From: an uncultured Candidatus Saccharibacteria bacterium | GTDB lineage: Bacteria > Patescibacteriota > Minisyncoccia > Phycocordibacterales > PALSA-1337 | Length of the DNA: 64,000 nucleotides | Direction: 5' to 3' | Assembly: GCA_964357605.1 (NCBI GenBank) | Contig: CAYHLX010000004.1 | Coordinates: 1,081 to 65,080, forward strand | Program-made: the position numbers and the translations under genes | The notes under the pieces: model-generated | Databases searched by the model: none | The model's input: only the letters and a program-made list of their open reading frames with translations | What the model was told of the DNA's origin: nothing | Shown here: positions 1-64,000 of the stretch, piece after piece | Numbering within the stretch: position 1 is the first letter of the stretch | Layout: every line of letters starts with the position of its first letter

Positions 1-1
1 C

Positions 2-187
2 ATTTCAGCCGAGTTGAAAGTTACCGAAGCCCCTCCTAACGTTAAAGGTGATAGTGCCACCAGTGGAGGTAAGGTGATTACTTTAGAGACTGGTGCTACC
101 ATCACTGCTCCCCTATTCGTAAACGTTGGAGACATAATCAGGATCAATACCGAGACTGGAGAGTATCGAGAAAGAGTTGGAAAGTAA
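2..187 (+). CDS. efp: Elongation factor P, C-terminal fragment (5' end lies outside the window)
   Basis: Frame-2 translation ...[22 protein letters not shown] matches the EF-P C-terminus. Stop TAA at 185-187. Confidence 0.75.
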
Positions 188-191
188 TAAC

Positions 192-222
192 AAAAAAAGC
201 CACCCTCGGGTGGCTTTTTTTG
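192..222. terminator. Rho-independent terminator, probably bidirectional between efp (+) and rpsR (-)
   Basis: GCCACCC-tcg-GGGTGGC hairpin flanked by an A-run upstream and a T7 run downstream. Confidence 0.6.
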
Positions 223-223
223 T

Positions 224-427
224 TTATCTGGCTACATATGGAAGTAATCCCATAAATCTAGCTCTTTTGACAGCTACTGCCAACTGTCTTTGGCTTTTAG
301 CACAGACACCAGTCTTCTTGCGACTGATCATACGACCATGAGGATTGAGAAACTTTTTCAAGATTTCGGTGTCCTTATAGTCTATCTGCTTAATATTGTT
401 TTGTGAAAAATAACACTGTTTGATCAT
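224..427 (-). CDS. rpsR: 30S ribosomal protein S18
   Basis: 67 aa with TGVCAKSQRQLAVAVKRARFMGLLPY, the S18 signature. Last gene of the rpsF-ssb-rpsR operon. Confidence 0.9.
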   Translation of the reverse strand: MIKQCYFSQNNIKQIDYKDTEILKKFLNPHGRMISRKKTGVCAKSQRQLAVAVKRARFMGLLPYVAR

Positions 428-444
428 AATAATTTTTAATTAAT

Positions 445-894
445 TTAGAATGGTATATCGTCTGGATTAATTTCCTCTTCTGGATACTCTATAGTATCAG
501 CTGGGACATCTTTACTATCATCTGCTGGGATTTCTCCCTTTGGAGCAGATGAGCCTCCGCTCGCTCCGGATCGAGGACCAAACTGGACTCTATCGGCGAC
601 GATTTCAGTTCTGTATTTTTTCTGTCCGTCCTTAGCATCCCAAGATCTAGTCTGCATTCTACCTTCTACTAACACGCTGGCTCCCTTTTTTAGATATTGA
701 GCTGCGGTCTCTGCCTGACGACCAAAAACAACTATATTGTGATAATCAGCTGCCTCCTGTTTGGCCCCGCTCTTATCTTTCCAAACACGATTGGTGGCTA
801 CCGCCATACTACAAACCTTGATTCCAGAAGGAAGAGCTTTGATCTCTGGATCTCTAGTAAGATTTCCTATAATGATTGCTTTGTTTAAATACAT
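445..894 (-). CDS. ssb: Single-stranded DNA-binding protein
   Basis: OB-fold N-terminus and an acidic C-terminal tail ending DDIPF. Confidence 0.9.
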   Translation of the reverse strand: MYLNKAIIIGNLTRDPEIKALPSGIKVCSMAVATNRVWKDKSGAKQEAADYHNIVVFGRQAETAAQYLKKGASVLVEGRMQTRSWDAKDGQKKYRTEIVADRVQFGPRSGASGGSSAPKGEIPADDSKDVPADTIEYPEEEINPDDIPF

Positions 895-923
895 AGTGAT
901 ATAAGGTTATGGATAATATAATA

Positions 924-1418
924 TTACGCCCCTTTCACCATGTCGTCTATGCTCTTGTCCATTTCTTCAATAGTCGCAGGAGTTGCAACCACTGCATCCA
1001 CAACTGGTACTCCTTCTGCAACAGCTTCTTCTCCTTTTACTAGAACTGCTGGGGCTTTCTTTCCGAGGTAAGTATTTTCCTTAACGGTATTGATGAGAAG
1101 CATTCGGAGCATGTCTTTGTTGAGTTCAAAAGACTTCTTTATTGCCTCTATATCACCTGATGGTAACTCAAACTTAAACCAACCAAAATACGCCTGATCA
1201 AATCGATGATTCTGTGAACCGATCTTTTTAACCATTGTGTAGGCCAGCGGTCTAAGCTCAGGTGCTTCTTCAGCAATAAAACTGGCTCCCTTCTTAGAAA
1301 GAACATCCTTAAGTAGAGTAACTGTTTCCGTTACTTTATCTAAAGGTATTGAAGATACTAGCAGATACCCTATTTCATATATCTTAAGGTCTGCCTCTCT
1401 TGATATGGTCTCTGTCAT
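924..1418 (-). CDS. rpsF: 30S ribosomal protein S6 with an extended C-terminus
   Basis: Position upstream of ssb-rpsR fits the canonical operon. The N-terminal ~100 aa are S6-like. Confidence 0.75.
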   Translation of the reverse strand: MTETISREADLKIYEIGYLLVSSIPLDKVTETVTLLKDVLSKKGASFIAEEAPELRPLAYTMVKKIGSQNHRFDQAYFGWFKFELPSGDIEAIKKSFELNKDMLRMLLINTVKENTYLGKKAPAVLVKGEEAVAEGVPVVDAVVATPATIEEMDKSIDDMVKGA

Positions 1419-1602
1419 TGTTATTTGATGAGCAGTAATCCGTTATGATCCTCTAGAAGGGACGAACGGAGCATGGCCGTGCAAGCCAGGACTACTCATT
1501 TATTAATTTGGTAAAATGCACGTGCACGTACATTATCACAATGACAGAAAAATACAAGTTGACGCCATGGTAAGTGGCATAGAAAACTGTAGCAGATCGG
1601 TG

Positions 1603-1644
1603 ATGAAGAAATACCTAAGAAATAATAAAATTTTGATAAAATTT
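1603..1644. repeat. Left arm of a perfect 42-bp inverted repeat bracketing tatD
   Basis: atgaagaaatacctaagaaataataaaattttgataaaattt is the exact reverse complement of 2482..2523. Confidence 0.9.
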
Positions 1645-1707
1645 GTAGTTGCACAACATAAATAGATACCGCGTCAATACCACTTTGGATGTGATATTAT
1701 GTTGTTT

Positions 1708-2481
1708 ATGAAATACATAGATATTCACTGCCACCTAAACTTTGAGGCTTTTGATATAGACCGAACTGAAGTTATTGCTCGCGCTCAGGAAAAAGAAGTG
1801 GGGATGATTGTGGTTGGTACAAACCTGGCCACCTCAGAAAAGGCTATGAAAATTGCAGAAGAAAATGAAAACGTCTGGGCGATTGTAGGATTACACCCCG
1901 TAGAAGTTCCTTGTGAAGTTTTTGATATTGAAAATTATAGAAAATTAACCAAAAGTAAAAAAGTTGTGGGTATCGGAGAATGTGGTTTTGACTATTTTAG
2001 ACAAGGGTATGAGTTGAGGGATAAACAAAGAGAAATATTTGAAGCTCATATCGCTCTAGCCAATGAAATTAGAAAACCTCTCATGCTTCATCTACGTAAT
2101 GGTCTTAACCCAGGAGAAAATGCTTACAAGGATGCTCTGGAAGTTTTGAAGCAACATGCTAAGGTGCCTGGCGACGCCCACTTCTTTGCGGGAAATTGGG
2201 AGGAAGGAAAACAATTTTTAGATCTCGGCTTCAGACTGTCTTTTACCGGAGTCATTACTTTTGCCAGAGATTATGATGAAGTAATCAGAAATACTCCTTT
2301 AAACATGATTATATCTGAGACTGATGCCCCTTACGTAACTCCAGCACCTCATCGTGGAGAAAGAAATGAACCGTCCTTTGTTATGGAAGTCGCCCACACA
2401 ATTTCTGCCATAAGGGGTGAATCTCAAGAAAAAATACTCCCTCATCTTATTGACAACGCCAAGAAACTATTTTCCATATAG
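1708..2481 (+). CDS. TatD-family metal-dependent DNase/hydrolase
   Basis: MKYIDIHCHLNF..., GECGFDY, and ETDAPY motifs. I chose the internal Met (MKYID) as the start. Confidence 0.85.
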   Translation: MKYIDIHCHLNFEAFDIDRTEVIARAQEKEVGMIVVGTNLATSEKAMKIAEENENVWAIVGLHPVEVPCEVFDIENYRKLTKSKKVVGIGECGFDYFRQGYELRDKQREIFEAHIALANEIRKPLMLHLRNGLNPGENAYKDALEVLKQHAKVPGDAHFFAGNWEEGKQFLDLGFRLSFTGVITFARDYDEVIRNTPLNMIISETDAPYVTPAPHRGERNEPSFVMEVAHTISAIRGESQEKILPHLIDNAKKLFSI

Positions 2482-2523
2482 AAATTTTATCAAAATTTTA
2501 TTATTTCTTAGGTATTTCTTCAT
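2482..2523. repeat. Right arm of the perfect 42-bp inverted repeat bracketing tatD
   Basis: Reverse complement of 1603..1644. Begins 1 nt after the tatD stop codon. Confidence 0.9.
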
Positions 2524-2548
2524 AACCACTATGCTATCTTCATTTATA

Positions 2549-2617
2549 GCCACCGATTCGGCATGTGACTGGACTTGTTATTCCAACTTCACGAGGGTTC
2601 GATTCCCTCCGGTGGCT
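2549..2617 (+). ncRNA. tRNA-like element (acceptor stem plus a canonical T-arm) with no recognisable D or anticodon arm
   Basis: GCCACCG (2549-2555) pairs with CGGTGGC (2610-2616). T-arm is GAGGG-TTCGATT-CCCTC, discriminator U. The central 37 nt form a GTGA/TCAC + TGGA/TCCA hairpin rather than a cloverleaf. Confidence 0.35.
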
Positions 2618-2712
2618 TATTTGACCAATATTTAAATTTTGTTATACTGACCGAGATGTAGGAATCTGCATCTGGAGCCCGCGGAAGTGATTAAACACTC
2701 CTCGGTGGCAAC

Positions 2713-2745
2713 AAAACACCGCTTCATGCGGTGTTTTGTTTTACT
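2713..2745. terminator. Rho-independent terminator (bidirectional)
   Basis: AAAACACCGC-ttcat-GCGGTGTTTT followed by a T-rich tail. Abuts the stop of the minus-strand methyltransferase. Confidence 0.6.
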
Positions 2746-3556
2746 TTTCCAAAATATAAAAGAAATATTTCCACTCTCTATTTTTAAAGGAATTATATAG
2801 GTCAGAACCCTTAATTCCTGAAAAATCTACGGAGACTTTCTGAAATATTTTTGGTACTAGTTTTTTAATTGTATTCATCCTACGTTCACTATCTTTATCA
2901 AGAGCACTTACAACATTCATCGTTATGTCCTCATCTTTCACAATCCTCATGCCAGAATTAAGCAAATCTGATTTAAGTTGCTCCATTTTTTCTACCACAC
3001 GATAATCTGTAATAAGTAAACATCCTTTAGGGCGAAGGACTCTTCTAACCTCCTTAAGAAATTGAGGAAAATCCTCATAATGATGGGAAGTTTCAACATT
3101 TATTACAACATCAAATGAATTATCTAGGAAAGGAAGATTATGTGCATCAGCAACAATGAAAGATAGATTTTGAATTGATTTATATTTATCCTTGTTAAAA
3201 GTAATGGATCTTTTTGTAATATCACTTCCAACAACTTTTTTAGGTGACAAATATCTAGCAATGTAAGAAGCCCCCCCACCGCGACCACACCCAATCTCAA
3301 GTATATCCTTACCATACACATCAATACTTGAGGCAATGTGATTATATAACTGTAACGAATACCTATCATTTTCATCTATAGTTTCTAGTGGTAAATTACT
3401 ACCATCGTCATAACCATAATTCATAGTCATGATTTCATTATTTTTATCAAGAACACCTACTATTGAATACCAGCTATTTGATAAAAGTTTATTTAGTGGT
3501 TTGTATTCATAAATACTCATGAATAAACTATCCAAAAAAGAAGTGATTATTTTCAT
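2741..3556 (-). CDS. Class I SAM-dependent methyltransferase
   Basis: Motif I LEIGCGRGGGASY, acidic DI post-motif, DVVINVETSHH. AT-rich relative to its neighbours. Confidence 0.7.
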   Translation of the reverse strand: MKIITSFLDSLFMSIYEYKPLNKLLSNSWYSIVGVLDKNNEIMTMNYGYDDGSNLPLETIDENDRYSLQLYNHIASSIDVYGKDILEIGCGRGGGASYIARYLSPKKVVGSDITKRSITFNKDKYKSIQNLSFIVADAHNLPFLDNSFDVVINVETSHHYEDFPQFLKEVRRVLRPKGCLLITDYRVVEKMEQLKSDLLNSGMRIVKDEDITMNVVSALDKDSERRMNTIKKLVPKIFQKVSVDFSGIKGSDLYNSFKNREWKYFFYILEK

Positions 3557-3570
3557 ATAATTATTATAAC

Positions 3571-5013
3571 TTACTTCCTCATAAACAAAGCCTCGGCAAT
3601 CTTGTTATCCTTCAAAGCCTGCGCTATTTTTTCTGAGGTTTGTGGCAAAATTGGTCTCAAGAGAAACTCTATTTCTGCAATCTGTGTTAGTAAATATGAG
3701 ATCTGCTCTTTCCCCTTCTGTTCATCTGTTTTAATAACTTTGAATGGTTGGTTATCCTGGATAAATTTATCCGCATGTTGAATACGCAACCAGATATCAT
3801 CACAAACTCTATTGATCTCAAATGAGGCATAAAACTCTTCATGGCGGGGATCTTTTTGTGGCACAAAGTTGTGATCAAGCCTGATCTCATTCGTCTCAGC
3901 CATTTTCATCACCCGACTCACGAGATTTCCAAGACCATTCGCGAGGTGCGCATTGTAGGATTCCTTAAACTTCTCCATCGTAAAGGGACTATCTTCGAAG
4001 GGGTGAACTTCTCGGAGAACAAAGTAGCGTAAGGCATCCGTACCGTATTCTTTGATGATCTCTAGGGGGTCCACGGTGTTCCCTATTGATTTGCTCATCT
4101 TGATACCACCTTCACCAGTCACAAAGCCATTAATTACTATTTGCCTTGAATTAGGTAGTCCAACAGACATAAGCATCGCTTGCCACATGGCTGACTGCTG
4201 TCTAAGATTGTCTTTACCGCAGTACTGAATCACTCCTCCAGTCTTTATCCACCATTTTTCAAATGATTTTTCATCCTTGGGCCAACCAATGTTAGAGATG
4301 TAGCTCACCAAAGCATCGAACCAAACATACATCACATGATTTGAGTCATCTGGAACTTCCACACCCCAAGACATTTTACTTTTCAAACGAGAGATACTAA
4401 AGTCGTTAAGCCCACCCTTTACAAAGGATTTTATTTCATTAAATCTAAAAGAAGGTACAACAAAATCAGGATTCTTTTCATAAAAATCTAGGAGAGGTTT
4501 TTGAAATTCACTAAATTTAAAAAAGTAATTTTCCTCCTCAATTTCCTCAATTACCAAGGATGGATGGATCGGACACTTTCCATCCACCAGTTCCGAATCA
4601 GTTTTTTCTAGCTCACACCCCACACAGTATTTGATTTTGTAATTTTTCTTGTAGATATAGCCGTTTTTCTTGCAGATCTTCCAAAACCCTTGAGCTGATT
4701 CTATATGTTTGGGGTCTGTAGTACGATGGAAGTGTACGTCAGAAGAAATACCGAGTAGATTCATCAAATTTTTAAATGTCAAAGAAACTTTATCTACAAA
4801 CTCTTGGGGTGGCAGACTGAGAGCTTTAGCATTTCTTTCAATCTTTGCCCCATGTTCGTCAGTGCCCATACCCAAAAACACTTCGTAACCATCTATTTTC
4901 TTTACTCGCGCGATCACGTCTGCTCTGATAAATTCCAAAGCATGGCCAATATGAGCCTCTGCATTCACATAAGGTAAAGTCGTGGTGATGTAAAAACTCT
5001 TATTTTCTGTCAT
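3571..5013 (-). CDS. metG: Methionyl-tRNA synthetase, minimal form without a C-terminal tRNA-binding domain
   Basis: HIGH motif (AHIGHALE), KMSKS, and Zn-knuckle cysteines CVGC...C. Confidence 0.9.
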   Translation of the reverse strand: MTENKSFYITTTLPYVNAEAHIGHALEFIRADVIARVKKIDGYEVFLGMGTDEHGAKIERNAKALSLPPQEFVDKVSLTFKNLMNLLGISSDVHFHRTTDPKHIESAQGFWKICKKNGYIYKKNYKIKYCVGCELEKTDSELVDGKCPIHPSLVIEEIEEENYFFKFSEFQKPLLDFYEKNPDFVVPSFRFNEIKSFVKGGLNDFSISRLKSKMSWGVEVPDDSNHVMYVWFDALVSYISNIGWPKDEKSFEKWWIKTGGVIQYCGKDNLRQQSAMWQAMLMSVGLPNSRQIVINGFVTGEGGIKMSKSIGNTVDPLEIIKEYGTDALRYFVLREVHPFEDSPFTMEKFKESYNAHLANGLGNLVSRVMKMAETNEIRLDHNFVPQKDPRHEEFYASFEINRVCDDIWLRIQHADKFIQDNQPFKVIKTDEQKGKEQISYLLTQIAEIEFLLRPILPQTSEKIAQALKDNKIAEALFMRK

Positions 5014-5034
5014 GGACTAAGTATATCATCAGGC

Positions 5035-6309
5035 CTATTTTTTAAAAGTTAAAAGAGATTTCAACTTTTTTTCATCTTTATTGGGACCAATCACCGCCAA
5101 ATTTAGATTTTTATCAACAAATATTTCCTGAGCTAATTTTTGTATTTCGCGAGCGGTCACCTTCTCTGTTTCGGTGATCACCTCTTCGGGCAACCTAATC
5201 TTTCCCTTGAGAATCTCTTGGAATCCGGCAAATTCGGCCTGAGCATCAGAGGTTTCCAGATCCAACATTGTCGTACCAGCCAGATAATCTTTGGCTTTTC
5301 TCAACTCTTTTTCAGAAATTATTTCTTCTTTAAGTCTATTCAACTCTGACAGAATCGTAGAGATTGCGATTTCCAATCTCTTGTTATCAACTCCCGCAGA
5401 AATAGTTAGATCACCATGATCGGTATTAGGATTATGCGAAGCTCTGATGTAATAGCAGATTCCTAGCTCATCTCTCATTTTTGAGAAAAGACGTGAGCTC
5501 ATCCCCTTTCCCAAGATCGTCGTCAACATCCTCATGGTCGGAATTCTCGGATCGAGAATGGGAAAAGTTCGGAGGCCAATCACCAAATGGCTTTGATCGG
5601 TCTCTTTATAAACCACCTTTAGTTCTGGTTTCGTTTGAGATTCTTGAACGGCGACTTTTTTAGCTTTTGGCTGACGAGGAATATCCTTGAAAATTTGTTC
5701 TACCTTCTTTGTGACTTCTTTTTCGTCAATAGAACCAGAGACAATGACCGTCGTAGCTTCGGCCACATAATGTTGGTCTTTATAAGCTACAAAATGCTCT
5801 CGACCAAATTTCCTAATATTTTCTTCTGGACCAGTCACACTCCAACCGGCTGGTTGGTCTGGGAACATAAGTTCACCTAGCACATCCTGAACATGTTGCT
5901 GAGGTAGATCATTGTACATTTTTATTTCTTCAATAATCACTCCCTTTTCTTTATTTATTTCTGCTTCATCAAAAAGAGGGTTCTGATACATGTCAGAAAC
6001 AATATCCAAAGCTGTATCTAAATGCTTAGGATCCACTTTAGCATAATAGCCAGTATATTCCTGTGAGGTGAAAGCATTGTATTGGGCCCCGAGACTATCC
6101 AATTCTCTGGAAAGATCACTCGCTTTTGGTCTTCTGGGAGTGCCTTTAAATATGACGTGCTCTAGAAAATGCGACAGGCCATTGATCTCTTTCGTCTCGT
6201 ACTTTGAGCCCGCTTCAACCATGACCAAAACGGTCACGGCGGGATTATCCTGCATGGGTACGGTAATAACTCTTAGGCCATTTTTTAGAACGGTTTTGGT
6301 AAATTTCAT
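5035..6309 (-). CDS. M16-family zinc peptidase (insulinase-like)
   Basis: Inverted zinc motif HFLEH...E. Confidence 0.8.
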   Translation of the reverse strand: MKFTKTVLKNGLRVITVPMQDNPAVTVLVMVEAGSKYETKEINGLSHFLEHVIFKGTPRRPKASDLSRELDSLGAQYNAFTSQEYTGYYAKVDPKHLDTALDIVSDMYQNPLFDEAEINKEKGVIIEEIKMYNDLPQQHVQDVLGELMFPDQPAGWSVTGPEENIRKFGREHFVAYKDQHYVAEATTVIVSGSIDEKEVTKKVEQIFKDIPRQPKAKKVAVQESQTKPELKVVYKETDQSHLVIGLRTFPILDPRIPTMRMLTTILGKGMSSRLFSKMRDELGICYYIRASHNPNTDHGDLTISAGVDNKRLEIAISTILSELNRLKEEIISEKELRKAKDYLAGTTMLDLETSDAQAEFAGFQEILKGKIRLPEEVITETEKVTAREIQKLAQEIFVDKNLNLAVIGPNKDEKKLKSLLTFKK

Positions 6310-7635
6310 TTAGTTTATTTTTGCTTTCAAAAATTGAACTAGATTATCTAGAGAGATTCTTTCCTGTTTTCCTGTATCTCGATCACGGACAGTCACGCCC
6401 TCACCTTTTTCTACGGTCTCAAAATCAATAGTCACACAGAATGGTGTACCAATCTCGTCCTGTCGGCGATAGCGCTTGCCAATGTTACCGTTGTCGTCGA
6501 AAGTTACGGCACCAAATTCTTTCTTTAGTAGTAGATAAATCTCTTTAGCTTTTTCTACAAGTTGAGGTTTATTTTTAAGCAGAGGAAATACAGAGATCTT
6601 TGTCGGAGCTACTTTTGGTGAAAGTTTAAGATAAACTCTCTTTTCTCCATCTACCTCATCTTCGGTGTAGGCATCGGAAAGTACAGCCAGGATAGTACGA
6701 TCAAGACCGAAAGACGGCTCTATACAGTGAGGAATGAATCTTTCTTTGGTTTCTTCATCATAATATGAAAGGTCTACTTTGCTAAATTCAGAATGCTGTT
6801 TTAGATCAAAGTCTGTTCTGTAGGCTAGGCCGTAGAGCTCTTTTCTGCCAAATGGGAAATCAAATTCAAAATCAATCGTCCTTTTTGAGTAGTGAGCCAA
6901 TGAATCAGCCTCAATTTCTAATTCATGAACGTGTTTTTTATTTAACCCAATGTCTGCTGTATAGTTGTGCACTTCTTTTACAAAATGCTCAAATGTTTCC
7001 TTCCAATCTTTTGGATTTACAAAATATTCAATTTCCATTTGCTCAAACTCTCTCGCACGAAATAGAAAATCTCGTGGAGCAATCTCGTTCCTAAAAGCCT
7101 TCCCTATTTGGGCCATGCCAAACGGAAGTTTAGGATGAAATGTATCTAGAATGTTTTTAAAATTTACAAACATGCCCTGGGCCGTTTCCGGTCGAAGATA
7201 TGATACGGATGCAGAGTCAGTACTTGCTCCCACATGAGTTTTGAACATCATGTTGAATTGCTGTGCTTCACCAAGTTGTCCTCCACAATCTAGACATTTT
7301 TTTGTATCAACGAGTTGATCTGCACGAAAACGATGTTTACACTTTTTGCATTCAATCATCGGGTCAGCAAATCCGCCTACATGTCCACTTGCCTCCCATG
7401 TTTTTTGATTCATGAGTATGGCCGCATCAACGGCATACATATCGTCGCGATCATCTACAAAACGCTTCCACCACAATTTCCTGACATTATTTTTTAGCGC
7501 AACACCTAGAGGACCGTAGTCCCAAGTCCCAGCTAATCCGCCGTAAATCTCCGAACCCTGGAAAATAAAGCCGCGACGCTTGCATAGAGTTATGATGTTT
7601 TCCATCACCTTTGAGTTTTCCTCACTTTTTGACAT
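6310..7635 (-). CDS. glyQS: Glycyl-tRNA synthetase (class II, alpha2 type)
   Basis: 441 aa. N-terminus ...CKRRGFIFQGSEIYGG... and class II motifs. Confidence 0.9.
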   Translation of the reverse strand: MSKSEENSKVMENIITLCKRRGFIFQGSEIYGGLAGTWDYGPLGVALKNNVRKLWWKRFVDDRDDMYAVDAAILMNQKTWEASGHVGGFADPMIECKKCKHRFRADQLVDTKKCLDCGGQLGEAQQFNMMFKTHVGASTDSASVSYLRPETAQGMFVNFKNILDTFHPKLPFGMAQIGKAFRNEIAPRDFLFRAREFEQMEIEYFVNPKDWKETFEHFVKEVHNYTADIGLNKKHVHELEIEADSLAHYSKRTIDFEFDFPFGRKELYGLAYRTDFDLKQHSEFSKVDLSYYDEETKERFIPHCIEPSFGLDRTILAVLSDAYTEDEVDGEKRVYLKLSPKVAPTKISVFPLLKNKPQLVEKAKEIYLLLKKEFGAVTFDDNGNIGKRYRRQDEIGTPFCVTIDFETVEKGEGVTVRDRDTGKQERISLDNLVQFLKAKIN

Positions 7636-7822
7636 GAGATGATTCTACACCGAATGCACTAAAGTTGGAAGGACTTGACGAGATATGCATTTCCTTGACT
7701 TTTCAGAAATAGATTTGCTACAATGATCGCATTGACAAAGAGGAGCGAGATCGTGATATTAAGCTCAAGAAAAAAGATCGGTTGACCCGGTCTTTTTTCT
7801 TTTATATTTTTATAGAAAATAC

Positions 7823-9766
7823 CTACTGCCTCACCACCTCATCTCCATCTCTAAATGTAGAATCTGCAGAAAATCTAGTATTCAAAGCACCTTGAGCTCT
7901 GGTCAAATTTTGTTCTGTGAAATCATCATGCGCAGTGAGAGTACTCTGTCCCATAATCACCGGTGTCTGCCCGATTTGAGCGACACTTGGTTTAAAGGCC
8001 ACCTGAAAAGCGACTTGTCTTCGGCGTTTATTGTTTATGGTATAAGTATCAACACTACCCACTTTCCAAGTGATCTCCCCAGTCCCCTTATCGTAAACAA
8101 TACTTTCATCCGTAGGATTAGCCTGTCCACGCCATGTCACATAGGCCGGCAAAGAAGATTTAACCTCTACACCAGAAAGAGTGCTTGACGTATTATCTAC
8201 TGTCCACACAATGGTATAGGTAGTCTCTTGCTCTGCTCTAGGAGGTACAGGACCAATATTAGTAAAGGGGCTTCCAGTACGGATAATCTGAGCGGAGACA
8301 GAAGGATTTGAAGAAATTTTTATAACCCTAGTTGCACTTGATATTAACTGTTCTGGAACATTGCTTTCGGACACTCGTTTACCCCTTACATCTACAATTA
8401 ATGACAGGGTCGGATTCGCGACCGTCTTAAAGGTCGTGCTCGTATCTCTAGGAGTAAGATTGAATGTTACTTTCCCCTCTTCTCCAGCACCTACATTTCC
8501 CAGATTAGGAGTGGTAATTCTATTCCAAACTATGGTGTTATCCGCTGATTGGTACAATCCTTGGCCAGGAGACACGGAAAACTTATCGAAAGCATTGCCA
8601 GATAATTTGATATAGACTTCCCCATCGGTAATCGCCGTCGGCAGATTATTGAACCATGATATGTCAGTCTTTATAGATTCATTAAACTCTCCAATAAATT
8701 CTTTAATGCCCATAGAATCTTCCAAAGCAATACCAACGGTGATGAATGGTTTCTTGATAGTCAATTCCTGTATATGTGAAATAAACTCGGTACCAATGAT
8801 CGGTATTTGTGATCCTTGACCACTTTCTGAGCCCACAATAAACCTGAAAGCTCTCGTTTCATCATCTTGACCTTCGAGTTTACCATTCACGATGATAGAC
8901 CTCTTTCCTCCAGGAGGAATATCCCCTATTCTCCAAGATGAATTGTTTCCTGATGTCTTAACGTCTGACGAAAGGTAAGTAAAACCAAATGGATAAATAG
9001 CCTTTAGAGTAATATTTTTTAATGTTTCCTGTGAATTAGAAATTAGGGTAATCTTGGTATCAAAAGTTTGTCCAGAAGTAATCTCCTTAAAAGACTCGAC
9101 AGAAAGTGAAAGAGGAGATGAGCTCAAGAGAACATCAAAAGATTTTTGTTTCTGAAAAATAGCGTTGGAACCTTTTACCTTATAGGAAGTAGTGATGATG
9201 ATGGTCTTTTTACTATTCTCTTGTCCATAGACGATAGCTTGAACAGTCTTTTGAGCAACACCACCCGCTTCTATATCATTCATAAGTTCACGAAACTGTT
9301 TTAATTCCTTCGTATCATCAGCAGGATCTACGGTACCGGAAGGAAAATCCACCACAAAATCTACGTTCTCTAACTTGATGTTATTTTTATTGATCACCTG
9401 CACATCAAAGGTCACAGGCGTACCACCAGAAACAGACACGGGGCCACTCACCGTGATATCGATATTATTTGTAGAAACGATATTTGAACCATTGAAAACA
9501 AGGTAAGTGCCTATTCCAACAGCTAACACAAAAAAGACAGTTGATGCAATAAAAAGTTTAGTCAAAAATGACATGGAATGATCTTCATATCTCTTATTAA
9601 GTAGAATGTCCTCATCATTTTCTGGTGGATGCTCCCAATCTGTTTGTATTCCTTCCGTATCTGGTTTTTCAAAGTGAAGCCTACGCTTAGTCCTCACGAG
9701 AGGAGCATTGCGAGAATAGAGAGATTTTTTAAGTTCTTCAATTTGACTTCGATCCTGCTCTGACAT
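7823..9766 (-). CDS. Hypothetical membrane-anchored extracytoplasmic protein
   Basis: 647 aa. One N-terminal TM helix (LFIASTVFFVLAVGIGTYLVF) and a long beta-rich ectodomain. Confidence 0.45.
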   Translation of the reverse strand: MSEQDRSQIEELKKSLYSRNAPLVRTKRRLHFEKPDTEGIQTDWEHPPENDEDILLNKRYEDHSMSFLTKLFIASTVFFVLAVGIGTYLVFNGSNIVSTNNIDITVSGPVSVSGGTPVTFDVQVINKNNIKLENVDFVVDFPSGTVDPADDTKELKQFRELMNDIEAGGVAQKTVQAIVYGQENSKKTIIITTSYKVKGSNAIFQKQKSFDVLLSSSPLSLSVESFKEITSGQTFDTKITLISNSQETLKNITLKAIYPFGFTYLSSDVKTSGNNSSWRIGDIPPGGKRSIIVNGKLEGQDDETRAFRFIVGSESGQGSQIPIIGTEFISHIQELTIKKPFITVGIALEDSMGIKEFIGEFNESIKTDISWFNNLPTAITDGEVYIKLSGNAFDKFSVSPGQGLYQSADNTIVWNRITTPNLGNVGAGEEGKVTFNLTPRDTSTTFKTVANPTLSLIVDVRGKRVSESNVPEQLISSATRVIKISSNPSVSAQIIRTGSPFTNIGPVPPRAEQETTYTIVWTVDNTSSTLSGVEVKSSLPAYVTWRGQANPTDESIVYDKGTGEITWKVGSVDTYTINNKRRRQVAFQVAFKPSVAQIGQTPVIMGQSTLTAHDDFTEQNLTRAQGALNTRFSADSTFRDGDEVVRQ

Positions 9767-9781
9767 AGCTATATCATTATA

Positions 9782-10339
9782 TCATAGGTGGCTTTCCTTT
9801 AACGCATTGTTAATCTCCTTTATCGCAATTGTCTTAATCTTTCTCATTTCTCCAATGACCTCTTTGGTAAAATCATTATTAAGGAGAAATATTTCCAGTA
9901 AATTACTTTTAGAGATATAACCGAGAGAATGGAGTAGTCTAAGCATTATGATACACTCTACAATTTCAGCTTCTTCTTCAGCAAAAGGCAAGTTGTACAA
10001 AGCCTCTACTATTTCAAACAATTTTTCATTCTTTTCTTCACCAGTGAGCATTCTTTTAAGGACCTGGAGCACTCTCACAAAAAGAGGTGTTGGGGTTCTT
10101 TTTCTATCTCCCTCCACCGCCCCGGTCAACCTCCACATCTCTTTGCCACGAACCAAGGAAACATTGACGAAAGCATAATCTTGCAAATGATACCTTAGTT
10201 TTGAGCTAGACAGACGTACCCCCTGTGCCGTGGCCCAGAGCATGCCAAAATCTCGAGTAAAAAGTAGGAGTGATTTACCCGCTTCCCCATTGGCTGTGCT
10301 ATGGATAACAAAGGCAGGTGTAGTGTAGATATGATGCAT
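9782..10339 (-). CDS. recO: DNA repair protein RecO (short form)
   Basis: The N-terminal OB-fold pattern AFVIHS..GE..K.LLLFT...G.LWA.AQG matches RecO. Confidence 0.55.
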   Translation of the reverse strand: MHHIYTTPAFVIHSTANGEAGKSLLLFTRDFGMLWATAQGVRLSSSKLRYHLQDYAFVNVSLVRGKEMWRLTGAVEGDRKRTPTPLFVRVLQVLKRMLTGEEKNEKLFEIVEALYNLPFAEEEAEIVECIIMLRLLHSLGYISKSNLLEIFLLNNDFTKEVIGEMRKIKTIAIKEINNALKESHL

Positions 10340-10344
10340 GAGAT

Positions 10345-13300
10345 CTACTTATCAATACTCATTTTGAGAGCAAATTCTCCGATCGTCATAATTTCCCCTT
10401 CTAGATTTTCAAACTTTAAATCTTTCAGGAGAGTAGTTGAGAAAATGGAATTTTTATTTTTCATGATTAACTCTTGGGCTTTTGAATCTGCATCGATCTT
10501 AAGTATGATCTTATCTTGTATTGTAAAACCTTTCTCTTTTCTAAGGTCCTGAATAGTTCTAGTAAGTTCGCGAACAACTCCTTCTTCCTTCAATTCTGCA
10601 GTCAAAACTATGTCTAGCACAACCTCCTCCAAGATCGCTACGTCTGTGACCACCTCTTTAACATTTACCTCATCTTGAATAATCTTGACAAGATGAGCTG
10701 GAAATAAACCTTTGACAGTAAGTTTAGCCAATGGCTGTCTAACATTTATTTTAGCTTTCATACGGGCCTCGAGTCCTGTAGACGCTATCTGCCTTACTTC
10801 TTTCATATCAGAAAGAATTTTTTCATCTGGCTTTTTTAACTCTGGCCATTCCTCTAAATGAACACTTTCTTTTTCCCCTTTTACTCTCTGGTAGACATCT
10901 TCTGCTAGAAAAGGCATGAAAGGAGCTAACAGTTTAGAGAGATCCAAAAGAATCTTTCTTGTTGTAGAAAGAGCAGATCCCCTTTCATTGGCATCATCAT
11001 TCTTAAATCTATCCCGTGATCGACGAACATACCAAGTAGAAAGATCATCAATAAACTCGGCAAATGGTCTGGTCGCCCGATCTACTTCGTATTTTTCAAG
11101 GTTATCAGTCACCTCTTTACTCAACTCAGAAAGTCTCGCCGTAATCCATAAATCCAGAGGATCAACACTTTCAACTTCACTGGGAACATTTTTTGAGTAC
11201 ATCTCGTAGAAAGTCACGACGTTGTTCAAACGTCCAATATGTTTTTTAACAACCTCATCGACTCCCCGTTCGGAAAAACAAACATCTTGACTTCTCACCA
11301 CCGGAGATGACATCAGGAAATAACGCAGAGCATCCGCTCCATACTTATTTATCACCAAATTCAAATCAGGATAGTTTTTCTCCCTTTTCGACATCTTCCT
11401 ACCATCTTCTGCTAATACGAGACCATTGACCACCACTTTCTTGTATGGTGCTCTGCCAAACAAAGCCACTCCCAAAACCATCATAGAGTAGAACCATCCT
11501 CTGGTCTGATCCAAACCTTCGGCAATGAAATCGGCTGGATATCCCTTGGTCTTACCTAAAATCTTAGTAAATGGACCTGGTTTGGGGTTAAAATCACATT
11601 TTTCAAATGGATAGTGAGCTTCTCCAAAAGGCATGGAGCCAGATTCAAACCAGCAATCAAAAACTTCTGGAATTCTCGTAAGCTTATTTCCTTTTTCAGA
11701 AACAAGTTTCAGGTCATCAATGTATGGACGGTGGAGATCTGTTTCATATTCAGCATTATGTGGAAGCGGGTGAAAATCAAGCTTTCGGGGTTTGGCATTT
11801 TCATTGTAGTGATCACTGTGTCCCCTAAATAGAATAGATTCTATTCTATCCAAACCCCTCACCACAGTCTCCAAGAGAAAAAGGGGGGTGTCATGAGAAA
11901 TAATCAAGATATTTTTTCCTACATATTTCTTTTCTAGATCATAGAGCACCTCGCCCATTCTTTTTTTTATTTCTGTATAGTTCTCTCCGCCTTCAGGGAC
12001 ATCTATAAACCGATCTGCTTCTTTAAAGTGTGTCACAAAATCATGAAAGTTTTTGCCATTCCAGATTCCCGCATTTAATTCCTTCAATCTTTCATCAGTC
12101 AAAATATTTTTTCCATCAAGCCCTATTTCTCTGGCCACAATTTCTGAGGTCTGTTGTGTCCTCGGAAAAGGAGAGGTTACGATGAGATCTATTTTTTTAT
12201 CTTTCAGCCACTTTCCAGCTTCCTTGGCTTGTTTTTTTCCTTTTTCAGTTAGGTTGTGAGGATTGCTGGCGAGCGAACTGATCATAGAGGTGACGTTGTT
12301 GTCTGCTTCCCCATGGCGACTGACATAATAAGTATTTTTCGCATGGCTGTATTTTTTTAAGTCGGCAATGGAAGAGAGGATGTGACATGTGTCAGTTTTC
12401 TCTTCTCTCCAGACTGGCAATGGTGCTCCCCAGAAACGAGACCGCGAAATCGCCCAATCACGAGCACCCAAAAGCCAATTACCAAACCTCCCCTCTCCGA
12501 CTTCAGCTGGTGTCCATTTTACTTTTTTATTTTCTTTAACTAATTTATCTTTTAGATCTGTCACTTTTACAAACCAGGATGAAGAAGCATAATTTAAAAG
12601 TGGAGTATCACAACGCCAACAGTGTGGGTATGAGTGGATTAGTTTTTCTTTGGCAAAAAGAGTACCGTGAGCGGCAAGGTATTTGATGATCTCGATATCG
12701 GCTTTTTGATGTTTGTCTTTTTCTTCTTCGGTGGATTTCGGTTTGACATCAAGACCTACAAAATCCGTCACTTCTGATTTAAATTTACCATTTGTTCCAA
12801 CATGTTGAACAAAGGGTAAATTGTGTTTAAGAGATAACTCGTAGTCATCCGCCCCAAAGGCCGGAGCAATGTGCACGATCCCTGTTCCGTCCTCTGTCGT
12901 GACAAAATCACCCCCATAAACTTTCCAACCATTTTCCTTATTTTTTAATTTTGTATCTTTAGAATAGTAATCAAAAACTGGTTTGTATGATTTTCCAATA
13001 AGATCTTTTCCCTTGATTTCAGAGATTTGAGTATGATCAATTTTTATGGCAGATAGTCTAGATTTAGCGACATAGAAAAAATCGTTGTTTATTTTTATTT
13101 TGACATACTCAACCTCTGGACTAACGGCGAGAGCCACATTTCCAGGCAAGGTCCACGGTGTGGTTGTCCAGGCCAGAAAATAAGTACCCGGTTCATCAAC
13201 AAGCTCAAACTTCACATAGACAGAAATATCGGTGATGTCTTTATATCCTTGGCTCACCTCAAAATTGGAAAGAGTGGTCTCGCAACGCGGGCAGAGATTC

Positions 13301-13833
13301 ATAGACTTGAACCCTTCGTAAACCAAACCTTTCTTGTGTAATTCAGCAAAAGCCCACCAAACCGATTCTGTATACGTCGTATCCATGGTTCGATAATCAT
13401 TTTCCATATCTACAAAACGGCCAAGTCTGGGAATGATTCTTCTCCAATCATCGGCATATCTCATGACACTAGCTCGAGCTTTTTCATTAAATTTTTCTAT
13501 GCCATACTCAACGATATCTTTTTTTGAGGCGAGATTTAATTCTTTTTCTACAATATTTTCCACTGGCAAACCGTGACAATCCCAACCCCATCTACGACGT
13601 ACACGATAACCCTTCATCGTCTTGTATCGTGGAATCAGATCCTTTACCGTCCCCGGTACGACATGACCATAATGCGGTTCCCCAGTGGCAAAAGGAGGAC
13701 CGTCATAAAAGATAAAATCACCCTTGGGAGATTCTTTCTCAAGAGTTTTTTTGAAAATACCCTTTGCTTGCCAAAATTCCAGGATTTTCTCTTCAGTTAG
13801 GGCAACTTTACTTTTTTCCATATTAAATGCCAT
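10345..13833 (-). CDS. ileS: Isoleucyl-tRNA synthetase (type 2, eukaryote-like) with an inserted histidine-phosphatase (PGAM-like) domain
   Basis: DGPPFATGEPHYGH, zinc knuckles CPRC/CWRC around the CP1 editing domain, and KMSKR. About 200 aa (aa 495-690, nt 11764..12351) with RHGEADNN...LTEKGKKQA...ISHD lie between WGAPLPVW and TDLHRPY. One continuous frame. Confidence 0.85.
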   Translation of the reverse strand: MAFNMEKSKVALTEEKILEFWQAKGIFKKTLEKESPKGDFIFYDGPPFATGEPHYGHVVPGTVKDLIPRYKTMKGYRVRRRWGWDCHGLPVENIVEKELNLASKKDIVEYGIEKFNEKARASVMRYADDWRRIIPRLGRFVDMENDYRTMDTTYTESVWWAFAELHKKGLVYEGFKSMNLCPRCETTLSNFEVSQGYKDITDISVYVKFELVDEPGTYFLAWTTTPWTLPGNVALAVSPEVEYVKIKINNDFFYVAKSRLSAIKIDHTQISEIKGKDLIGKSYKPVFDYYSKDTKLKNKENGWKVYGGDFVTTEDGTGIVHIAPAFGADDYELSLKHNLPFVQHVGTNGKFKSEVTDFVGLDVKPKSTEEEKDKHQKADIEIIKYLAAHGTLFAKEKLIHSYPHCWRCDTPLLNYASSSWFVKVTDLKDKLVKENKKVKWTPAEVGEGRFGNWLLGARDWAISRSRFWGAPLPVWREEKTDTCHILSSIADLKKYSHAKNTYYVSRHGEADNNVTSMISSLASNPHNLTEKGKKQAKEAGKWLKDKKIDLIVTSPFPRTQQTSEIVAREIGLDGKNILTDERLKELNAGIWNGKNFHDFVTHFKEADRFIDVPEGGENYTEIKKRMGEVLYDLEKKYVGKNILIISHDTPLFLLETVVRGLDRIESILFRGHSDHYNENAKPRKLDFHPLPHNAEYETDLHRPYIDDLKLVSEKGNKLTRIPEVFDCWFESGSMPFGEAHYPFEKCDFNPKPGPFTKILGKTKGYPADFIAEGLDQTRGWFYSMMVLGVALFGRAPYKKVVVNGLVLAEDGRKMSKREKNYPDLNLVINKYGADALRYFLMSSPVVRSQDVCFSERGVDEVVKKHIGRLNNVVTFYEMYSKNVPSEVESVDPLDLWITARLSELSKEVTDNLEKYEVDRATRPFAEFIDDLSTWYVRRSRDRFKNDDANERGSALSTTRKILLDLSKLLAPFMPFLAEDVYQRVKGEKESVHLEEWPELKKPDEKILSDMKEVRQIASTGLEARMKAKINVRQPLAKLTVKGLFPAHLVKIIQDEVNVKEVVTDVAILEEVVLDIVLTAELKEEGVVRELTRTIQDLRKEKGFTIQDKIILKIDADSKAQELIMKNKNSIFSTTLLKDLKFENLEGEIMTIGEFALKMSIDK

Positions 13834-13843
13834 TTTAGCATTT

Positions 13844-15556
13844 TTACATCTTTTCTGGAACTTTTATGCCGAGAACCCAGAGACCATTCGTGAGGACATG
13901 AACAAAAGCTTTGGTCAGAGCAACTCTATAAGGTGAGAATGGGTCTGTCTCATCAATGATCTTGTTCGTTGCGTAATATGAGTTAAAAGCCGAAGACAGC
14001 TCCACCAGGTAGGTCACAGTGTGATGTGGGGCATATTCCAAACGAGATCGCTCTATGACTTCAGGAAAACGTACCAACATCCTTTCTAACAACTCTACTT
14101 TTTCCGGCATATTTTTTATTTTTGTAGAGATATCTGCCTCTAGAGCTTTCCTTATCACCGCTTCTGCTCTGACGCAAGCATACTGAAGATATGGTCCAGA
14201 ATCTCCCTCAAAAGAAACTGTTTTATCGGGATCATAAGTGATGTCGCCACCAATCGCCTGTCGCAAGACTACATATTTGAGAGCAGCCATTGCTACAATC
14301 TCCGCGACTACTTCTTTTTCATTTTCCTTCCACTCCCTATCTTTCATTTTTCCCATAACCAAAGATTCGAACTCCTTAATCAGATTTTCTGCAGAAACAA
14401 TATTCCCTTTTCTCGATGACATCTTGCCAGAGGTAGGGCGAAGTAGACCATGACTTAAATGTTTCATTCTAGAAGCAATGTTCGGATAGAGACATTCCAC
14501 GGTTTTGATCAGAACCTTGAAATAGTCACTTTGCTCATTGGCGGTAATCACCACTGATTCTCTCAAGTCCGGGTGCAAATCAAATTTCTTCTTAGTTAGT
14601 CCTAGTTCTTTAGCTTCATAAGTTGGTAAGCCTTCTGAGTTAATAAAAACTCTGGTATGCAATCCATGTTTTTCTCCAGGAAAAACGATCGCTCCTTGGC
14701 TTTCTTCAAATACACCTTTTTTGATAAATTCTTTGACTATTTTTACACCATCGAGAGCCACTTCACTCTCTGGGAAATATTCGTCAAAACTGGTGCCTAA
14801 TTTTCGGTAGATAGTTTCAAAATACTCTAGACTCCAACTTTTGCCGAGATCATAAAAAGAATTTATTTCTGGGTCTGATTTTTCAAATATTTTCTTATTT
14901 ATTTCAACAATCTCCTTCTTGACTGATTCATTTTCATAACTATTTGCCCCAAGGACATACATTTCGCCTAAAAATTCTATCCTAGAGACTAACAATATTT
15001 TTTCACTGGGAAATTTTTCTTTGTTCTGCAAGAGAGCCCACATGGTCTTGGCCACATGTAAACCTACATCACCATAATAGTTGGCCCTTATCACTTCTGC
15101 TCCAGAAAATTCGATGAAACGAGAAATCGATTCTCCGATTGTGTTGGACATGAGATGACCGATATGAAAAATCTTGAAGGGATTAGGGTCGGTATACTCA
15201 ACCATCACTTTTTTCCCCTTATCACAATTCCCTTTTCCAAAATCTCCATCAATCTTTAAAACTTCTTTAGAAAAGTATGAATCAACTATTTTAAAATTTA
15301 TAAATCCGGGACCGGCAATCTCCACCACACAAACTTCAGCTGGTAAATTTTTCTTGAGCTCAACCATGATATTTTCGGCTAAAGCTTTTGGACTGCTCTT
15401 GACTATTTTGGAATATACTAGGGCGATGTTTGAGGAAAAATCACCATGATTAATATCATCTGGATGTTCCAAATTGATCTCCGGATCAATGATTCCAACC
15501 TTATCTGAAGCCGCCTTTAAGCTATTCTTTATTTTCTGTTCTATATTTTGTCTCAC
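13844..15556 (-). CDS. argS: Arginyl-tRNA synthetase
   Basis: FHIGHLMSNTIG (HIGH region) and the C-terminal DALR-domain motif GPYLQYACVRA. Confidence 0.9.
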   Translation of the reverse strand: MRQNIEQKIKNSLKAASDKVGIIDPEINLEHPDDINHGDFSSNIALVYSKIVKSSPKALAENIMVELKKNLPAEVCVVEIAGPGFINFKIVDSYFSKEVLKIDGDFGKGNCDKGKKVMVEYTDPNPFKIFHIGHLMSNTIGESISRFIEFSGAEVIRANYYGDVGLHVAKTMWALLQNKEKFPSEKILLVSRIEFLGEMYVLGANSYENESVKKEIVEINKKIFEKSDPEINSFYDLGKSWSLEYFETIYRKLGTSFDEYFPESEVALDGVKIVKEFIKKGVFEESQGAIVFPGEKHGLHTRVFINSEGLPTYEAKELGLTKKKFDLHPDLRESVVITANEQSDYFKVLIKTVECLYPNIASRMKHLSHGLLRPTSGKMSSRKGNIVSAENLIKEFESLVMGKMKDREWKENEKEVVAEIVAMAALKYVVLRQAIGGDITYDPDKTVSFEGDSGPYLQYACVRAEAVIRKALEADISTKIKNMPEKVELLERMLVRFPEVIERSRLEYAPHHTVTYLVELSSAFNSYYATNKIIDETDPFSPYRVALTKAFVHVLTNGLWVLGIKVPEKM

Positions 15557-15794
15557 TCAATCATTCTAACATTAAAACTGTTATTTGCGTCAAAATTTGA
15601 CTTTTTTAGAAATTCTGTTATCTTACAGAAAGTGATTTGAACCTTCCGGTGAGATCAGAGACAAGTGATGTGCGTTGCCAAACCTCCATCACCAAAGCAA
15701 TGGCACGCTGTTCGTGCCTAAAAGTCTCTTCGATCTCCCACCCTTCCTTGTTCCGTTCTGCCGACGGATTGAGGAAGGGTTAATTTTTTATGTA

Positions 15795-16997
15795 CTATTT
15801 CTTTCGCAAGATCTGATCTATCCTCTCCGCAATCTTTTTCATGTCTTTTTCTTTTTTCCCACGAGTAGTTTCCGCCGCGGTTCCTAAGCGGATACCAGAG
15901 GGATCAAGTGGCGATCGTGTATCAAAAGGGATAGTATTTTCATTTACAATGATTCCCGCCGCCTCGAGTCTGTCGGCGGCCTCTCTTCCGCCCATTCCTT
16001 TTCCATTTTCCCAAACATCAACTCGAAGAAGATGGGTCTCGGTTCCTCCTTCCACTATTCTCCAACCTAGACGAGACAGTTCGTCGGAGAGAGCTTTGGC
16101 ATTCTTCTTGACCTGAGCTGTATATTTTCTGAAAGCAGGAGTCATTGCTTCCTTGAGAGCTATTGCCACAGCCGCAATCTGATTGAAGTGAGGGCCTCCC
16201 TGAAGACCGGGAATTATAGCCTTGTCAATGAGCGTAGTAAATGAAATTTCCTTTCCCTTTGAATTGGTCCTGGTCTTATTCTTTCTTGAAAAAATGATAG
16301 CCGAACGGGGTCCACGAAGAGTCTTGTGAGTGGTAGTCGTCACGATATCGGCATAAGGAAAAGGAGACGGATACGCTTTGCCCGCGACAAGTCCCCCGAA
16401 ATGAGACATGTCGATCATCAGAATTGCTCCGCAGGCATCTGCTATTTCCCTGAATTTACTGAAATCAATGATGTGGGCGTACGCAGTAAATCCGGCGACA
16501 ATAAGTTTCGGATTTTCAGCCAGGGCCATCTGCTTGATTTCTTCATAATCCAAGAGTTCGGTGTCCTTGTTCACTCCGTAGAGAACTGAATTCCAAAACT
16601 TTCCTGTCATGGAGACTTTTTGCCCATGAGTAAGGTGCCCTCCATGACTGAGTGTCATTCCCATAATTTTTTCTCCTGGCGGCACAAGAGCAGAATATAC
16701 TGCAAGATTTGCAGGAGAGCCGGAGAGCGGCTGAACATTCACCCCCCACTCGCTTTCTTTGAGGTCGAATAACTGTCGCGCTCTTTCCTGAGCGATTGTT
16801 TCTATTTTATCAACTATTACTGTTCCCCTATAATAACGCTGGCCCGGATAGCCTTCTCCATATTTATTGGTAAGTTCAGACCCAAGAGCTTCGAGAACAT
16901 CCTTAGAAACATAGTTTTCTGATGCAACAAGGTTCACCACACTCTTCTGGCGCTTTTTTTCAATGTCTATTAATTTTTTAATTTGAATATCTTTCAT
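15795..16997 (-). CDS. glyA: Serine hydroxymethyltransferase
   Basis: LVASENY, PLP-lysine region TTTTHKTLRGPR. Confidence 0.95.
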   Translation of the reverse strand: MKDIQIKKLIDIEKKRQKSVVNLVASENYVSKDVLEALGSELTNKYGEGYPGQRYYRGTVIVDKIETIAQERARQLFDLKESEWGVNVQPLSGSPANLAVYSALVPPGEKIMGMTLSHGGHLTHGQKVSMTGKFWNSVLYGVNKDTELLDYEEIKQMALAENPKLIVAGFTAYAHIIDFSKFREIADACGAILMIDMSHFGGLVAGKAYPSPFPYADIVTTTTHKTLRGPRSAIIFSRKNKTRTNSKGKEISFTTLIDKAIIPGLQGGPHFNQIAAVAIALKEAMTPAFRKYTAQVKKNAKALSDELSRLGWRIVEGGTETHLLRVDVWENGKGMGGREAADRLEAAGIIVNENTIPFDTRSPLDPSGIRLGTAAETTRGKKEKDMKKIAERIDQILRKK

Positions 16998-17085
16998 AGA
17001 TAATTAGAGATTAAGGGAATAATATCTGCTGATTGAAAGATAGGGAGTTAAATCATGGCAATTATTTAATACCGATAGTCTAGCA

Positions 17086-17508
17086 CTATTTCCCAGTGCT
17101 TCCAAATCCCCCCTTACCCCTCGCCGTCTCTGAAAGTTCCTCTACTTCTTCAAGTTCAACATATTCAATCTTTTGAATAAGCAGTTGAGCTATCTTGTGT
17201 CCTTTCTCAAAAGTAAAAGGGGTGTTTGATAAGTTCATCAACCCGATACTTATTTCACCACGATACCCAGCATCAATCACTCCCCAAAAAGCCTTCAGAC
17301 CATATTTTTGCGACAATCCGCTTTTGTCCCAAACAAGTCCTACATACCCTTGAGGAATTTCCATGGAGAGGCCAGTGGGTATAGATTTTCTCTCCATGGG
17401 AGCCAGTTCAAAAGATTCTAGACAATATAGATCCAGCCCGGCATCTCCTGGATGCGCATAGTTTGGTATCTTGGCTTCTGGATGGACTTTCTTTACTTTA
17501 ATTTTCAT
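17086..17508 (-). CDS. dut: dUTP diphosphatase
   Basis: GVIDAGYRGEI and RGKGGFGSTG motifs. Start taken at MKIKVKK. Confidence 0.85.
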   Translation of the reverse strand: MKIKVKKVHPEAKIPNYAHPGDAGLDLYCLESFELAPMERKSIPTGLSMEIPQGYVGLVWDKSGLSQKYGLKAFWGVIDAGYRGEISIGLMNLSNTPFTFEKGHKIAQLLIQKIEYVELEEVEELSETARGKGGFGSTGK

Positions 17509-17537
17509 GTGAAAGTAATTATAGTACAATAGCCAGT

Positions 17538-18449
17538 ATGAAACCATACAATGAACGAACACCGGATAATCAATACAAAAGATTACTCAAAGATATTCTA
17601 GAAAAAGGAGAACGCTCCAATAGTCAACAGGGGGTTGATACTATTAGCCTCATCGGTCCGGCCCCACTGCGCTTTAGATTTGATAACGGCTTTCCCATGA
17701 TCACAGAAAGAAATATGGCTCCCAAGGAAAATGAAAATCTAAAGGTCACTATTTGGAAACAAGCCATCGGAGAAATCTGCGCCTTTGCAAATGGAGTGCG
17801 AACACAAAAAGGACTGGAGGAATTTGGCTGTTCATGGTGGGCCTCATGGCTCACCGAAGAAAAATGTAAGAAAAGAGGATTAGAAACGGGAGACCTTGGA
17901 CCTGGATCATACGGAGCCGCTTTTCACGACTTTCCCACGGCAGAAGGTGGAACTTACAATCAATTCAAAAATATCATTGAACAGATGAAAGAATTTCCTC
18001 ATCTCAAAACTCATTTCATTAGTCCTTGGATTCCGCAGTATACTATTCGAGGGACCGGTAAGCAGCAGAAGGTGGTGGTCTGTCCTTGTCATGGCTGGAT
18101 TCATTTCAGAATTCTTGATAACAAATTAACCCTTCACCACTTCCAGCGTTCCGGGGATGTTCCTGTTGGCGTCCCTGCCAATATGGTCCAGTATGGTTCC
18201 CTCCTCATGATGGTGGCCCAGATTACTGGTACTATTCCTTATGAATACATCCATAGTTTTTCTGATGCACATATTTTTATTGATCAGGTTCCGGCCGTGG
18301 AGACCATGCTCACTCGAGAATCACGACCATTCCCAACTATGAAAATTGATACTTCCATAAAAGACTTTTTTGATTTTCGCAAAGACCATTTTACTCTAGA
18401 GGATTACAACCCTCACCCGGGAATAAAAGGAATTCCAGTAGCTATATAA
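17538..18449 (+). CDS. thyA: Thymidylate synthase (ThyA type)
   Basis: Catalytic CPCHGW, FQRSGDVPVGVPANM, and C-terminal YNPHPGIKGIPVAI matching E. coli ThyA ...YDPHPGIKAPVAI. Confidence 0.9.
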   Translation: MKPYNERTPDNQYKRLLKDILEKGERSNSQQGVDTISLIGPAPLRFRFDNGFPMITERNMAPKENENLKVTIWKQAIGEICAFANGVRTQKGLEEFGCSWWASWLTEEKCKKRGLETGDLGPGSYGAAFHDFPTAEGGTYNQFKNIIEQMKEFPHLKTHFISPWIPQYTIRGTGKQQKVVVCPCHGWIHFRILDNKLTLHHFQRSGDVPVGVPANMVQYGSLLMMVAQITGTIPYEYIHSFSDAHIFIDQVPAVETMLTRESRPFPTMKIDTSIKDFFDFRKDHFTLEDYNPHPGIKGIPVAI

Positions 18450-18451
18450 TT

Positions 18452-18955
18452 ATGGATCCACGCCAAGAAAATCGTTTTATAAATACAAAAGTTATTCGAC
18501 GAGAAGACCAGCGAGTTGTTATGGAAGAAATCCAGAAACAAGGTCATTGTCCTTTTTGTCGGGAAAATCTAGAAAAATATCACAAAAAACCTATCCTCAA
18601 GGAAGGAAAATTCTGGCTCCTGACCGACAATCAATGGCCGTATGAAAAAGTGAAATACCAGATGCTAGCTATCTACAAAGAACATGTAGAACATCTCAAA
18701 GATCTAGACCCCGAGGCAGGCAAAGAGCTTTTTGAAATATTTGCGGAAGCGACTAAAGAAAGAAATATTGAGGGGGGAGGCATCGCCATGCGTTTTGGAT
18801 CTTCTATTCATGGAAATTATGGTTCAAGCGTACTTCATATTCACGCTCATCTGGTAGAACCAAACCTGGAGGCACTGGAAGAAACGGAGGCCTGGAGATT
18901 TAAGTTTGGTCAACCAAAAAACTATAGAAAGGACGAAAAAAACAAATATAGTTGA
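18452..18955 (+). CDS. HIT-like (histidine triad) protein with an N-terminal CPFC motif
   Basis: GHCPFC ... GGIAMRFGS ... VLHIHAHLV (HxHxH). Confidence 0.55.
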   Translation: MDPRQENRFINTKVIRREDQRVVMEEIQKQGHCPFCRENLEKYHKKPILKEGKFWLLTDNQWPYEKVKYQMLAIYKEHVEHLKDLDPEAGKELFEIFAEATKERNIEGGGIAMRFGSSIHGNYGSSVLHIHAHLVEPNLEALEETEAWRFKFGQPKNYRKDEKNKYS

Positions 18956-19019
18956 CTTTCTTTCTCTGATAAGTAGAGTTACAGAGAAACCGTAGTAAAC
19001 TCAGCAACCAGTTCTTCTT

Positions 19020-19592
19020 ATGATAGAGATTCCAACGATTGATGGCCTCAGTCGAGACCAAGTCCTAACGCTCATGAACTGCCGTTCTTACAAGCAGTAC
19101 TTGAGCATGATCAGTGATTACGAAGCGGGCCGATGCCCGTTTTGCGACCCACTCGATGAAAAAAACAAGGTTCTACACAGCGCCCTTGGTTGGAGGGTTT
19201 GGGAAAATCCCTACTCCCTCACGCACACTTCCCTCCACCTCATCATGGCGCCACAACAACACACGACATCGATAGAAGACATCTCACCATCCGATTTTGA
19301 AGCGATGGGAAGGATCTTCAAATGGGTACGATACCAATTCAACCTGCAGGGAGGAGCATTCGCCATGCGATTCGGCTCCCCGCAATTCAATGCTGGCAGT
19401 GTCCTACATCTCCACGCCAACATCATCGTTCCGGACCACTCTGGCGCCGTCCAAATCACCCTCGCCAAAGATACGGCAAAGGTTGAGGAGACCATTGCCC
19501 GGATGAAGGTTTTCGAGAAACTCCGTGGGAATACCGCCCCTGTTGGCCTTTCCGACAAAGAAGCGGCCCTAATCGAAGGTCGACTGACTTAA
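19020..19592 (+). CDS. HIT-like paralog of the preceding gene. GC-rich (about 50%).
   Basis: GRCPFC ... GGAFAMRFGS ... VLHLHANIIV. Same architecture as 18452..18955. Followed by a GC hairpin terminator at about 19615-19650. Confidence 0.55.
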   Translation: MIEIPTIDGLSRDQVLTLMNCRSYKQYLSMISDYEAGRCPFCDPLDEKNKVLHSALGWRVWENPYSLTHTSLHLIMAPQQHTTSIEDISPSDFEAMGRIFKWVRYQFNLQGGAFAMRFGSPQFNAGSVLHLHANIIVPDHSGAVQITLAKDTAKVEETIARMKVFEKLRGNTAPVGLSDKEAALIEGRLT

Positions 19593-19643
19593 CCGTCTTC
19601 GTCAGATTCAACCGAGCGCAGTCATCATGGCTGCGCTTGTTTT

Positions 19644-20501
19644 CTATTTAACAAAAATAATTTCCACTCCCTGGCTTTTAAGTATTCTTTCTGCATCAAG
19701 AACTCGATACCCTGTTCGATAGTACAATTTGATAATCCCCGAATACGCCAACTGTTTTGCACATGGTGGACAGGGAAATGTTTCTGCATAAATTTCCGCT
19801 CCTTTAAGTGAAATCCCCTCTCTAGCCGCCCAGGCCACACAACTCGCCTCAGCATGAAAAGCCAAGGATGACTCCAGATGAACACCGCTTTTAAAATTCC
19901 CTCGTGGATCCCCTTCTGCATTTGCAATCTGATCAGAAGGAACGTAGACATTGTGCTCTTTGTGAATAATTTTTCCATCTTTCATGAGGATGACTCCAAT
20001 TCTGCGCCACCAATCTTTTGATTTCTTAGCTTCTTCTTTACAAAGAGCAATCATTTTTTTATCAAATTCATTTGTAGTAACTTTACCGTGAGGATTTATG
20101 GGAGCCTCAATAATAGAAGTTTTCTTGTCCCAGCGTAGGAAAATGGTGTCTTTTTCTATAGGATTTTTTGAAAAGTATTTTGAAATCAGTTCTTGAGTCA
20201 AATCATCATCAGAAACAACCAAGGGTGTTTTATCTTTTGAGAGATCTTTAATTTTCTCTGGAGTAAGAATTTCAACCGTCTCAAATATCTCCCAAGCTTC
20301 AATCGCCTTTTTGACCAAAATAGGTGAGATGCGTCGAATATCTCTATCGAGATGAGCAAATTCTCCAATTACATCATCCCCAAAAATATAGAGGGTGCGG
20401 GCATCGAGATGATTTTTGAAAAGCTGATAGTAGCCTTCGTGCAGTACAGGTACGTAGGCGACGACAGCTTTGTTAGATTTATTTTTCATTTTTCGCACCA
20501 T
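19644..20501 (-). CDS. dCMP/cytidine deaminase-family protein with an uncharacterised ~130-aa N-terminal extension
   Basis: Zinc motifs HAEASCVAWA ... PCPPCAKQL in the C-terminal half. The N-terminal half has no recognisable motif. Confidence 0.7.
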   Translation of the reverse strand: MVRKMKNKSNKAVVAYVPVLHEGYYQLFKNHLDARTLYIFGDDVIGEFAHLDRDIRRISPILVKKAIEAWEIFETVEILTPEKIKDLSKDKTPLVVSDDDLTQELISKYFSKNPIEKDTIFLRWDKKTSIIEAPINPHGKVTTNEFDKKMIALCKEEAKKSKDWWRRIGVILMKDGKIIHKEHNVYVPSDQIANAEGDPRGNFKSGVHLESSLAFHAEASCVAWAAREGISLKGAEIYAETFPCPPCAKQLAYSGIIKLYYRTGYRVLDAERILKSQGVEIIFVK

Positions 20502-21096
20502 TCAAAACGTCTTGGATTGTTTTTAGAAGTTTAGGGGTCAGAGCTTGTTCAAGTTTCTTGGCGTGACCGATCTGTAACAATCTAATCTTAGCACTGGTAG
20601 ATGTTGTAGCTTGAGGCTCTAGAACCACTACCTCCTTACAGTATTTTTTCAGTTCCTTAATCTCCATTTTGCTATATGTCTTCCTAGTAGCAATCAAAAC
20701 ATCCGGTCTCACTAATTTTATAAGATGCCAACGTGGTGCTCTGAGTTTTTTCAAGTAAACAACATCAACTGATCTTAAATGGACAACCATTTCTAGTCTT
20801 TCTTCTTCAGGAACAACTGGTCTTTCTGGACCTTTTCTAGCTCTGACTTTTTCATCAGAATCCACACCTACCACTAGCAAATCCCCATGTTTCTTGGCCA
20901 TTTCAAAATAACGAGCATGACCCACATGAACCATATCATAAGTACCTTGAGTGAGTACTATCTTTAAACCCAAACCTTTACAATTTTCTACAAACTTTTT
21001 GACTTTTTCATCATCTTTTATAAATCTTTCCTTGAAGTTTGAACCAGCTCCAAATATTCCTATGCCGATATGAGTATTAAAATTTAATTCTTTCAT
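20479..21096 (-). CDS. Cytidylyltransferase-like nucleotidyltransferase (RfaE domain II / PPAT-like fold)
   Basis: GTYDMVHVGHARYFEMAKKHGDLLVVGVDSDEKV (the [TH]xGH NTase motif). An alternative upstream start exists at 21159. Confidence 0.6.
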   Translation of the reverse strand: MKELNFNTHIGIGIFGAGSNFKERFIKDDEKVKKFVENCKGLGLKIVLTQGTYDMVHVGHARYFEMAKKHGDLLVVGVDSDEKVRARKGPERPVVPEEERLEMVVHLRSVDVVYLKKLRAPRWHLIKLVRPDVLIATRKTYSKMEIKELKKYCKEVVVLEPQATTSTSAKIRLLQIGHAKKLEQALTPKLLKTIQDVLNGAKNEK

Positions 21097-21176
21097 ATAA
21101 TTTCTCTTTAATCTGTATCTGAAGTATAATCCTAATAAAGAAATTGTCATAGATGACAACTTCTTAAATCTAATTT

Positions 21177-21701
21177 ATGATTAAATGCTTTATCATCGCT
21201 GCGGTTTCAGCTGACGGCTTCATCGCCAAAGACGCCAAACACGCTTCTATCGAATGGACCAGTAAGGCCGACAAAAAACGCTTTGTAGAGCTTACCAAGC
21301 GCGCCGGTGTCGTGGTGATGGGAGGTGCAACCTATAGAACCATTGGCCGACCCCTTCCCAACCGAAAAACTATTGTATATTCACGTACAGGTCAATTTGA
21401 AGGATCAGAAGTCACCCAGAAGCCTCCCCTAGAGCTCTTAACCGAACTCGAAGCTCTCGGCCACAAAGAAGTCGCCATCTGTGGAGGCGCTCAGATCTAT
21501 ACCCTGTTCATGCAAGCCGGAGTCGTCGATGAAATCTATCTCACCCTTGAACCAATTATGTTTGGAAAAGGAATAAATCTTTTCAATGAAGATCTCAAAT
21601 ATCACCTCAAACTCATCGAGGCGCAAACGTCAGAAGAAACAGGAACACTGCTTCTACACTACAAAGTAGACTACGTAGGAAATATAAAAAGGAAGGACTA
21701 G
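21177..21701 (+). CDS. folA: Dihydrofolate reductase
   Basis: [14 protein letters not shown] ... [26 protein letters not shown]. Confidence 0.8.
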
Positions 21702-22123
21702 TTTTTAACATCAATCCCCAGCGACCTACATGAACCCTCAATAATCTTCATCGCGGCATTTACATCTCCAGCATTTAGATCTGGCATTTTCTTTTCCGCA
21801 ATAGCTTTGACCTGAGCGCGAGTGATGGTTCCAGCTTTCTTTACCGCATGTTTACCTGATCCCTTCTCTACACCGGCTGCTTTTAAAATAAGTGAACTAG
21901 CGGGAGGAGTTTTGAGTACAAAACTATATGTTCTATCTTCATAAACAGTAATCACAACAGGAACAATGTCTCCCATCATGTTCTTGGTCGCATCGTTAAA
22001 TTTCTTGGTAAAATCACCGATGTTAACCCCAGCCTGACCAAGAGTTGGACCAAGTGGAGGAGCTGGTGTTGCCTTTCCTGCTGGAGCACTGACTTTTACT
22101 TTTTTGATTATCTTTTTAGCCAT
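21698..22123 (-). CDS. rplK: 50S ribosomal protein L11
   Basis: [14 protein letters not shown] motif. Confidence 0.9.
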
Positions 22124-22149
22124 AAAATGTTTAGTGGATGTAGATTACC

Positions 22150-22695
22150 TTATATCTTCTTAACTTGCAAGAAATCTAGCTCAACCGGAGTTTCTCGTCC
22201 AAACATAGAAACTAGAACCTTGATTTTTCCTCGATTATCGTCAACTTCACTCACCTTCCCTTCTAGATCCTTGAAAGGACCGTCCACAATCTTCACCATC
22301 TCATCGATCGCGAGATCTATTGTGTGTTTAACCTCTCCCTTGTTCATTCGAGCAAAAAGAGCGTCAACTTCCTTTGTCTCAAGAGGAACTGGATAGACTC
22401 CAGAACCCACGAAGCCGGTCACTCGAGGAGTATTGCGAACCACAAACCAAGAATCGTCGGAAACGATCATATCTACCAACACGTATCCTGGGTAGATTTT
22501 TTCCTCTTCCTCTACTCTCTTTCCTCCCTTAATCTTGATTTTCTTTTCTGTCGGCACAAGCACGTTAAAAATTCTCTCTTCCATTCCAAGAGATTCAATT
22601 CTCTGTTTTAGATTTCTAGCTACGGCATTTTCATAACCAGCATAGGTATGAATCGCGTACCAATTTCTTTGTCCACCAACTTGCTGTTTGCTCAT
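22150..22695 (-). CDS. nusG: Transcription antitermination factor NusG
   Basis: NGN domain (WYAIHTYAGYE) plus a C-terminal KOW. Confidence 0.9.
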   Translation of the reverse strand: MSKQQVGGQRNWYAIHTYAGYENAVARNLKQRIESLGMEERIFNVLVPTEKKIKIKGGKRVEEEEKIYPGYVLVDMIVSDDSWFVVRNTPRVTGFVGSGVYPVPLETKEVDALFARMNKGEVKHTIDLAIDEMVKIVDGPFKDLEGKVSEVDDNRGKIKVLVSMFGRETPVELDFLQVKKI

Positions 22696-22714
22696 ACGAA
22701 TTTATTTAAAATTA

Positions 22715-22891
22715 TTAAACCAAAAGAGTTAGAAGTCTGGAGAAGATATAGTCAAAGAAAGACAAGAAAAGTGCTGTTACAATAGACACTACAATAACCG
22801 CGATCGCATAGCTTATCGCTTGTTTTCTACTTGGCCAACTTACATGGGCCATTTCTGCTCGTGTTTCTTTTACATATTCAGCTATTTTCAT
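22715..22891 (-). CDS. secE: Preprotein translocase subunit SecE (58 aa, below the ORF-track cutoff)
   Basis: My translation: MKIAEYVKETRAEMAHVSWPSRKQAISYAIAVIVVSIVTALFLSFFDYIFSRLLTLLV. It lies immediately upstream of nusG. Confidence 0.7.
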   Translation of the reverse strand: MKIAEYVKETRAEMAHVSWPSRKQAISYAIAVIVVSIVTALFLSFFDYIFSRLLTLLV

Positions 22892-22994
22892 ATCTTTTTA
22901 TCTTTAATATAACCTTCCTCTAGTAAAAAACCCCTCCCTGGGGTGATAGGGATATACTACTCTTTTGGGGCTTTTTAGTCAATCTTCGAGACAA

Positions 22995-23795
22995 CTATCT
23001 GATCTCGTAAGTGATCGTAACTATAGATGTAACCTTCTGCTCTCCAGTAGGAATTGAGGGAGCCGCTTGTGGAGCCACAGCCGATCTCACCATCATATCT
23101 CCACCCATTCCTTTTTCTGCGTAGCCATAATATGGCTGATTGTCACTGGAATCATAAAAACTAGTAATCTTGACCAAACGAACTCCGAGTTGCTTTGAGA
23201 GCACTTTGGCTTTAGCTTGAGCATCATCTATCGCCGTTGTTCTGGCCTTAGCTTTGACTGTCTCTATATCATCGATAGAAAAAGTCAGACCATTGACATT
23301 TTGCACACCGAGAGAGCCGACCGTTTCAAAAAGGGCTCCGGCCTTATCTATGTCTCTCACTTTAACCTCTATCGTCTGGCTCACTTCGTAGCCAGTCAGA
23401 ACTTGTTTACCAGATCGACAAACACTGTTTGCGGTACAAAGTGTTTGCACATACTCGTATTTTGGATTGATATTGTAAGCAAGGGTCTTTATATCCTTCT
23501 TTTCAATTTTATTATCTTCAAGAGCTTTGAGGGCGGCGTTGGTCTTATTTGTGGCTTTTGTCTGAGCTTCACCTACAGTCTTGGCTTCTTCTGTAATGCT
23601 AAATGAGAAAGTGGCGATATCTGGAATAATAACCTCTTCTCCTTTTCCAGTGACACTAATCGCATTCATAATCGGTACGTCCTTGCCAACATAGCCAATT
23701 TCTCTGATGCCTTTTATAGAAATGATGGCCAAAAACACGGCCAAAAGCACTCCAACCCAAACCCCAACTTTCCACACTTTTTCTTGATAATTCAT
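22995..23795 (-). CDS. SIMPL/DUF541-family periplasmic protein (YggE-like)
   Basis: Signal anchor followed by ISVTGKGEEVIIPDIATFSF...GYEVSQTIEVKVRD pattern. Confidence 0.65.
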   Translation of the reverse strand: MNYQEKVWKVGVWVGVLLAVFLAIISIKGIREIGYVGKDVPIMNAISVTGKGEEVIIPDIATFSFSITEEAKTVGEAQTKATNKTNAALKALEDNKIEKKDIKTLAYNINPKYEYVQTLCTANSVCRSGKQVLTGYEVSQTIEVKVRDIDKAGALFETVGSLGVQNVNGLTFSIDDIETVKAKARTTAIDDAQAKAKVLSKQLGVRLVKITSFYDSSDNQPYYGYAEKGMGGDMMVRSAVAPQAAPSIPTGEQKVTSIVTITYEIR

Positions 23796-23811
23796 AATTT
23801 TATATTATTTA

Positions 23812-24651
23812 TTAATTTTTTCCATTATAACATGCGTCTACAAGGTTTTCAAAAAGAGCCAAAACCGTCATCTGTCCAACTCCTCCAGGAACGGGAGTGA
23901 GGCTGCCAACAATACTTTTCGCCTCTTCAAAATTTACATCTCCTGATAATTTTCCATTTGATAATCTCGTAATACCAACGTCTATCACAACTTGTCCCTT
24001 ACTCACAAAGGTTTTGCCAATAAAACTTGGCTTACCGATAGCCACAATCAAGACATCAGCTTTTTTAGTCTCATTCTCTAGACCGACCGTCTTGCTATGA
24101 CAAATAGTTACGGTCGCATTCTGATTAAGACACATTAACGCTGTAGGCTTCCCTACCAATGAAGACCTTCCGACTATTGTCACTTTTTTACCAAAAAGAT
24201 CTATAGAATAGTGCTCAAGTAATTCTTTAATACCTCTCGTGGTTGCGGGCATAAAGGCATTCTCGTGTCCATTCATCCACCTCTTCACATTATAAGACGT
24301 CAGTCCGTCAATATCCTTACTGGGCAAGATCGCATCAATGACTTCGTCTGAATCTATATGTATAGGCAATGGAAGTTGTAAAATGATGCCTTGGACCTCT
24401 TTATCTCCATTATATTTCTGGATAACAGAAATTATTTCTTTTCCAGTTACTTTTTCTTCTAGCTGGATATGTATTTCTTTGACTCCCAGTTTTTTGGCAA
24501 AAGCTTTCTTGGCAGCAATGAAAGCTGTGGAATCTTCTCTGTTACCGATTTGAATAATCACAAAACCCGGCACAAAGGATAATGCTTTCAATCTTTCCAC
24601 CAAAACAGGAGTCCTCTCCTCTCTAACTTTTTTACCATCTAGAAGTTGCAT
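23812..24651 (-). CDS. folD: Bifunctional methylene-THF dehydrogenase / methenyl-THF cyclohydrolase
   Basis: N-terminal LLDGK and the conserved central and C-terminal FolD blocks. Confidence 0.9.
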   Translation of the reverse strand: MQLLDGKKVREERTPVLVERLKALSFVPGFVIIQIGNREDSTAFIAAKKAFAKKLGVKEIHIQLEEKVTGKEIISVIQKYNGDKEVQGIILQLPLPIHIDSDEVIDAILPSKDIDGLTSYNVKRWMNGHENAFMPATTRGIKELLEHYSIDLFGKKVTIVGRSSLVGKPTALMCLNQNATVTICHSKTVGLENETKKADVLIVAIGKPSFIGKTFVSKGQVVIDVGITRLSNGKLSGDVNFEEAKSIVGSLTPVPGGVGQMTVLALFENLVDACYNGKN

Positions 24652-24661
24652 GAAACCTACA

Positions 24662-25324
24662 TTACCACGATTTCTTGGGAATTTCTATAGAAACGGTCTT
24701 TTTCCCACTACTTCCTTCTATCCTTGTAGCTGGCTCAAAAGAAATTGAGGTGGCGGTGAGCATCACTCGCTGATCTGGTAATTTTACCTTTGAACCGTAC
24801 TTGGTATCACCAACTATCGGATGTCCGATATGTGACAATTGGGCTCGTATCTGGTGATGTCGACCGGTTTTTAGAATTATTTTTAAAAGAGAAAATCCCC
24901 CTTCGCTTTGTACGACCTCATATGAGAGTTCAGCCAAATCTGCATTTTTCTTTTCTTGTTCTTTGATTGTTGAGACATTTTTTACTTCGTCGTGATAGAG
25001 ATAGTGAACTAAGGTATCTTTGCTTTTTCTAGGTATTCCTTCCACCCACGCATGGTAAATCTTTTGGACGGTATGCAATCTGAATTGTTCAGATATTCGT
25101 GAGGCTCCTTTTGACGTCTTGGCAAAAATCACGACCCCATCTACATTCCTATCCAGTCTATGAACTAATCCCAGGAAAACATTACCTGGTTTTTTGTAGG
25201 TATTTTTGAGATATTCTTTGACTTCATCCATAAATGAGGCTACTCCACTCTTGTCCCCTTGAATGAGAACTCCGGCTGGTTTGTAGACTCCGATTAGGTG
25301 ATTATCTTCATAAAGCACTTTCAT
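24662..25324 (-). CDS. RluA-family pseudouridine synthase
   Basis: HRLDRNVDGVVIFAKT catalytic Asp motif. Confidence 0.8.
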   Translation of the reverse strand: MKVLYEDNHLIGVYKPAGVLIQGDKSGVASFMDEVKEYLKNTYKKPGNVFLGLVHRLDRNVDGVVIFAKTSKGASRISEQFRLHTVQKIYHAWVEGIPRKSKDTLVHYLYHDEVKNVSTIKEQEKKNADLAELSYEVVQSEGGFSLLKIILKTGRHHQIRAQLSHIGHPIVGDTKYGSKVKLPDQRVMLTATSISFEPATRIEGSSGKKTVSIEIPKKSW

Positions 25325-25405
25325 AGAGGCTATACTAGCACAGAAGAGCGAAGATATTCACATATTTTATTGCTCAGAGTTTCATTAGAGACTATAATAT
25401 CTGCT

Positions 25406-25708
25406 ATGGACGGTATCTTGCCAAATTTTCCACAGGAACAAAAACACTCTCATTTTGTAGTCATTCTTTCAATCTTTGTAGTGATTGTTCTGGCTTTTCT
25501 CGCCTACGTGATTTATATGTATCGTTCTACTCCCTCTTTTGTGGTAGAGCAAGAGATTCCTCTGATTCAGCAAAGAGTGACGCTCACCCCTGAGCAAGCG
25601 ATAGAAAAACAGAGGATTATAGAGGGTACGGATGATTCGAGGGTGACGTTAACAAAGAAAGAGGCAGAGATCAAAAAATTACAAATTAAGCAAGCTAGTG
25701 AAATTTAA
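25406..25708 (+). CDS. Hypothetical small membrane protein
   Basis: One TM helix followed by a charged C-terminus. Start taken at the internal Met. Confidence 0.35.
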   Translation: MDGILPNFPQEQKHSHFVVILSIFVVIVLAFLAYVIYMYRSTPSFVVEQEIPLIQQRVTLTPEQAIEKQRIIEGTDDSRVTLTKKEAEIKKLQIKQASEI

Positions 25709-25716
25709 ATAAAAAT

Positions 25717-26628
25717 ATGAAAAAATCAATAAAACAATACGTAGTCGCGGTAGTCCTTGGTTTAGGTATAGTTCTGGGTGTTGGTTCTCTACAAGCCCAG
25801 TGGACTGCTCCTAGTGCCACTCCTCCAGATGGAAATGTCCCCGCTCCTTTGAATACTGGGAATAGCAGTCAGAGCAAACTTGGACAATTAATCGTCAATA
25901 CTAATACTACTTCCAACGGCCCTGGTCCTTTTGCTGTTGGTCTTTCTGTTTTTGGTAAGACTATTTTAAATGGCGGAGTCCAGATCCCTGCTGGCGCGGG
26001 AGATAACAAGGTTTTGACAAGTGATGCTAGTGGAAATGGAACGTGGCAGGATGCAACGGGGGGTGTAGGTGGTGGCAGTGGAACTTGGGGGAGAATATAT
26101 ACCTATCGCACTGCTATTGATTTCAATAATGGAGTTTCTGATTGGATAACAATCAGTCTACCAAATGGAGATACAATGACCGCAGCATCTCTACGTTATG
26201 GCGGTAGAGATAATTACTTATATGATACTCCAACCCAACTTAGTTCATTTGACGATGCACAATCATACATTGAAATTAATACTGCAGAATCTAAATTAAG
26301 AGTACATTTGCTGAATACTGATCACGTCACTCCGAATACCACATATGATTCAGGTACGTATTTTAATTATGTATATCTAAATATTTACACCGGTAGTCCT
26401 GGGGGCAGTAGTGGAACTCCAACTGGTACAATCAGAGGATATGGCACTGGAGCTTACGCATACTCAACTCAAGCCAACACCTCTTGCACAGCAGTTTCTG
26501 CACCATTTTCATGTTCTGGCGTTTCTCCAGTATGTGAGTCCGGTTGGAGTGTGATCTCTGCTGGAAATCAATATGGAAGCTGTGCAGGATCCACTTGTTC
26601 CAAAATCTACATGTGCGTCAAAAACTAG
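25717..26628 (+). CDS. Hypothetical secreted protein, Gly/Thr-rich with a Cys-rich C-terminus
   Basis: Signal peptide MKKSIKQYVVAVVLGLGIVLGVGSLQA and 9 Cys in the last 60 aa. Confidence 0.45.
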   Translation: MKKSIKQYVVAVVLGLGIVLGVGSLQAQWTAPSATPPDGNVPAPLNTGNSSQSKLGQLIVNTNTTSNGPGPFAVGLSVFGKTILNGGVQIPAGAGDNKVLTSDASGNGTWQDATGGVGGGSGTWGRIYTYRTAIDFNNGVSDWITISLPNGDTMTAASLRYGGRDNYLYDTPTQLSSFDDAQSYIEINTAESKLRVHLLNTDHVTPNTTYDSGTYFNYVYLNIYTGSPGGSSGTPTGTIRGYGTGAYAYSTQANTSCTAVSAPFSCSGVSPVCESGWSVISAGNQYGSCAGSTCSKIYMCVKN

Positions 26629-26636
26629 CTGCACCC

Positions 26637-26685
26637 CTCCACCTCGCAAAGATTCCGCACGGTAAAAGCCGGGCGGTTTCTTTTT
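26637..26685. repeat. 49-bp direct repeat, copy 1 (terminator-like hairpin inside)
   Basis: ctccacctcgcaaagattccgcacggtaaaagccgggcggtttcttttt is identical to 27578..27626. Confidence 0.9.
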
Positions 26686-26726
26686 TCCCACTGGAAAAGA
26701 TAGAAAGCTTATGGTATAATACACCT

Positions 26727-26915
26727 ATGAAAAACTGGTCAACTGACACGAGAGAGCTAGAAAAAAACCATCAGCAGCTCGAGATATGGAAACTCGAACA
26801 ACTTATTAACTTTGGTCTAGACGGAAAAAAACTTAACAAAGAAACCCTAAAAAAGTATTGGGCTTCCCTCTCTCTAGATCCTTATAAAAAAAAGTTCTTA
26901 TCTCTTTTTCTTTAA
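26727..26915 (+). CDS. Small ORF (62 aa) translationally coupled to the AbiEii-like gene; possible cognate antitoxin
   Basis: TATAAT at 26715-26720. Its stop overlaps the next start (TAATG). Confidence 0.3.
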   Translation: MKNWSTDTRELEKNHQQLEIWKLEQLINFGLDGKKLNKETLKKYWASLSLDPYKKKFLSLFL

Positions 26916-27574
26916 TGAGTTCCATACTTTCAGAAAATCAGAAAAATTTGATCTCACTCATTGGAAAAGAATCTTCTCTGTGTAACGCTTTTTATTTAGG
27001 AGGAGGCACTGCACTCGCAGAATTTTATCTCCATCATAGATTATCTGAAGATCTTGATTTCTTTTCTGAGAATGAATTTGATCCTATGAGTATTACTGTC
27101 TTCTTCAAAAAAATCGAGAGAGAAGCGGGAATATTAAGAACTGAATATGAGCAGAGCTTTAACCGCAATCTTTTTTTTCTTGAACTCAAGAATGACAGAA
27201 TTAAGACTGAATTTACATATTTTCCCTTCCAGAGAGTTGAGAAAGACAATTATTTTAAAAATATCCAAATAGATAGTCTTCTAGATATAGCTATCAATAA
27301 AGTCTTTACCATTTATCAAAAACCTCGTTCGAGAGACTTCATCGATCTTTACTGTATATTACAAAAGGAAAAAGATTGGACTCTCGAAGAACTTGGAAAA
27401 AAAGCTCAGATCAAGTTCGACACGTATCTTGATCCGATCCAACTTGGCTCCCAACTTGTTAAGGTAACAGAATTAAAAGATTATCCACGAATGATCATTG
27501 AACTTAAGGAGAAAGACTGGCAAGATTTCTTTTTACATGAAGCAAGTAAATTGGAGAAAAGAATTCTGAGTTAA
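26915..27574 (+). CDS. AbiEii/AbiGii-family nucleotidyltransferase (type IV TA toxin / abortive-infection family)
   Basis: Motif LGGGTALAEFYLHHRLSEDLDFF. Confidence 0.75.
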   Translation: MSSILSENQKNLISLIGKESSLCNAFYLGGGTALAEFYLHHRLSEDLDFFSENEFDPMSITVFFKKIEREAGILRTEYEQSFNRNLFFLELKNDRIKTEFTYFPFQRVEKDNYFKNIQIDSLLDIAINKVFTIYQKPRSRDFIDLYCILQKEKDWTLEELGKKAQIKFDTYLDPIQLGSQLVKVTELKDYPRMIIELKEKDWQDFFLHEASKLEKRILS

Positions 27575-28473
27575 GCTCTCCACCTCGCAAAGATTCCGCA
27601 CGGTAAAAGCCGGGCGGTTTCTTTTTCTTCTATCGTCAACTCACCTTTTTCTATTGTTCCACCAAACTTTTCTTTCAAAAAGAGTAGGTTATTCTCATAT
27701 GCCACCGCTGAATAACCCGCAGAATATCCATTGATAATAAAAAATAGAGGTTTATCAGAGAGAAGTTGCAGACAATTCTCAACCAAAGGAAGAAAATGCT
27801 CCTCTATCTTCCACAACTCCTTGGATGGACCATGACCAAAAGCGGGAGGGTCCATCACAATACCGTCATATTTCCTTCCCCTCTTGATCTCCCTCTCTAC
27901 AAAAATCCTCACATCCTCAATAATCCATCTGATAGGTTTGTCCGTAAGACCCGAAAGTTCCGCATTCTCCCGCGCCCAAGACACCGCAGATTTTGAACTA
28001 TCCACATGAACAACTTTAGCCCCTACTTTGGCGCAAGAGAGGGTGGCTCCGCCAGTATAACCAAAAAGATTAAGAATTTCACACTCTCTTCTCTCAGAAA
28101 TAACTTTCCTCATCCATTCCCAATTCAGAGCTTGTTCCGGAAAAAGACCAGTGTGTTTGAAAGCGGTTGGTTTAATATGAAATTTCAAATCAGCAAATTC
28201 TATTTCCCATTTACTAGGAATATCCTTTTTCAAATTCCATTTACCATCCTTCCCTTCACGAGAAAAAATGGCGTGAGCTTTCTTCCACTCAGTGTCAGAC
28301 AAATGTTTCTTCCACAGAGTCTGCGGATCTGGTCTAGACAAAACAACATTTCCAAAACGTTCCAATTTCTCCCCCTCGCCAGAGTCTAGGAGTTCGTAGT
28401 CTTTGCTAGATTTTAGAATTAAAAGAGAATTATTATTCACGATATTTGGCAAAAGAATACATAGAAAAAACAA
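27571..28473 (-). CDS. Class I SAM-dependent RNA methyltransferase (RlmI/YccW-like); 3' end uncertain
   Basis: GYTGGATL ... DPPAFG motifs. The C-terminal ~17 aa are encoded by repeat copy 2. Confidence 0.6.
   Translation of the reverse strand: MFFLCILLPNIVNNNSLLILKSSKDYELLDSGEGEKLERFGNVVLSRPDPQTLWKKHLSDTEWKKAHAIFSREGKDGKWNLKKDIPSKWEIEFADLKFHIKPTAFKHTGLFPEQALNWEWMRKVISERRECEILNLFGYTGGATLSCAKVGAKVVHVDSSKSAVSWARENAELSGLTDKPIRWIIEDVRIFVEREIKRGRKYDGIVMDPPAFGHGPSKELWKIEEHFLPLVENCLQLLSDKPLFFIINGYSAGYSAVAYENNLLFLKEKFGGTIEKGELTIEEKETARLLPCGIFARWRA
27578..27626. repeat. 49-bp direct repeat, copy 2
   Basis: Identical to 26637..26685. Lies 3 nt after the AbiEii-like gene's stop codon and supplies the last ~17 codons of the minus-strand ORF 27571..28473. 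Confidence 0.9.
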
Positions 28474-28894
28474 AAAGAACGGTAGATGTTACAGCCGAAA
28501 CTAAACAGTACTGACAGAAGGCATTTATCACCGCCGCTTGAAGGATAAAGAAGTAAAGAGAAGCTAGAAAACCAAGAGGGGTCAGAAGCATGGTGAGCCT
28601 AAGTAAGATCTCTTTCTTAGAGTCAAAATAAGCGATTAGAAGAACGAGAATGGTAAAGTAGTAGATTGATCCCAGTAAAGCCACCGGAATGCCTATAACT
28701 TCAGAATAGCTACTGGTAAGTACCTTTTCACATCCATCAGTTGTACATGGAGGTATGTTATTTTGAAAATGCTCAATAGTTAGATACGTAGCATCAATAA
28801 ACCCTAGAAGGGCGACAATGAGCAGAGTAATGATAATCCATTTAGGGATTGACTCCTGCTGTAGCGGCTTTGTTAATAATATCTTTAAATTCAT
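28433..28894 (-). CDS. Vitamin K epoxide reductase (VKOR) family protein
   Basis: CTTDGCEKVLTSSYS ... CQYC. Overlaps dsbA by 53 nt, so its start is uncertain. Confidence 0.7.
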   Translation of the reverse strand: MNLKILLTKPLQQESIPKWIIITLLIVALLGFIDATYLTIEHFQNNIPPCTTDGCEKVLTSSYSEVIGIPVALLGSIYYFTILVLLIAYFDSKKEILLRLTMLLTPLGFLASLYFFILQAAVINAFCQYCLVSAVTSTVLFVFSMYSFAKYRE

Positions 28895-29501
28895 TTAGAC
28901 TCTTTGGGCTTGCTATTTGTTTTCCATTTACAAAGAATGTAGGGGTACCGACAATACCAGCCTTCACTCCACCTTTATAATCATTGATTATTCTCTCTTT
29001 TGCCTGCTCTGAAGTCAGATCAGTCTTGAATTTTTCAATATCAAGATTGATGTTTTGAGCATACTTTACAAAAATAGATGTTGGATCCTTTACATTTTCC
29101 CATTCCCTCTGCTCTTTGTACAAAATATCATACATTTCCCAGAATTTTCCCTGACTACCAGCCGCTTCTGCAGCGAGAGAGGAGATCATGGCATTTGCGT
29201 GTTGAGCTAGAGGAAAATGTCTGAACACAAATCTGACGGTACTTGAACCAAGTTCAGAGATCAATTGCTCTACCATAGAATGGTAAGTTTGGCAGGCCGG
29301 ACATTGGAAATCCCCGTATTCTACAAGCGTCACGGGTGCCATCTCACTTCCCTTGATATGGTCCGTGGCGACGATCTGTTCAGGTAAAGGAAGGAGTTCT
29401 TGTTCCTTATTACTCTTCATTTCTGCCGCGATCAAACCCCAGATAATAAGGCCAACAATAACGACAAAACCTCCCCAAGTAAATATTCTTTTTGATGTCA
29501 T
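28842..29501 (-). CDS. DsbA-family thiol:disulfide oxidoreductase
   Basis: CPAC active site inside a thioredoxin fold, with an N-terminal TM anchor. Confidence 0.8.
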   Translation of the reverse strand: MTSKRIFTWGGFVVIVGLIIWGLIAAEMKSNKEQELLPLPEQIVATDHIKGSEMAPVTLVEYGDFQCPACQTYHSMVEQLISELGSSTVRFVFRHFPLAQHANAMISSLAAEAAGSQGKFWEMYDILYKEQREWENVKDPTSIFVKYAQNINLDIEKFKTDLTSEQAKERIINDYKGGVKAGIVGTPTFFVNGKQIASPKSLNEFKDIINKAATAGVNP

Positions 29502-29516
29502 AGGGGCTATTATACT

Positions 29517-30134
29517 TTAAAAAAATACATTTACAAAGCCGAGAAGTAAGTATATCCCTAGAATATTCATGGCCAAAGATATGGGTATCAAAAAAGAAAG
29601 TTTGACCTTAGACATACCCAAAAGAGCAATTCCCAACTCATCTGGTAAAGGAGAAGCAATCACAGCCGCCCCAACCAATGGGGCCAGCCATTTCAAAAAA
29701 CCAAGATGAAATGATCGGAAAATGTGGTGCCGAATAGAAGGCTTGATAGCTTTGATTAGATCATTATAGAACCTATCTCTAATAAAAAAGAAGAGGATCA
29801 GATCACCACAGAGTGCGCCTAATCCACCCCAGAGAGCGATGGTCTCTACTGGCGCATATTCAGCAATCCTGACCAACGCCACTGATGCAGGGGCGAGAGT
29901 AAAAGCAGAAGTAAAGAAAATTCCAGCGACAAAACTCGCTAAAACATAATAATTACCGATAATCGAGATTAGATAGTCAATAAAACCGACCTTGGCTAAT
30001 ACCAGAGCCACAAAAATTCCCACCGCAATAATGATCAGATCATAAACCAAAGCATGAGCGCTTGTTTTACTATATTTCTTTCTTTTCGGCATGTATGTAT
30101 TTATTATACCCCAATAATCTGCTACTATGTACAC
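29517..30134 (-). CDS. Hypothetical integral membrane protein
   Basis: 4-5 predicted TM helices and no confident family call. Confidence 0.35.
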   Translation of the reverse strand: MYIVADYWGIINTYMPKRKKYSKTSAHALVYDLIIIAVGIFVALVLAKVGFIDYLISIIGNYYVLASFVAGIFFTSAFTLAPASVALVRIAEYAPVETIALWGGLGALCGDLILFFFIRDRFYNDLIKAIKPSIRHHIFRSFHLGFLKWLAPLVGAAVIASPLPDELGIALLGMSKVKLSFLIPISLAMNILGIYLLLGFVNVFF

Positions 30135-30689
30135 ATGTTAAAATCTTACGCTAGTAGAAATCACGAAGCCATGAAAGAGGTTCTCATGTCTCCAAATGAA
30201 AGTGGGCCAGAAATTCATTATTACATGATTCGAGGAGGAGATAGTAAAACAAATATCACCATTTGGGAAAGCGGTACTGTTGGAGAAGAATACATCAAAA
30301 CCTATGGTCACTACCACGTCGGAGATCTCGAGGAAGATTACACCGTCCTACAGGGAGAAGGAGTTATTATTCTCCAAGGGCAGATCGTAGACGATAGTAT
30401 TGAGACTTTTAGAGCCATCAAAGTCAAAGCTCACGACAAAGTCCATATCCCAAAAAATACCGGCCATTTAGCCATTAATACTGGAAATGTGTGGTTTGTC
30501 ACTTCAGACAATAGCCCCGTCAATTTTGAAGAAAAAGATGCCGTTTCCCTTCCGGGACATGCTGATTATAGCCAGTTCAAAAGACTACGCGGAGCAGCGT
30601 ACTATGTGGTAAAAAAAGATAACGAACCCACCTTGGTCAAGAATCCTTTATACAAAAAAGTACCCGAAGTAAAAATAGAAAATCTATGA
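30135..30689 (+). CDS. Cupin-type (archaeal-type) glucose-6-phosphate isomerase
   Basis: TYGHYHVGDLEEDYTVLQGEG metal-binding motif and a downstream His. Confidence 0.65.
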   Translation: MLKSYASRNHEAMKEVLMSPNESGPEIHYYMIRGGDSKTNITIWESGTVGEEYIKTYGHYHVGDLEEDYTVLQGEGVIILQGQIVDDSIETFRAIKVKAHDKVHIPKNTGHLAINTGNVWFVTSDNSPVNFEEKDAVSLPGHADYSQFKRLRGAAYYVVKKDNEPTLVKNPLYKKVPEVKIENL

Positions 30690-32177
30690 ACCCCTCTGTT
30701 CTGGTTGACCACCACGAATAGCGCGGTATTTGTCTTTATACTTTGCAATAGTCTGTTCCACCTCATCATTAGGAATTTCCACACGTAACAAGTCAATAGC
30801 GTTAATTGTATCGTAAATATCTAATTTATTCTCAAGCTTATACATTGCATCTCTCCACAAAATCGCTTTTTCATATTCACGGCTATCGATAGATTCTTTT
30901 TCCAGTCTTTTCATCATATCCATAAAAGCATGGTATACCCCTTCTTCCGCACCTCCAAGTCCTACTGTTCTTTCCTTAAAAGGAATCCTCAAAACAGATC
31001 TTTGTTCTGACATCATCTGCCTAATCTTTCCGGTCCTCTGCCAAGTAAACGCTGTGGAGATTATTTTTTCATACAGATCACTAGCCTTGGCAAGTTTTTC
31101 CCCTGAAACATCAGGAATCATGCGGATCGTATCCAGTAGTCTCCACGCGCCATCTTCTATCATCTCTAAACTCCACCAAGGTTTGGCCGACGCCCACCAA
31201 AAATGGTCGCTAGCTGTACCGATATCCATCCGATGTTTTACTTCTCGATATTTTGCATGGGTGTCATCCATCACACGAACCTCACCTCTCACCAGATGAA
31301 AAAGCTCCCACTGCCATTTATGAACACTATTTTCAGGATCTTTCCAAGATAGAAACTGCACTCCCCTTTCTATATCCTCTTTACTACTAGCCCAAGTAGA
31401 TTTGACCGGAGAAATTTCTACTTCTTCACGGTCCTCAGAAAGCAGATCTGATAAAGTAACTAAGTTAAAATCTTTTGTATCAAAAATATCAAAAAGAAAT
31501 TTCTCCAATCCAGGTCTATGATGTCCAAAAGTTTCTCCGTCCATCGCCGTTACGACATATCTAGAACTTGAGAGGTCTTCCTTCATCGCTTCTTTCAGGG
31601 TTTCTTTTGAACGAACTACGGCACTCATGATAAGATTGCTCAATCTTCTCTCTCTAAATAAAACTTTTAGTTTTGAATCCTTAATCTTGTAGATTTTTGT
31701 ATAGTCAACCTTTCCAGGTTCGCCGCATAGAGCAATTTCATCCAAGAGAATCCATTCCAATCCTAGAGATTCGACAATTGGTATTATCTTTGGATCATAG
31801 CCCATTTCCGGAGGAAAAAATCCCTTTGGTTTATAGGCTTTCCCTAAATAAAAAGAATTAGTTTCATCGTTGATCTTGATCTGACGAACGATATCTTCTT
31901 CGTCTAACAAAGGGAGGAATCCATGATACTTGAGAGAACTAGTGAATTCTATTTTTCCATCTTCGCCCGCCTGCTTTAACATACTAATAAGATCTTGATA
32001 TCCATGCTTATCAAAAAGTTCCAGAAGTGCTCCAGTAATATTGAACGTCACGCGAACATTAGAAGTATTGACGATATGAGAGATGATTGGTCGATAACTT
32101 TGAGTAACAATCGCTTCTAGAATATCTTTTTGTTGATCAGCCGGCTGATAAATGTGAAGAAAATTTCCCCAGTTCAT
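30684..32177 (-). CDS. Glycoside hydrolase family 57 protein (alpha-glucan branching/processing)
   Basis: N-terminal HIYQP (HQP-like) and DGETFGHH motifs. Confidence 0.65.
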   Translation of the reverse strand: MNWGNFLHIYQPADQQKDILEAIVTQSYRPIISHIVNTSNVRVTFNITGALLELFDKHGYQDLISMLKQAGEDGKIEFTSSLKYHGFLPLLDEEDIVRQIKINDETNSFYLGKAYKPKGFFPPEMGYDPKIIPIVESLGLEWILLDEIALCGEPGKVDYTKIYKIKDSKLKVLFRERRLSNLIMSAVVRSKETLKEAMKEDLSSSRYVVTAMDGETFGHHRPGLEKFLFDIFDTKDFNLVTLSDLLSEDREEVEISPVKSTWASSKEDIERGVQFLSWKDPENSVHKWQWELFHLVRGEVRVMDDTHAKYREVKHRMDIGTASDHFWWASAKPWWSLEMIEDGAWRLLDTIRMIPDVSGEKLAKASDLYEKIISTAFTWQRTGKIRQMMSEQRSVLRIPFKERTVGLGGAEEGVYHAFMDMMKRLEKESIDSREYEKAILWRDAMYKLENKLDIYDTINAIDLLRVEIPNDEVEQTIAKYKDKYRAIRGGQPEQRGS

Positions 32178-32178
32178 A

Positions 32179-33735
32179 TTATTTATTTGAATGAATTTCT
32201 ATGGCTCTAGTAAAAAGAGCCAAGTATTTCTTTGCTGAGCCTGTCCATGAAAAATCTTTAGACATCGCTCTTTTGATGAGCTCTTGCCATTTTTTCTGGT
32301 CTCTAAAATTTTCAAAAGCTCTAATGAGAGCAATCATAAGAGAAGATGAGTCAAATCTTTCAAAAACAAAGCCTGTGCCAGTCTGCTTGTCAGGATTATA
32401 ATCCTCCACACTATCGGCCAAGCCACCAGTCTTTCTCACAATAGGTATACAACCCATTCTCATGGCCTCCATTTGGACCAATCCACAAGGTTCAAAACGA
32501 GAAGGAACTAGAACGACATCGGCCCCAGAGAAAACTAAGTGGGGTAAGATCGCATCAAATTTTAAATGGTTTGCTACCCTACCAGGGTGACGACTCTCGA
32601 GATCATGCATGAAACCCATGATATCCGATTCGCCCTCACCGACCACCACCAGTTGAATAGGTAGTTCTTGGATGAGAAGATCGGCAATAGGCATGAGAAG
32701 ATCTAGACCTTTCTGTTTTGATAGGCGACCAACAATGGCAATCAAAAAAGTATCCTTTTTTACAGAGAGACCGAAACGTTCCTGCAAAATACCTTTATTC
32801 TTAATTCTTTCACTCAACTGCTTCACGTCATATGGAAAATTTATATATTTATCGGTCTCTGGATTCCAGTAATCATAATCAATACCGTTAAGAATGCCCG
32901 ACAAAACTGCTCTCCTTTCACGCAATAGATCGTCGAGGAGCTCCCCGTAGTCTTTGGTCATGATTTCTCTAGCATAATTTGTAGAAACAGTATTTATCGC
33001 ATCAGCATACATGATTCCTCTTCTCATATAGTTAATTTTTGACAACCTAGGGTTATCCAGACTTGGGATTGGAGAGTGTCCATCATCAAAATCCATCTCC
33101 GAAACAAAGTGATGATCAAAGGTTCCTTGGAAAAATAAATTGTGTATAGAAAAGACTGTAGCAATTTTAGAAAGTACTGGATCAGTAGAATATACAGTTT
33201 TTAGATAATTAGGAATCAAGCCAAGTTGCCAGTCCAAAGAAACAATCACGTCTGGTACCCACTCACTTTTTTTCAAAAACTCCAAAGTCCCTCTACAAAG
33301 CAGAGCCCACCTTATAGCATCATCAGCATACCCGTAGACATTGGCTCTCTGTTCATAATACTCCTGATTTTCTAGAAAATAACTAGTTACCCCCGCTCCA
33401 GAACCATTTGGTTCGCACTTTTTGATGTTGCAAATGAGCGTTTTTGGACCATTTTCATTCTCTGTTGGTACATTCAAACCCTCATGTTCCATACTCAAGT
33501 GAAAAACCCTATCATCGATAGATAAGTATCTAGGCAACATCACTCTTGCATCACATCCAAGTTCAGAAAGAGCTTTGGGTAATGAATACATAACTGACGA
33601 GAGACCACCAACTTTCACAAAAGGAGCTGCTTCTGTACCAACAAGTAGAATTTTCAGCCCCTTTTTACCCCTCAGACTGCTTGTAAATATAGACATGTAG
33701 GAGAAAATTATAGCAAAATAATCACCACTTATCAA
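32179..33735 (-). CDS. glgA: Glycogen/starch synthase (GT5)
   Basis: KILLVGTEAAPFVKVGGLSSVMYSLPKAL N-terminal ADP-glucose binding motif. Confidence 0.85.
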   Translation of the reverse strand: MISGDYFAIIFSYMSIFTSSLRGKKGLKILLVGTEAAPFVKVGGLSSVMYSLPKALSELGCDARVMLPRYLSIDDRVFHLSMEHEGLNVPTENENGPKTLICNIKKCEPNGSGAGVTSYFLENQEYYEQRANVYGYADDAIRWALLCRGTLEFLKKSEWVPDVIVSLDWQLGLIPNYLKTVYSTDPVLSKIATVFSIHNLFFQGTFDHHFVSEMDFDDGHSPIPSLDNPRLSKINYMRRGIMYADAINTVSTNYAREIMTKDYGELLDDLLRERRAVLSGILNGIDYDYWNPETDKYINFPYDVKQLSERIKNKGILQERFGLSVKKDTFLIAIVGRLSKQKGLDLLMPIADLLIQELPIQLVVVGEGESDIMGFMHDLESRHPGRVANHLKFDAILPHLVFSGADVVLVPSRFEPCGLVQMEAMRMGCIPIVRKTGGLADSVEDYNPDKQTGTGFVFERFDSSSLMIALIRAFENFRDQKKWQELIKRAMSKDFSWTGSAKKYLALFTRAIEIHSNK

Positions 33736-36053
33736 ATCTTGAGATTAATATACAACAACTTGAGATAATTATCTAACATTTTAGATGTCGTGTAAGATTT
33801 TTCTACAAGCTCCATAGTGCTTTGCATCTTTTCTGTCCAATTCTGCCTAGAACCCTCAGATGATTCGGCGTAAAAACAAGGTAAGATCTCATGTTCGAGA
33901 AGATCGTAGAGAACCTGAGCAGTGTTTTCTTCTGGCAAGATCCAACCACGATTGGCCCAATTTACCTCATCCACCCAGCCATCAGAGATACTGCATTGCA
34001 AAGCTCCATTGAGACTGGCCTTCATGCCACTAGTCCCGCAAGCCTCTTTACCTCTTTCTGGAGTATTAAGCCACACGTCTGCACCTTTCACTAATTCATG
34101 CGAAATTGCCACGGAATAATTTGGAATATAGATTACCCTTCCCATCGTCTCTGGATCCTCTGAAATCTCCATGATCTTTTTTATGATTTCTTGACCCTCA
34201 CCATCTGCCTCATGAGCTTTTCCAGCAATCACAAACTGGACTGGATTTTCTTGGTTTCTAATGATTTTTTTAACTCTTTCATAATCAGAAAAAAGTAGGA
34301 ATGGCCTTTTATACGCAGCAAATCTTCTAGCCCAAACCACCGTACATACATCCGGATTGAGTTTTTTACCAAGACTCTCTCTAATATAATCCGCTAGACC
34401 GATTCTTAGTTTTTTCTTGATCTCCCAGATCTCTTTACTGGAAACATCGTGGTTCCGGGTAATAAATTCTTTCACTTGCCAACGCTTTCGGTAAACTCCA
34501 TTGGTAATAGAAATCAGTTCACTATGTGGATGTCGAATCTTTTCAAAGACAGCATGGAGAGCGCTCACGCTATTTTTGATTTTAGAAGTAGTCATGACCA
34601 ATTTGGTAGTGGAAAAAGTATCTGGATCTAGTTCGTATTTACCTTTCTCAAATATTTCGTTAATATCTACTCCAAATTCTTTACAGTATGTGTTAAGTAA
34701 GACAAAGAAGTCTTTTTTTGGAATATAAAGTCCAGCGGCAGACAAAATAGTATGCTTTGTACCGACAATCTTCCCGATATCTTCATTTCTCTCCACCAAC
34801 ACCCCTACCCCAGCAAAAGCCGTGTGTCCCTCATTTAAATGATAAACACTTGGATGAATATCTAACAGCTTCAAAAATTTTATTCCGCCAATACCAAGTA
34901 CAATCTGTTGTTTAACACGTGTGTAAAAATGTGGATCGTATAGATGAGAGGTAATATTTCTATGCTTATCATCATTTTTTTCAAAGTTTGTATCCAAGAG
35001 AAAAACATGAGTATTCTCGGCAAACCTCCTGTGCCAGATTTGAGCATATATCAGATGTTCACCTATCGGTATTGAGACTACCGCTGACTTACCTTGATGA
35101 CTAAAAATAGCAAAATCCTTTAGATTACCTGGATCATAATTAAGTCCTATGGCAATAAACGGCATGTTTTTATCTGCCATCTCCATCAAGTAGTCCCCGG
35201 CGAGAATACCCAATCCACCCGCATACATGAGAGTATTTTCCTCTATCGCATATTCGGCACAAAAATAAGCTATAGGGTTCTGTGGGATAGAAATGGTGGG
35301 ATTATTTTTCTCACCAAACCAACTCCTAATGACACCTTCAGTGTGAGTTGGACCGTCTACTTTTACCGTCTTAATTCCATCTTCCATAACCGAGTAATCA
35401 TTGCCTCCAGGAAAAACTGCGTCTCCCAAAAAAATCACGTCTTTTTTATCTATCTTTATTTTTTCCAACAAAATCCCCAATCCATAAGCCTTATCAAAAC
35501 CCTTTGGTAAAATATCGACCGAGGTCGTGCCGGCCACCGTCGCATCTACCTCAGGAATTTTTCTTTCAATTTCCTTTTCTATTTTTCTTCTCTTTTTCTG
35601 ATCTGGATCCCATTTTTCTTTAATTTCTAGTGGGGCATCTTGTCCCATGGCAGAAAGATTGATCTCAGTATCACGATCTTCAACATATTTTCCTTGATGT
35701 TCTTTTGGTATTTCAAACAGACCAGAATCGATAATCTCACCCAAAGCCTTTATCACTTTTTCCTTGATTGATTTTTTAAATTCATGTTTATCCGTTAACT
35801 GCCATTTTTTTGACTCTGAATTATATTCAAATCGCTCACTGCCATCCACCGGCAAGAGAATGATATTTTTAGATGGTTTGATAAAAGGTAAAAGCTGTTT
35901 TTCAAACTGCACAATAGAACCTCCAGAAATTATTGCAACTTTTGTTGTTTCGGAAAGTTTCTGCAAAAGACCTGCCATCTCTGGAGTAATCGGTGTTTTG
36001 CTACGAGTCAAAGTACCATCAAGATCAAAAGCTGTTAGTTTATAGGGGAACAT
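33732..36053 (-). CDS. Fusion protein: N-terminal eukaryotic-type phosphomannomutase (HAD-IIB, PMM family) and C-terminal alpha-glucan phosphorylase (GT35)
   Basis: N-terminal domain (nt 35304..36053): FDLDGTLT, IISGGS, TSVDILPKGFDK, FLGDAVFPGGNDYSV, matching human PMM2 blocks. C-terminal domain: AYFCAEYAI...YAGGLGILAGDYL and TSGMKASLNGAL (PLP lysine region). Confidence 0.8.
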   Translation of the reverse strand: MFPYKLTAFDLDGTLTRSKTPITPEMAGLLQKLSETTKVAIISGGSIVQFEKQLLPFIKPSKNIILLPVDGSERFEYNSESKKWQLTDKHEFKKSIKEKVIKALGEIIDSGLFEIPKEHQGKYVEDRDTEINLSAMGQDAPLEIKEKWDPDQKKRRKIEKEIERKIPEVDATVAGTTSVDILPKGFDKAYGLGILLEKIKIDKKDVIFLGDAVFPGGNDYSVMEDGIKTVKVDGPTHTEGVIRSWFGEKNNPTISIPQNPIAYFCAEYAIEENTLMYAGGLGILAGDYLMEMADKNMPFIAIGLNYDPGNLKDFAIFSHQGKSAVVSIPIGEHLIYAQIWHRRFAENTHVFLLDTNFEKNDDKHRNITSHLYDPHFYTRVKQQIVLGIGGIKFLKLLDIHPSVYHLNEGHTAFAGVGVLVERNEDIGKIVGTKHTILSAAGLYIPKKDFFVLLNTYCKEFGVDINEIFEKGKYELDPDTFSTTKLVMTTSKIKNSVSALHAVFEKIRHPHSELISITNGVYRKRWQVKEFITRNHDVSSKEIWEIKKKLRIGLADYIRESLGKKLNPDVCTVVWARRFAAYKRPFLLFSDYERVKKIIRNQENPVQFVIAGKAHEADGEGQEIIKKIMEISEDPETMGRVIYIPNYSVAISHELVKGADVWLNTPERGKEACGTSGMKASLNGALQCSISDGWVDEVNWANRGWILPEENTAQVLYDLLEHEILPCFYAESSEGSRQNWTEKMQSTMELVEKSYTTSKMLDNYLKLLYINLKI

Positions 36054-36122
36054 GTATTATATATTAACATGTGTTAGTGGTGATGTTCAAAACTAGGGAG
36101 AAGTGATAGAATCAAAAAACAC

Positions 36123-36872
36123 ATGATAACATATCTACCAATCCTGAGTGTAATTGTAGTAAGCTTGATCTCACTCGTCGGAGCTTTTTTGATTTCCATT
36201 AAAGAGGATTTTATCAAGAAGTATATTTTTCTTTTTGTTTCTCTAGCCGTGGGGGCTCTTTTAGGAGATGCCTTCATCCACCTCATCCCAGAAGGTTTGG
36301 AAAAATTCAGCAACCCCACCATCTTCTCTCTACTTCTTATTGTGGGTATTTTAATTTTTTTTACCATAGAAAAATACCTCCACTGGCATCATCACAGTGA
36401 AGCAGAGGACTTGGAACACACCGTTCACCCTATCGGGAAGATGATTCTTTTATCAGACGGGGTTCACAATTTTATCGATGGATTGATCATCGGTTCTAGC
36501 TACATAGTGAGTATTGAGCTAGGAATCGCCACAACTATCGCTGTCATCTTGCACGAAATACCACAGGAAATTGGTGATTTTGGCGTCTTGCTCCATGCCG
36601 GGTTCTCCAGAATGAGGGCTCTATGGTTCAATTTTCTTTCCGCTCTAAGTTCTGTACTAGGAGTCATTGTGGTACTTCTACTGGGACAAATGTCTGAAAC
36701 CCTTTCAATTTGGCTCATTCCTTTCGCCGCTGGAGGATTTATCTACATTGCCTTATCCGATCTTATACCCGAACTTCACAAAAAATCAGACAAAAAAATA
36801 TATTTCTTTATACAAATAGTGATGATCGTGGTGGGAGTACTAGCGATGTTCCTGCTCACTACTCTAGAGTAA
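36123..36872 (+). CDS. ZIP-family metal transporter (ZupT-like)
   Basis: HEIPQEIGDFGVL signature and a His-rich loop. Confidence 0.85.
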   Translation: MITYLPILSVIVVSLISLVGAFLISIKEDFIKKYIFLFVSLAVGALLGDAFIHLIPEGLEKFSNPTIFSLLLIVGILIFFTIEKYLHWHHHSEAEDLEHTVHPIGKMILLSDGVHNFIDGLIIGSSYIVSIELGIATTIAVILHEIPQEIGDFGVLLHAGFSRMRALWFNFLSALSSVLGVIVVLLLGQMSETLSIWLIPFAAGGFIYIALSDLIPELHKKSDKKIYFFIQIVMIVVGVLAMFLLTTLE

Positions 36873-37752
36873 AAAATTTCAAAAATGTCAGCGGATCAAT
36901 GGAAATCCCATTTACTCTCACACTTATATGTAAGTGTGGAGCACCCGCATAACCCGTCTCTCCGCTAAGTCCTAAAATATCTCCTTTCTTTACTCTCTCT
37001 CCTTTTTTGACATTTATTTTTGATAAATGCATATACATAGTATGAATGCCAGAACCGTGATCAACAACTACTGTATTTCCATAAACTGTATACTTGGTGG
37101 CAATTTCAACCACCCCACTGTTCATGACCATTACCTCTATGCCTGTCAGTGCTCTAAAATCAGTGCCTTTGTGGACGATAGTCTGTCCTACCGTCTTTCG
37201 ATCATAGCCATAATTATCAGTCACAAAAATATAGGACAGAGGATAGGAAAAATTTTCTGTCCACAGAGTTGTGGAGGCGGTTTTTATGCTATTTAAAGTA
37301 AAATTTTCAGCTGCGAGATTTTTGACCAAAGCTTTGCTGGCCTCCGGAGTATTCCCTCCCAACTTGGCAGGAATGCCTAGGGGCTTCTCTATTTTTTCTC
37401 TGGGTGTAATAGTGATAGATGTCGTAGCAATCATCTTATTTGAAAGAGTAGCAGCAATAGTATGTTTGAAAACTTTTGTAGAAAAATCTATTGGAACAAC
37501 AGCATGACTCTTGCCATCATACTGAAACGTTTTGAGAGGCTTTTTATCAAATAAAACAACCGTTGGGGTAGAACTAGAGTTGATAGTGATGAAAACCGGA
37601 TCTCCAGGGTAAATAACAGCTGGGTAGATTGAAATGGTGGGTAGAGATGATTCTTTTTTAGAAATAACAGAATTTGAAAAGTCAGGCTTGAGAATAAAAA
37701 TTCCTAAAACAACAACCAAAATAATTGTGGTGATTGAGAGAAATATTTTCAT
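36859..37752 (-). CDS. M23-family peptidase (LytM-like), membrane anchored
   Basis: HKGTDF ... GYAGAPHLHISV zinc-binding motifs. Confidence 0.8.
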   Translation of the reverse strand: MKIFLSITTIILVVVLGIFILKPDFSNSVISKKESSLPTISIYPAVIYPGDPVFITINSSSTPTVVLFDKKPLKTFQYDGKSHAVVPIDFSTKVFKHTIAATLSNKMIATTSITITPREKIEKPLGIPAKLGGNTPEASKALVKNLAAENFTLNSIKTASTTLWTENFSYPLSYIFVTDNYGYDRKTVGQTIVHKGTDFRALTGIEVMVMNSGVVEIATKYTVYGNTVVVDHGSGIHTMYMHLSKINVKKGERVKKGDILGLSGETGYAGAPHLHISVRVNGISIDPLTFLKFFTLE

Positions 37753-37764
37753 AAATAAGAAAAA

Positions 37765-38076
37765 TTACAGAAACTTTTCTATGCCAATAACTACGATATA
37801 GTGCACCACCTCTATGACCAGCAAAAATAAAATAGCACCAGTCATTGATTGTCCTGTAGTTTTAGAAATCAAGATCATAGTGACAACGAGCGACACCGCC
37901 CACCCCATCCATCCTATATAATCTGGGAGAGTATTGAGTAAAGGAATCGCCACAGCGAGAACTAAAGCTCTTAGCCAATCTCGACCATCACCAAAATTAG
38001 ATGCTGTAAAATACAGCATCAACAGAACAAAAATAACAACGATTTCTGCTATAAGATGAGAATTAAATATCTCCAC
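37765..38076 (-). CDS. Hypothetical small membrane protein
   Basis: 3 hydrophobic helices. Confidence 0.3.
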   Translation of the reverse strand: MEIFNSHLIAEIVVIFVLLMLYFTASNFGDGRDWLRALVLAVAIPLLNTLPDYIGWMGWAVSLVVTMILISKTTGQSMTGAILFLLVIEVVHYIVVIGIEKFL

Positions 38077-38080
38077 TACT

Positions 38081-38401
38081 CTATTCTACCACTACCGCCG
38101 TCCCAGAGATACTGATCATGAGCATAGAGCCTTTTGACCCCACTGTTTCAAAATCAAAGTCTATCCCGACAATGGCATTGGCACCCTTCTGACTAGCCTC
38201 TTCTTCTAGTTCGGCTAGAGCCATGACCTTCCCTTCGGCTAGCTTTTTTTCGTAAGTAGCAGAACGACCACCGACGATATCACGCACACTCGCAAAAATA
38301 TCACTGAAAATATTGGCCCCAATGATGACATCGGCACTGATAACGCCTAAATATGTTTTAATTTTCTTACCCTCTATGGAGGGTGTGGTTGTGTGGATCA
38401 T
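38081..38401 (-). CDS. YbjQ/UPF0145-family protein
   Basis: GANAIVGIDFDFETVGSKGSMLMISISGTAVV. Confidence 0.65.
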   Translation of the reverse strand: MIHTTTPSIEGKKIKTYLGVISADVIIGANIFSDIFASVRDIVGGRSATYEKKLAEGKVMALAELEEEASQKGANAIVGIDFDFETVGSKGSMLMISISGTAVVVE

Positions 38402-38411
38402 GGTTATTTAT

Positions 38412-38957
38412 TTAATTTAATAATTGTCTCTCAAGTGCCATAATATCATATCCTTTATGAACTTCATCATCCGTAGAAACACCGAGTGATAAGAGAAACT
38501 TTTGCAATTCTTTTCTCACAAGAATAGGGTCCTCATCCGACATTTTTTCTATTTCAATAAAAGCACCGATTTTCTCTACTTCATCAATACAGATTTCAAA
38601 TCTACCAAAGTAAGTGGTACGTCTAAGTTTGGTGACTTTATTGGCAATTTGGTATCCCATGAGAAAAAGGGCTCGTTCGAGAGCTCCAGCATCCTTCACT
38701 TCAGTTTCATATTCGGTCTTGGTCAAGGCCACTTTAGGATGAGGTTGCTTGACGGTAAAAATAAAGCGGCCGTCACTCTTTTCTCTGATGCGTAAAAAAT
38801 GGTCGTTTGTTAGATACTCTTCAATTGTGCCCAGAACTTTCGTATACACCGTATCTACTTGCCGAACCGGTTCCGACAAAACACACCCAAGTTCTAGGAG
38901 TTTCTTGATAACCTGATCCTCATTTTTAAGATGGGCTTTAACTTCGATTTCTTTCAT
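38412..38957 (-). CDS. CYTH-domain protein (CyaB/thiamine-triphosphatase-like)
   Basis: N-terminal EIEVKA motif and a C-terminal acidic patch. Confidence 0.55.
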   Translation of the reverse strand: MKEIEVKAHLKNEDQVIKKLLELGCVLSEPVRQVDTVYTKVLGTIEEYLTNDHFLRIREKSDGRFIFTVKQPHPKVALTKTEYETEVKDAGALERALFLMGYQIANKVTKLRRTTYFGRFEICIDEVEKIGAFIEIEKMSDEDPILVRKELQKFLLSLGVSTDDEVHKGYDIMALERQLLN

Positions 38958-39002
38958 CCTAAAAGTATATCAGATCAGAAATAAATAGCCCATCAGTAAA
39001 TA

Positions 39003-39155
39003 CTACTTAAGCGGATTCTCTCCTCGAATAACTCTAATAAGAATCATGATTATCGCGATTACGAGCAAGATATGGATAAACCACCCGATGGTATAGGTAC
39101 CAACTACCCCAAGAAACCACAAGATCAAAAGTATGACAGCGATTGTGATAAGCAT
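39003..39155 (-). CDS. lmo0937-family tiny membrane protein (50 aa, below the ORF-track cutoff)
   Basis: My translation: MLITIAVILLILWFLGVVGTYTIGWFIHILLVIAIIMILIRVIRGENPLK. Confidence 0.45.
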   Translation of the reverse strand: MLITIAVILLILWFLGVVGTYTIGWFIHILLVIAIIMILIRVIRGENPLK

Positions 39156-39241
39156 ATAATTAAAGACGAGTTGGGAATGATAATATTACAGGTTTTTGTA
39201 TTGGGGTCGCGTAGTGGATAGATTTAGAACCTGTTCACAGT

Positions 39242-40609
39242 TTAGTTTGAAAAACCAACATTGACCTCCAATTCCCTTTTGAAAATATTCCCTGCAGTAT
39301 CTTTTACGAAGAAAACAGGAGTCCACGTAGTTCCAGTAGTGGAAACCTTAAAATATTTATGAGTAAAACTTGCACTACTCTGATACTTAACTGCAGAAAG
39401 CGGCATACCACCGTACATGTTTTTATATTCAGGCTCATCGCCCCACATTACTCCATAGGTGAGCATATTTTTTTGTGGATTGATAACTTCAACACTCCAA
39501 ACGCCCGTTTCTCCATCATTTAATTTTTGAGGTCCTGAAATCTTTGAAATATCAACTTGATTTGTTGCCGTCTTATCAGTTGTATTGCTTTGCTTAGTGG
39601 TCGCAGGTACAGAACTTGTAGAGTTACAAGTGAATCCTTTCGGCTCATTGGTGACTATCCCATACCAATCTTTGTCCGCACAAACATATCCATAACGATT
39701 GTTCATCTTGTAATAACCAATGAATTCAGTCTTGCTTTCGCGACAGGTAATATTGGGCATAGTACCGACAAGCGCTGCATCAGTACACGTACCGATATAG
39801 GACTTGGTGTTGAGGGGACTCTTCTCTGGTCCGTAGGTATATATACGCGAAGCAACATATCGTACACCCTGTATTGAGGTCAACTCCATCGAAAGCGCAT
39901 AACGACTTTCCCCAGTATACATTGTATTCGCATCACCTGTATCTTTCACGTCCGTGTCCATTGATCCTATGATGGATTCAATTATTTCAAACATGGGTTT
40001 GAAATCCACAGTTGATAAATCTTTACCAGCCTGACCTCCATATGCATATGACACATGTGCAACCTTACAAAATGGTTGTTTTTCAATATACACAAAATTC
40101 TTCAACGAACTATATGACGTCACGAGATCATTTGATCCGATTAAGAACACTCTTCCATTTATTGTTTTTGTGTCTGTATATGAACTCAGTTGTGAATAAG
40201 TGTCACTCTGTACCAAATCCGAACATTTAGTTTGATCTGGCGTTGAAGAAATACTCAAAGAAAACTCAGTATTATCCGTAGTAGTTCCTACTATACTGAC
40301 CGCGTAAATATCGTCAAAACCCCACGCATCGGGAGATTCATCTAATGTCATTGTCGGAGGATACCTGAGTGATAAATCAAATTTTTCATTTAAATACGTT
40401 TTCCACGATAAAGGGGCTGCCACGTAATTATCCTCTGCAATAAAAGCTGCATCCTTTTTAAAAAAGATTTCTGGGTATGACAATAAAATTCCGATAAATC
40501 CTACGATAATCAAGATAGGAAAAGCAATAAACCACGTAACACGATGAGTATTTTTTTCGAGAGTGTTTGGCCGTAAAGGTGGAGAAGGTATGACTTGGTC
40601 AGGTTGCAT
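39242..40609 (-). CDS. Hypothetical membrane-anchored secreted protein
   Basis: N-terminal TM helix and a Ser/Thr-rich ectodomain. Confidence 0.45.
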   Translation of the reverse strand: MQPDQVIPSPPLRPNTLEKNTHRVTWFIAFPILIIVGFIGILLSYPEIFFKKDAAFIAEDNYVAAPLSWKTYLNEKFDLSLRYPPTMTLDESPDAWGFDDIYAVSIVGTTTDNTEFSLSISSTPDQTKCSDLVQSDTYSQLSSYTDTKTINGRVFLIGSNDLVTSYSSLKNFVYIEKQPFCKVAHVSYAYGGQAGKDLSTVDFKPMFEIIESIIGSMDTDVKDTGDANTMYTGESRYALSMELTSIQGVRYVASRIYTYGPEKSPLNTKSYIGTCTDAALVGTMPNITCRESKTEFIGYYKMNNRYGYVCADKDWYGIVTNEPKGFTCNSTSSVPATTKQSNTTDKTATNQVDISKISGPQKLNDGETGVWSVEVINPQKNMLTYGVMWGDEPEYKNMYGGMPLSAVKYQSSASFTHKYFKVSTTGTTWTPVFFVKDTAGNIFKRELEVNVGFSN

Positions 40610-40790
40610 ATAATTGTCAATAATAGCATGGGATTTTTCAAAAGAAAAATACCACTTACGTATAACTTTTTCTCGTGGATACCGTCGTAGAGGAAGTTAG
40701 AACTGTTTTTGAGAAAAAGACAAACCACAGATTTCTTTGCGGCTGTTTGAATAACCTTACATTTCGAGAGTTCTGATATTCTAAAAATAT

Positions 40791-41567
40791 TTACAGGATC
40801 TGCAACGTCTTCAAAATTTCTGCGTTAACAATATCGATCTCTGCAACACTTCGACGATAACCATGCCCTATACCCCTAAGAAAAAGGTATCTCTTAGGTT
40901 CATTTGCGTTATCAAAGAGAATCTTCACCTCTTCTGGTAAGCAAACTTTGTCTAATTCTCCAGCAACAAATATTATTGGGGTGTGAATTTTCTTGACTGC
41001 TTGAATTGAATTAAATTTTAGACGATCAGTTAAATGATCATAAGGCAATTTAAAACTCTTGGTTTCACTACTACCTGGAATATCTCGAGTGGAAAGATAG
41101 AAGCCTTGCTTTTTCCAATTTGTGTATTTATCTCCCTTTAATTCTTCTGCTGAAATAGGGGTTGGTGGCATAATTGGTACGACTATGGAAATTCTTGGAT
41201 CTTGGGCTGCGTACAAAATAGAAATTTCCCCTCCCCGACTATGTCCACCAAGCAAGATAGTTTTGTAAGATTTTCTAGATAGCATGAAATCTAAAACACT
41301 CGCTACGTCTTTCAAATATCGAGAAACTGAATAATCAGCATCCTGACCATCACTTTCCCATGTTCCCAAAGGATCAAATCTTACCGTAGTGTAACCCTCT
41401 TTCGACAAAGTTTCAGCTAGTTTTATAAGATGATTATAATCTTTTGTATCTAGATTCCCTGGACACAAAACAGCAAGTTTATCTGTCTCAATTTCAGGAT
41501 AGTGAATAGCTGCTGCAATATTTTTCTTTGTCTTGATCGGAATTTTTACTTTTTCAGTTTTCATCAT
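40791..41567 (-). CDS. Alpha/beta hydrolase
   Basis: GGHSRGG nucleophile elbow. Confidence 0.6.
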   Translation of the reverse strand: MMKTEKVKIPIKTKKNIAAAIHYPEIETDKLAVLCPGNLDTKDYNHLIKLAETLSKEGYTTVRFDPLGTWESDGQDADYSVSRYLKDVASVLDFMLSRKSYKTILLGGHSRGGEISILYAAQDPRISIVVPIMPPTPISAEELKGDKYTNWKKQGFYLSTRDIPGSSETKSFKLPYDHLTDRLKFNSIQAVKKIHTPIIFVAGELDKVCLPEEVKILFDNANEPKRYLFLRGIGHGYRRSVAEIDIVNAEILKTLQIL

Positions 41568-41569
41568 CG

Positions 41570-41644
41570 TGGGGTGACTAGAGGGAATCGAACCCTCGAC
41601 GCCGCTGCCACAGAGCGGAGTTTTACCATTAAACTATAGCCACC
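41570..41644 (-). tRNA. tRNA-His (anticodon GTG) with encoded G-1 and CCA
   Basis: Cloverleaf folded by hand. Anticodon loop CTGTGGC. The extra 5' G pairs with discriminator C. Confidence 0.85.
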
Positions 41645-41694
41645 ATATACCGCGCACCACCAATTTATAACACACCTATCACTTCTTAGCGAGT

Positions 41695-42021
41695 CTAGGC
41701 CTGCACCTTATCTATCTTCGTTGCTAGAATAAAATCATTCTCTGTAAGCCCTGAGACAGCATGCGTCTGAAGCTCGATCGTCACTTTATTAAAATAAATG
41801 TGCAAATCAGGATGATGCCCTTCTGCCTCCGCAATGCCGGCCACTTTATTTACAAAAACCATGGCTTCAGTAAAATTGCCAAAAACAAATTCTTTTTTAA
41901 TCTTGATATCTCCTTCTACTTTCCAACCAGAGAGACCTTGCATAAAAATACTAATCTCTTCTGGAGTAAGAGCTTTGCCACCAACCTCACAGGGAATACA
42001 TTTTTTATTTGAGAGATCCAT
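41695..42021 (-). CDS. Pterin-4a-carbinolamine dehydratase
   Basis: EAEGHHPDL ... THAVSGLTEND. The start was moved to MDLSNKK so the gene clears tRNA-Leu. Confidence 0.75.
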   Translation of the reverse strand: MDLSNKKCIPCEVGGKALTPEEISIFMQGLSGWKVEGDIKIKKEFVFGNFTEAMVFVNKVAGIAEAEGHHPDLHIYFNKVTIELQTHAVSGLTENDFILATKIDKVQA

Positions 42022-42025
42022 AATA

Positions 42026-42109
42026 TGGTGCCCAGGAGAGGATTCGCACCTCCACGCCTTACGGCACACGCACCTCAAGCGTGCTTGGCTACTGTTACAA
42101 CACCTGGGC
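42026..42109 (-). tRNA. tRNA-Leu (anticodon GAG), type II with a long variable arm, CCA encoded
   Basis: Acceptor GCCCAGG/CCTGGGC and anticodon stem CACGC/GCGTG with loop TTGAGGT. Confidence 0.8.
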
Positions 42110-42784
42110 ATTAATGCTTTCTTGTTTCTTCACTATACCCAAACTTTTCTTTATTTTCAAGTACTTTCTAGTTAAAAATAGGCTCTCTTTATTTTTATAC
42201 ATATATTTGAAAAGTATGACTGACTCATTTTTTGCATATTTTAACTGAAAACAAGACTGATTTTTTGATTTGGTAATATGCCCTTTTATTTCAATTTCTT
42301 TACGTAGAGTATCTTGTAACCAGGTAATATGCTTTTTACTTGCAGATATAAATTCCAAATACAACATAAAACTTGATTTCCATCTTTTATCCCAATAGGA
42401 GTATGAGCATCCATCTCCATCAAAACTTCCTCTTATGAAGTCTCTCATGTATTTTTGTGGAACATCTATCTTTCCTATAGTTTTTGATTTATTAGATGTC
42501 AAACCAATCGACTGAAGAAATTTGTAAAATAAAACATCACCTATTTGAATAACATAGTATTTCTTTTCAGACCCTGATCCACTTCCTTTCATACAGTAAT
42601 CGTATGAAATACTTAGAGCTTTCTGAAAATTATCGACCATTTCTTTATCTATAGATGTAAAAGAGATATGCCTATTATCTGGTGATAAGTTCCCATCAGT
42701 TGCAATAAGCCCGATCGCATACGCAAAATTAGCTGACCATTTGATCTTCACTTTACCTCTTGGTTTTGGTCCTCTCTTCCCCAT
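42095..42784 (-). CDS. LAGLIDADG-family homing endonuclease (two-motif, free-standing)
   Basis: AYAIGLIATDGNLS and FIRGSFDGDGCSY motifs. The 3' end overlaps the 5' end of tRNA-Leu by 15 nt. Confidence 0.65.
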   Translation of the reverse strand: MGKRGPKPRGKVKIKWSANFAYAIGLIATDGNLSPDNRHISFTSIDKEMVDNFQKALSISYDYCMKGSGSGSEKKYYVIQIGDVLFYKFLQSIGLTSNKSKTIGKIDVPQKYMRDFIRGSFDGDGCSYSYWDKRWKSSFMLYLEFISASKKHITWLQDTLRKEIEIKGHITKSKNQSCFQLKYAKNESVILFKYMYKNKESLFLTRKYLKIKKSLGIVKKQESINAQVL

Positions 42785-42900
42785 CAGTTAATAATACTAG
42801 ATATTAAAAACTACTCAAGGTGATAGCATCTACCTATTTATAAATAAATATAGGCCGTGGGTATTTCCCACGGCCTTCGTAAACACAAGGCGCAAACAAG

Positions 42901-43746
42901 TCAGAACTGCTCCGTAAGTTTGGCGATGGTTTTGTAGCGTTCGAAAAGAAGCTGTTTGATCGCTTCACCATCCTTCTCCTGGCTCTTCCGAAATGGGTCC
43001 TTGTCAAACGCCTCTGCCTTGTTCCCACCCTTCCACAGCCGCCACTCATCCGGCGTGATTGCATCAATCACCACCGTCCTCCCCGTCAAAGGACAGATGC
43101 CAACCTCAATCTTGAGATCCACCAGGGTGTACCCAAGTTTCGCCCACGATTTGGCCAGAATCCGATAAGTATTGAGGACAAGCACGTTAACTTCCAGGAA
43201 GAAATCACTGATTTCCTCACAGGAAGGTGCATGCCCCCACAGATCCCACCTTTCATCCTTGAAATCCAGGAACCCAAGTCCTGAACCAGTCGCTGTGAGT
43301 GGCAAAGCCGGCTTGTGAAGTGTGTATAGACCCTCCATGGAATCAGCCGTCTGAATAAACGGGTCATGCCGAGCGTCATCCTTTAAGAACATTTCGGTGA
43401 TGGGGCTCCCGAAAACCTCGCCCTCTTTCGCATCAGGATTGCGTTTGAGGTATGAGCCGGTAGCAATACCACGGCAAACGACTTCCACCGGCGCTGGGTA
43501 TGCATACAAAGCCATGAAAGAATCACGCCCCGAGGCCTCGATGAAAGTGGTAGATATACCACTCTTGTGAAGAAGGCGGAAGCAGTTGCCAGCAATGGCA
43601 GAGGATAGTGCCCCTTTGCCCGGCACCCGGATCAATGAGGCGCCATCGCCAGCAGTCACGTTGTCAGAAAAATGCACCTGCACAACCTGAGAAGGAAAAC
43701 CTCTGATTGTCTTGGTTTTTCCTTGATGGAATTTGATCGTCTTCAT
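42901..43746 (-). CDS. purC: SAICAR synthetase (PurC, short bacterial type). GC-rich (about 50%).
   Basis: Blocks HQGKTKTIRG, FSDNVTAGDGAS, VEVVCRGIATGSYLKR, LVDLKIEVG, and RLWKGGNK match E. coli PurC. Confidence 0.85.
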   Translation of the reverse strand: MKTIKFHQGKTKTIRGFPSQVVQVHFSDNVTAGDGASLIRVPGKGALSSAIAGNCFRLLHKSGISTTFIEASGRDSFMALYAYPAPVEVVCRGIATGSYLKRNPDAKEGEVFGSPITEMFLKDDARHDPFIQTADSMEGLYTLHKPALPLTATGSGLGFLDFKDERWDLWGHAPSCEEISDFFLEVNVLVLNTYRILAKSWAKLGYTLVDLKIEVGICPLTGRTVVIDAITPDEWRLWKGGNKAEAFDKDPFRKSQEKDGEAIKQLLFERYKTIAKLTEQF

Positions 43747-43890
43747 GAGATGAACTTTCTTTTCTGTATCTAGCCTTAGCTAGGAGTTTATGGTTTACCG
43801 CATTTACATCCTGATGCTATCATTTGAATATGCTCTGTCAAGAAAAAGAAAAAACCGCTTTCGCGGGTCTTTCTTTTTGTATTTTGTAAC

Positions 43891-44343
43891 TTAAGCCGCC
43901 ACCTCTTCTTTCTTTTCTCCTGCTACAACTGCAATCTTGGTGTCCGTGTTCTGTTCAGGGTCAATCGCTAGCAAACGTCTCATTTGTTTTCTAATCTCCT
44001 TTGTAGCTTTTTCACGAACGAAATATAGCTTAGCTCGGCGCACCTTTGAGCGGCGAAGTAGTTCAATCTTATCAATCATGGGAGAATAGAGAGGAAAAAT
44101 CTTTTCTACACCCACCCCGTCAATCACCTTTCTAACAGTAAAAGTCGCTCCGGCTTCTGTACCATGCTTTCGAGAAAGAACTAGGCCTTCAAAAGCTTGA
44201 AGACGTGTCTTATCCTTTTCCTTAACCTTTTGCCAAACACGCACATTGTCACCAGAACGAAGACTCAGAGCCTTGCGTTCCTCTACATTTATCGGAGAAT
44301 TTATATTTTTATTTGTAGCCATACGTAGGGACAAATCTATCAC
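43891..44343 (-). CDS. rplS: 50S ribosomal protein L19
   Basis: Typical L19 core ...[12 protein letters not shown]... Confidence 0.9.
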
Positions 44344-45122
44344 ACGAGCCTTTTTTTGGCAAATTCCTCCATCCCTAGCTCCTTCATCGCCTCTTTAAAA
44401 TCTTTAGGTAAAGGAGCGGTCACCATTATCTCTTTCCCCTTACGATTTTTGAAGGAAATAAAGAAAGCGTGCAAAGCGGTTCTTTGAAACCCCAGAGCCA
44501 CTGGTTTATCACTAGCATAAAGCCTGTCACAGACCACTGGGTGATTAATTGCCTTAAAATGCACTCTGATCTGGTGTGTCCTACCAGTCTTCGGTTCTAT
44601 CTCCACCAAAGAAAATCCAGACTTAAAAGCCATCATCGTCCACCAAGTTTCCGCCTCTCTCATCTCTCCCTTTGCTCCACGAGTCGCCGAAAATCTTCTA
44701 AAATCACTAGGACTTTTGCCGATTGGACGATTGATAATTCCGTACTTCTCTTTCATATCACCGTAAACAAAAGCAAAATATTTCTTGGATACGATTCTAT
44801 TTTGAAATTGCTCTTTCAAGTGAGCGTAGCCTTTTTTGGTCTTAGCAATGAGCATCACGCCTGAGGTTCCTCTATCTAGTCTATGTACAATTCCTGGACG
44901 CTCTATAGTCTTCCCCTCTCCTGTAACAATAGGTTCTCCCACCCCCTTAGTCTTGGGGTACTTTTTTATAATCCAATCTACCAGAGTCGGTTCTTCCGTT
45001 CTACCATCAGAATGCACCACCAAACCAGCCGGCTTGTTAATGGCCAAAATGTCCGGATCTTCATATAAAATTGTAATGGTATTGTTTTTCAAATTAATTG
45101 TTTCTTTAGACCCTCTATCCAT
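44340..45122 (-). CDS. RluA-family pseudouridine synthase (second copy)
   Basis: [16 protein letters not shown]. Confidence 0.8.
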
Positions 45123-45751
45123 CCGAGTATCCTAAGCAAGAGCTTTGTATCGCCAACTCCGACGTCAAGAGTACCATATTTTAAAGTTTTACGAAGATTT
45201 TTTGAACTTTTACTTTTAATTGCATATGTTTTAAAAAACTGAGAGAGTGGTATCTTAGTAATTTCTGACCAATATTTCTCTGCTTCTTTTACTATTTGAG
45301 TAGAGTGAACATGGATATGAGCGCGGAATCTACTTTCCTCAACCTTACATATTTCCCTAAAAAATCTCATTCCCATCATTATCATGAACGGATCGCTATT
45401 ACTAATACGAGCCATACCTTTTGATGTCTTAGCTCCTTCACCCCAATACAAACCGAGACCTAATATTTTAAGAGATTCGTGATCTATTTTTCTAATCTCT
45501 CTAGATGCCAAATCAATAATTTGACTCTTTTTATAAGATTCGTTTTTCAATCTACTCTGACGCCTCTTTTCAACCACCTCAGGAGAATGGCTTCTTCTTT
45601 TTAAATTTAGTTTTTGCTGTGAAGTTAGGGTAATATCTCTAACCCAAGTACTCACACTTCCCTTAGCGACAGACAACTCTTCAGAAATATCTTTTACAGA
45701 GTATCCTTTACTTCTCATTTCTACAGCTTTTTGTTTTATTTTAGGCTTCAT
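45089..45751 (-). CDS. HTH-domain protein with one LAGLIDADG-like motif (homing-endonuclease-like)
   Basis: N-terminal HTH (YSVKDISEELSVAKGSVSTWV) and ILGLGLYWGEGAK. Confidence 0.4.
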   Translation of the reverse strand: MKPKIKQKAVEMRSKGYSVKDISEELSVAKGSVSTWVRDITLTSQQKLNLKRRSHSPEVVEKRRQSRLKNESYKKSQIIDLASREIRKIDHESLKILGLGLYWGEGAKTSKGMARISNSDPFMIMMGMRFFREICKVEESRFRAHIHVHSTQIVKEAEKYWSEITKIPLSQFFKTYAIKSKSSKNLRKTLKYGTLDVGVGDTKLLLRILGWIEGLKKQLI

Positions 45752-45838
45752 GACTATTATAGTATATCGCTATAACACAAGAAGTCAAGACTGGAATGAT
45801 TGAAAATTTATCTTTTTTAGTCTATGCTACCTACTATT

Positions 45839-45914
45839 GCGCGATTAGCTCAGTTGGTAGAGCAACATGCTTACACCATGAAGGTCGCAGGTTCAAGTCC
45901 TGCATCGCGCACCA
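45839..45914 (+). tRNA. tRNA-Val (anticodon TAC), CCA encoded
   Basis: GCGCGAT acceptor, anticodon loop CTTACAC, T-arm GCAGG-TTCAAGT-CCTGC. Confidence 0.85.
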
Positions 45915-45920
45915 TAAAAA

Positions 45921-45952
45921 CAAAAAATACCCCGAAGGGTATTTTTTGTTTC
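45921..45952 (+). terminator. Rho-independent terminator after tRNA-Val
   Basis: AAAAATACCC-gaag-GGTATTTTTTG. Confidence 0.6.
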
Positions 45953-45967
45953 AAAGAAAATCTCAAA

Positions 45968-46348
45968 CTACATATTCATTGAAGACGAAGAATTTTTTGC
46001 AGAAAAACCAGCGATGAGCATAACTAGACCCAACACTATGTGTAACCAAGCATCAGCTCCATTGTAAGCGATAAAGCCTAGAAGTTGACCCTCACCAACA
46101 TAGAATCCTAGGATTGCAATGATAATAAAGATCACACCAAAGATCTTCAAAGCTAGAGGTGCCTTTGAAGGAGATCGTGATGCAATAAGTAGGAAGATCA
46201 AACCAGTAACTAGGCTCACAAGATTGTGGGCTAGGTTAACCATAAATATCGATTCTCCACTTGCACCCACTATCGGATTTGGGAAAAGCCCTAAGATACC
46301 TACTAATAGAAATATTACACCAAAGATCGTTGCTAATGTTTTAGCCAT
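45968..46348 (-). CDS. Hypothetical membrane protein (4 TM)
   Basis: Hydrophobicity pattern only. Confidence 0.4.
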   Translation of the reverse strand: MAKTLATIFGVIFLLVGILGLFPNPIVGASGESIFMVNLAHNLVSLVTGLIFLLIASRSPSKAPLALKIFGVIFIIIAILGFYVGEGQLLGFIAYNGADAWLHIVLGLVMLIAGFSAKNSSSSMNM

Positions 46349-46460
46349 ATAAATACTAATTTAAATTAATAATAACCCTTAAAAGCTACTAGAATATTAT
46401 ATCACGAAAATATTACTGTTATCTACAACTTATTAACAAGTTATACACAGATAGCCATTG

Positions 46461-46532
46461 TGCCTTCGGTAGGAATCGAACCTACATCAAGACCTTAGAA
46501 GAGTCCTGTTCTATCCATTGAACTACGAAGGC
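46461..46532 (-). tRNA. tRNA-Arg (anticodon TCT)
   Basis: Acceptor GCCTTCG/CGAAGGC, anticodon loop CTTCTAA. No encoded CCA. Confidence 0.8.
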
Positions 46533-46561
46533 GAACCTTAGGAATATACCAGAAATATGAC

Positions 46562-46894
46562 CTATTGCGAAGGGTCAGTGATTCCAGAGAAGCCTCTTGC
46601 AGCTTGTTCAGACTTTGAAGCCTTCGCATCAAAAATCTTAATAGTCTCAGCAAGAGCCTTGCTATCAAAAGAAATCGCATCTCCAGATGAAGTAGAAATG
46701 GTATATTGTATTCTACCTTGAGTCACCGCAAAATATAGGTAGGTACTCCCTATTGCCAAAACGACAATCACAATTACAGTTATAGAGATAATCATCAACC
46801 AGTCAATGTATGAATTTCGCCCAACCTCTTTCATAGCTCGAGAAAAGGATAGGCTAGAAGTTGCAAGATGATTTTTTGAAAGATGATTATCCAT
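46562..46894 (-). CDS. Hypothetical membrane-anchored protein, last gene of the pilMNO operon
   Basis: One TM helix. Operon position only. Confidence 0.3.
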   Translation of the reverse strand: MDNHLSKNHLATSSLSFSRAMKEVGRNSYIDWLMIISITVIVIVVLAIGSTYLYFAVTQGRIQYTISTSSGDAISFDSKALAETIKIFDAKASKSEQAARGFSGITDPSQ

Positions 46895-46900
46895 ATTAAT

Positions 46901-47473
46901 TTAAATAGTTTGCTTAGCCAACACTCTAATTGTCATGGACATACCCCACGATTTCACTGATGCACCTTTTTTTGAGGGAGCAATCAGATCGTCTCCCAGT
47001 GTAGATAATTTTAAGTTATTAATCTCCAAACTGTATGGTAGGTTTTCAATTAAAATCAAAGCTCTCATAATGTTGATCCAAGAACCCTTAACTGCCAGAG
47101 TGGCGTTTATATGAGTCAGTCCATTGGTTTCATCTTCTTTTGGTTTTTCTGTATTTATAGCAGATATTTCAAGATCTGTGGCTGAATTCTCACCAGCTTT
47201 TTCTATAGCCTCAATAAGACCTACAATCTTCTCTTCCGGTACAATAAAAGAATTAATCCTTGCACGGGCATTCAATGAATCAGCATACAGGGCAGTCAGT
47301 TCTCTTTCTACTAACTTTTTATTATTCTCAAGTGTAAATTCAGCTAAAGCTTGAGAGGATTCTCTAGCTTGAGACACTACCTGTCTATAGAGTAATAAAT
47401 AACTAGCCGCCGAAACAACTAAGGCAACAAGGGCAATGGTAATGAGAATGTAATGTTTATAATTTACTTTCAT
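46901..47473 (-). CDS. pilO: PilO-like type IV pilus assembly protein
   Basis: N-terminal TM, coiled coil, and order after pilM-pilN. Confidence 0.5.
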   Translation of the reverse strand: MKVNYKHYILITIALVALVVSAASYLLLYRQVVSQARESSQALAEFTLENNKKLVERELTALYADSLNARARINSFIVPEEKIVGLIEAIEKAGENSATDLEISAINTEKPKEDETNGLTHINATLAVKGSWINIMRALILIENLPYSLEINNLKLSTLGDDLIAPSKKGASVKSWGMSMTIRVLAKQTI

Positions 47474-47474
47474 A

Positions 47475-48029
47475 TTATTTGAGTACTATGAGGCGCATGG
47501 CAAAATTTATGTTCTTACTTTTGGCCAGATCAGATATCGGTAGCTCAATCCCAGCAAATTTACTATCATTTTCCAAACTATCCTTAAAAGCAATCAGGGC
47601 TTCCCTGGTAAGAGCCTTTCCTTGAATCACTGCGCTAATAGTGGTAGTACTTTTTGTCTGAAAACCAGAAAGTTCGAATGCCGACAAAGTGACCTGACCA
47701 GAGCGATGCTTAGAAATACTTTGGATAATATCAGAAAACATAATTTCTTTATTCTCCAAATTTAATTCCCTGGTAAGCATTTGGTTTTGCGCTAATTCTT
47801 TCTCTACCTGATCAATACCTCTCGCCTGTCTACTTTTTTGTAACTCTTCAGCATTTTTTACAGCCTGGATGCCTTGGGTATCAGAAAGTATATATGAAGG
47901 AATAAGAGAAAACGTGCCGATCACCATTGCACAAGAAACAAAAAACAAAAGAATGATGGAGAGACGTATCCGATATTCCCATCGTAATTTTTTTATTTCG
48001 TCATCTGGTAAAAGAGTGTAGTGAATCAT
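47475..48029 (-). CDS. pilN: PilN-like type IV pilus assembly protein
   Basis: TM anchor plus periplasmic domain. Overlaps pilM by 4 nt. Confidence 0.5.
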   Translation of the reverse strand: MIHYTLLPDDEIKKLRWEYRIRLSIILLFFVSCAMVIGTFSLIPSYILSDTQGIQAVKNAEELQKSRQARGIDQVEKELAQNQMLTRELNLENKEIMFSDIIQSISKHRSGQVTLSAFELSGFQTKSTTTISAVIQGKALTREALIAFKDSLENDSKFAGIELPISDLAKSKNINFAMRLIVLK

Positions 48030-49006
48030 GATGGTAAAGCTAAACCAGCTGCCACAGCATAATCTAGGGAATCTTCATAAGAAATGGGTGGTATATAATT
48101 TTCTCCAGAAAAAGCATTCTGCCAGATTTGTCCAATCTCTACTGGAATTCTAGGGTCGGGAGAACAATGAGAAGCCAGTCCGGCTGATAAAGATCCTTTA
48201 CCAACAAGAATAATGCGGGAAATGTTTGTACCGCCACCGTGCTCAACCCAATATCCATAAACTTTACTAATCTCTTTTTTTAAGTCTGATGCCGTATTTA
48301 CCATGTCTTTGGATTCTAAAATCGTAGAATGACCCCACGCCACAGTAGAGGTAAAACAGACCACTCCCCCACAAACTATATATATTCCCGTCTTTTTCTT
48401 CATGATATAAGTAATAATCTGTGTTTCAGTAGAATTTGGAGAAACCAATGCTCTAGCAATAGCTTTGGCCTGAATCTCAAAAGATAAGACAGTAATTCCA
48501 GCTTTCTGGATCACAGATAGATAAGTAGAAATTAAGTCATGTGGAGCTACAGAGACACTGGCAAACTTGGTATTCTTAGTTTCTATAGATAAAGCATTGT
48601 GAGGAATCAGATCAAAAAAGAAAACTGATTCTGATGCTGGCAGAGGGACATTTTCTTCTAATTTAAATTCAATATTTTGTCTAATATCCTCTTCATAAGC
48701 ATCCGGTACCTCTGTTTTAAAAAGATACATTCTTTCTTCTGGTAAAGAAGCTTTAGCTACTGAAATTTTTAATTCACCGGCAACTTTTTTAATCGTTTCA
48801 ACTAACACTTTTTCATCTTTGATATGTCCAGATTCTATAATTCCTGGTGGTAAAACTTTTGTAATGTACCGATTAATAGTGAGTCCTTTACGACCATGTG
48901 AATATTCTATACAGCGAACTGCGTCTTCACAAATATCCAAACCAGCATAAGGAATATTTAAAAATTTAGGCGGAGGAAATAATTTGAAAAATGATTGGGT
49001 AAGCAT
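48026..49006 (-). CDS. pilM: PilM, actin-like type IV pilus assembly ATPase
   Basis: AGLDICEDAVRCIE (phosphate-1-like) and VGKGSLSAGLA. Confidence 0.7.
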   Translation of the reverse strand: MLTQSFFKLFPPPKFLNIPYAGLDICEDAVRCIEYSHGRKGLTINRYITKVLPPGIIESGHIKDEKVLVETIKKVAGELKISVAKASLPEERMYLFKTEVPDAYEEDIRQNIEFKLEENVPLPASESVFFFDLIPHNALSIETKNTKFASVSVAPHDLISTYLSVIQKAGITVLSFEIQAKAIARALVSPNSTETQIITYIMKKKTGIYIVCGGVVCFTSTVAWGHSTILESKDMVNTASDLKKEISKVYGYWVEHGGGTNISRIILVGKGSLSAGLASHCSPDPRIPVEIGQIWQNAFSGENYIPPISYEDSLDYAVAAGLALPS

Positions 49007-49028
49007 AATGTACTTCCCCTTTATTGTA

Positions 49029-49658
49029 CTACACTATCTCTTTTCTTTCCTGTTTTTGAACTTTCTTGCTCTTAAAATAGTGGAAAATGGGGGGTATAAA
49101 TGAAGTAAGAATTATAAGAATAACAATAGGAAGCATATAGCGGTCCGCGTTTGGCACAACTTTTCCTAGGAAATATCCGGCCAAAGTCAGGCCGACAGAC
49201 CAGATGAAAGCCCCTATAACGTTGTAACTTAAAAATGTCCGGTAGTGCATGTTACCAACTCCAGCCACAATTGGTGCAAAAGTACGAACAATTGGCATAA
49301 ATCTAGCTAAGATTAGGGTTTTCTTTCCATGTTTCTCATAAAAGAGGGCGGCTTGGAGAGCATACTTCTTTTTAAAAAAGAATGAATTGTCTTTGGTAAA
49401 TAGTCTTGGCCCGGTTTTTTTACCAAACCAATAACCCACACTATCCCCCGCCACCGCCGCCACAAAAACACCGATGAGTAGTGCTTCTATTGGCAATAAA
49501 CCTTGTGAAGCTAGAAAGCCTGCTGTAAATAGTAGTGAGTCACCAGGAAAAAAGAAACCAAAGAAAACTCCTGATTCCAGAAAAATTATCACAATGACAC
49601 CTACCAAACCAAACATGGCTATAAGTTGTTGTGGATCTAGTACAGCGGAGATGGACAT
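49029..49658 (-). CDS. DedA-family membrane protein
   Basis: FFPGDSLLFTAG and ARFMPIVRTFAPIVAG motifs. Confidence 0.75.
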   Translation of the reverse strand: MSISAVLDPQQLIAMFGLVGVIVIIFLESGVFFGFFFPGDSLLFTAGFLASQGLLPIEALLIGVFVAAVAGDSVGYWFGKKTGPRLFTKDNSFFFKKKYALQAALFYEKHGKKTLILARFMPIVRTFAPIVAGVGNMHYRTFLSYNVIGAFIWSVGLTLAGYFLGKVVPNADRYMLPIVILIILTSFIPPIFHYFKSKKVQKQERKEIV

Positions 49659-49667
49659 TTTATTTTA

Positions 49668-50012
49668 TTATTTAGCTTTAGTCCCTGGAGGGATGGATGA
49701 ATTTGGCTCAAGTAAAGAAAAAGCCCCTTCGGCCGTAGAAACAGCAAAAAGCATGCCGTTACTTTCATGATCCTTGATGATTCTAGGTTCAAGATTTGTG
49801 ACAAACATGGCGGTTCGTCCTACCAGCACAGTAGGGTCTGGAAAATAAAAAGAAATCCCAGAAACAATTTGACGAGGTTTTTCCTCGGCAAAATCAACCA
49901 TAAGCTTCAGGAGCTTATCGGTATCAGGAATTTTCTCTGCAGACAGGATCTTCCCTGCTCTTATTTCTACCTTGGCAAAATCTTCGTACGAGATCATGAC
50001 TTTATTATGCAC
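49668..50012 (-). CDS. Standalone tRNA-binding protein (CsaA/Trbp111-like EMAP fold)
   Basis: VGKIL...PDTDKLLKLMVDFAEE...QIVSG. Confidence 0.7.
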   Translation of the reverse strand: MHNKVMISYEDFAKVEIRAGKILSAEKIPDTDKLLKLMVDFAEEKPRQIVSGISFYFPDPTVLVGRTAMFVTNLEPRIIKDHESNGMLFAVSTAEGAFSLLEPNSSIPPGTKAK

Positions 50013-50391
50013 TATTTTTCCTTTTATCCAAGAAGCTTTGGAGAATGAGGGCGGCAGCCGATTCGTCTGTGGTTTTTGTCTTACCTTGTAGTTTTTCTAC
50101 ATGAGCACTAGTCATGAATTCCGGCTCAAGGTGTACGGTAAATCCAGATGATTCAAGATTTTTTTTGAATTCTAAACTCTTTTCCAAGATAGCATTGGCC
50201 TCACCTTTATAATTCCTTGATTCTCCAAGAATGATCTCTTTTATTTCATTCTTTTTGGCTAGATCAATGACTTCTTGGAGAAGTGTTTTGGAGTTTGAGA
50301 AAGTCATAAAAGGCATGGCAAACTGACACTCTGGGTCAGATAGAGCAATCCCCACCCTCTTTGTGCCATAGTCTATACCGAGAAGTCGCAT
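50005..50391 (-). CDS. ruvX: Holliday junction resolvase-like YqgF/RuvX
   Basis: MRLLGIDYGTKRVGIALSD. Confidence 0.85.
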   Translation of the reverse strand: MRLLGIDYGTKRVGIALSDPECQFAMPFMTFSNSKTLLQEVIDLAKKNEIKEIILGESRNYKGEANAILEKSLEFKKNLESSGFTVHLEPEFMTSAHVEKLQGKTKTTDESAAALILQSFLDKRKNSA

Positions 50392-50449
50392 GTGGTCAGT
50401 CTACTCTAAGTTGAAAGTTAGAGCAAAATATGAGAGGATCTTCTTACAG

Positions 50450-50536
50450 GGATGGGTGGCTGAGTGGTTTAAGGCAACAGTCTTGAAAACTGTCGTCCTC
50501 GCAAGGGGACCGTGAGTTCAAATCTCACCCCATCCG
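50450..50536 (+). tRNA. tRNA-Ser (anticodon TGA), type II
   Basis: Anticodon stem ACAGT/ACTGT with loop CTTGAAA, long variable arm, discriminator G. Confidence 0.8.
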
Positions 50537-50570
50537 CAATATTCGCAAAAGCCATGTTATAATATTCTCC

Positions 50571-51029
50571 ATGAAACCCCTCATGGAATGGGATGCTCCC
50601 GATCATCTTCATATAGAAAAAAATAGTGATTGGTACTGGGCAGTCGGTATTGTCACTATTACTGCCGTAACCCTAACTTTTATGTTTGGTAATGTCATCT
50701 TTGGCATCCTTATCTTAATTGGGGTCTTTTCTCTACTTGTTCATGCAGGCAAAAAACCAAAAATCATTCATGTAGAAATAAACGACAGAGGACTGGTGGT
50801 AGATGATATCCTTTATCCTTTTATTACCTTGGAATCATTTTGGATTGACGCTCATGAACGTCCTGGCAAAATACTTTTGAAATCTCTCAAAACTTTCATG
50901 CCCTATATAATTGTCTATATTGATGAAGTAGATTCAGAAGAGGTGAGAGATGTATTGCTAAACTACATTGCCGAAACAGAGCATCACGAACCATTATCTC
51001 AAAAGATCATGGAGAGGTTTGGATTTTAG
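50571..51029 (+). CDS. Hypothetical membrane protein
   Basis: Two TM helices. Confidence 0.4.
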   Translation: MKPLMEWDAPDHLHIEKNSDWYWAVGIVTITAVTLTFMFGNVIFGILILIGVFSLLVHAGKKPKIIHVEINDRGLVVDDILYPFITLESFWIDAHERPGKILLKSLKTFMPYIIVYIDEVDSEEVRDVLLNYIAETEHHEPLSQKIMERFGF

Positions 51030-51054
51030 GTCAAATATGCTACCCTACTTTTAC

Positions 51055-51126
51055 GCCCTCATCGTTCAATGGATAGGACGCAACTTTGCGGAAGTTGCGA
51101 TGTAGGTTCGATTCCTACTGAGGGCA
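51055..51126 (+). tRNA. tRNA-Arg (anticodon GCG)
   Basis: Acceptor GCCCTCA/TGAGGGC and anticodon stem CAACT/AGTTG with loop TTGCGGA. Confidence 0.75.
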
Positions 51127-51132
51127 CCCCCA

Positions 51133-51447
51133 TTAGAGCAATGTAACCTTAAGTTTAGCATCCAGTGCTTTTGCTACGCGCTTCAAAAACTTAATGGAGG
51201 GATTGTAATTCCCTGCCTCTAGGCGAGAGATGACGGATTGGTCACTACCAATCTTTTTGGCGAGCTGTTTTTGGCTCATGTCTTTTTCGATACGTCTGCG
51301 AATGATCGAGAATTCTAATTCGAGAGCATCATAAGCCGCTTTGACTCCAGGTCTTTTCATAACCTCACGAGACCAGTCTTCATAACGAATAAATTTTAAC
51401 TTTGGATTTAATTTTATCATAGGATGATTATATGCTATATAAGTCAT
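51133..51447 (-). CDS. XRE-family HTH antitoxin (HigA-like)
   Basis: C-terminal MSQKQLAKKIGSDQSVISRLEAG HTH. ATGA overlap with the upstream toxin. Confidence 0.65.
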   Translation of the reverse strand: MTYIAYNHPMIKLNPKLKFIRYEDWSREVMKRPGVKAAYDALELEFSIIRRRIEKDMSQKQLAKKIGSDQSVISRLEAGNYNPSIKFLKRVAKALDAKLKVTLL

Positions 51448-51752
51448 ATTTGCAACCACTTATATTTTATTTTTATAAGATCTAATTCCCTTCTTGTTAT
51501 CTTTTCAGTCTTTTTTTCGAATCCGTGAAAAATAATAGCAGCTTCATGCGAGAATATATAGATAAGACGAATATTATGTACTCCGCCAACCCGCAACTCA
51601 AAAATACCCGGCAATATGTTTTTGCTATACGGCATTCTAATATTGTAGCCATATTTTTTTAAGAGATCAAAATATCCTCGACAGCGTCCAACTGCTCCAT
51701 CTCCAAGATTATCCATAAAATTTTGCACTTCCTCCATTACTATTATTTCCAT
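51444..51752 (-). CDS. RelE/ParE-superfamily toxin (HigB / Gp49-like)
   Basis: IRLIYIFSHEAAIIFHGFEKKTEKI. Toxin-first gene order. Confidence 0.6.
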   Translation of the reverse strand: MEIIVMEEVQNFMDNLGDGAVGRCRGYFDLLKKYGYNIRMPYSKNILPGIFELRVGGVHNIRLIYIFSHEAAIIFHGFEKKTEKITRRELDLIKIKYKWLQI

Positions 51753-51896
51753 CCCACCACCCTAGCACAATGAAATGAAGCCAAAATAAAAAAGTTCTAA
51801 AGAAACGATAAAGTTCGTAGTTGCTCAACAAAAAGTCCCATTGTGTGAATGGGTCATTTTGTGTCGTGGTAACTAAAATTATGATAGAATATAGGT

Positions 51897-52436
51897 ATGA
51901 AAAAAAATTTACCTTTAGTCATTGGGATAGTTTTGCCTATCATTTTTATCATTATAATCTCATTGGTCATTTTCCTACCAAAAGCTTCTTTGAAACCTCT
52001 GCATAACTTTATTTACTCAGCAGAAACCCCCTATTATTCATACAACAATGGACCGTACAAAAACACCTACAAAATAGAGAGCGGACGTCTCATAACCCAA
52101 GCCCTACCAATAAATCCAGAATATAATAAAAATATTGTCTTTAAAGCAGACAATCCCCCTCTTTACCTATACGATGTAAAAAACGAATCCGCCCATGAAA
52201 TTACTTTGGAAGAAGCTCAGAGATATATCCTAGATCCCGGACCATCTTCCCCAGATGGATATAGTGTCGGTTATAGTTATGGTCATGATGGGATTTTTGA
52301 GATATTTGGTTCTGATGGGAATGATAATGGTTACTATGTTTCAAAAGGAAATGCCAAGAGAAAACTACCTGGATTGACCAATGGCACTCGATATTCGTAT
52401 GATGGAAATTTCAAACTTATTGGTTGGGTAAAATAA
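51897..52436 (+). CDS. Hypothetical membrane-anchored secreted protein
   Basis: N-terminal TM helix. Confidence 0.4.
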   Translation: MKKNLPLVIGIVLPIIFIIIISLVIFLPKASLKPLHNFIYSAETPYYSYNNGPYKNTYKIESGRLITQALPINPEYNKNIVFKADNPPLYLYDVKNESAHEITLEEAQRYILDPGPSSPDGYSVGYSYGHDGIFEIFGSDGNDNGYYVSKGNAKRKLPGLTNGTRYSYDGNFKLIGWVK

Positions 52437-52443
52437 TAAATAT

Positions 52444-53433
52444 ATGAACAAAGAACAAATAATCTCTTTTATAAAGGAACAAGTGGCAGCGGGCAAAATC
52501 TCAAACGGTGATTTGTTAAACATGACTCAAAACACAGTTACAGAACACAAAGAAGAAGCTCCCACCAGAAACCTCACTAGTGTTTTCTATGCCATAGGAG
52601 GAGTCATCGCCGTTATCGGAGTAGCCATACTAGTGGCCCAGAACTGGGAAGAAATCGGTTTTGCTGGAAGAATCTTGGTGACCTTAGGCATTTCCCTGGT
52701 AGCCTACGTAGTTGGCCTCGTCATGAGAAGCCCTGAATCCCGAGTCCTTTCTCAGGTCATGTTTACAATCTCTGTAGCTCTAGCCCCAATGGGAACATTT
52801 ATCCTCCTACAAGAAGCTGATGTCAATTTTACCTTGAATGTGCAAATCTTGATTTCCCTGGTGTTAGCAGTCATCTACGGAGTAGCCCTGCTCATCAGCA
52901 AAAGAAATATTCTCTCCATCTTTACTCTCGCCTTCCTAACTTGGACATACTTCGCGGTCGTCTTAAAAATATTTGATATTGAAAATCTAAGGGACATGGA
53001 TATTCTAAAGTGGACAGTGATGATTCTCGGTTTTTCTTACCTACTCATCGCTTATGGATATGGAGTGCTAAGCAAGAGAGCAACCGACATGATAGACCGA
53101 AGAGAAAAATCCGGTATCAAAAGTATTTTATACGGCCTAGGCACCATCGGGGTTTTAGGAGCGGGAATATCTATCGGCGGTGCTTTTGACCTCATCTTTA
53201 TTGCCTTCATCTTTGCTTTCTTTTACGGAAGCGTCTACCTCAAGAGTACGGGTATACTCATTCTCGCCAGCTTATTCCTCATTGGACACATCATCAAACT
53301 AACAGCGAGATACTTCATTGACTCCATCAACTGGCCAGTCGCACTCATCATTACCGGTTTTGTAGTCATCGGTATAGGATATCTAACTTATTATTTAAAC
53401 AAGAAATTTATTTCTTCTCCTCGAGTCTCTTAA
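52444..53433 (+). CDS. Hypothetical polytopic membrane protein
   Basis: About 8 TM helices. Confidence 0.4.
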   Translation: MNKEQIISFIKEQVAAGKISNGDLLNMTQNTVTEHKEEAPTRNLTSVFYAIGGVIAVIGVAILVAQNWEEIGFAGRILVTLGISLVAYVVGLVMRSPESRVLSQVMFTISVALAPMGTFILLQEADVNFTLNVQILISLVLAVIYGVALLISKRNILSIFTLAFLTWTYFAVVLKIFDIENLRDMDILKWTVMILGFSYLLIAYGYGVLSKRATDMIDRREKSGIKSILYGLGTIGVLGAGISIGGAFDLIFIAFIFAFFYGSVYLKSTGILILASLFLIGHIIKLTARYFIDSINWPVALIITGFVVIGIGYLTYYLNKKFISSPRVS

Positions 53434-53680
53434 GAGCGGACATGATTCTAGATTTGTAACGTCCAGCGGAGTTGGCTTTGATGTATTTTCTTTTTGCACC
53501 TTTGTCTAAAGCTTTATAAAGAGACGGGACGAGAGCTTTGGCTTCAGCAATCTTATTTTCTGACACGAGTTTCCTAAATTTCTTCATAGGAACGTCAATA
53601 GCGGCCTTGGTTCTAAGGTTATAAACTCTTTTTCTGGATGAGGCACGTAAAGCTTTGTGAGCTGATGATGTGATCGGCAT
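53408..53680 (-). CDS. rpsT: 30S ribosomal protein S20
   Basis: Basic helical protein ...SAHKALRASSRKRVYNLR... Start taken at the internal Met. Confidence 0.75.
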   Translation of the reverse strand: MPITSSAHKALRASSRKRVYNLRTKAAIDVPMKKFRKLVSENKIAEAKALVPSLYKALDKGAKRKYIKANSAGRYKSRIMSALKRLEEKK

Positions 53681-53749
53681 ATATTGTTTTTGTATCTCAA
53701 AACTATCATATACCTTTAAAAAAGACAAGGTTCAGGCTATGATAGAGTC

Positions 53750-54319
53750 ATGATCGCCAAACTAATAGGAAAAATTGCCCATATAGACCCCAAATACCTG
53801 GTTCTAGATGTTGGCGGGGTTGGATACAAAGTTTCAACCACCTCCGATATTATGACCAAGATAGGCCGTGAGGAGGAGCTGGTAACTCTCTGGACATATC
53901 TCGCTGTCCGTGAAAACGCTTTGGATTTATACGGATTTCTAACCCTCGCCGAGCTCGGTTTCTTTGAGTTACTTATCACCATCTCAGGTATCGGTCCAAA
54001 AACAGCCCTTGGAATACTCAACTCTGCTTCTGTGCATGCCTTAGAAACAGCCGTTCAGACTGGGGACACTTCCCATCTGACCAAGGTTTCGGGTATTGGT
54101 AAAAAGATTGCAGAGAAAATTGTGATGGAATTAAAAGATAAGGTGGAAAAGATGACAGGAACCATAAAAATGAATAATGACGATGGAGATGTTGTAGAGG
54201 CCCTAAAAACCCTGGGTTACAGCCCACAGGAAGATAGGGATGTGATGAAAAAATTACCTAAAGATTTAACCAAAACAGGCGATCGGGTAAAAGCAGCTTT
54301 AAAAATACTTGGAAAATAA
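53750..54319 (+). CDS. ruvA: Holliday junction helicase subunit RuvA
   Basis: MIAKLIGKI...LDVGGVGYKV and the HhH motifs GIGPKTA / SGIGKKIAEKI. Confidence 0.9.
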   Translation: MIAKLIGKIAHIDPKYLVLDVGGVGYKVSTTSDIMTKIGREEELVTLWTYLAVRENALDLYGFLTLAELGFFELLITISGIGPKTALGILNSASVHALETAVQTGDTSHLTKVSGIGKKIAEKIVMELKDKVEKMTGTIKMNNDDGDVVEALKTLGYSPQEDRDVMKKLPKDLTKTGDRVKAALKILGK

Positions 54320-55354
54320 TTAGTCATAAAAAAGCCTTGCTATAGAATCTTTAATTTTCTCACTTTTACAATGAGAGAGCATACCGAGATAAGATTGCAT
54401 TGATTGTTCAAGAAATTCTTTGGTGATTTTTCCTTCTTCGTATGAACATTTTAGTTTTCGTATTTTATTGAGCATCCTTCTCTTGGTTCTCGTCCTCAAA
54501 ACTTTGTGGTGTGGTAAGGATACATAGCCAAGAAAATCCGTCCCTGTGTTCAATTTTCTTATAGTTACCTTATTTGGATGAAGTTCCATCCGAAGATTAT
54601 CTGTTAAAAATGATTGGATTTTTAAAATACACTCTTGTAAAAAGTCTCTGGAGTTATGAACGATAACAAAATCATCACAGTAACGAATATAATATTTCGT
54701 TTTGAGTGTATGTTTGCAAAATTGATCTAGCTCATTGAGATAGATATTTGCGAATACCTGGCTAGTTACATTGCCCAAAGGCAAACCTTTTCCCTGCGTC
54801 ACCTTAAATGAATCTATGATTTTATTAAGAAGATCTAAAAGCTCCTCGTCATGTACCCTCTTTCCCACCAGAGATTTGAGAACTTGGTGATCAATTGAAT
54901 CAAAGAATTTTCTGATATCGCATTTAAGAACAAAAGCTTGCTGTGTATAATTTCTAGAAACCTTTCTTGAAAATTGTTCCAATCTCTCTACTCCCTTGTG
55001 AGTACCTTTGTCATCTCTTGACGCAAAAGAATCATGAATAAAAGTCTTATCAAAAACCTGATATAATGCCTGATACAGAGCTTGGTAAAGGACCCTATCA
55101 CGGACACTCGCTTTGTGAATTTTCCTCAATTTCGGATCTTGGACATAGAATGCCTTGTATGGATCAGGCTTCCACTTACCAATAATTAGTTCGTTGCAAA
55201 GACTAAAAAGATTTTCCTCCAAATTAAACTCAAATTCTGCAACTTCTTTTTTTGATCTTTTTCCTTTTCTAAATCTTTTCCACGCCCGAAACAGATTTTC
55301 AAGACTTATTACATCACAAAAATTCAAACTATGACGCCCCCCCCCCGAACACAC
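54320..55354 (-). CDS. Diversity-generating retroelement reverse transcriptase
   Basis: 344 aa with RT motifs, YCDD box, and the DGR-specific motif-4 signature LGNVTSQVFANIYLNELD. GTG start directly followed by a G10 tract. Confidence 0.85.
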   Translation of the reverse strand: MCSGGGRHSLNFCDVISLENLFRAWKRFRKGKRSKKEVAEFEFNLEENLFSLCNELIIGKWKPDPYKAFYVQDPKLRKIHKASVRDRVLYQALYQALYQVFDKTFIHDSFASRDDKGTHKGVERLEQFSRKVSRNYTQQAFVLKCDIRKFFDSIDHQVLKSLVGKRVHDEELLDLLNKIIDSFKVTQGKGLPLGNVTSQVFANIYLNELDQFCKHTLKTKYYIRYCDDFVIVHNSRDFLQECILKIQSFLTDNLRMELHPNKVTIRKLNTGTDFLGYVSLPHHKVLRTRTKRRMLNKIRKLKCSYEEGKITKEFLEQSMQSYLGMLSHCKSEKIKDSIARLFYD

Positions 55355-55475
55355 CCTCTCTATTATTGAAAAGATTCGCCTGCTTCATGCGGATATTTAT
55401 ATCATAGGACAGAGACTTCCTAAACAGCACAAACTTGGTATTCATCATGATTTAGAGAGAGCAATTGGAAAGATT

Positions 55476-55703
55476 ATGGAATTGACCATAGAAGCTAGAT
55501 TTCTAGTGGCCAAAAATAAGATTAGGGTATTAGAAATTACTCGAATCAAGAATGAAGTATTGAAACACACCATTCGTACAGAATACGAGTTTAAAATTAT
55601 AAATGAAAAGGAATACTTGAGGCTTGCTGGTCAAATTGTAGAAATCTCAAGAATGATTAACGGCTGGATAAGGTACCTAACAGAAAAAAGTCATGTTAGT
55701 TAG
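55476..55703 (+). CDS. Truncated Avd-like four-helix-bundle protein (75 aa), antisense to the RT/TR transcript
   Basis: C-terminus LAGQIVEISRMINGWIRYL resembles the Avd / S23-IVS family C-terminal helix (bAvd ...EVGRILGSWIARV). Confidence 0.4.
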   Translation: MELTIEARFLVAKNKIRVLEITRIKNEVLKHTIRTEYEFKIINEKEYLRLAGQIVEISRMINGWIRYLTEKSHVS

Positions 55704-55728
55704 ACAATGACTTTTTCTGCAAAAACTT

Positions 55729-55841
55729 CCAAGCGAGCCCCGATGTTCGGATTGCAATTGTCACGATAGTTCCAGTTGAAGTTGGCCTGGGCGTTGTTGA
55801 CGTTCCAGTTGCCGTTAGCCACCTTCTTGTCACCAGGCAAC
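55729..55841 (-). repeat. DGR template repeat (TR)
   Basis: 113 bp homologous to 56122..56234. 22 of its 31 minus-strand adenines are substituted in the other copy. Confidence 0.8.
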
Positions 55842-56092
55842 GCACTAGTATCACCTCTTTTCCCTATCACCAAAAATCATTTTCATAATTTTTTGTGTTT
55901 TGTGTATCCATTTGTATTCAATGGCATTGTATAAAAGATGACACGCAGTTTTTATATTATGGCAAATTGCTATTCTCTGTATATAGGGAACCAATTTTAC
56001 AACCACCATCATCAGTATAAATAAAAGAAAAGTGGCGTGCAATATTTCAGCACACCACTTTATTGAATTCCCCAAGCCCAAGGGAAAAAGAG

Positions 56093-56953
56093 TTAGGACT
56101 TGCGAAGGGCAAAGAACTCTACCAAGCGAGCCCCGAGGCTCGGAGAGCAAAGGCCACGAGAGTGCCAGCGGAAATCGGCCTGAGCGCTGTCGACGACCCA
56201 GTAGCCGTGCGCCACCCGCTCGCCACCAGGCAACCGATCATCAGGAAACCATGTGAGCGTTTCCCCAGAATCAAGATGCTCGTCGGTGATTAGGAAGTGG
56301 AGATTATCCGCATCTGACCAACCAAACAGGTTAATCCAGTTCTGATTCTTCTCAACCTTGACTTCGAGGAGTCCGTCCGGCGACTTGGCATTTTTGCCCA
56401 AGGTATCTGCATCAGGCCGAATAGATCGCTTGATGAAACCGAGTTGAGAAATATCTAAACCCCTAGAGTTCTTGTATTTCATCACGTCTGCTTCCTCGTA
56501 AGAGGCGTTCATGCCGAGCTTCATCTTCCAGTCAAGCGCCATCCTATTGGTGGCACCGGCGGGACGAAAAACTGGCATGATGTCGGTCCGGGCCAAGACT
56601 CGGTCATCCATCATGAACATGTCCCGGAAGATGACTGTCTCGCCCGTGAGGAACTTGTGAAGTTTCTCTCGAGCTTCCAGCCATTCTGCGAAGGTCTCGC
56701 CGGTGGCGGTGAGAATGAGTGGTTCGGGAGTTGGGACCTTTGCAGATTCCACGACCTCAACCCTGCTCACCTCTCCTGGAAGGACGAAACCTCGACGCAA
56801 CACTTCCTGCAGTTGAGGCAGGTTTTGTTCGTAGTGTTCCAATTGCTCAATCGTGAGAACTTGAGGCATATTGGAGACCAGTTTTAGGCCGAGGTTAAAT
56901 CCACGCACAATGAGTGCTGGATCCTGTGTTTCAATCAAGGGTATACCTTTCAT
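56093..56953 (-). CDS. DGR target (variable) protein with VR at the C-terminus. GC-rich (about 50%).
   Basis: 286 aa. The last ~38 codons are the VR. C-terminus WSDADN...GYWVVDSAQADFRWH resembles C-type-lectin-fold DGR variable domains (inference). Confidence 0.7.
   Translation of the reverse strand: MKGIPLIETQDPALIVRGFNLGLKLVSNMPQVLTIEQLEHYEQNLPQLQEVLRRGFVLPGEVSRVEVVESAKVPTPEPLILTATGETFAEWLEAREKLHKFLTGETVIFRDMFMMDDRVLARTDIMPVFRPAGATNRMALDWKMKLGMNASYEEADVMKYKNSRGLDISQLGFIKRSIRPDADTLGKNAKSPDGLLEVKVEKNQNWINLFGWSDADNLHFLITDEHLDSGETLTWFPDDRLPGGERVAHGYWVVDSAQADFRWHSRGLCSPSLGARLVEFFALRKS
56122..56234 (-). repeat. DGR variable repeat (VR)
   Basis: 25 mismatches to TR, 22 of them at TR adenine positions. 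The shared 3' end CCAAGCGAGCCCCGA is an IMH-like GC-rich segment. Confidence 0.8.
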
Positions 56954-57094
56954 AGGTGTTTCCTTTCACTTTTCATGACCGACTGCGAGCTTAGACGGTA
57001 GTCGTTTTATTTATTGCCATGAATTCCACCCTAGATATTATCACAAATCTACACATAAGTCAATGGTAATAAAACCCTTGAAATAGGGCATAAT

Positions 57095-58360
57095 ATGGCC
57101 ATGGAACGCATTCTTTTTAGTATTAAAAAACTCATCCCTTCCCGCCTTTTTACCCTCTTTCAACCTGCTTACCACTATTCCCTCGCCTTTCTCGCCGCTC
57201 TCATCTATCGTTTTCCATCTAGGAAAATAAAAGTCATCGGAGTTACTGGAACAAAGGGAAAAAGTTCAACGACAGAAATTATCAATGCCATCATAGAAGA
57301 AGCTGGGTACAAGACCGCCCTTTCAAACACCATCAGGTTTAAGATTGCCGAACACTCTACAAACAATCTCTATAAAATGTCTATGCCCGGCAGATTCTTT
57401 GTTCAACGATTTTTACGACAAGCGGTGCAGGCCAAATGTGACTATGTGATCCTAGAAATGACTTCTCAGGGCACGCTTCAATACCGCCACAAGTTCATAG
57501 ATCTAGATACTTTTGTCTTTACCAATCTTTCGCCTGAACACCTAGATTCTCACGGCTCATATGAAAAATATATAGAAGCAAAAGTAAAGATCGCCTGCGA
57601 AATGATCAAATCAAAAAAACAAAATAAAACTATTATCGCCAATAGTGATGACAAAGAAGCTCAGAGATTCCTAGATTGTGAAGCAGATAAAAAAGCCACT
57701 TATTCAGCAAAAGATGTAGAGCCTTACGAAATTCTTTCTAGTGGTATAAATTTCACCTTCGCCGGACACAAAGTTCATTCGGAACTTTCTGGACTATTTA
57801 ATCTATACAATTTAGTGGCAGGAATTACTTGTGCTAAAAATTTAGGCATCGCTGATGAAATAATCGTGAGGGCGGTGGAAAAATTTAGCGACATAAAAGG
57901 CCGGGTAGAAAAAATAGACGCTGGACAAGATTTTACCGTGGTCGTTGATTACGCCCACACTCCCGATTCTCTAGAGAAGTTCTACCAAGTCTTTGAAAAA
58001 ACTAGAAACATTTGCGTACTAGGAGGCACGGGAGGTGGCAGAGATAACTGGAAAAGAAAGGAAATGGGTAGGATCGCTGATAATTATTGTAAAGAAATTA
58101 TTCTCACCGATGAGGATCCGTACGACGAGGATCCAAATAAGATCGTTAGTGATGTCGCAGAAGGTATCAAGAGTCAAACCCCCACGATTATCATGGATAG
58201 AAGAGCGGCAATCAAAGAAGCTTTGAGACGGGCTAAGACGGGTGATTCTGTGCTGATCACTGGCAAAGGAACTGACCCATATATCATGGGGCCAAACGGG
58301 ACAAAAACACCCTGGAGTGATGCTCAAATCGCCAAAGAAGAGTTAGAGCGTCTTGCCTGA
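57095..58360 (+). CDS. murE: Mur ligase family protein (MurE-like)
   Basis: GVTGTKGKSS P-loop, DYAHTPDSL, and GGTGGGRDNWKR. Confidence 0.6.
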   Translation: MAMERILFSIKKLIPSRLFTLFQPAYHYSLAFLAALIYRFPSRKIKVIGVTGTKGKSSTTEIINAIIEEAGYKTALSNTIRFKIAEHSTNNLYKMSMPGRFFVQRFLRQAVQAKCDYVILEMTSQGTLQYRHKFIDLDTFVFTNLSPEHLDSHGSYEKYIEAKVKIACEMIKSKKQNKTIIANSDDKEAQRFLDCEADKKATYSAKDVEPYEILSSGINFTFAGHKVHSELSGLFNLYNLVAGITCAKNLGIADEIIVRAVEKFSDIKGRVEKIDAGQDFTVVVDYAHTPDSLEKFYQVFEKTRNICVLGGTGGGRDNWKRKEMGRIADNYCKEIILTDEDPYDEDPNKIVSDVAEGIKSQTPTIIMDRRAAIKEALRRAKTGDSVLITGKGTDPYIMGPNGTKTPWSDAQIAKEELERLA

Positions 58361-59590
58361 ATATCTTTCATTCAAAACTTTTTTGGTTTTGTCCCCAACC
58401 ATTCCCTCTTCCCCATTGATTTTATATTTTTTCTGGAAAACATTTAGAGCCTCACGAGTACAAGGACCAAAACGACCTGTTCGAGGGCAATCATTTTTAG
58501 TTTTACCCTGACCAGGATAGACTCCATCGATAAGCAAGGCTGTTTGGAGAGCGAGAACATCCTTTGTATTTGAATCTGAGACTGTCAAATCATTGTTCCA
58601 GATATGTGGCAACATGAGAGTATCGTAAGCAAAAGAAACATCATTGCCACTACCAAAAAAGTCCTGGAGTCCGAGATAAGTTTGAAAAGCAAAGTCTTTC
58701 AGGGTACTTTCTCTAACCCTCTCATCCACGATCTGTGGTTCATAAATATATCCATACTCAATGAGCATACTAGCAGCGTCAGAGGTGTTGTAAGCTCCAA
58801 TCGCGATGAGATCAGGTTCATCTATCACTCCCGCATTTTCATTTGGCAAATTACTCACGGGATTATACTTAGCAATACGCTTAAAAACGGCTTCCGCTAT
58901 GGCTCTAGTGGTAGTGCTATTGGCATAAATCCTTTCTGGTACATAAATAGCAAAACCAGAATACTCTCCCGGAGAAGAAATATCTCTTCTAGCATAATCA
59001 TTAAAATGAATGTGAATGGCAATATCTACCGCATTTTCATTTCCCCATTTATTGATACCATAAAGACGATATGCCACATTTTGCGGAGCATCATTATGAG
59101 AAATTTTAGCATTTGGTTTAGTAATCTTACCAATACTGATGAAATGCAGTGTATCTTGCTTACTTTCCTTAAAAAAAGAGATTATCGATTCCCAATTATT
59201 CTTAAAATATTCAGTAAAAATAGGATTCCATGATTTGTAATCGCGCGTCATGACCACTTCATAGTGTCCATTATTTTGAAGAAAAAAACGTAAATTATTT
59301 GCCAGTTCGACATTGAGATCTCTTTCTTTTAACTTATTGAATACCGTACCACCAAAATCAGGCTCATGTCCTGGGACAATTAGTACACGAATTTTCTTTT
59401 TTGGGGCTTCATCATAACGAGCTTTTAGTTCAGAAATCGTCACTGGTTTATGTAACAAAGCGGCTACCAAATGATCTCCTACGTATCCATAGAGATTATC
59501 TATATAGGCAACACCCTGAGGAAAATTTTGGACCATCCACGGTGTAATAAGAAGAACAACGGCAAAAAATGAGATAGCAATGTATTTCAT
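58343..59590 (-). CDS. N-acetylmuramoyl-L-alanine amidase (Amidase_3-like) with a C-terminal peptidoglycan-binding domain
   Basis: VLIVPGHEPDFGG...VVMTRD and a C-terminal PG_binding_1-like LALQTALLIDGVY...GRFGPCTREAL. Confidence 0.65.
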   Translation of the reverse strand: MKYIAISFFAVVLLITPWMVQNFPQGVAYIDNLYGYVGDHLVAALLHKPVTISELKARYDEAPKKKIRVLIVPGHEPDFGGTVFNKLKERDLNVELANNLRFFLQNNGHYEVVMTRDYKSWNPIFTEYFKNNWESIISFFKESKQDTLHFISIGKITKPNAKISHNDAPQNVAYRLYGINKWGNENAVDIAIHIHFNDYARRDISSPGEYSGFAIYVPERIYANSTTTRAIAEAVFKRIAKYNPVSNLPNENAGVIDEPDLIAIGAYNTSDAASMLIEYGYIYEPQIVDERVRESTLKDFAFQTYLGLQDFFGSGNDVSFAYDTLMLPHIWNNDLTVSDSNTKDVLALQTALLIDGVYPGQGKTKNDCPRTGRFGPCTREALNVFQKKYKINGEEGMVGDKTKKVLNERYSGKTL

Positions 59591-59615
59591 GAACAAAATA
59601 TGATATAAGAATTGT

Positions 59616-60488
59616 ATGCCAGAATTGCCAGAAGTACAAACCACCGCTTCCGGACTTCATAGTTTTGTCCAGAAATTGAAAATCAAAGATGTATGGACTG
59701 ACTATAATAGTCCTTATTTCAAGGGCTCGGAAACCATAAAAGATCCTAGATACTTTCAATATTTCAAAAAAGGAGTAGTAGGTAAAAAGATTTTACATGT
59801 CTCTAGACGAGCCAAAAATATCCTGATCAACCTCTCCGGTAATCTGACAATTATCATTCACATGAAAATGACCGGGCACTTACTCTACGGAGACTATAAT
59901 AAAAGTGATCCTTACAACCGCTTTATTCATTTCATTATCTACCTTTCAAATGGAAAAAACATTGAGCTCTCCGATGTTAGAAAGTTTGCCAAGGTAGCTC
60001 TTGTCCCCACCGACACCATCCATGATTCTATTCATTTAAAAGGAATCGGTCCAGAACCATTGGAAAAATCTTTCACCTTTGAGAAATTCTTAGCAAGGAT
60101 CTACACAAAAAGAAATGGGAAAATAAAACCAACCCTAATGGATCAGTCTATTGTGGCTGGTATTGGAAATATCTATGCTGATGAAAGTCTGTGGAAGGCA
60201 GGAATCCATCCCGAGTCACTAGTCAAAGATGTTTCTTGTGTAGTCCTTAAAAAACTTTTTGATTCTATAAAAATCACTCTTTCAAAAGGAATTGATTTAG
60301 GAGGAGCTTCTATGTCTGATTACAGGAACATCCACGGAGAAAAAGGTAGGTTTCAAGAACAGCACAAAGTCTATCAAAGGAAGGGTGAGAGATGCTCAAA
60401 AAAGGGTTGCGGCGGAATTATTGTGAGAAGTGTGGTTGCTGGTAGAGGGACACATTTTTGCAATGGACATCAGAAATTATTTAAATAA
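59616..60488 (+). CDS. mutM: Formamidopyrimidine-DNA glycosylase (Fpg/MutM)
   Basis: N-terminal MPELPEV and a C-terminal zinc finger C..C...C..C. Confidence 0.85.
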   Translation: MPELPEVQTTASGLHSFVQKLKIKDVWTDYNSPYFKGSETIKDPRYFQYFKKGVVGKKILHVSRRAKNILINLSGNLTIIIHMKMTGHLLYGDYNKSDPYNRFIHFIIYLSNGKNIELSDVRKFAKVALVPTDTIHDSIHLKGIGPEPLEKSFTFEKFLARIYTKRNGKIKPTLMDQSIVAGIGNIYADESLWKAGIHPESLVKDVSCVVLKKLFDSIKITLSKGIDLGGASMSDYRNIHGEKGRFQEQHKVYQRKGERCSKKGCGGIIVRSVVAGRGTHFCNGHQKLFK

Positions 60489-60947
60489 GACTATCCCTGC
60501 AGCCACAGAAACGTTGAGAGATTCTTTCTTTCCCTTCATGGGGATTTCTAAAATCTGATGGCACAGATCTAATAAACCATTTTCTATTCCTCCAACCTCA
60601 CTTCCAAGAATAAAAACTGATTTGGAATTGATTTTTATTTTCTTGTAATTAATAGAGTTTTTGCTCTGTTCTATTGCATACACCTTCCAATCTTTTCTTT
60701 TTAAAAATTTTACAAGCTTAACTGTCTCAGTTACGCCCTCCCACTCCACTGTCTTCTCTGCCCCTAGAGCAGACTTGGCGATATCTTTTCTTATGCGTCC
60801 GAAACGATCGATAGGTGCTGGGGTTATGCCACAAAGATAGATTTTGGAGACCCCGGCCGCGTCTGCTGTACGAAAAATAGACCCAACATTATGGGTACTA
60901 CGGATATTATGGAGTGCCAAGCAGATCTTGGGTTCTTGTGATATCAT
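60477..60947 (-). CDS. SpoU/TrmH-family RNA 2'-O-methyltransferase (TrmL-like)
   Basis: NVGSIFRTADAAG and the knotted SPOUT C-terminal motifs. Confidence 0.8.
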   Translation of the reverse strand: MISQEPKICLALHNIRSTHNVGSIFRTADAAGVSKIYLCGITPAPIDRFGRIRKDIAKSALGAEKTVEWEGVTETVKLVKFLKRKDWKVYAIEQSKNSINYKKIKINSKSVFILGSEVGGIENGLLDLCHQILEIPMKGKKESLNVSVAAGIVLFK

Positions 60948-60982
60948 AGTGACACTATATAAGAGTTTAATTAAATATCAAC

Positions 60983-61342
60983 ATGCTTTCAATTTTCCCC
61001 TGGCTTTTAACTTACGAACAATTTGCTCCCCTACTCTTAAGACTCACCCTGGGAATTATCTTCCTCTTCTGGGCCTATAGAAGATTTTTACAAAAAAAAT
61101 CAACAAAAGATATTATTTATCTAGTCATTGATGCCTTGGTTGGTATTCTTTTGGTGATCGGACTCTTCACCCAACTCGCCGCCCTGGCCGCCAGCCTACT
61201 CTTCTTGATTCATCTTATAAACAAGATAAAAGATAGGGCTTTCCTCACAAACGGCATTAACTACTATTTTATTCTTCTTATTATCTCTCTCTGTATCCTT
61301 CTTACTGGTCCAGGACGTCTGGCAATAGATATACCGTTATAG
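60983..61342 (+). CDS. DoxX-family membrane protein
   Basis: LLRLTLGIIFLFWAYRRF plus 3 further TM helices. Confidence 0.65.
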   Translation: MLSIFPWLLTYEQFAPLLLRLTLGIIFLFWAYRRFLQKKSTKDIIYLVIDALVGILLVIGLFTQLAALAASLLFLIHLINKIKDRAFLTNGINYYFILLIISLCILLTGPGRLAIDIPL

Positions 61343-61364
61343 TTTTTGATAATCAGGCTAAAAA

Positions 61365-61392
61365 TTGAACTTTAGCGTAATTGTGCTATAGT
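61365..61392 (+). promoter_or_regulatory. Sigma70-like promoter for tRNA-Lys
   Basis: TTGAAC, 16-nt spacer, TATAGT. About 20 nt upstream of the tRNA 5' end. Confidence 0.5.
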
Positions 61393-61412
61393 TTTTGGAC
61401 CTTCGTGTATAT

Positions 61413-61488
61413 GCGCCCATAGCTCAGTTGGTAGAGCATCTCCCTTTTAAGGAGTGGGTCGTAGGTTCGATTCCTACTGGGCGCACCA
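61413..61488 (+). tRNA. tRNA-Lys (anticodon TTT), CCA encoded
   Basis: GCGCCCA acceptor, anticodon loop CTTTTAA, T-arm GTAGG-TTCGATT-CCTAC. Confidence 0.85.
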
Positions 61489-62721
61489 ATGGATACCAAG
61501 AAAAATATTTCCCTTTGGGCCCTGTACGATTTTGCGAACTCTATAGTTTCTATCGTCTTTTTCTTCTACTTTGCTCAATGGATTGTAGTGGATAAAGGTA
61601 TCCCCGACATTTATCTCAATCTAACTTTTACGATATCGGCTGTTCTACTTCTTTTTACCGTGCCAATTACCGGGCTTCTTTTAGATAGATTTTTCCGCAG
61701 AATCACTGGGTTGAGAGTCACCACAATCCTAGCTGTTATTTTCTATGCCATTTGTGCCCTCTTGGCGATCTATGACAAGGAAATTATGTCTTTGGTCTTT
61801 TTCACTCTAGCGGCCTATTTTTACCTACTCACTTTTACCTTCTATACTCCTCTTTTAAAAGATATAACTTCGGCTGACAAAACTGGTAGAACCTCTGGGA
61901 TTGGTATCGCTGCCAACTATCTAGGTCAGTTTGCCGGACTTTTGTTAGTCCTCCCCTTCTCCAATGGATCATGGAATCTGTTTGGAGCAGAACCTAGAGC
62001 CGAAACTCTTTTACCTGCCGTCATCATCTTTGCTATCCTGACCTTACCCATGCTAATTTATTTCCACGAACCAAAGAAAATTAAACCGGAACTGAAAATT
62101 GGTGATGAAATAAAAAACCTAGTCTCGCAGACAAAATCCCTTCTCTTCTATCCTGGCATTGCCCTCTTTATGCTCTCTTATTTCTTTTTCAATGATGCTG
62201 TGCTCACCGCCGCCAACAACTTTCCAATTTTCATGGAGCAAGTTTGGGGAGTCTCAGATACGGTCAAAACATATATTCTCATTGGCATTCTCCTCACTTC
62301 CGCTGTTGGCGGACTCACTGCAGGACTAGTGGCTGACAAAGTTGGTCACAAGAAAACCCTACTATTTTTGGTAGGAGGTTGGCTTTTTATCCTACCCTTC
62401 ATCGCTTTTATTGAAAATTTCACTCTTTTTGTGATCGCGACAACAGTTATGGGCTTGTGGTTTGGCGCCAACTGGGCTGTCTCACGATCCGTAATGTCCT
62501 ACCTCGCCCCTCCACAAGGACACAATCTAGCCTTTGCGTACTTTGGACTAGTGGAAAGGGCTTCTTCTTTTGTAGGACCGATAGTCTGGGGACTCATCGT
62601 TTCAGGATTTGTTTCAATCGGTAGTGATCGATATAGATTTGCCACACTAGCCGTTACAGCTTTTATTGTCTTTGGTTTTATTTCTCTTTGGAAAGTGAGA
62701 AGTGATCGGTCTTATCTTTAA
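61489..62721 (+). CDS. MFS transporter
   Basis: 12 TM helices. The ATG directly abuts the tRNA-Lys CCA (ccaATGg). Confidence 0.7.
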   Translation: MDTKKNISLWALYDFANSIVSIVFFFYFAQWIVVDKGIPDIYLNLTFTISAVLLLFTVPITGLLLDRFFRRITGLRVTTILAVIFYAICALLAIYDKEIMSLVFFTLAAYFYLLTFTFYTPLLKDITSADKTGRTSGIGIAANYLGQFAGLLLVLPFSNGSWNLFGAEPRAETLLPAVIIFAILTLPMLIYFHEPKKIKPELKIGDEIKNLVSQTKSLLFYPGIALFMLSYFFFNDAVLTAANNFPIFMEQVWGVSDTVKTYILIGILLTSAVGGLTAGLVADKVGHKKTLLFLVGGWLFILPFIAFIENFTLFVIATTVMGLWFGANWAVSRSVMSYLAPPQGHNLAFAYFGLVERASSFVGPIVWGLIVSGFVSIGSDRYRFATLAVTAFIVFGFISLWKVRSDRSYL

Positions 62722-64000
62722 CCATCACCAAATAAAACGCTGGAACTAAGAATAGAGTAAGGAATGAGGATAGAGCTAGACCAAAGATAATGGCACTTCC
62801 TAGGGCCATCCAGAACTCATTTGAGAGGGTTACGGGCAGGATACCGATGATGGTACAAATGGAAGTGATAAAGATAGCTTCTAGACGTGACTTCCCCGCA
62901 TCTGCCACCGCATCTTCAAAAGGAATACCACTTTTCACATTGAGATTTATTTTATCCACTAGGATAATAGAATTTTTAACCACAATACCAAACAAAGCTA
63001 GGACTCCAATAAGAGCTGGGAAACTGAGAGGTGTATCAAAGATCGCCATCCCCAAAAAGACCCCGGTCAAGGCCATCGGTATCGGCACAAGCACGATGAG
63101 CGCTTTCCTAAAGGAGTTAAACTGAATCACTAGAGTTGCCACAATGAGGATCAGGGCGATGATCATGGCTCTGACGATAGAGAGAACAGATTCAGCATTC
63201 TGTTCATTTTCACCTCCGTACACAATAGAATATCCTTGAGGCATATTGTAATCTGCTATCAACTTTTCAAATTCTACTAAAACTGCCTGTCCATTGGTCG
63301 TAGTGTCTACCCCCGCCGAAAGAAGGATGGTTCGTTTTTGATCGATACGTGTAATCACGTTAACAGCTGGTTCAAGTCTCACTTCGGCCACGTCTTTCAA
63401 AAAGACTGGTTGTTTTTGCAGATTCAGTATTTGCATATTCTGCAAAGAATTTAAATCAGGAATTGAGGATTGATCAAATGTGGCAATCAATCTTATTTCT
63501 TTCTCATCTCTAATGATTTTGGTAAGCTCTATACCTTCTACAGCCGTTCTAAGTACGGAGCCAACATAAGCCGCACTTAGATAATTCTCTTCCATCCTGG
63601 TTGGATTTAAAGAAAATGTATACTGTGGCACAGAATCCTTCTGTGAGACACTAACATTTACAACTCCAGGAATAGAGGCGAGCTTTGGCCGTAGATCTGA
63701 AACTACTCTTGTCAAAACATCCAAATTATCTCCGATCACTCTTCCCTCAAAAGCGGCTCCGGCTGGCGGACCTCCCGCTAAAGATGAAACTTCTATACTC
63801 AAACTTTGATTCTCAAGTGCACCAAGATCTTTTCTTACCATGTCGGCAAATTCATAAGATTTAATATCCCTCTCTTTCTTTTTCTTTAGAGTAATAGTGA
63901 TAGAGGCGACATTAGCGAAGCTATTCCCTCCTGTAAATGATCCGGAGTTGGCACTAGGACGTCCGACGATTGTAGAGAAGTTGGCAATGTCTTTGTATTC
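62678..64000 (-). CDS. RND-family efflux transporter (AcrB-like), 3' part; gene continues beyond the window end
   Basis: The frame stays open to nt 64000. C-terminal TM bundle with the AcrB pattern ...GGENEQ... Confidence 0.65.
   Translation of the reverse strand, partial: EYKDIANFSTIVGRPSANSGSFTGGNSFANVASITITLKKKKERDIKSYEFADMVRKDLGALENQSLSIEVSSLAGGPPAGAAFEGRVIGDNLDVLTRVVSDLRPKLASIPGVVNVSVSQKDSVPQYTFSLNPTRMEENYLSAAYVGSVLRTAVEGIELTKIIRDEKEIRLIATFDQSSIPDLNSLQNMQILNLQKQPVFLKDVAEVRLEPAVNVITRIDQKRTILLSAGVDTTTNGQAVLVEFEKLIADYNMPQGYSIVYGGENEQNAESVLSIVRAMIIALILIVATLVIQFNSFRKALIVLVPIPMALTGVFLGMAIFDTPLSFPALIGVLALFGIVVKNSIILVDKINLNVKSGIPFEDAVADAGKSRLEAIFITSICTIIGILPVTLSNEFWMALGSAIIFGLALSSFLTLFLVPAFYLVMVKDKTDHFSLSKEK

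Follow-up and report, generated by a model that had tools for sequence, protein, structure and literature searches.

A 64-kb stretch of DNA (the window) from a small uncultured Patescibacteria/CPR bacterium encodes a 773-aa protein that joins a PgmH-type HAD domain to a glucan phosphorylase. We consider it probable, at roughly three chances in four, that it acts in glycogen/alpha-glucan breakdown as a bifunctional enzyme, made up of a phosphorylase and a PgmH-type alpha-phosphoglucomutase. Domain identities, intact catalytic residues, a conserved fusion, and a conserved gene neighbourhood were all seen in this analysis, and the core inference of a first-pass annotation of the same DNA is supported, having survived every test run and been sharpened.

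The fusion gene (33732..36053, reverse strand; stop codon 33732..33734) is uninterrupted and has no internal stops. Its product carries a PMM-family HAD domain (aa 1–245) that a variable linker connects to a short GT35 alpha-glucan phosphorylase (aa 260–773), as the first-pass annotation had claimed in describing a PMM domain joined to a GT35 phosphorylase; the four open reading frames (ORFs) it listed all exist at their coordinates. The protein matches Pfam PF03332 (PMM, 60.6 bits, aa 28–240) and PF00343 (Phosphorylase, 87 bits) and the NCBIfam models TIGR02094 (alpha-glucan phosphorylase, 418 bits; cut-off 191.7) and TIGR01484 (HAD-IIB, 82.9 bits), as well as the generic HAD-IIB hydrolase model Hydrolase_3 (48.9 bits). 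PF06560 and PF03065 were likewise matched in the genes where they were expected, and the scores for the fusion and its three neighbours are far beyond chance. All PMM-family motifs quoted at first reading are present in the translation (FDLDGTLT, ISGGS, TSVDILPKGFDK, and FLGDAVFPGGNDYSV).

The closest solved relative of the N-terminal HAD-IIB/PMM-family domain (35319..36053, reverse strand) is the alpha-phosphoglucomutase PgmH (APGM) of Lactococcus lactis (PDB: 4BND, deposited as alpha-phosphoglucomutase; E 1e-34 over aa 5–243), which is 32% identical, is the sole characterized relative, and outscores any PMM by about 46 bits (PMM2: E 9e-21; PMMs overall: 1e-20 to 1e-12). This best match favors the initial guess that the PMM-family domain would act as a phosphoglucomutase. 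Of the top 17 PDB matches, 15 are PMM entries and the others are two near-identical chains of a single alpha-PGM sequence; every one aligns over nearly the full length, whereas generic HAD phosphatases align over only about 40–55 residues in a short C-terminal stretch. The catalytic residues D10 (the nucleophile), D12, T14, S43, K188, D211, N218, and D219 are in place and invariant across 45 fusions, and the cap carries K19, R127, Q138, and K145. The phosphate-ligand positions of PMM2 (K189, R134, R141, and R21; PMC4263888) correspond to K188, Q138, K145, and K19, and PgmH has the same pattern.

PgmH (Neves et al. 2006; Nogly et al. 2013; cited via PMC9537760 and PMC4263888) shares with the window domain the HAD-IIB fold family, the PMM-type cap, the motifs DxDxT, S, K, GD...GGND, and WDPD, and the Q138/K145 pattern where PMM2 has R134/R141. 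It differs in being a free-standing Firmicute protein of about 250 aa, whereas the window domain shares its polypeptide with a phosphorylase, and in having Asn at position 180, where the window domain has Asp, as do PMMs. PMM1 and PMM2 share the family (PF03332), the catalytic Asp pair, and the two-domain core/cap mechanism via hexose-1,6-bisphosphate, and phosphoglucomutase activity of PMM2 itself has been assayed (PMC4263888), but they are more distant and have Arg at both cap positions. In a neighbor-joining tree, the bacterial domains, including PgmH, all fall into one clade that spans many phyla and is separate from PMM2. The window domain belongs there, so that the label "eukaryotic-type" given at first reading reflects just the name of the Pfam model.

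The phosphorylase domain (33735..35276, reverse strand) is of the short TIGR02094 type. Its PLP lysine (K678, within EACGTSGMK) and its phosphate site (R576 R577 ... Y581 K582, in a conserved RRFxxYKR motif) are intact and invariant or nearly so in homologues. The closest solved structure is the 852-aa glycogen phosphorylase of Segatella copri (PDB: 9L6I; phmmer E 1.6e-84, Foldseek E 2.5e-44), which shares the GT35 core, EA(S/C)GTSG.K, RRFxxYKR, and about 30% identity; the window domain, at about 515 aa, has no counterpart to some 107 residues at the start and some 140 at the end of that enzyme. Compared with TIGR02094-type phosphorylases, the window protein has the HAD domain at its N-terminus, and in one homologue (P0116) a DUF3417 domain (PF11897) precedes the phosphorylase. 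The inter-domain linker (35277..35318, reverse strand, about aa 246–259) has AlphaFold2 pLDDT values below 50 at aa 248–253, and the segment matching window aa 244–262, which includes it, varies from 7 to 49 aa and is unconserved among 45 fusions. Both domains are folded in the model (mean pLDDT 90.5), which has a pTM of 0.68; given the disordered linker and this pTM, there is no sign of a fixed interface or channel. The proposal that the fusion channels glucose-1-phosphate (G1P) directly to glucose-6-phosphate (G6P) thus keeps its mutase-type domain, but direct channelling remains unproven because the linker is flexible.

Fused and split versions both occur in databases. Among the best 120 database clusters, 47 have the domain order of the window (38–65% identity) and nine have the reverse, in which the C-terminal HAD domain is full-length; the assemblies that hold these fusions are from NCBI, JGI, ENA, and Logan. 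In bootstrapped neighbor-joining trees of the phosphorylase domain, the reverse-order clade is recovered in 100/100 replicates and the main same-order clade in 98/100, monophyly of all same-order fusions is recovered in 0/100, and smaller same-order groups nest among unfused phosphorylases at 82–100/100. On the evidence of these sequences, the fusion arose repeatedly, in both domain orders, and was selected repeatedly. In many CPR genomes a PgmH-like gene stands alone, far from any phosphorylase (L001, L002, L004), and the fusion is therefore optional. An Opitutaceae locus (L023) has a HAD ORF overlapping an 848-aa phosphorylase ORF, both taken from stop to stop. The suspicion that a frameshift or misassembly joined two adjacent genes could draw on one locus (L003) that is truly split in the same gene order, with a stop codon, 4 nt, and an ATG in another frame between the HAD gene and the phosphorylase. 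It has next to no probability, however, given the continuous ORF, the folding of both domains in the model, the recurrence of the fusion in dozens of independent assemblies, and a partial protein from another assembly (P0004) that is 100% identical and crosses the same junction. We regard an assembly artefact as effectively refuted.

Three partner genes lie next to the fusion. The glycogen/starch synthase GlgA (GT5; KVGGL motif) matches TIGR02095 with 507 bits. Its longest ORF, the one first annotated (32179..33735, reverse strand), opens at a TTG at 33735, but the N-terminus from the ATG at 33696 aligns with homologues from four related loci (L081, L083, L084, L086), and this ATG is most likely the start, giving 505 aa (32179..33696). 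A promoter-like site just upstream of it (33707..33735, reverse strand; TTGATA, 17-nt spacer, TATAAT, extended TG; 11/12 matches) is a consensus match only, and such sites show no excess in the region (22 found versus 20.1 expected from shuffled sequence). The GH57 glycoside hydrolase (30684..32177, reverse strand, 497 aa; PF03065, 120 bits) has its catalytic pair in place (nucleophile E124, proton donor D213), aligns to the Thermococcus litoralis 4-alpha-glucanotransferase (PDB: 1K1W, E 1.6e-8, both catalytic residues covered), and shares invariant GH57 motifs with six orthologues (HxYQP, PE(M), DGETFGHH, SD..(F/W)W). The branching-enzyme fingerprint, by the rules of PMC6037648, was not found in its 497 aa, and a canonical branching enzyme seems unlikely. 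GlgA and a GH57 enzyme are thus present as first annotated, but that they complete the storage side is left unproven by the missing fingerprint.

The cupin-type phosphoglucose isomerase (cPGI; 30135..30689, forward strand, 184 aa; PF06560, 66 bits; GHYH...E) is convergent with the GH57 gene, and their 3' ends overlap by 6 nt. Its start agrees with five orthologues, in which H59, H61, E67, H111, N115, H142, and Y145 are invariant. All PDB matches below E 0.001 are Pyrococcus or Thermococcus cPGIs. With the archaeal enzymes (Pyrococcus furiosus, T. litoralis) it shares a cupin fold, the His, His, Glu, and His ligands to the metal, and the signatures TxGHxH...ExY and HxxxN, yet it is very divergent (about 28 bits to the solved archaeal enzymes) and its host is bacterial; PMC12525153 describes cPGIs as typical of archaea, bacteria having acquired them in restricted transfers.

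Related genomes group the same activities, and this conserved synteny backs the earlier link between fusion and cPGI. Fusion, GlgA, and GH57 with a convergent cPGI recur in L081, L083 (two genes inserted ahead of the cPGI), and L086, while L084 has cPGI-GlgA-GH57-(phosphorylase-HAD) on a single strand. In the P0053 locus, an unfused phosphorylase-GlgA-GH57 set lies opposite a free PMM-like HAD gene that overlaps the cPGI gene; in L003, GlgA and GH57 follow the split pair. In L087, genes for G6P dehydrogenase and 6PGD lie no more than 6 kb from the fusion. Neither the phosphohexomutase Ser-loop, the GlgC motif GGxGxRL, nor the classical PGI motif occurs in six frames of the window, and no classical PGM, GlgC, or PGI was found among the 24 window ORFs scanned against Pfam, the other ORFs being read by eye; for this 64-kb window, the first-pass statement that no classical PGM or GlgC is visible holds. 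GlgC was also not found in the 5.5–10 kb flanks of related loci, and mannose genes were never next to the HAD domain in the loci read.

Other functions were weighed for the HAD domain. As a sugar-phosphate phosphatase acting, for example, on G1P, it would let the fusion produce free glucose from glucan, with the phosphate recycled ("phosphorolytic hydrolysis"). HAD-IIB hydrolase models also match, PGAP calls the 100%-identical fragment a "HAD-IIB family hydrolase," the majority of HAD-IIB proteins are phosphatases, and phosphatase activity of PMM1 on bisphosphates has been reported; we know of no sequence rule by which HAD mutases can be told cleanly from HAD phosphatases. We nevertheless judge this quite unlikely: full-length similarity including the cap is restricted to PgmH and PMM mutases, the basic distal-phosphate-site residues that a mutase needs are conserved, the free gene overlaps that of a cPGI, which needs G6P and not glucose, and dephosphorylation would forfeit the energetic advantage of phosphorolysis. 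Very improbable is a true phosphomannomutase of GDP-mannose/glycan synthesis, adjacent to a phosphorylase without pathway meaning. The top Pfam match is named "Eukaryotic phosphomannomutase" and D180 agrees with PMM2 rather than PgmH, but the 46-bit lead of 4BND, the repeated fusion to glucan phosphorylases in both orders, and the clustering with cPGI, GlgA, and GH57 and, across the loci read, never with mannose genes argue for the alpha-phosphoglucomutase.

A further alternative concerns flux direction, not protein identity. The module could be mainly synthetic, with cPGI converting fructose-6-phosphate (F6P) to G6P, the mutase G6P to G1P, and the phosphorylase elongating or priming glucan beside GlgA. 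Both the phosphorylase and mutase reactions are reversible, GlgA is in the same operon, and GlgC is absent from the regions searched. Cellular Pi/G1P ratios, however, normally push phosphorylases toward degradation, an ADP-glucose-type GlgA implies a nucleotide-sugar route to glucan, and the L087 fusion adjoins G6P-consuming enzymes; we hold a mainly synthetic role to be unlikely.

The literature yielded no description of a phosphoglucomutase-glycogen phosphorylase fusion. A review (PMC11046441) notes that pgm genes cluster in glg operons, and a term search of part of its text gave no such fusion; it describes TreS-Mak (TreS-Pep2) of the GlgE alpha-glucan pathway as a fusion in certain lineages and as separate proteins elsewhere. 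TreS-Mak also places two consecutive alpha-glucan enzymes in one polypeptide, but its enzymes, reactions, and taxa are unrelated to those of the PgmH-phosphorylase fusion.

For the breakdown enzyme favored here, we infer the substrates, the flux direction, and any kinetic coupling. With PLP and phosphate, the GT35 domain would release G1P from alpha-1,4-glucan chain ends, and the HAD domain, tethered by the flexible linker, would convert it to G6P via glucose-1,6-bisphosphate, with D10 carrying the phosphate as an aspartyl-phosphate. Tethering is more likely to pay through proximity and constant 1:1 dosage than through a sealed channel. GlgA would synthesize the glucan and the GH57 enzyme process it; since the mutase step is reversible, synthesis could also draw its G1P from the same HAD domain. 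What is new is the domain architecture, the constituent enzymes being known, ordinary, and consecutive. Within the conserved four-gene glycogen cluster of this small CPR bacterium, phosphorylase, mutase, and the cPGI encoded alongside, which would turn G6P into F6P, may carry stored glucan into glycolysis or the pentose phosphate pathway in three steps that use no ATP.

The glycogen module consists of four genes, and family scans identified each of them; every motif that the first-pass annotation had quoted is there. The 773-aa fusion protein (33732..36053, minus strand) matches PF03332 PMM at aa 28-240 (60.6 bits, cut-off 22.4) and TIGR01484 HAD-IIB over its N-terminal domain (82.9 bits, cut-off 41.8), and the best stretch for TIGR02094 alpha-glucan phosphorylase spans aa 317-769 (418.1 bits, cut-off 191.7). 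Next in minus-strand order are the genes for GlgA (32179..33735, 518 aa counted from a TTG; TIGR02095, 507 bits, cut-off 328.45) and a GH57 enzyme (30684..32177, 497 aa; PF03065, 120 bits, cut-off 21.2). The fourth gene, for a 184-aa cupin-type phosphoglucose isomerase (cPGI; 30135..30689, plus strand; PF06560, 66.4 bits, cut-off 20.7), is convergent with the GH57 gene, their 3' ends overlapping by 6 nt. The flanking genes are unrelated (AbiEii, SAM methyltransferase, VKOR, DsbA, ZIP transporter, M23 peptidase, YbjQ, and CYTH), and GC content is flat across the module (approximately 0.38-0.40) and the same as in the flanks, with no sign of a recently acquired island. The AbiEii-type nucleotidyltransferase toxin gene (26915..27574, plus strand; PF08843, 66 bits) has upstream of it a short ORF (26544..26915) that might encode an antitoxin.

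The fusion is real and not a false joining of two genes. Protein searches returned dozens of full-length homologues (38-65% identity) from NCBI, JGI, ENA, and Logan assemblies, and a partial protein that is 100% identical (P0004) covers the junction; a frameshift artefact was rejected on account of this recurrence and the identical junction. The best 120 homologue clusters, which do not include the window protein itself and two locus ORFs, comprise 47 with the domain order of the window, nine with the reverse order, and 64 with the phosphorylase only. In the reverse-order proteins the C-terminal HAD domain is complete (profile positions 4-249). An AlphaFold2 model of the window protein, with 45 sequences as input, scores 90.5 in mean pLDDT and 0.68 in pTM, with residues 248-253 below pLDDT 50. 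The linker-containing segment (equivalent to window aa 244-262) is unconserved and ranges from 7 to 49 aa in 45 fusions. The predicted disorder and the variability of this segment argue that mutase and phosphorylase are tethered flexibly, and the disordered linker and the pTM are the only indications of inter-domain geometry that the model gives, neither of them pointing to a fixed interface or a tunnel.

Searched against all PDB sequences, residues 1-251 best match the alpha-phosphoglucomutase PgmH of Lactococcus lactis (4BND; E 1e-34, 123 bits, aa 5-243), followed by eukaryotic and protist phosphomannomutases (E 9e-21 to 5e-12, at most 77 bits). The domain might instead have been a generic HAD phosphatase, but such phosphatases match weakly and partially (E 1e-6 or weaker, at most 31 bits, approximately 40-55 residues around motif IV), whereas the mutases match over nearly the full length, and PF03332 outscores Hydrolase_3 (48.9 bits). 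Assignment to the PMM family, as first proposed, is thus upheld. The DxDxT of motif I provides the Asp nucleophile and, two residues on, the Asp general acid/base, and GD...GGND provides the acidic Mg2+ ligands. Motif I (D10, D12, and T14) and motifs II-IV (S43, K188, D211, N218, and D219) are complete and invariant in 45 fusions and 77 bacterial domains, and the whole PMM-type cap domain aligns to 4BND. The basic cap positions R21, R123, R134, and R141 of PMM2 are here K19 (K/R), R127, Q138, and K145, the last being Lys in 76 of the 77 bacterial domains. Human PMM2 holds the two phosphates of the bisphosphate intermediate by K189 of the core and R134/R141 of the cap, with R21 as a clasp, and R123 is listed only among active-site patient mutations (PMC4263888). 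K189, R134, R141, and R21 correspond to K188, Q138, K145, and K19 of the window protein, and the Gln/Lys pattern recurs in L. lactis PgmH, which also shares the WDPD motif.

In a neighbour-joining (NJ) tree of the HAD domain rooted on PMM2, PgmH falls into one clade with the CPR domains, both fused and free, and with free domains of many other phyla; a long branch parts this clade from PMM2. By this placement, the N-terminal domain is a bacterial PgmH-type domain; "Eukaryotic phosphomannomutase" is the name of the Pfam model and not the affinity of the domain, and the earlier label "eukaryotic-type" reflects that name only. PgmH is reported to be the essential alpha-phosphoglucomutase in L. 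lactis, with no relation to the classical phosphohexomutases (Neves 2006; Nogly 2013; cited in PMC9537760 and PMC4263888). The HAD domain of the fusion probably catalyses the interconversion of alpha-glucose-1-phosphate (G1P) and glucose-6-phosphate (G6P) in a glucose-1,6-bisphosphate-dependent manner.

Residues 260-773 match the glycogen phosphorylase of Segatella copri (9L6I; phmmer E 1.6e-84, Foldseek E 2.5e-44, approximately 30% identity), and the E. coli and mammalian phosphorylases are much more remote. The PLP-lysine motif EACGTSGMK, which contains K678, aligns to EASGTSGEK of the S. copri enzyme, and E670, G673, T674, S675, G676, and K678 are invariant in the 45 fusions. The basic cluster at the phosphate/substrate site of muscle phosphorylase reads KRxxxYKR; its counterpart is ARRFAAYKRP, in which the 45 fusions all share R577, Y581, and K582, while R576 and R583 are each found in at least 90% of them. 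Conservation extends to the HLNEGH and TNGV motifs. The domain lacks the full-length architecture of approximately 800-850 aa with N- and C-terminal extensions: its roughly 515 aa cover the stretch 110-710 in the S. copri protein of 852 aa, and free-standing CPR phosphorylase relatives are similarly short (approximately 500-590 aa). It is a minimal core, so that regulation and oligomerisation may differ from those of characterised members.

In an NJ tree of the phosphorylase domain (100 bootstrap replicates), the reverse-order fusions form a clade with support of 100, and the main same-order clade, 36 sequences including that of the window, has support of 98. Monophyly of all same-order fusions has support of 0; the homologues P0044/45 group with eight unfused enzymes (98), P0038/39 with four (100), and P0040-46 with two (82). 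The same groups separate in the HAD-domain tree. Fusion and fission have thus recurred: two independent fusions, one N-terminal and one C-terminal, are secure as a minimum, and more are likely, the exact number of events being uncertain because the trees are NJ.

Surveying related genomes for split versus fused versions, we found fused, reverse-order, and split arrangements alike. The locus of the 65% identical protein P0001 (L081) has fusion-GlgA-GH57 and a convergent cPGI gene, then DsbA, VKOR, and methyltransferase genes as in the window; the P0006 locus (L083, on an 825-kb contig) has the same order with two genes inserted before cPGI, and that of P0043 (L086, 45% identity) has the same four genes as the window. 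Around the reverse-order fusion P0066 (L084), cPGI-GlgA-GH57-(phosphorylase-HAD) lie on a single strand. A Patescibacteria MAG (L003) encodes a true split version, in which the TGA of the HAD gene is separated by 4 nt from the ATG of the phosphorylase gene, followed by GlgA and GH57. At the P0053 locus (648-kb contig), unfused phosphorylase-GlgA-GH57 face a free 257-aa PMM-like HAD gene, which overlaps the cPGI gene by 8 nt. The P0062 locus (L085) has phosphorylase-GlgA-GH57 only, the P0052 locus (L087) has fusion-GlgA and, less than 6 kb away, genes for malic enzyme, G6P dehydrogenase, and 6PGD, and in an Opitutaceae genome (L023) a HAD ORF overlaps an 848-aa phosphorylase ORF (both stop-to-stop ORFs). 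The pairing of the mutase with PGI, its pairing or fusion with phosphorylase, and the nearby consumers of G6P together point to the reaction order G1P to G6P to fructose-6-phosphate (F6P).

A contig search for the HAD domain, made with a profile of six close sequences and not a census of fused versus split forms, listed at least 600 matches, which include only free-standing or split HAD genes and no fused ones. Among the matches listed, many genomes, both CPR and non-CPR, have a free PgmH-like gene without these neighbours. Such free genes (L005-L080; approximately 250 aa, sharing roughly 40% identity with the window domain) are widespread among these matches, with hosts in Mucilaginibacter, Chitinophaga, Novosphingobium, Sphingomonas, Eremiobacterota, Acidobacteriota, Actinomycetota, and Planctomycetota, and may be unrecognised alpha-phosphoglucomutases.

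GlgA has the KxGGL motif as KVGGL near its N-terminus. Its homologues are 504-512 aa long and start M..F....KK.LKILFV, and because both the length and this pattern fit the ATG at 33696, that codon is most likely the start rather than the TTG at 33735. The cPGIs are described as typically archaeal, with a few restricted transfers to bacteria (PMC12525153). The window cPGI is remote from the solved archaeal enzymes (approximately 28 bits), and T56, G58, H59, H61, E67, Y69, H111, N115, H142, and Y145 are invariant in five orthologues and align to metal and substrate residues of the Pyrococcus/Thermococcus (P. furiosus/T. litoralis) enzymes. The metal ligands His-His-Glu-His lie within TxGHxH...ExY / HxxxN, and the orthologues support the start at 30135. 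We infer that this protein isomerises G6P and F6P.

The catalytic pair of the GH57 protein, nucleophile E124 (FFPPEMG, CSR-3) and proton donor D213 (MDGETFGHH, CSR-4), is present and invariant in six orthologues. The closest solved relative, at only E 1.6e-8, is the 4-alpha-glucanotransferase of T. litoralis (1K1W), whose WLTERV and HDDGEKFG align to these motifs and contain E123 and D214. In the GH57 branching-enzyme fingerprint (PMC6037648), logo position 23 is Leu, and Phe at position 35 is followed by a non-aromatic residue at position 36. The window protein has Thr216, an alpha-amylase-type residue, at position 23, its CSR-5 ends in F-W-W, and NCBIfam branching-enzyme models reach only 28-29 bits against cut-offs of 920-1000. 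A branching enzyme was rejected on this mismatch and on scores below 30 bits, which leaves the suggestion that GH57 completes the storage side unsupported. A Pfam scan detected no C-terminal accessory domain, and the specificity is possibly amylase-like, debranching, or disproportionating. The GH57 of L081 (13860-15260) is only 38% identical to that of the window, although the fusions are 65% identical, and is without the C-terminal tail (...RGGQPEQRGS) that is otherwise conserved; in genomes further removed, the GH57 proteins are 66-78% identical to the window's. This lower identity in the closest relative suggests that the gene was replaced or is fast-evolving in the L081 lineage.

The phosphohexomutase Ser-loop, the GlgC motif, and the classical PGI motif are absent from all six frames of the 64-kb window, and no classical PGM, GlgC, or PGI enzyme occurs among the 24 ORFs scanned with Pfam, the other ORFs having been judged by eye only. 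The first-pass statement that no classical PGM or GlgC is visible thus held at window scale. Counts of promoter- and terminator-like sites in the module are no different from those in shuffled sequence. A -35/-10-like site with 11 of 12 matches lies directly upstream of the GlgA ATG, where, with no region-wide excess of such sites, it is only a hint of a functional signal. Both the fusion gene and GlgA have a TATAAT-like box 2-10 nt upstream of the ATG (36054..36122 and 33697..33735) and no Shine-Dalgarno visible there, which hints at leaderless or very short-leader transcripts.

Elsewhere in the window, the isoleucyl-tRNA synthetase gene (10345..13833, minus strand, 1162 aa) encodes an inserted histidine-phosphatase/phosphoglycerate-mutase-like domain (PF00300, 105 bits, aa 503-654) that separates the two halves of the class I catalytic core. 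A LAGLIDADG_3 homing-endonuclease-like ORF (42095..42784, minus strand, 37.8 bits) is approximately 450 nt from a tRNA gene (41573..41643), with a 138-aa short ORF in between; ORF 45089..45751, similar to it by eye, gave only sub-threshold HTH matches. A stand-alone reverse transcriptase ORF (54320..55354, minus strand, 344 aa; PF00078 RVT_1, 85 bits) could belong to a group II intron, a retron, or a diversity-generating element, and the GC maximum of the window (0.45) is in the 56-58 kb bin, which starts approximately 650 nt past this ORF.

The domain identities, intact catalytic residues, recurrent fusion, and synteny are observed, and substrates, flux direction, and any kinetic advantage of tethering are proposed as follows. 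A polymer built by GlgA and remodelled by GH57 would be attacked by the phosphorylase domain, with Pi-dependent release of G1P from the alpha-1,4-glucan; the tethered PgmH-type domain would convert G1P to G6P via a D10 aspartyl-phosphate and glucose-1,6-bisphosphate, and the cPGI would convert G6P to F6P. A wider reading, to which we assign roughly one chance in three, is that in reduced CPR genomes the PgmH-type HAD is the sole PGM and the cupin the sole PGI, replacing both classical enzymes, and that selection joined the former to phosphorylase on five or more occasions, at either end, because tethering couples the two kinetically, through high local G1P or a retained glucose-1,6-bisphosphate cofactor. 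If true, this would be a natural single-polypeptide "glucan to G6P" machine from which glucan enters central metabolism without ATP cost, published metabolic reconstructions of CPR bacteria would have a missing step re-annotated, and the fusion would have direct use in cell-free starch-to-product pathways.

No description of a PGM-phosphorylase fusion was found in the literature searched, including 2024 alpha-glucan and 2025 glycolysis/glycogen reviews, which is weak evidence of novelty as most subscription journals were outside coverage. A review of prokaryotic alpha-glucan enzymes mentions pgm genes clustered in glg operons and a TreS-Mak fusion, and a term search of the portion of its text covered here gave no PGM-phosphorylase fusion (PMC11046441). 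The protein combines two known enzyme families in a new domain architecture without being a system of a new kind; since the joining of enzymes that act in succession is well known in evolution, the conceptual surprise is moderate. Phosphorylase and PGM are the first two enzymes of known cell-free maltodextrin/starch systems, which a compact natural fusion could serve.

The architecture makes biological sense and is of practical value to annotation. The mutase domain, whether fused at either end, split off, or paired with cPGI, acts as a clean natural "Rosetta stone" joining three consecutive reactions. Source annotations name one half only ("alpha-glucan family phosphorylase", "starch phosphorylase", or "HAD-IIB family hydrolase"), so metabolic reconstructions of Patescibacteria would overlook the phosphoglucomutase step. 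That gap is filled once the PgmH-type domain is recognised in both its fused and its free form, and the free PgmH-like genes of Bacteroidota, Sphingomonadales, Eremiobacterota, and Acidobacteriota, now anonymous hydrolases, may need relabelling.

Follow-up and report, generated by a model that had tools for sequence, protein, structure and literature searches.

The window analysed here is a stretch of DNA of 64,000 nucleotides. Within it ARAGORN identified genes for tRNA-His(GTG) (41570–41643, minus strand; 64.6 bits with the Rfam tRNA model), tRNA-Leu(GAG) (42026–42109, minus strand), tRNA-Val(TAC) (45839–45914, plus strand; 70 bits with Rfam) and tRNA-Arg(TCT) (46460–46532, minus strand; also detected by Rfam). 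All protein genes described below are located on the minus strand. Between tRNA-Leu and tRNA-Val lie rplS, encoding ribosomal protein L19 (43891–44343; Pfam Ribosomal_L19, 2.9e-34), and an RluA-family pseudouridine synthase gene (44340–45122; TIGR00005, 1.4e-66). In comparison to the close relative L001 the two proteins are 96% and 91% identical, respectively. The real start of rplS is probably the ATG at 44322. The RluA-family gene probably starts with the TTG at 45092, overlapping the stop codon of the preceding HTH gene, as judged by comparing its N-terminus with relatives devoid of the HTH gene.

A preliminary description of this DNA had named the four tRNAs, rplS, the RluA-family gene, an HTH gene divergent from tRNA-Val, a two-motif LAGLIDADG gene overlapping tRNA-Leu by 15 nt and a GC-rich purC with overlapping spurious ORFs and a 10-bp hairpin terminator. 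All of these were recovered in our analysis. The region had, however, been regarded as a tRNA-rich island, whereas about 160 related loci (80 GTDB loci and 80 metagenome loci) keep the tRNA/RluA/L19 order, and no att-like repeats, tRNA 3'-end duplication or integrase were found at the region. It belongs to the conserved core of a Paceibacteria (Ca. Taylorbacteria-like, CPR) chromosome and has the backbone order tRNA-Arg / tRNA-Val / RluA-L19 / tRNA-Leu / tRNA-His; in almost all related loci tRNA-His is found downstream of tRNA-Leu. This backbone holds three independent optional cassettes: the LAGLIDADG gene, the HTH gene and purC. As in genomic islands of tyrosine integrases, accessory DNA adjoins tRNA genes, but here the insertions are found on the 5' (promoter) side, and each cassette is a single 0.7-kb gene. 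Two further genes vary in presence: a pterin-4a-carbinolamine dehydratase gene between tRNA-Leu and tRNA-His (41695–42021; Pfam Pterin_4a, 1.3e-30; NCBIfam PRK00823), which had previously been overlooked and also occurs in L010, L024 and L030, and a DUF4383 membrane protein gene (45968–46348; Pfam, 1.6e-20), also found in L004 and L015.

The LAGLIDADG gene upstream of tRNA-Leu(GAG)

The ORF at 42095–42784 is a free-standing LAGLIDADG endonuclease gene with two motifs, encoding 229 aa (Pfam LAGLIDADG_3, 2.3e-9); NCBI names the protein LAGLIDADG family homing endonuclease. It matches the endonuclease PHROG 4645 (6.8e-32), and its family profile matches I-Tsp061I (PDB 2DCH, 1.4e-5). D29/G30 and D121–G124 are invariant across 33 family members, and the catalytic Asp is present in both motifs. 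With its LAGLIDADG_3 domain, two catalytic-Asp motifs and a length of about 220 aa the protein is similar to the archaeal intron-encoded I-Tsp061I/I-DmoI type. It shares a home at highly conserved CPR RNA genes with the LAGLIDADG genes of CPR rRNA insertion sequences (PMC11270868, a paper dealing with rRNA genes only, in which the word tRNA is absent). Unlike both, the gene is located outside any intron or insertion sequence: no Rfam group I intron model matched in the region and tRNA-Leu is uninterrupted, in line with the earlier suggestion of a free-standing gene. A promoter-like site for the endonuclease gene (42791–42818, minus strand; TTGAGT-16-TATTAT) was picked up by the promoter scan solely as a consensus match.

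The 3' end of the ORF overlaps the 5' end of tRNA-Leu at 42095–42109. The sigma-70-type promoter of tRNA-Leu detected by the promoter scan (42132–42160, minus strand; TTGAAA-17-TATAGT) is located inside the last ~25 LAGLIDADG codons. This element is common to the endonuclease-less loci L001, L004 and L023 and its conservation extends to the 3' end of LAGLIDADG homologues: by eye most of the loci inspected show a TTGAAAAT-~17-TATAGT-like promoter within the 3' end of the ORF, and a strict regular expression matched 52 of 89 loci. All 89 assessable LAGLIDADG genes (77 metagenome homologues of 49–74% identity, 11 GTDB loci and the window) share the strand of tRNA-Leu(GAG) and are located at most 100 nt upstream of it, which bears out the previously proposed tie to this neighbourhood. 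The stop codon lies at a median of 3 nt before position +1 of the tRNA (range -45 to +32, n=89), and 23 of the 89 ORFs overlap with it.

The tRNA-Leu gene of the window is an A18/G55 "elbow" variant, a point to be added to the earlier tRNA list. Because G18 is absent and G55 is present, the Rfam tRNA model gave no match even at E<=1. In 129 unique alleles the two positions show perfect covariation (G18/U55 versus A18/G55). The A18/G55 form is commoner beside an endonuclease gene (24/79 versus 3/50) and also occurs in the endonuclease-less loci L027 and L063.

Exchange of the LAGLIDADG gene between strains

The endonuclease gene is present in about 16% of species representatives (11/69), and the presence/absence polymorphism looked for among close relatives was observed. 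While the window carries the gene, L001 does not and has 16 nt instead of the endonuclease-specific insert at 42161–42851 (minus strand; pairwise alignment); the tRNA-Leu alleles of the two are only 80% identical. Likewise L108 (with the gene) and L039 (without) differ by a clean 704-bp indel between flanks of 98.6% and 97.5% identity, and 36 of their 76 downstream differences are concentrated in the ~130 nt of the promoter and tRNA-Leu. In every close pair of differing endonuclease status tRNA-Leu was replaced as well (76–89% identity). Median tRNA-Leu identity was 0.82 for such pairs (n=5), 0.98 for pairs without (n=8) and 1.00 for pairs with the endonuclease (n=10), in a small sample of 5–10 partly redundant pairs per class. 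No tRNA-Leu position differs in all 4 aligned pairs of differing status.

Since the indel is clean and the tRNA-Leu allele is replaced, the exchanged unit comprises the endonuclease gene, the promoter and the tRNA. Judging from these alignments, the gene and a divergent, functional-looking tRNA-Leu allele are exchanged jointly between near-identical strains; the sequences of such pairs fit gain and replacement by an empty allele alike. Endonuclease identity spans 55% to 81% at equal host divergence and shows no correlation with host markers (Spearman -0.04, in comparison to 0.39 for L19 versus RluA). The dS of the gene is about 1 in L034/L037, matching neighbouring genes, whereas in L111/L158 it is higher than in the genes nearby. 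Over all distances tRNA-Leu identity follows host markers (Mantel 0.21–0.25, p<=0.001) but not the endonuclease (Mantel 0.05, p=0.23).

This exchange looks like intronless homing of the type of SegB of phage T4. SegB is a free-standing GIY-YIG homing endonuclease encoded in the phage tRNA gene cluster; it recognises conserved tRNA-gene DNA (T-psi-C stem-loop) and is passed on along with the tRNA genes around it (PMC2330249). In our case the putative endonuclease would cut endonuclease-less alleles in or beside the tRNA-Leu gene, and double-strand-break repair from an endonuclease-bearing chromosome would fill the cut allele. Endonuclease, promoter and linked tRNA allele would thereby be copied as a single unit by co-conversion. 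Clean loss of the cassette would be difficult because it holds the promoter of the presumably essential tRNA-Leu. Both here and in T4 a free-standing endonuclease gene is located amid tRNA genes, the unit exchanged here being the endonuclease with the adjacent tRNA-Leu allele. Unlike SegB, however, the enzyme is of the LAGLIDADG family, resides on a CPR cellular chromosome instead of a phage, uses a single tRNA species as fixed address across a whole bacterial class and contains the tRNA promoter within its ORF; its cleavage is putative. SegF and SegG of T4 also act by intronless homing or marker exclusion. The same applies to MobE of T4 (PMC2790892). With these systems our locus would share an endonuclease gene beside the target, co-conversion of flanking markers and neighbouring alleles that differ between donor and recipient. 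It differs from them in that the marker would be a tRNA gene whose stem changes are all fully compensated, and in that the gene is chromosomal and long-lived, with dS ~1 under purifying selection.

Long-lasting purifying selection and the very large gene family also fit a host-beneficial role. The protein might then be a domesticated host factor instead of a selfish endonuclease, either a DNA-binding protein regulating the tRNA-Leu promoter in its own gene, similar to the LAGLIDADG-derived regulator WhiA, or an RNA-binding helper in tRNA-Leu maturation or folding, similar to intron maturases. The gene is under purifying selection as strong as that on neighbouring housekeeping genes (dN/dS 0.05–0.2), co-diverges with the host in some pairs and belongs to a length-uniform family of more than 3,700 clusters. 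Its invariable linkage to a single tRNA gene, whose promoter and leader it overlaps, and the enrichment of the A18/G55 form beside it point in the same direction. We nevertheless consider a host factor unlikely. The gene is restricted to a minority of species representatives and absent from strains with 98–99% identical flanks, and A18/G55 tRNAs also occur without it. Both catalytic acidic residues are invariant, but are lost in WhiA and many maturases. In addition, degenerate C-terminal and N-terminal remnants of the gene were found in the empty sites of L055, L052 and L057.

These remnants would equally be expected if the gene were an ancient resident subject to recurrent deletion only, its sporadic distribution reflecting decay with no ongoing homing. 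Empty alleles have a promoter similar in sequence to the coding 3' end of the gene, and the dS value in L034/L037 also agrees with this explanation. A simple deletion would spare the tRNA-Leu allele, yet it is replaced in every close pair of differing status, while tRNA-Val and tRNA-Arg are ~95–100% identical in the two pairs compared (L074/L073 and L054/L059). Divergence of the endonuclease is moreover uncoupled from that of the host, with the raised dS in L111/L158, and catalytic residues combined with low dN/dS need selection for activity. Loss without homing is therefore less probable still than a host factor, and we retain exchange by intronless homing as the most probable explanation for the LAGLIDADG gene.

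The HTH gene at tRNA-Val(TAC)

The gene at 45089–45751 encodes a protein of 220 aa that combines an N-terminal HTH with an uncharacterised alpha/beta domain; its Pfam matches are confined to the HTH. The family alignment contains the motifs LYWGEGxK and NSDP, AF2 models reached pLDDT values of 90 and 92, and the family of the C-terminal domain comprises 4,185 clusters at 50% identity. The protein had been called single-LAGLIDADG-like, which we could not substantiate: no supporting Pfam match and no PDB sequence match were obtained, Foldseek returned nothing significant, and there were only weak in-register hints. Most likely it is a predicted site-specific nuclease, possibly with a very divergent LAGLIDADG-like fold.

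The gene lies at a distance of 76–243 nt from tRNA-Val(TAC) in all 12 homologues that could be assessed, including L168 with otherwise unrelated neighbours, so the proposed tie to this tRNA is upheld. Distant members of the C-terminal-domain family adjoin tRNA genes as well (both examined: P0479 at tRNA-Lys(CTT) and P0417 at tRNA-Arg(TCT)). Alignment of L068 and L073 revealed a clean indel of ~730 nt that begins at the tRNA-Val 5' end, where the HTH cassette replaces the region upstream of the tRNA. With the HTH gene the backbone has a second cassette that follows the same life-style and is docked in divergent orientation at the tRNA-Val(TAC) 5' end. It carries promoter-like sites for itself (45761–45788, minus strand; promoter scan and junction sequences) and for tRNA-Val (45800–45828, plus strand; TTGAAA-17-TATGCT, promoter scan), the latter inside the cassette-specific spacer. 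RluA-L19 is probably driven from the HTH gene's own site as well.

purC as a probably older accessory gene

The accessory gene purC (42901–43746; SAICAR synthetase, Pfam SAICAR_synt 1e-41) is flanked by a promoter-like site (43814–43841, minus strand; TTGACA-16-TAGCAT with TG, promoter scan) and an intrinsic terminator (42852–42876, minus strand; 10-bp stem and T-tract, terminator scan), whose hairpin is kept in L001 with a compensatory G:C to A:T change. The two loci share 92% identity in the L19-purC spacer. With a dN/dS of 0.146 against L001, purC is under purifying selection. It is a functional, self-contained transcription unit outside both endonuclease-type cassettes.

The gene has a GC content of 0.517 and a GC3 of 0.578, the median GC3 of 62 window ORFs being 0.35 (robust z 5.7), and both strands carry spurious ORFs overlapping it. 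Two other GC-rich ORFs are present in the window. A strong GC3 excess is seen in the window and L001 and a smaller one in L002, L169 and L171, and L170 has none. RluA-L19-purC synteny is found in five loci, in which PurC shows 47–72% amino acid identity and synonymous sites are saturated or near-saturated. L001, L002, L169 and L170 carry the gene between L19 and tRNA-Leu, as the window does.

Based on GC, horizontal acquisition of purC had been proposed. Five lineages carry the gene in the same slot, so it was not transferred recently; with best matches from the same lineage and an equally GC-rich L001, the GC signal is no evidence of recent transfer. What stands is that an older acquisition by a small subclade is plausible, because purC was not found in the other 80 GTDB-derived loci. 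The ancestor of this subclade would have acquired purC, probably from a GC-richer donor, with inheritance in the same slot since. That purC was instead acquired recently and that an integration island makes up the entire tRNA-rich stretch, as its GC3, its absence from those 80 loci, its own promoter and terminator and the two other GC-rich ORFs might suggest, is very improbable, being contradicted already by the synteny of the purC clade with its diverged same-slot relatives, and further by the GC excess shared with L001 and missing in L170, the conserved surrounding gene order and the lack of integrase or att repeats at the region. We favour, as reasonably probable, a joint reading in which a conserved backbone carries a LAGLIDADG homing cassette, an HTH cassette and an older purC acquisition.

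The best solved relative of the window PurC is human PAICS (ADE2, PDB 2H31; 3.9e-38), aligned through its SAICAR-synthetase half, while classical bacterial PurC proteins match with ~1e-25 or weaker. Unlike PAICS, the protein is stand-alone with 281 aa; it scores below the TIGR00081 equivalog cutoff, and no other pur gene was found among 56 ORFs scanned within the 64-kb window. Its clade comprises eight sequences on a long isolated branch, and fused PurC-PurE relatives occur among the homologues.

Gene order of the region and its conserved backbone

All four tRNA genes listed in the preliminary description were recovered by ARAGORN: tRNA-His(GTG) (41570-41643, minus strand), tRNA-Leu(GAG) (42026-42109, minus strand), tRNA-Val(TAC) (45839-45914, plus strand) and tRNA-Arg(TCT) (46460-46532, minus strand). 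Pfam and NCBIfam searches identified the following ORFs, all on the minus strand: an alpha/beta hydrolase (40791-41567), a pterin-4a-carbinolamine dehydratase that was absent from the earlier list (41695-42021), a LAGLIDADG_3 protein of 229 aa (42095-42784), the SAICAR synthetase PurC of 281 aa (42901-43746), ribosomal protein L19 (43891-44343), an RluA-family pseudouridine synthase (44340-45122), a 220-aa protein with N-terminal HTH matches only (45089-45751) and a DUF4383 membrane protein (45968-46348).

For comparison we fetched 80 loci from species-representative genomes with the RluA protein and annotated them by tblastn and ARAGORN. These loci stem from Ca. Taylorbacteria, Zambryskibacteria, Campbellbacteria, Nomurabacteria and other Paceibacteria, and nearly all of them show the order tRNA-Arg(TCT), tRNA-Val(TAC), RluA, L19, tRNA-Leu(GAG), tRNA-His(GTG). 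What had been described as a tRNA-rich island is a conserved backbone, which in the window is interrupted by three optional inserts. An island of the integrase type was rejected: no integrase domain was detected among the ORFs with Pfam and NCBIfam, no att-like repeats are present, and no repeat of at least 14 nt involves a tRNA end. For annotation, the reading as a tRNA island plus a foreign purC is wrong.

Directly after the 3’ end of tRNA-Val and before the convergent DUF4383 gene we noticed an inverted repeat (45918-45951) whose 15-bp arms match perfectly around a loop of 4 nt, probably a bidirectional terminator. In a relative with the same backbone a large serine recombinase gene is located beside tRNA-His (L164 5441-6666, L165 2619-3843), so the stretch from L19 to tRNA-His also hosts other kinds of mobile DNA. 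In four further loci (L002, L016, L030 and L071) the spacer between L19 and tRNA-Leu contains unrelated inserts of 0.6–3 kb. The ORF at 50571-51029, located between tRNA-Ser and tRNA-Arg, was considered as a third cassette and dismissed, as it encodes a conserved membrane protein present in relatives.

A free-standing LAGLIDADG gene at tRNA-Leu(GAG)

Homing endonucleases are normally associated with introns and inteins, which carry them, or with phages, where their genes are free-standing, and the usual, though not obligatory, context of LAGLIDADG enzymes is a group I intron, an archaeal intron or an intein. The ORF 42095-42784 matches Pfam LAGLIDADG_3 with 37.8 bits (cutoff 22.5) and PHROG 4645 “endonuclease” with 6.8e-32, and NCBI names its product a LAGLIDADG family homing endonuclease. 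The profile of its family aligns across both motifs with I-Tsp061I, an archaeal intron endonuclease (PDB 2DCH, 1.4e-5). Among 33 diverse members that we aligned, the motif residues D29-G30 (GLIATDG) and D121-G122-D123-G124 (FDGDG) are invariant, the ORF having both the LAGLIDADG sequence signature and the catalytic acidic pair. The family is found in Patescibacteria and comprises more than 3,700 clusters at 90% identity with a uniform length of ~222 aa. Selection on the protein is strongly purifying (dN/dS 0.05–0.2); in some pairs dS of the gene equals that of the neighboring genes, in others it is higher. A group I intron around the gene, for which the preliminary description had proposed a search, did not emerge: an Rfam search of 41400-47000 at E≤1 gave only tRNAs and chance matches. 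Since no intron family matched and the ORF is intergenic, we classify the gene as free-standing. Further copies of this family or of the HTH family were not found in the window.

When mapping the homologues we found them at a single address. The 11 homologues in the GTDB loci (48–58% identity) are all located between L19 and tRNA-Leu(GAG), corresponding to a prevalence of ~16% among species representatives (11/69). With the window’s LAGLIDADG protein we retrieved a further 80 metagenome loci, three of which are cut by contig ends; in this set, picked by similarity to that protein, all 77 assessable genes (49–74% identity) end at most 100 nt before tRNA-Leu(GAG) on the same strand. Taken together with the GTDB loci and the window, tRNA-Leu(GAG) is the neighbor in 89 of 89 assessable cases. 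Each ORF was extended to its stop codon before the distance to tRNA position +1 was measured. The stop codon lies at a median of 3 nt before this position (range -45 to +32, n=89), and the ORF overlaps the tRNA gene in 23 of the 89 loci. In the window the ORF, stop codon counted, covers the first 15 nt of tRNA-Leu exactly as had been noted; the distances across the 89 loci identify this overlap as a family trait. One contig (L141) carries, in addition to the usual copy at tRNA-Leu(GAG), a paralogue with 48% identity (3380-4036, minus strand) that abuts tRNA-Leu(CAG) (3301-3387, minus strand).

The last ~25 codons of the ORF also contain the promoter of the tRNA. Inspection by eye revealed a TTGAAAAT-~17-TATAGT-like element there in most of the printed loci, and a strict regular expression for it matched 52 of the 89. 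In the window the element is located at 42160-42132 and is encoded by the invariant Leu-Lys-Ile and by the Ile-Val codons. The same promoter precedes tRNA-Leu in the gene-less relatives L001, L004 and L023.

The gene shows the presence/absence polymorphism among related genomes that the preliminary description had named as a check: empty and occupied alleles occur among near-identical strains, and its residence is site-specific at an otherwise conserved locus. In L001, the closest relative of the window (L19 96%, RluA 91% identical), purC and its terminator are kept and tRNA-Leu follows directly; the segment found only in the window spans ~42161-42851, stands in place of 16 nt and has its right edge exactly at the -35 box. 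Judged from the alignments, the best natural experiment is the pair L108 and L039. They share 98.6% identity in one flank (2,943 bp) and 97.5% in the other (3,029 bp), and differ in the endonuclease gene by a clean 704-bp indel that starts immediately behind the L19 terminator. Downstream there are 76 differences, and 36 of them lie within the first ~130 nt, which comprise the promoter, the leader and the whole tRNA-Leu. The two tRNA-Leu genes are only 82% identical, with every stem change compensated, and past tRNA-Leu the rate drops to ~1 difference per 100 nt.

We then compared close pairs, defined as loci with an L19 nucleotide identity of at least 0.80. In these few and partly redundant pairs the median tRNA-Leu identity is 0.82 when endonuclease status differs (n=5; window/L001 adds 0.80), 0.98 when both lack the gene (n=8) and 1.00 when both carry it (n=10). 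In the two carrier pairs with divergent endonucleases the tRNAs are divergent as well. tRNA-Val and tRNA-Arg of L074/L073 and L054/L059 are still ~95–100% identical. As tRNA-Leu is replaced together with the gene while the neighboring tRNAs are spared, the exchanged unit consists of endonuclease, promoter and tRNA-Leu allele. On these comparisons simple deletion cannot account for the pattern. Gene remnants, another sign of turnover, were detected in the empty sites of L055 (residues 175-214, E 2e-4), L052 and L057. Between hosts of equal divergence the identity of the endonucleases varies from 55% to 81%, and across 47 taxa it is uncorrelated with host markers (Spearman -0.04, compared with 0.39 for L19 vs RluA). 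Co-inheritance of tRNA and endonuclease at all distances was rejected by a negative Mantel test, the link being visible only among close relatives.

Replacement of the tRNA allele along with the gene is the footprint expected of conversion, and homing is the mechanism that we propose. The enzyme would cut endonuclease-less alleles in or beside tRNA-Leu(GAG), and repair from the occupied chromosome would copy the gene and the linked tRNA allele, a process amounting to intronless homing with co-conversion. The replaced tract always extends from the endonuclease through the tRNA 3’ end, which makes cutting within the tRNA gene likelier than cutting at the insertion point. More speculatively, the tRNA promoter inside the ORF should make clean loss costly, and with the stop codon inside the tRNA, processing by RNase P would leave stop-less mRNAs and could hold expression low.

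The closest precedent for the proposed homing is SegB of phage T4. SegB is a free-standing GIY-YIG enzyme in the phage tRNA cluster; its recognition sequence is the DNA of the T-psi-C stem-loop in tRNA genes, and it drives its own inheritance and that of the surrounding tRNA genes (PMC2330249). In function the cassette would resemble SegB and other intronless homing systems. It differs from SegB in belonging to the LAGLIDADG family, in residing on a cellular chromosome, in its class-wide fixed address and in the promoter within the ORF. In CPR bacteria LAGLIDADG genes have been described within rRNA insertion sequences, in a study that does not mention tRNA genes (PMC11270868). We found no description of LAGLIDADG genes at tRNA genes of CPR bacteria in the literature searched. 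Here one chromosomal address, beside a single tRNA gene, is kept by a very large family from a major radiation of uncultured bacteria. If cleavage is confirmed, intronless homing reaches from phages to cellular chromosomes, the mosaic tRNA alleles of CPR genomes are explained, and natural, highly specific LAGLIDADG enzymes become available whose targets can be read from genome context.

The tRNA-Leu of the window was missed by Rfam because its D-loop lacks G18 and its T-loop reads UGCGAAU. G18 and U55 are near-universal nucleotides of the tRNA elbow. Among 129 unique tRNA-Leu(GAG) genes from this slot (L001-L163 and the window) 102 have G18/U55 and 27 have A18/G55, with no mixed combination. 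We found no report of an A18/G55 covariation in bacterial tRNAs in the literature searched. The variant occurs in 24 of 79 unique alleles beside an endonuclease vs 3 of 50 empty ones (Fisher 7e-4, uncorrected for phylogeny and sampling), and of the three empty alleles one, L057, still has a remnant of the endonuclease. Restricted to the GTDB set, the variant occurs in 3/12 occupied vs 3/58 empty alleles. In both near-isogenic pairs with the variant (window/L001 and L108/L039) A18/G55 belongs to the occupied allele, the empty one being canonical. On the endonuclease tree (all trees are neighbor-joining only) the variant is scattered, with 20 changes, which does not differ from random labels, and A18/G55 and G18/U55 alleles differ at many further positions. 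A cleavage-resistant T-loop with a compensating change in the D-loop is an attractive idea; it cannot be general, since 70% of the occupied alleles are canonical and no position distinguishes all pairs. A universal “immunity” substitution was likewise rejected, as no position differs in all four aligned pairs with and without the gene. The covariation offers a clean natural experiment on the tRNA elbow, and as a practical warning, A18/G55 tRNAs escape the Rfam model.

An HTH protein at tRNA-Val and a possible wider class

The family of the 220-aa protein encoded at 45089-45751 (minus strand) comprises ~490 clusters, which are uniform in length and annotated “hypothetical”. Y101, E104, G105, K107, N117, D119 and W160 are invariant in the family alignment. 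In all 12 assessable loci the gene is divergent to tRNA-Val(TAC), with its start codon 76–243 nt from the tRNA 5’ end, and L168 keeps this pairing though all other neighbors differ. The cassette of the window contains promoter-like sites for both the HTH gene (45788-45761, minus strand) and tRNA-Val (45800-45828, plus strand). The TGA stop codon of the HTH gene overlaps a TTG, with which the RluA start codons of other genomes align, and in gene-less relatives RluA starts within a few nt of the tRNA-Val promoter. Presence/absence variation is evident for this gene too: L068 and L073 differ by a clean ~730-nt indel from the 5’ end of tRNA-Val, the upstream region being replaced, and their tRNA-Val itself is 93% identical. 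Gene remnants were found in none of 81 loci with empty tRNA-Val sites.

Pfam detected no LAGLIDADG domain in 42 members of the family or in 10 distant or two-copy members, and beyond the HTH the protein has no sequence match in Pfam, NCBIfam or PDB. Comparing the HTH family profile with the LAGLIDADG family profile by hhalign yielded a probability of 0.1%, and the idea that the two proteins are paralogues was dismissed. A hint in favor of LAGLIDADG membership comes from a broader HTH profile, which gave a weak match (P=0.036) in which GLYWGEG, ARISNSDP and a helix are set against GLIATDG, HISFTSKD and a helix; this is the expected register of LAGLIDADG motif 1, strand and helix. The AF2 models are confident (pLDDT 90 and 92). 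The LAGLIDADG fold has an alpha-beta-beta-alpha-beta-beta-alpha core; Foldseek found no significant match for the models, the best being the OmpA-like YfiB (TM 0.40–0.45). Further hints in favor are that I-Tsp061I was among the matches at TM 0.40, that at least 10 of the top 50 weak BFVD matches are LAGLIDADG/DOD endonucleases or proteins of commonly intein-bearing kinds, and that two-copy fusions exist.

The superfamily of the C-terminal domain comprises 4,185 clusters at 50% identity, has no curated domain and includes two-copy fusions. Both distant members examined abut tRNA genes: P0479 (L172 1-495) reads into the 5’ end of tRNA-Lys(CTT) (412-485), and P0417 (L173 793-1191) into the 5’ end of tRNA-Arg(TCT) (1153-1226). 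This suggests that different HTH-domain subfamilies are dedicated to different tRNAs. We consider it most likely that the HTH protein serves a selfish cassette as its site-specific nuclease; alternatively, it may be a regulator that binds promoters. The family offers a testable candidate for a site-specific nuclease domain that is new or very divergent, and could prove more novel than the LAGLIDADG cassette.

We tentatively put forward, as a reading somewhat short of an even chance, that CPR/Patescibacteria carry a general undescribed class of “tRNA-docked” selfish cassettes. These would be single-gene endonuclease elements, each dedicated to one tRNA species and inserted at the tRNA 5’ edge, where taking over or carrying the promoter would make them hard to delete. 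Gene conversion would spread them along with a tRNA allele that is compensated and possibly resistant to cleavage. Members would be the LAGLIDADG family at tRNA-Leu(GAG), with its paralogue at tRNA-Leu(CAG), and also the HTH plus “LYWGEGxK/NSDP” superfamily at tRNA-Val, tRNA-Lys and tRNA-Arg, which would represent either a LAGLIDADG lineage that has diverged strongly or a new fold of nuclease. The recurrent switch from G18/U55 to A18/G55 would then be a by-product of an arms race between endonuclease and target.

purC and other features of the window

PurC matches Pfam SAICAR_synt with 143.7 bits and over the full length of the family; against the NCBIfam equivalog it scores 100.9, below the cutoff of 189.9. 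Its best alignment is to the SAICAR-synthetase half of human PAICS (2H31, 3.9e-38), classical bacterial PurC structures being weaker. The PAICS alignment consists of two segments (residues 5-130 and 193-276) and contains the blocks GKTK, RGIATGSYLKR, LVDLKIEVG and DKD..R. The homologues form a small isolated clade of eight sequences, five of which (window, L001, L002, L169, L170) share the RluA-L19-purC arrangement; the gene is missing from the other 80 GTDB loci. It is an intact ORF in five lineages. The dN/dS vs L001 (1397-2251) of 0.146, with 0.10–0.19 in all three thirds, indicates that purC is functional and maintained by selection. It has its own promoter-like site and a terminator, the reported 10-bp hairpin being located at 42852-42876 with a compensatory change in a relative. 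No other pur gene (purE/purK upstream, purB for the downstream step) was found among the 56 window ORFs scanned with Pfam. purC is independent of the endonuclease, as L001 and L170 have it without the latter and most occupied loci lack purC.

The high GC content reported for purC holds (GC 0.517, GC3 0.578, robust z 5.7), making it one of three extreme GC3 outliers among 62 window ORFs (median GC3 0.35). A recent transfer is rejected: the best matches are in the same lineage with similar GC, an outcome that the preliminary description had named as refuting its reading. The GC3 excess amounts to +0.25 in the window and in L001; L002, L169 and L171 show less of it, and L170 shows none. Read most simply, an ancestor of the subclade acquired the gene, probably from a donor richer in GC, and it was then inherited vertically while amelioration proceeded unevenly. 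GC content alone misdates the acquisition.

Compared with L001, purC has a dS of 1.31 and its neighbors 0.34–0.67 (adjacent L19 0.34, RluA 0.67), with amino acid identities of 72.6% and 91–96%, respectively. This may reflect either allelic replacement or a gene-specific rate effect. GC-biased conversion as the source of the GC content is unlikely, given the GC of 0.31 in the adjacent endonuclease gene and the sharp boundaries. A co-conversion gradient from the endonuclease was rejected, the most divergent part being the middle of the gene and not its near end. The L19-purC spacer is 92% identical to L001 despite the two- to four-fold higher dS of purC.

Further observations concern other parts of the window. 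A reverse transcriptase gene (RVT_1, 54320-55354, minus strand) and a GC-rich ORF (56093-56953, minus strand) lie ~0.7 kb apart; the latter has no Pfam match and with a GC3 of 0.60 is the strongest compositional outlier in the window. The two may represent a diversity-generating retroelement or another foreign cassette. A second GC-rich ORF (19020-19592, plus strand; GC3 0.60, 190 aa, no Pfam or PHROG match) is located beside a HIT-family gene within a nucleotide/folate cluster of thyA, dUTPase, dCMP deaminase, DHFR, SHMT and FolD. The catalytic domain of the isoleucyl-tRNA synthetase (10345-13833, minus strand, 1162 aa) is interrupted in its middle by a histidine-phosphatase domain (His_Phos_1, residues 503-654). 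An AbiEii nucleotidyltransferase toxin domain (type IV toxin-antitoxin / abortive infection) is encoded at 26915-27574 (plus strand).

What the first reader, a model, noticed from the sequence alone, without database searches (positions are those of the whole stretch)
54320..56953. Complete diversity-generating retroelement: DGR-type RT, 113-bp TR/VR pair with adenine-specific mismatches, VR at the 3' end of a target gene
Seen directly. I aligned TR (55729..55841) and VR (56122..56234) base by base: 113 of 113 positions align without gaps and 25 differ. 22 of the 25 differences fall where TR has T on the + strand, which is A on the - strand, the sense strand of both the RT and the target ORF. 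22 of TR's 31 such adenines are changed to G, C or A-complement alternatives, and only 3 differences are at non-A positions. The copies share an identical GC-rich 3' end, CCAAGCGAGCCCCGA, which is IMH-like. The VR covers the last ~38 codons of ORF 56093..56953. The RT carries the DGR-diagnostic motif LGNVTSQ..ANIYLNELD, rather than the QG...SP motif of group II intron RTs. Established knowledge: DGRs perform A-to-N mutagenic retrohoming from TR into VR. Inference: this element diversifies the C-terminal ligand-binding surface of the target protein, probably a C-type-lectin-fold domain. DGRs are known in CPR lineages, but this particular target and its layout have not been characterised.
Basis: partly seen in the sequence, partly recalled or inferred. 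Interest (0 to 1): 0.8.

Follow-up and report, generated by a model that had tools for sequence, protein, structure and literature searches.

The report
Typical CPR diversity-generating retroelement, recently active
This is a real but ordinary diversity-generating retroelement of the kind already known in candidate-phyla-radiation bacteria, and its one unusual feature is a run of ten C/G bases at the shared start of its two enzyme genes that leaves the accessory gene out of frame and varies in length between near-identical relatives.

Summary
TR (55729-55841) and VR (56122-56234) align without gaps, with 25 differences, 22 of them at TR adenines on the minus strand (P = 2e-13). The repeat extends to 116 nt.

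The element is a diversity-generating retroelement (DGR):
- The RT is closest to the Bordetella phage DGR RT.
- The target C-terminus is predicted to have a C-type-lectin fold.
- A sister-strain allele differs from the window in VR almost only at TR-adenine positions, while the covered part of TR is identical. The element has therefore acted recently.

The layout, TR-(avd)-RT, is the published "B3" architecture typical of CPR DGRs. All 76 RT relatives with upstream sequence share it. This is a new member of a known kind.

One feature is not in the literature I could search. A G/C homopolymer (C10, 55337-55346) lies just inside the 5' end of avd, which overlaps the RT start on the other strand. 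It is conserved in 59 of 73 non-redundant relatives. It leaves avd one base out of frame here and out of frame in about two thirds of relatives. It differs (G9 versus G10) between elements that are 99.9% identical.

The parts
54320..55354 (-). DGR reverse transcriptase, 344 aa from GTG 55354. A second GTG at 55352 would be in frame if the homopolymer were 9 nt.
   Evidence: Pfam RVT_1, E = 5e-24. The best solved-structure match is 8ub7, a 328-aa RT, at 146 bits and E = 1e-41, against 83 bits for a group II intron RT. I take 8ub7 to be Bordetella phage bRT because its residue numbering fits the residues named in bioRxiv 10.1101/2023.10.23.563531. Motifs LGNVTSQ (residue 193) and YCDD (residue 225) are present. 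The database holds it as P0049 on one 65.6-kb NCBI contig.
55337..55346 (.). Homopolymer: C10 on the plus strand, G10 on the RT strand. It lies inside the head-to-head overlap of the avd and RT 5' ends and reads PPP in Avd and GGG in RT.
   Evidence: It is the only G/C run of 8 or more in the 64-kb window. In relatives there are 59 such runs at this junction against 4 elsewhere in 620 kb. Run length is 7-13 across relatives. It is G9 versus G10 in elements that are 99.9% identical.
55331..55703 (+). avd (accessory variability determinant) on the strand opposite to RT, TR and the target. ATG is at 55331 and ACG follows. After the C10 run the body frame runs from 55347 to the stop at 55701-55703, one base out of frame with the ATG.
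   Evidence: The body 55362-55703 matches Pfam bAvd PF22296 at 41.8 bits (cut-off 40). It matches NCBIfam DivGenRetAVD at 53 bits, below the cut-off of 80. The frame was read from the sequence.
55682..55718 (-). Terminator-like hairpin 8 nt downstream of TR. The avd stop codon lies in its loop, and a T-run follows it on the TR strand.
   Evidence: Folding of the window sequence. A hairpin of -10 kcal/mol or stronger, with a different stem sequence in each locus, follows TR in 61 of 61 related loci.
55726..55841 (-). Template repeat (TR), 116 nt with 33 adenines. It reads LPGDKKVANGNWNVNNAQANFNWNYRDNCNPNIGARLE.
   Evidence: The sister strain is identical over the covered part, 55768-55841.
55842..56028 (-). 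AT-rich spacer (34% GC over 55842-56092) between the target terminator and TR. It holds two sigma-70-like matches, 56021>55994 and 55983>55956, which are candidate promoters for the TR RNA.
   Evidence: The region holds no more matches than shuffled sequence, so this is only a placement argument.
56029..56061 (-). Intrinsic terminator of the target gene: a 12-bp stem followed by a U-run.
   Evidence: z = -4.8 for the 106-nt segment. The syntenic relative L002 has an equivalent hairpin after its target gene (read by eye).
56119..56234 (-). Variable repeat (VR), codons 240-278 of the target.
   Evidence: The sister allele differs at 23 of 116 nt here, against 5 of 745 nt in the rest of the gene.
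56093..56953 (-). Target gene, 286 aa. It has an N-terminal helical region (12-54), a low-confidence linker (about 58-66), and a C-type-lectin/FGE-like domain (about 88-286). No hydrophobic segment is present.
57035..57063 (-). Sigma-70-like match (TTGACT, 17 nt, TG-TAATAT) upstream of the target ATG. It is a candidate target promoter.
   Evidence: This is a consensus match only.

Best explanation
This is a chromosomal diversity-generating retroelement of the CPR-typical architecture B3: target with VR, terminator, TR, avd on the reverse strand, then RT.

Inferred mechanism, from the Bordetella phage model:
1. A short TR RNA is made from the spacer downstream of the target terminator. It ends at, or folds into, the hairpin just after TR.
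2. The RT-Avd complex copies TR into cDNA and misincorporates opposite the 33 template adenines.
3. The cDNA replaces VR. This rewrites up to 19 codons in the C-type-lectin-fold C-terminus of a 286-aa protein that has no signal peptide or membrane segment. About 10^19 protein variants are possible.

Shown here: the anatomy, the homologies, the fold, and the fact that two strain alleles carry different adenine-only rewrites of the same TR. Inferred: the RNA boundaries, cis-priming, and the role of Avd.

In the assembled state avd is one base out of frame with its ATG because of the C10 run. Avd supply, and therefore mutagenesis, probably depends on restoring the frame. That could happen by a change in run length to 9, by +1 ribosomal slippage on CCC-C, or by transcriptional slippage.
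For: - TR/VR statistics.
- The RT is closest to the bRT structure (146 against 83 bits). In the alignment it keeps the residues that contact template and incoming dNTP in bRT: K29, F66, R74, I76, G182 and Q187 are identical, and I181 is replaced by L. The residue list comes from bioRxiv 10.1101/2023.10.23.563531.
- Avd homology.
- C-type-lectin fold of the target.
- The sister allele P0048 (L010-L012) has 23 VR differences. Twenty are at TR-A positions. The other 3 are exactly the window's three non-A mismatches, and there the sister equals TR. The sister VR differs from TR only at adenines (23 of 23). The covered 74 nt of TR are identical. Flanks are about 97% identical.
- Sixty-seven of 85 related loci (including the window and replicate assemblies of one element) have the same VR, TR, (avd), RT layout with A-biased repeats. 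Avd is on the opposite strand in 76 of 76 loci with upstream sequence.
- B3 is described in PMC5758913.
- The 47 target homologs have conserved scaffold residues and hypervariable positions in the VR pattern.
Against: - avd has no in-frame start codon as assembled, so the element may currently be unable to make full-length Avd.
- Only two VR alleles were recovered, and no read-level data were available.
- An independent assembly from the same site (L001) has the same VR as the window, so variation within that sample is not shown.
- IMH/IMH* asymmetry cannot be scored.
- The hairpin right after VR is weak (6 bp, not GC-rich).
- In the Taylorbacteria relative with a G7 run, which also leaves avd +1 out of frame, VR is invariant across 4 cluster members and 24 contigs.
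Confidence: 0.9

Rival explanations
1. The DGR is real but now dead in this genome. The extra C is an inactivating frameshift in avd, and the VR differences from the sister strain date from before that mutation.
For: No canonical start codon is in frame with the Avd body before Met39 of the domain. The G7 Taylorbacteria relative, also +1 out of frame, shows no VR variation in 24 contigs. The syntenic relative L002 has lost, or never had, the RT-avd-TR cassette next to its target.
Against: The avd body shows no further decay. It is a full-length open frame with a bAvd match over profile positions 3-106 of 107. The RT and TR are intact. The same out-of-frame state occurs in about 37 of 59 relatives whose avd bodies are all still open and recognisable, which is not expected of independent pseudogenes. 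The run switches between G9 and G10 in identical haplotypes, so the state looks reversible.
Confidence: 0.15
2. The C10 length is an assembly or sequencing error at a homopolymer. The true run is C9, avd is intact, and nothing unusual is present.
For: Coverage is low: L001 from the same site is labelled cov_3. Assemblies often break at the run. L062 and L087 begin with GGGG, L023 has an N gap beside it, and L037 begins with a 51-nt poly-C artefact. One base fewer restores the avd ATG frame in the largest group of relatives (33 of 59).
Against: Errors would have to win the consensus in about two thirds of 59 independent genomes. G7, too short to be error-prone, is reproducibly +1 out of frame in four separate assemblies. 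G10 was recovered in 14 contigs from at least 8 samples and G9 in 3 assemblies of the same element.
Confidence: 0.2
3. This is not a DGR. It is a group II intron, retron or defence RT next to a chance or ordinary diverged duplication.
For: NCBIfam's best hit is the group II RT/maturase model (157 bits). That is far below its cut-off of 300, and no DGR RT model appeared among the NCBIfam hits.
Against: The adenine bias has P = 2e-13. The RT carries xGxxxSQ rather than QGxxxSP and is closest to bRT. No intron RNA or other Rfam family was found, only tRNAs. Avd is adjacent. The allele differences fall at adenines only.
Confidence: 0.01

Closest known systems
CPR DGRs of architecture B3, TR-(avd)-RT (Wu et al. 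2018, Nucleic Acids Res 46:11, PMC5758913; the CPR/DPANN set of Paul et al. 2017, Nat Microbiol 2:17045, which I could not read)
   Same: The order and strands of target-VR, TR, inverted avd and RT are the same. TR is about 115-130 nt. The host is a chromosomal CPR genome and the target is a small unannotated protein. Seventy-six of 76 relatives with upstream sequence fetched here share the inverted avd.
   Different: Nothing in the core layout differs. The G/C homopolymer at the avd/RT overlap and the terminator-like hairpin after TR are not mentioned in the papers I could read.
Bordetella phage BPP-1 DGR (mtd-avd-TR-brt)
   Same: The RT is homologous, with E = 1e-41 to the bRT structure and conserved template and dNTP contact residues. 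An Avd four-helix-bundle homolog is present. Mutagenesis is adenine-specific. VR lies in a C-type-lectin fold at the target C-terminus, and AAC codons dominate the template.
   Different: avd is inverted and placed between TR and RT, so the 140-nt non-coding spacer that supplies the priming adenosine in BPP-1 corresponds here to antisense avd sequence. TR is followed at once by a terminator-like hairpin. The target is a 286-aa protein with no signal peptide or membrane segment, in a housekeeping neighbourhood, not a phage tail fibre. There is no GC-rich cruciform after VR.
DGR variable proteins with solved C-type-lectin folds: Mtd (1yu0), TvpA (2y3c), TaqVP (5vf4)
Homopolymer (poly-G/poly-C) contingency loci of Neisseria, Campylobacter and Haemophilus (phase variation by slipped-strand mispairing)
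   Same: A G/C run of 7-13 nt sits within the first codons of an ORF. Its length differs by one base between otherwise identical haplotypes and puts the gene in or out of frame.
   Different: The gene controlled is part of a mutagenesis machine, not a surface antigen or restriction-modification gene. The run is shared by two overlapping divergent ORFs. No read-level or expression evidence exists. The resemblance rests on my own knowledge of those systems plus the titles retrieved.

Membership tests
Diversity-generating retroelement | RT belongs to the DGR RT clade | tested here: met
   The best PDB match is the bRT structure 8ub7 at 146 bits, against 83 or fewer for group II, retron and DRT RTs. 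bRT residues K29, F66, R74, I76, G182 and Q187 are kept, and I181 is replaced by L (alignment; residue list). No full phylogeny was built.
Diversity-generating retroelement | RT motif [I/L/V]GxxxSQ in place of the QGxxxSP of group II intron RTs | tested here: met
   LGNVTSQ is at residues 193-199. The statement about the motif rests on my knowledge of the DGR literature.
Diversity-generating retroelement | TR/VR repeat whose differences are confined to TR adenines | tested here: met
   22 of 25 mismatches (23 of 26 over 116 nt) are at A, P = 2e-13. The sister allele has 23 of 23 at A.
Diversity-generating retroelement | VR lies inside a protein-coding target, and template adenines sit at codon positions 1 and 2 (AAY codons) | tested here: met
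   VR covers codons 240-278 of 286. Adenines number 14 at position 1, 18 at position 2 and 1 at position 3. Eleven codons are AAC or AAT.
Diversity-generating retroelement | VR varies between individuals at TR-A positions while TR stays constant | tested here: met
   In the window against L010-L012, 20 of 23 VR differences are at TR-A positions. TR has 0 differences in the 74 nt covered. The rest of the gene has 5 differences in 745 nt. Only two alleles were seen.
Diversity-generating retroelement | Accessory protein Avd encoded in the cassette | tested here: inconclusive
   Homology is met: Pfam bAvd 41.8 bits against a cut-off of 40. NCBIfam DivGenRetAVD scores 53 bits, below its cut-off of 80. 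However, the ORF is one base out of frame with its only upstream ATG.
Diversity-generating retroelement | IMH at the VR end differs from IMH* at the TR end, with a GC-rich inverted repeat after IMH | tested here: inconclusive
   The last 15 nt are identical but contain no adenines, and the copies diverge directly after them. Only a weak 6-bp hairpin follows VR. Wu et al. report the inverted repeat in only 34% of DGRs.
Diversity-generating retroelement | Adenine-mutagenised cDNA synthesis and retrohoming | not testable with these tools
   This needs biochemistry or deep sequencing of VR.
DGR architecture B3 (Wu et al. 2018) | Core order TR, avd on the reverse strand, RT | tested here: met
   TR is 55841>55726 (minus), avd 55331>55703 (plus), RT 55354>54320 (minus). 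The definition is in PMC5758913, Figure 5 legend.
C-type-lectin-fold DGR variable proteins | C-type-lectin/FGE-like fold carrying VR in its C-terminal strands | tested here: met
Homopolymer phase-variable (contingency) gene | G/C run of about 8 or more inside the 5' coding region, so that length sets the reading frame | tested here: met
   C10 at 55337-55346 lies 6 nt after the avd ATG, and the body is in the +1 frame.
Homopolymer phase-variable (contingency) gene | Run length differs between otherwise identical genomes or within a population | tested here: inconclusive
   This is met in a relative: G9 (L019, L101, L102) against G10 (L093-L100) at 99.9% identity, and L098 and L102 differ only there. 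It is implied by N-termini in four more RT clusters. It was not tested for the window's own strain, because no second assembly covers the run.
Homopolymer phase-variable (contingency) gene | Reversible ON/OFF expression of the product | not testable with these tools
   This needs reads, transcripts or protein data.

The most novel reading that the evidence does not exclude
In B3-type CPR DGRs, the G/C homopolymer of 7-13 nt sits just inside the 5' end of avd, and in the closest relatives also inside the overlapping RT start. I propose that it is a conserved switch that gates hypermutation. Slipped-strand length changes, or +1 ribosomal or transcriptional slippage on the run, would decide whether full-length Avd is made. 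The diversifier would then be on only in a fraction of cells or transcripts. The window would be in the avd-off (C10) state. With C9, the avd ATG and an RT GTG at 55352 would both be in frame.
Probability: 0.4. Interest if true: 0.7.

Novelty: new member of a known kind. Interest (0 to 1): 0.4.

Why it matters
The DGR itself adds one more well-documented example. It has a two-allele natural experiment showing recent adenine-only rewriting, and it adds an unannotated C-type-lectin-fold target family (170 representatives at 50% identity) to the catalogue of CPR DGRs. This changes nothing conceptually.

The homopolymer is the part worth a specialist's time. If it is a real switch, it would be a simple, testable answer to how cells restrain a retroelement that can rewrite a gene about 10^19 ways. 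It would also explain why avd is so often mis-called or truncated in CPR genome annotations.

Tried and rejected
- I looked for a second VR for this TR in the window, using a pattern with every A replaced by N and up to 12 substitutions allowed. None was found.
- Rfam at gathering thresholds found only six tRNAs in the window.
- Exact-protein look-ups of the RT (344 aa) and the 75-aa avd fragment found nothing. No second assembly of this strain covers the homopolymer.
- I tried to show that the RT reading frame is preserved through the run while the avd frame is not. Start codons upstream of the run are equally available in all three phases (37, 35 and 38 of 59). The test has no power, and I dropped that argument.
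- RNAalifold on a MAFFT alignment of the region after TR predicted no pairs, because the hairpins are not aligned by sequence. Folding each locus on its own showed the hairpin.
- I searched for a TR-3'-end to downstream duplex analogous to the BPP-1 template:primer duplex. The energies were not better than shuffles (z from +1.4 to -2.4).
- Paul et al. 2017 is not held, and the AlphaFold database library was unavailable.
- A group II intron or retron reading was considered and rejected.
Full report
**Observation.** TR (55729-55841) and VR (56122-56234) align over 113 positions without gaps. On the minus strand there are 25 mismatches: 22 at TR adenines (10 to G, 8 to C, 4 to T), 2 at C and 1 at T. 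The hypergeometric probability of that concentration is 2.3e-13. The repeat finder extends the pair to 116 nt, 55726-55841 and 56119-56234, which adds one more A-to-T difference. TR adenines lie at codon positions 1 and 2 (14 and 18, with 1 at position 3). Eleven codons are AAC or AAT. A-to-N rewriting could give about 10^19 protein variants, and only the two AAG codons can become stops. No other copy exists in the window.

**The genes.**
- ORF 54320-55354 (minus strand) is an RVT_1 reverse transcriptase. Against all solved structures its best match is 8ub7 (146 bits, E = 1e-41), well ahead of group II intron RTs (83 bits), retron RTs and DRTs.
- I take 8ub7 to be the Bordetella phage DGR RT because its numbering reproduces the residues named in the cryo-EM preprint 10.1101/2023.10.23.563531. 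In the alignment the window RT keeps K29, F66, R74, I76, G182 and Q187, has L for I181, and has YCDD at the catalytic site.
- No DGR RT model appeared among the NCBIfam hits. Its best hit, the group II maturase model, is far below cut-off.
On the plus strand, 55362-55703 matches Pfam bAvd above its gathering score. It matches NCBIfam DivGenRetAVD below its cut-off.
- The target ORF 56093-56953 (minus strand) has no Pfam, NCBIfam or PDB sequence match.

**The target.**
- A word-indexed search found 47 homologs, all from CPR (Parcubacteria-type) metagenomes and all unnamed.
- Their alignment shows a conserved core from about residue 80. The C-terminus has fixed scaffold residues (LP.G..VA.G.W......A.F.W.....C.P..GAR) that alternate with hypervariable columns, which is the VR pattern.
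- An exhaustive profile search found only 170 representatives at 50% identity among 1.84 billion, so the family is small.
- The protein has no hydrophobic segment.

**Evidence of activity.**
- The 90% cluster of the target holds a second member, P0048. It is 94% identical overall. It has 3 conservative changes in the first 240 residues and 14 changes in the 38 VR codons.
- Its contigs (L010-L012, three SRA runs) are about 97% identical to the window in the flanks.
- Base by base, 23 differences fall in the 116-nt VR and 5 in the other 745 nt of the gene. Twenty of the 23 are at TR-adenine positions.
- The other three are exactly the window's three non-A mismatches, and there the sister allele equals TR.
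- The 74 nt of TR covered by L010 are identical. The sister VR differs from TR at 23 positions, all adenines.
- So at least one retrohoming event has happened since these strains split. The window's three non-A mismatches are private point changes.
- L001, another assembly from the Hainich groundwater site, carries the window's allele.

**Architecture and comparison.**
- The order on the minus strand is target with VR, a strong terminator (56029-56061), an AT-rich spacer, TR, a hairpin (55682-55718), avd on the other strand, and RT.
- Wu et al. 2018 (PMC5758913) define exactly this as architecture B3, TR-(avd)-RT. They report it in 90% of their CPR set and almost nowhere else.
- I fetched 80 loci encoding RT relatives from species-representative genomes. 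Nearly all are Patescibacteria, and at least 580 candidates were confirmed in total. The protein database holds more than 7,600 relatives at E below 1e-60.
- With an Avd HMM built here, all 76 loci that have upstream sequence carry avd head-to-head with the RT on the opposite strand.
- Sixty-seven of 85 loci (a set that includes the window and replicate assemblies of one element) have an A-biased TR/VR pair in the same order and spacing.
- The neighbourhood is housekeeping: ruvA, rpsT, a Mur ligase, an amidase and fpg (Pfam families in the syntenic L002). Nothing phage-like was seen in the neighbouring genes. The window's DGR is therefore a standard chromosomal member of a very large known group.

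**The unexpected feature.**
- The Avd body frame has no start codon. Its ATG (55331) is followed by ACG and then by ten C (55337-55346). The body (GAA at 55347 onward) is one base out of frame.
- The RT start (GTG 55354) lies on the other side of the same run, so the two ORFs overlap head to head across it. The run reads PPP in Avd and GGG in the RT.
- This run is not a local accident. A G run of 7-13 nt sits at the same place in 59 of 73 non-redundant relatives with upstream sequence.
- Runs of 8 or more occur 59 times at the junction and 4 times elsewhere in 620 kb of these AT-rich loci. The run is the only one in the 64-kb window.
- The avd ATG beyond the run is in frame in 20-22 of 59 relatives, one base too far in 27, and two bases too far in 10. 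One base fewer restores an ATG for avd in 33 loci, and for both genes in 20, against 11 as assembled and 11 with two fewer.
- L025, which lacks the run, shows the underlying design: the RT ATG, then 24 nt, then the antisense of the avd ATG.

**Is the run length real?**
- Within 90%-identity RT clusters, N-termini differ in ways that require one base more or less in the run.
- For one Rifle-aquifer element I checked the DNA. Three assemblies have G9 (L019, L101, L102). Eight fetched loci have G10, and in all 14 contigs carry that RT form (P0184). Identity is otherwise 99.9% over 3-4 kb. L098 and L102 share all three SNPs relative to L101 and differ only in the run.
- With G9, gene callers give a 120-aa Avd that overlaps the RT ATG. 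With G10 they give a 73-aa fragment.
- A G7 run, too short to be error-prone, is reproducibly +1 out of frame in four assemblies of a Taylorbacteria element. That element's VR is invariant in 24 contigs.
- Some contigs end or have gaps at the run.
- I read this as a site that truly varies in length. I cannot rule out assembly error for the window itself, whose own strain has no second assembly across the run.
- Three mechanisms would restore Avd: DNA slippage to C9 (when an RT GTG at 55352 is also in frame), +1 ribosomal slippage on CCC-C before the CGA codon, or transcriptional slippage. The last two rest on my general knowledge, not on a test.
- I found no paper linking DGRs to homopolymers, phase variation or frameshifting. 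Paul et al. 2017 could not be read.

**Other anatomy.**
- In all 61 related loci examined, TR is followed within about 10-35 nt by a stable hairpin whose stem sequence differs from locus to locus. By eye, a T-run on the TR strand usually follows. In the window the avd stop codon sits in its loop. This suggests that the TR RNA is a short transcript of its own, unlike BPP-1, where a 140-nt spacer runs on to brt.
- A search for a template:primer-like duplex gave nothing significant.
- The 15-nt identical GC-rich end has no adenines, so IMH/IMH* asymmetry cannot be judged.

**Verdict.** The finding is correct and its interpretation is supported. It describes a new member of a well-known kind, so the DGR itself rates low to moderate interest. 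The conserved, length-variable homopolymer at the avd/RT overlap is the only part that may be new. It needs read-level data to settle.

Noticed in passing
window 55337-55346; L013-L092 at the RT 5' end; L093-L102: A G/C homopolymer of 7-13 nt is conserved at the head-to-head overlap of avd and RT in B3-type CPR DGRs. It is present in 59 of 73 non-redundant loci. It leaves avd out of frame in about two thirds of them. It is G9 versus G10 in elements that are 99.9% identical.
   Followed up: yes
L002 6001-7496 (GCA_964416985.1) against window 53750-56953: A syntenic relative has flanking proteins 69-81% identical to the window's. It carries the target homolog (62% identical) between the Mur ligase and ruvA. 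Only 75 nt lie between the target stop and the ruvA stop, with no TR, avd or RT there. Its VR region still looks like an adenine-rewritten copy of a near-identical TR.
   Followed up: partly
window 55726-56953 against 54320-55703: The target gene outside VR (50.5% GC) and TR (53%) are much more GC-rich than the RT (35%), avd (34%) and the window as a whole (39.7%). Target homologs stay at about 50-52% GC in hosts of 43-49% GC. This is unexplained. It could reflect family composition or transfer.
   Followed up: partly
window 55682-55718; 61 related loci, 10-35 nt after TR: Every locus examined has a stable hairpin right after TR, with a different stem sequence in each. By eye, most are followed by a T-run on the TR strand. 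It looks like a terminator or structural element of a short TR RNA. A conserved motif GAAGTTTCTC lies between TR and the hairpin.
   Followed up: partly
L005 4603-8798: There is a tandem duplication of a two-gene module: a 234- or 243-aa protein plus a 276- or 265-aa target homolog (P0015, P0008). No TR-like A-biased repeat was found in the fetched locus. No RVT_1 gene was called within 8 kb upstream or about 5.6 kb downstream.
   Followed up: partly
L010-L012 ends (window 55768, 55794, 55914); starts of L037, L062, L087; L023: Short-read contigs of these elements tend to end inside or next to TR, or at the homopolymer. L037 starts with 51 C, L062 and L087 start with GGGG, and L023 has an N gap beside the run. 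DGR cassettes of this type are therefore often split in assemblies.
   Followed up: no
L006-L009 and the cluster of P0041: A Taylorbacteria DGR with a G7 run (avd +1 out of frame) has a VR that is identical in 4 cluster members and 24 contigs from many Rifle samples, although its TR and VR differ at 14 adenines. It appears quiescent.
   Followed up: partly
window 51133-51752 (minus strand): Two overlapping small ORFs of 102 and 108 aa. By eye, the second resembles a helix-turn-helix regulator. L002 has an HTH_3 gene at a comparable position. This may be a toxin-antitoxin pair.
   Followed up: no
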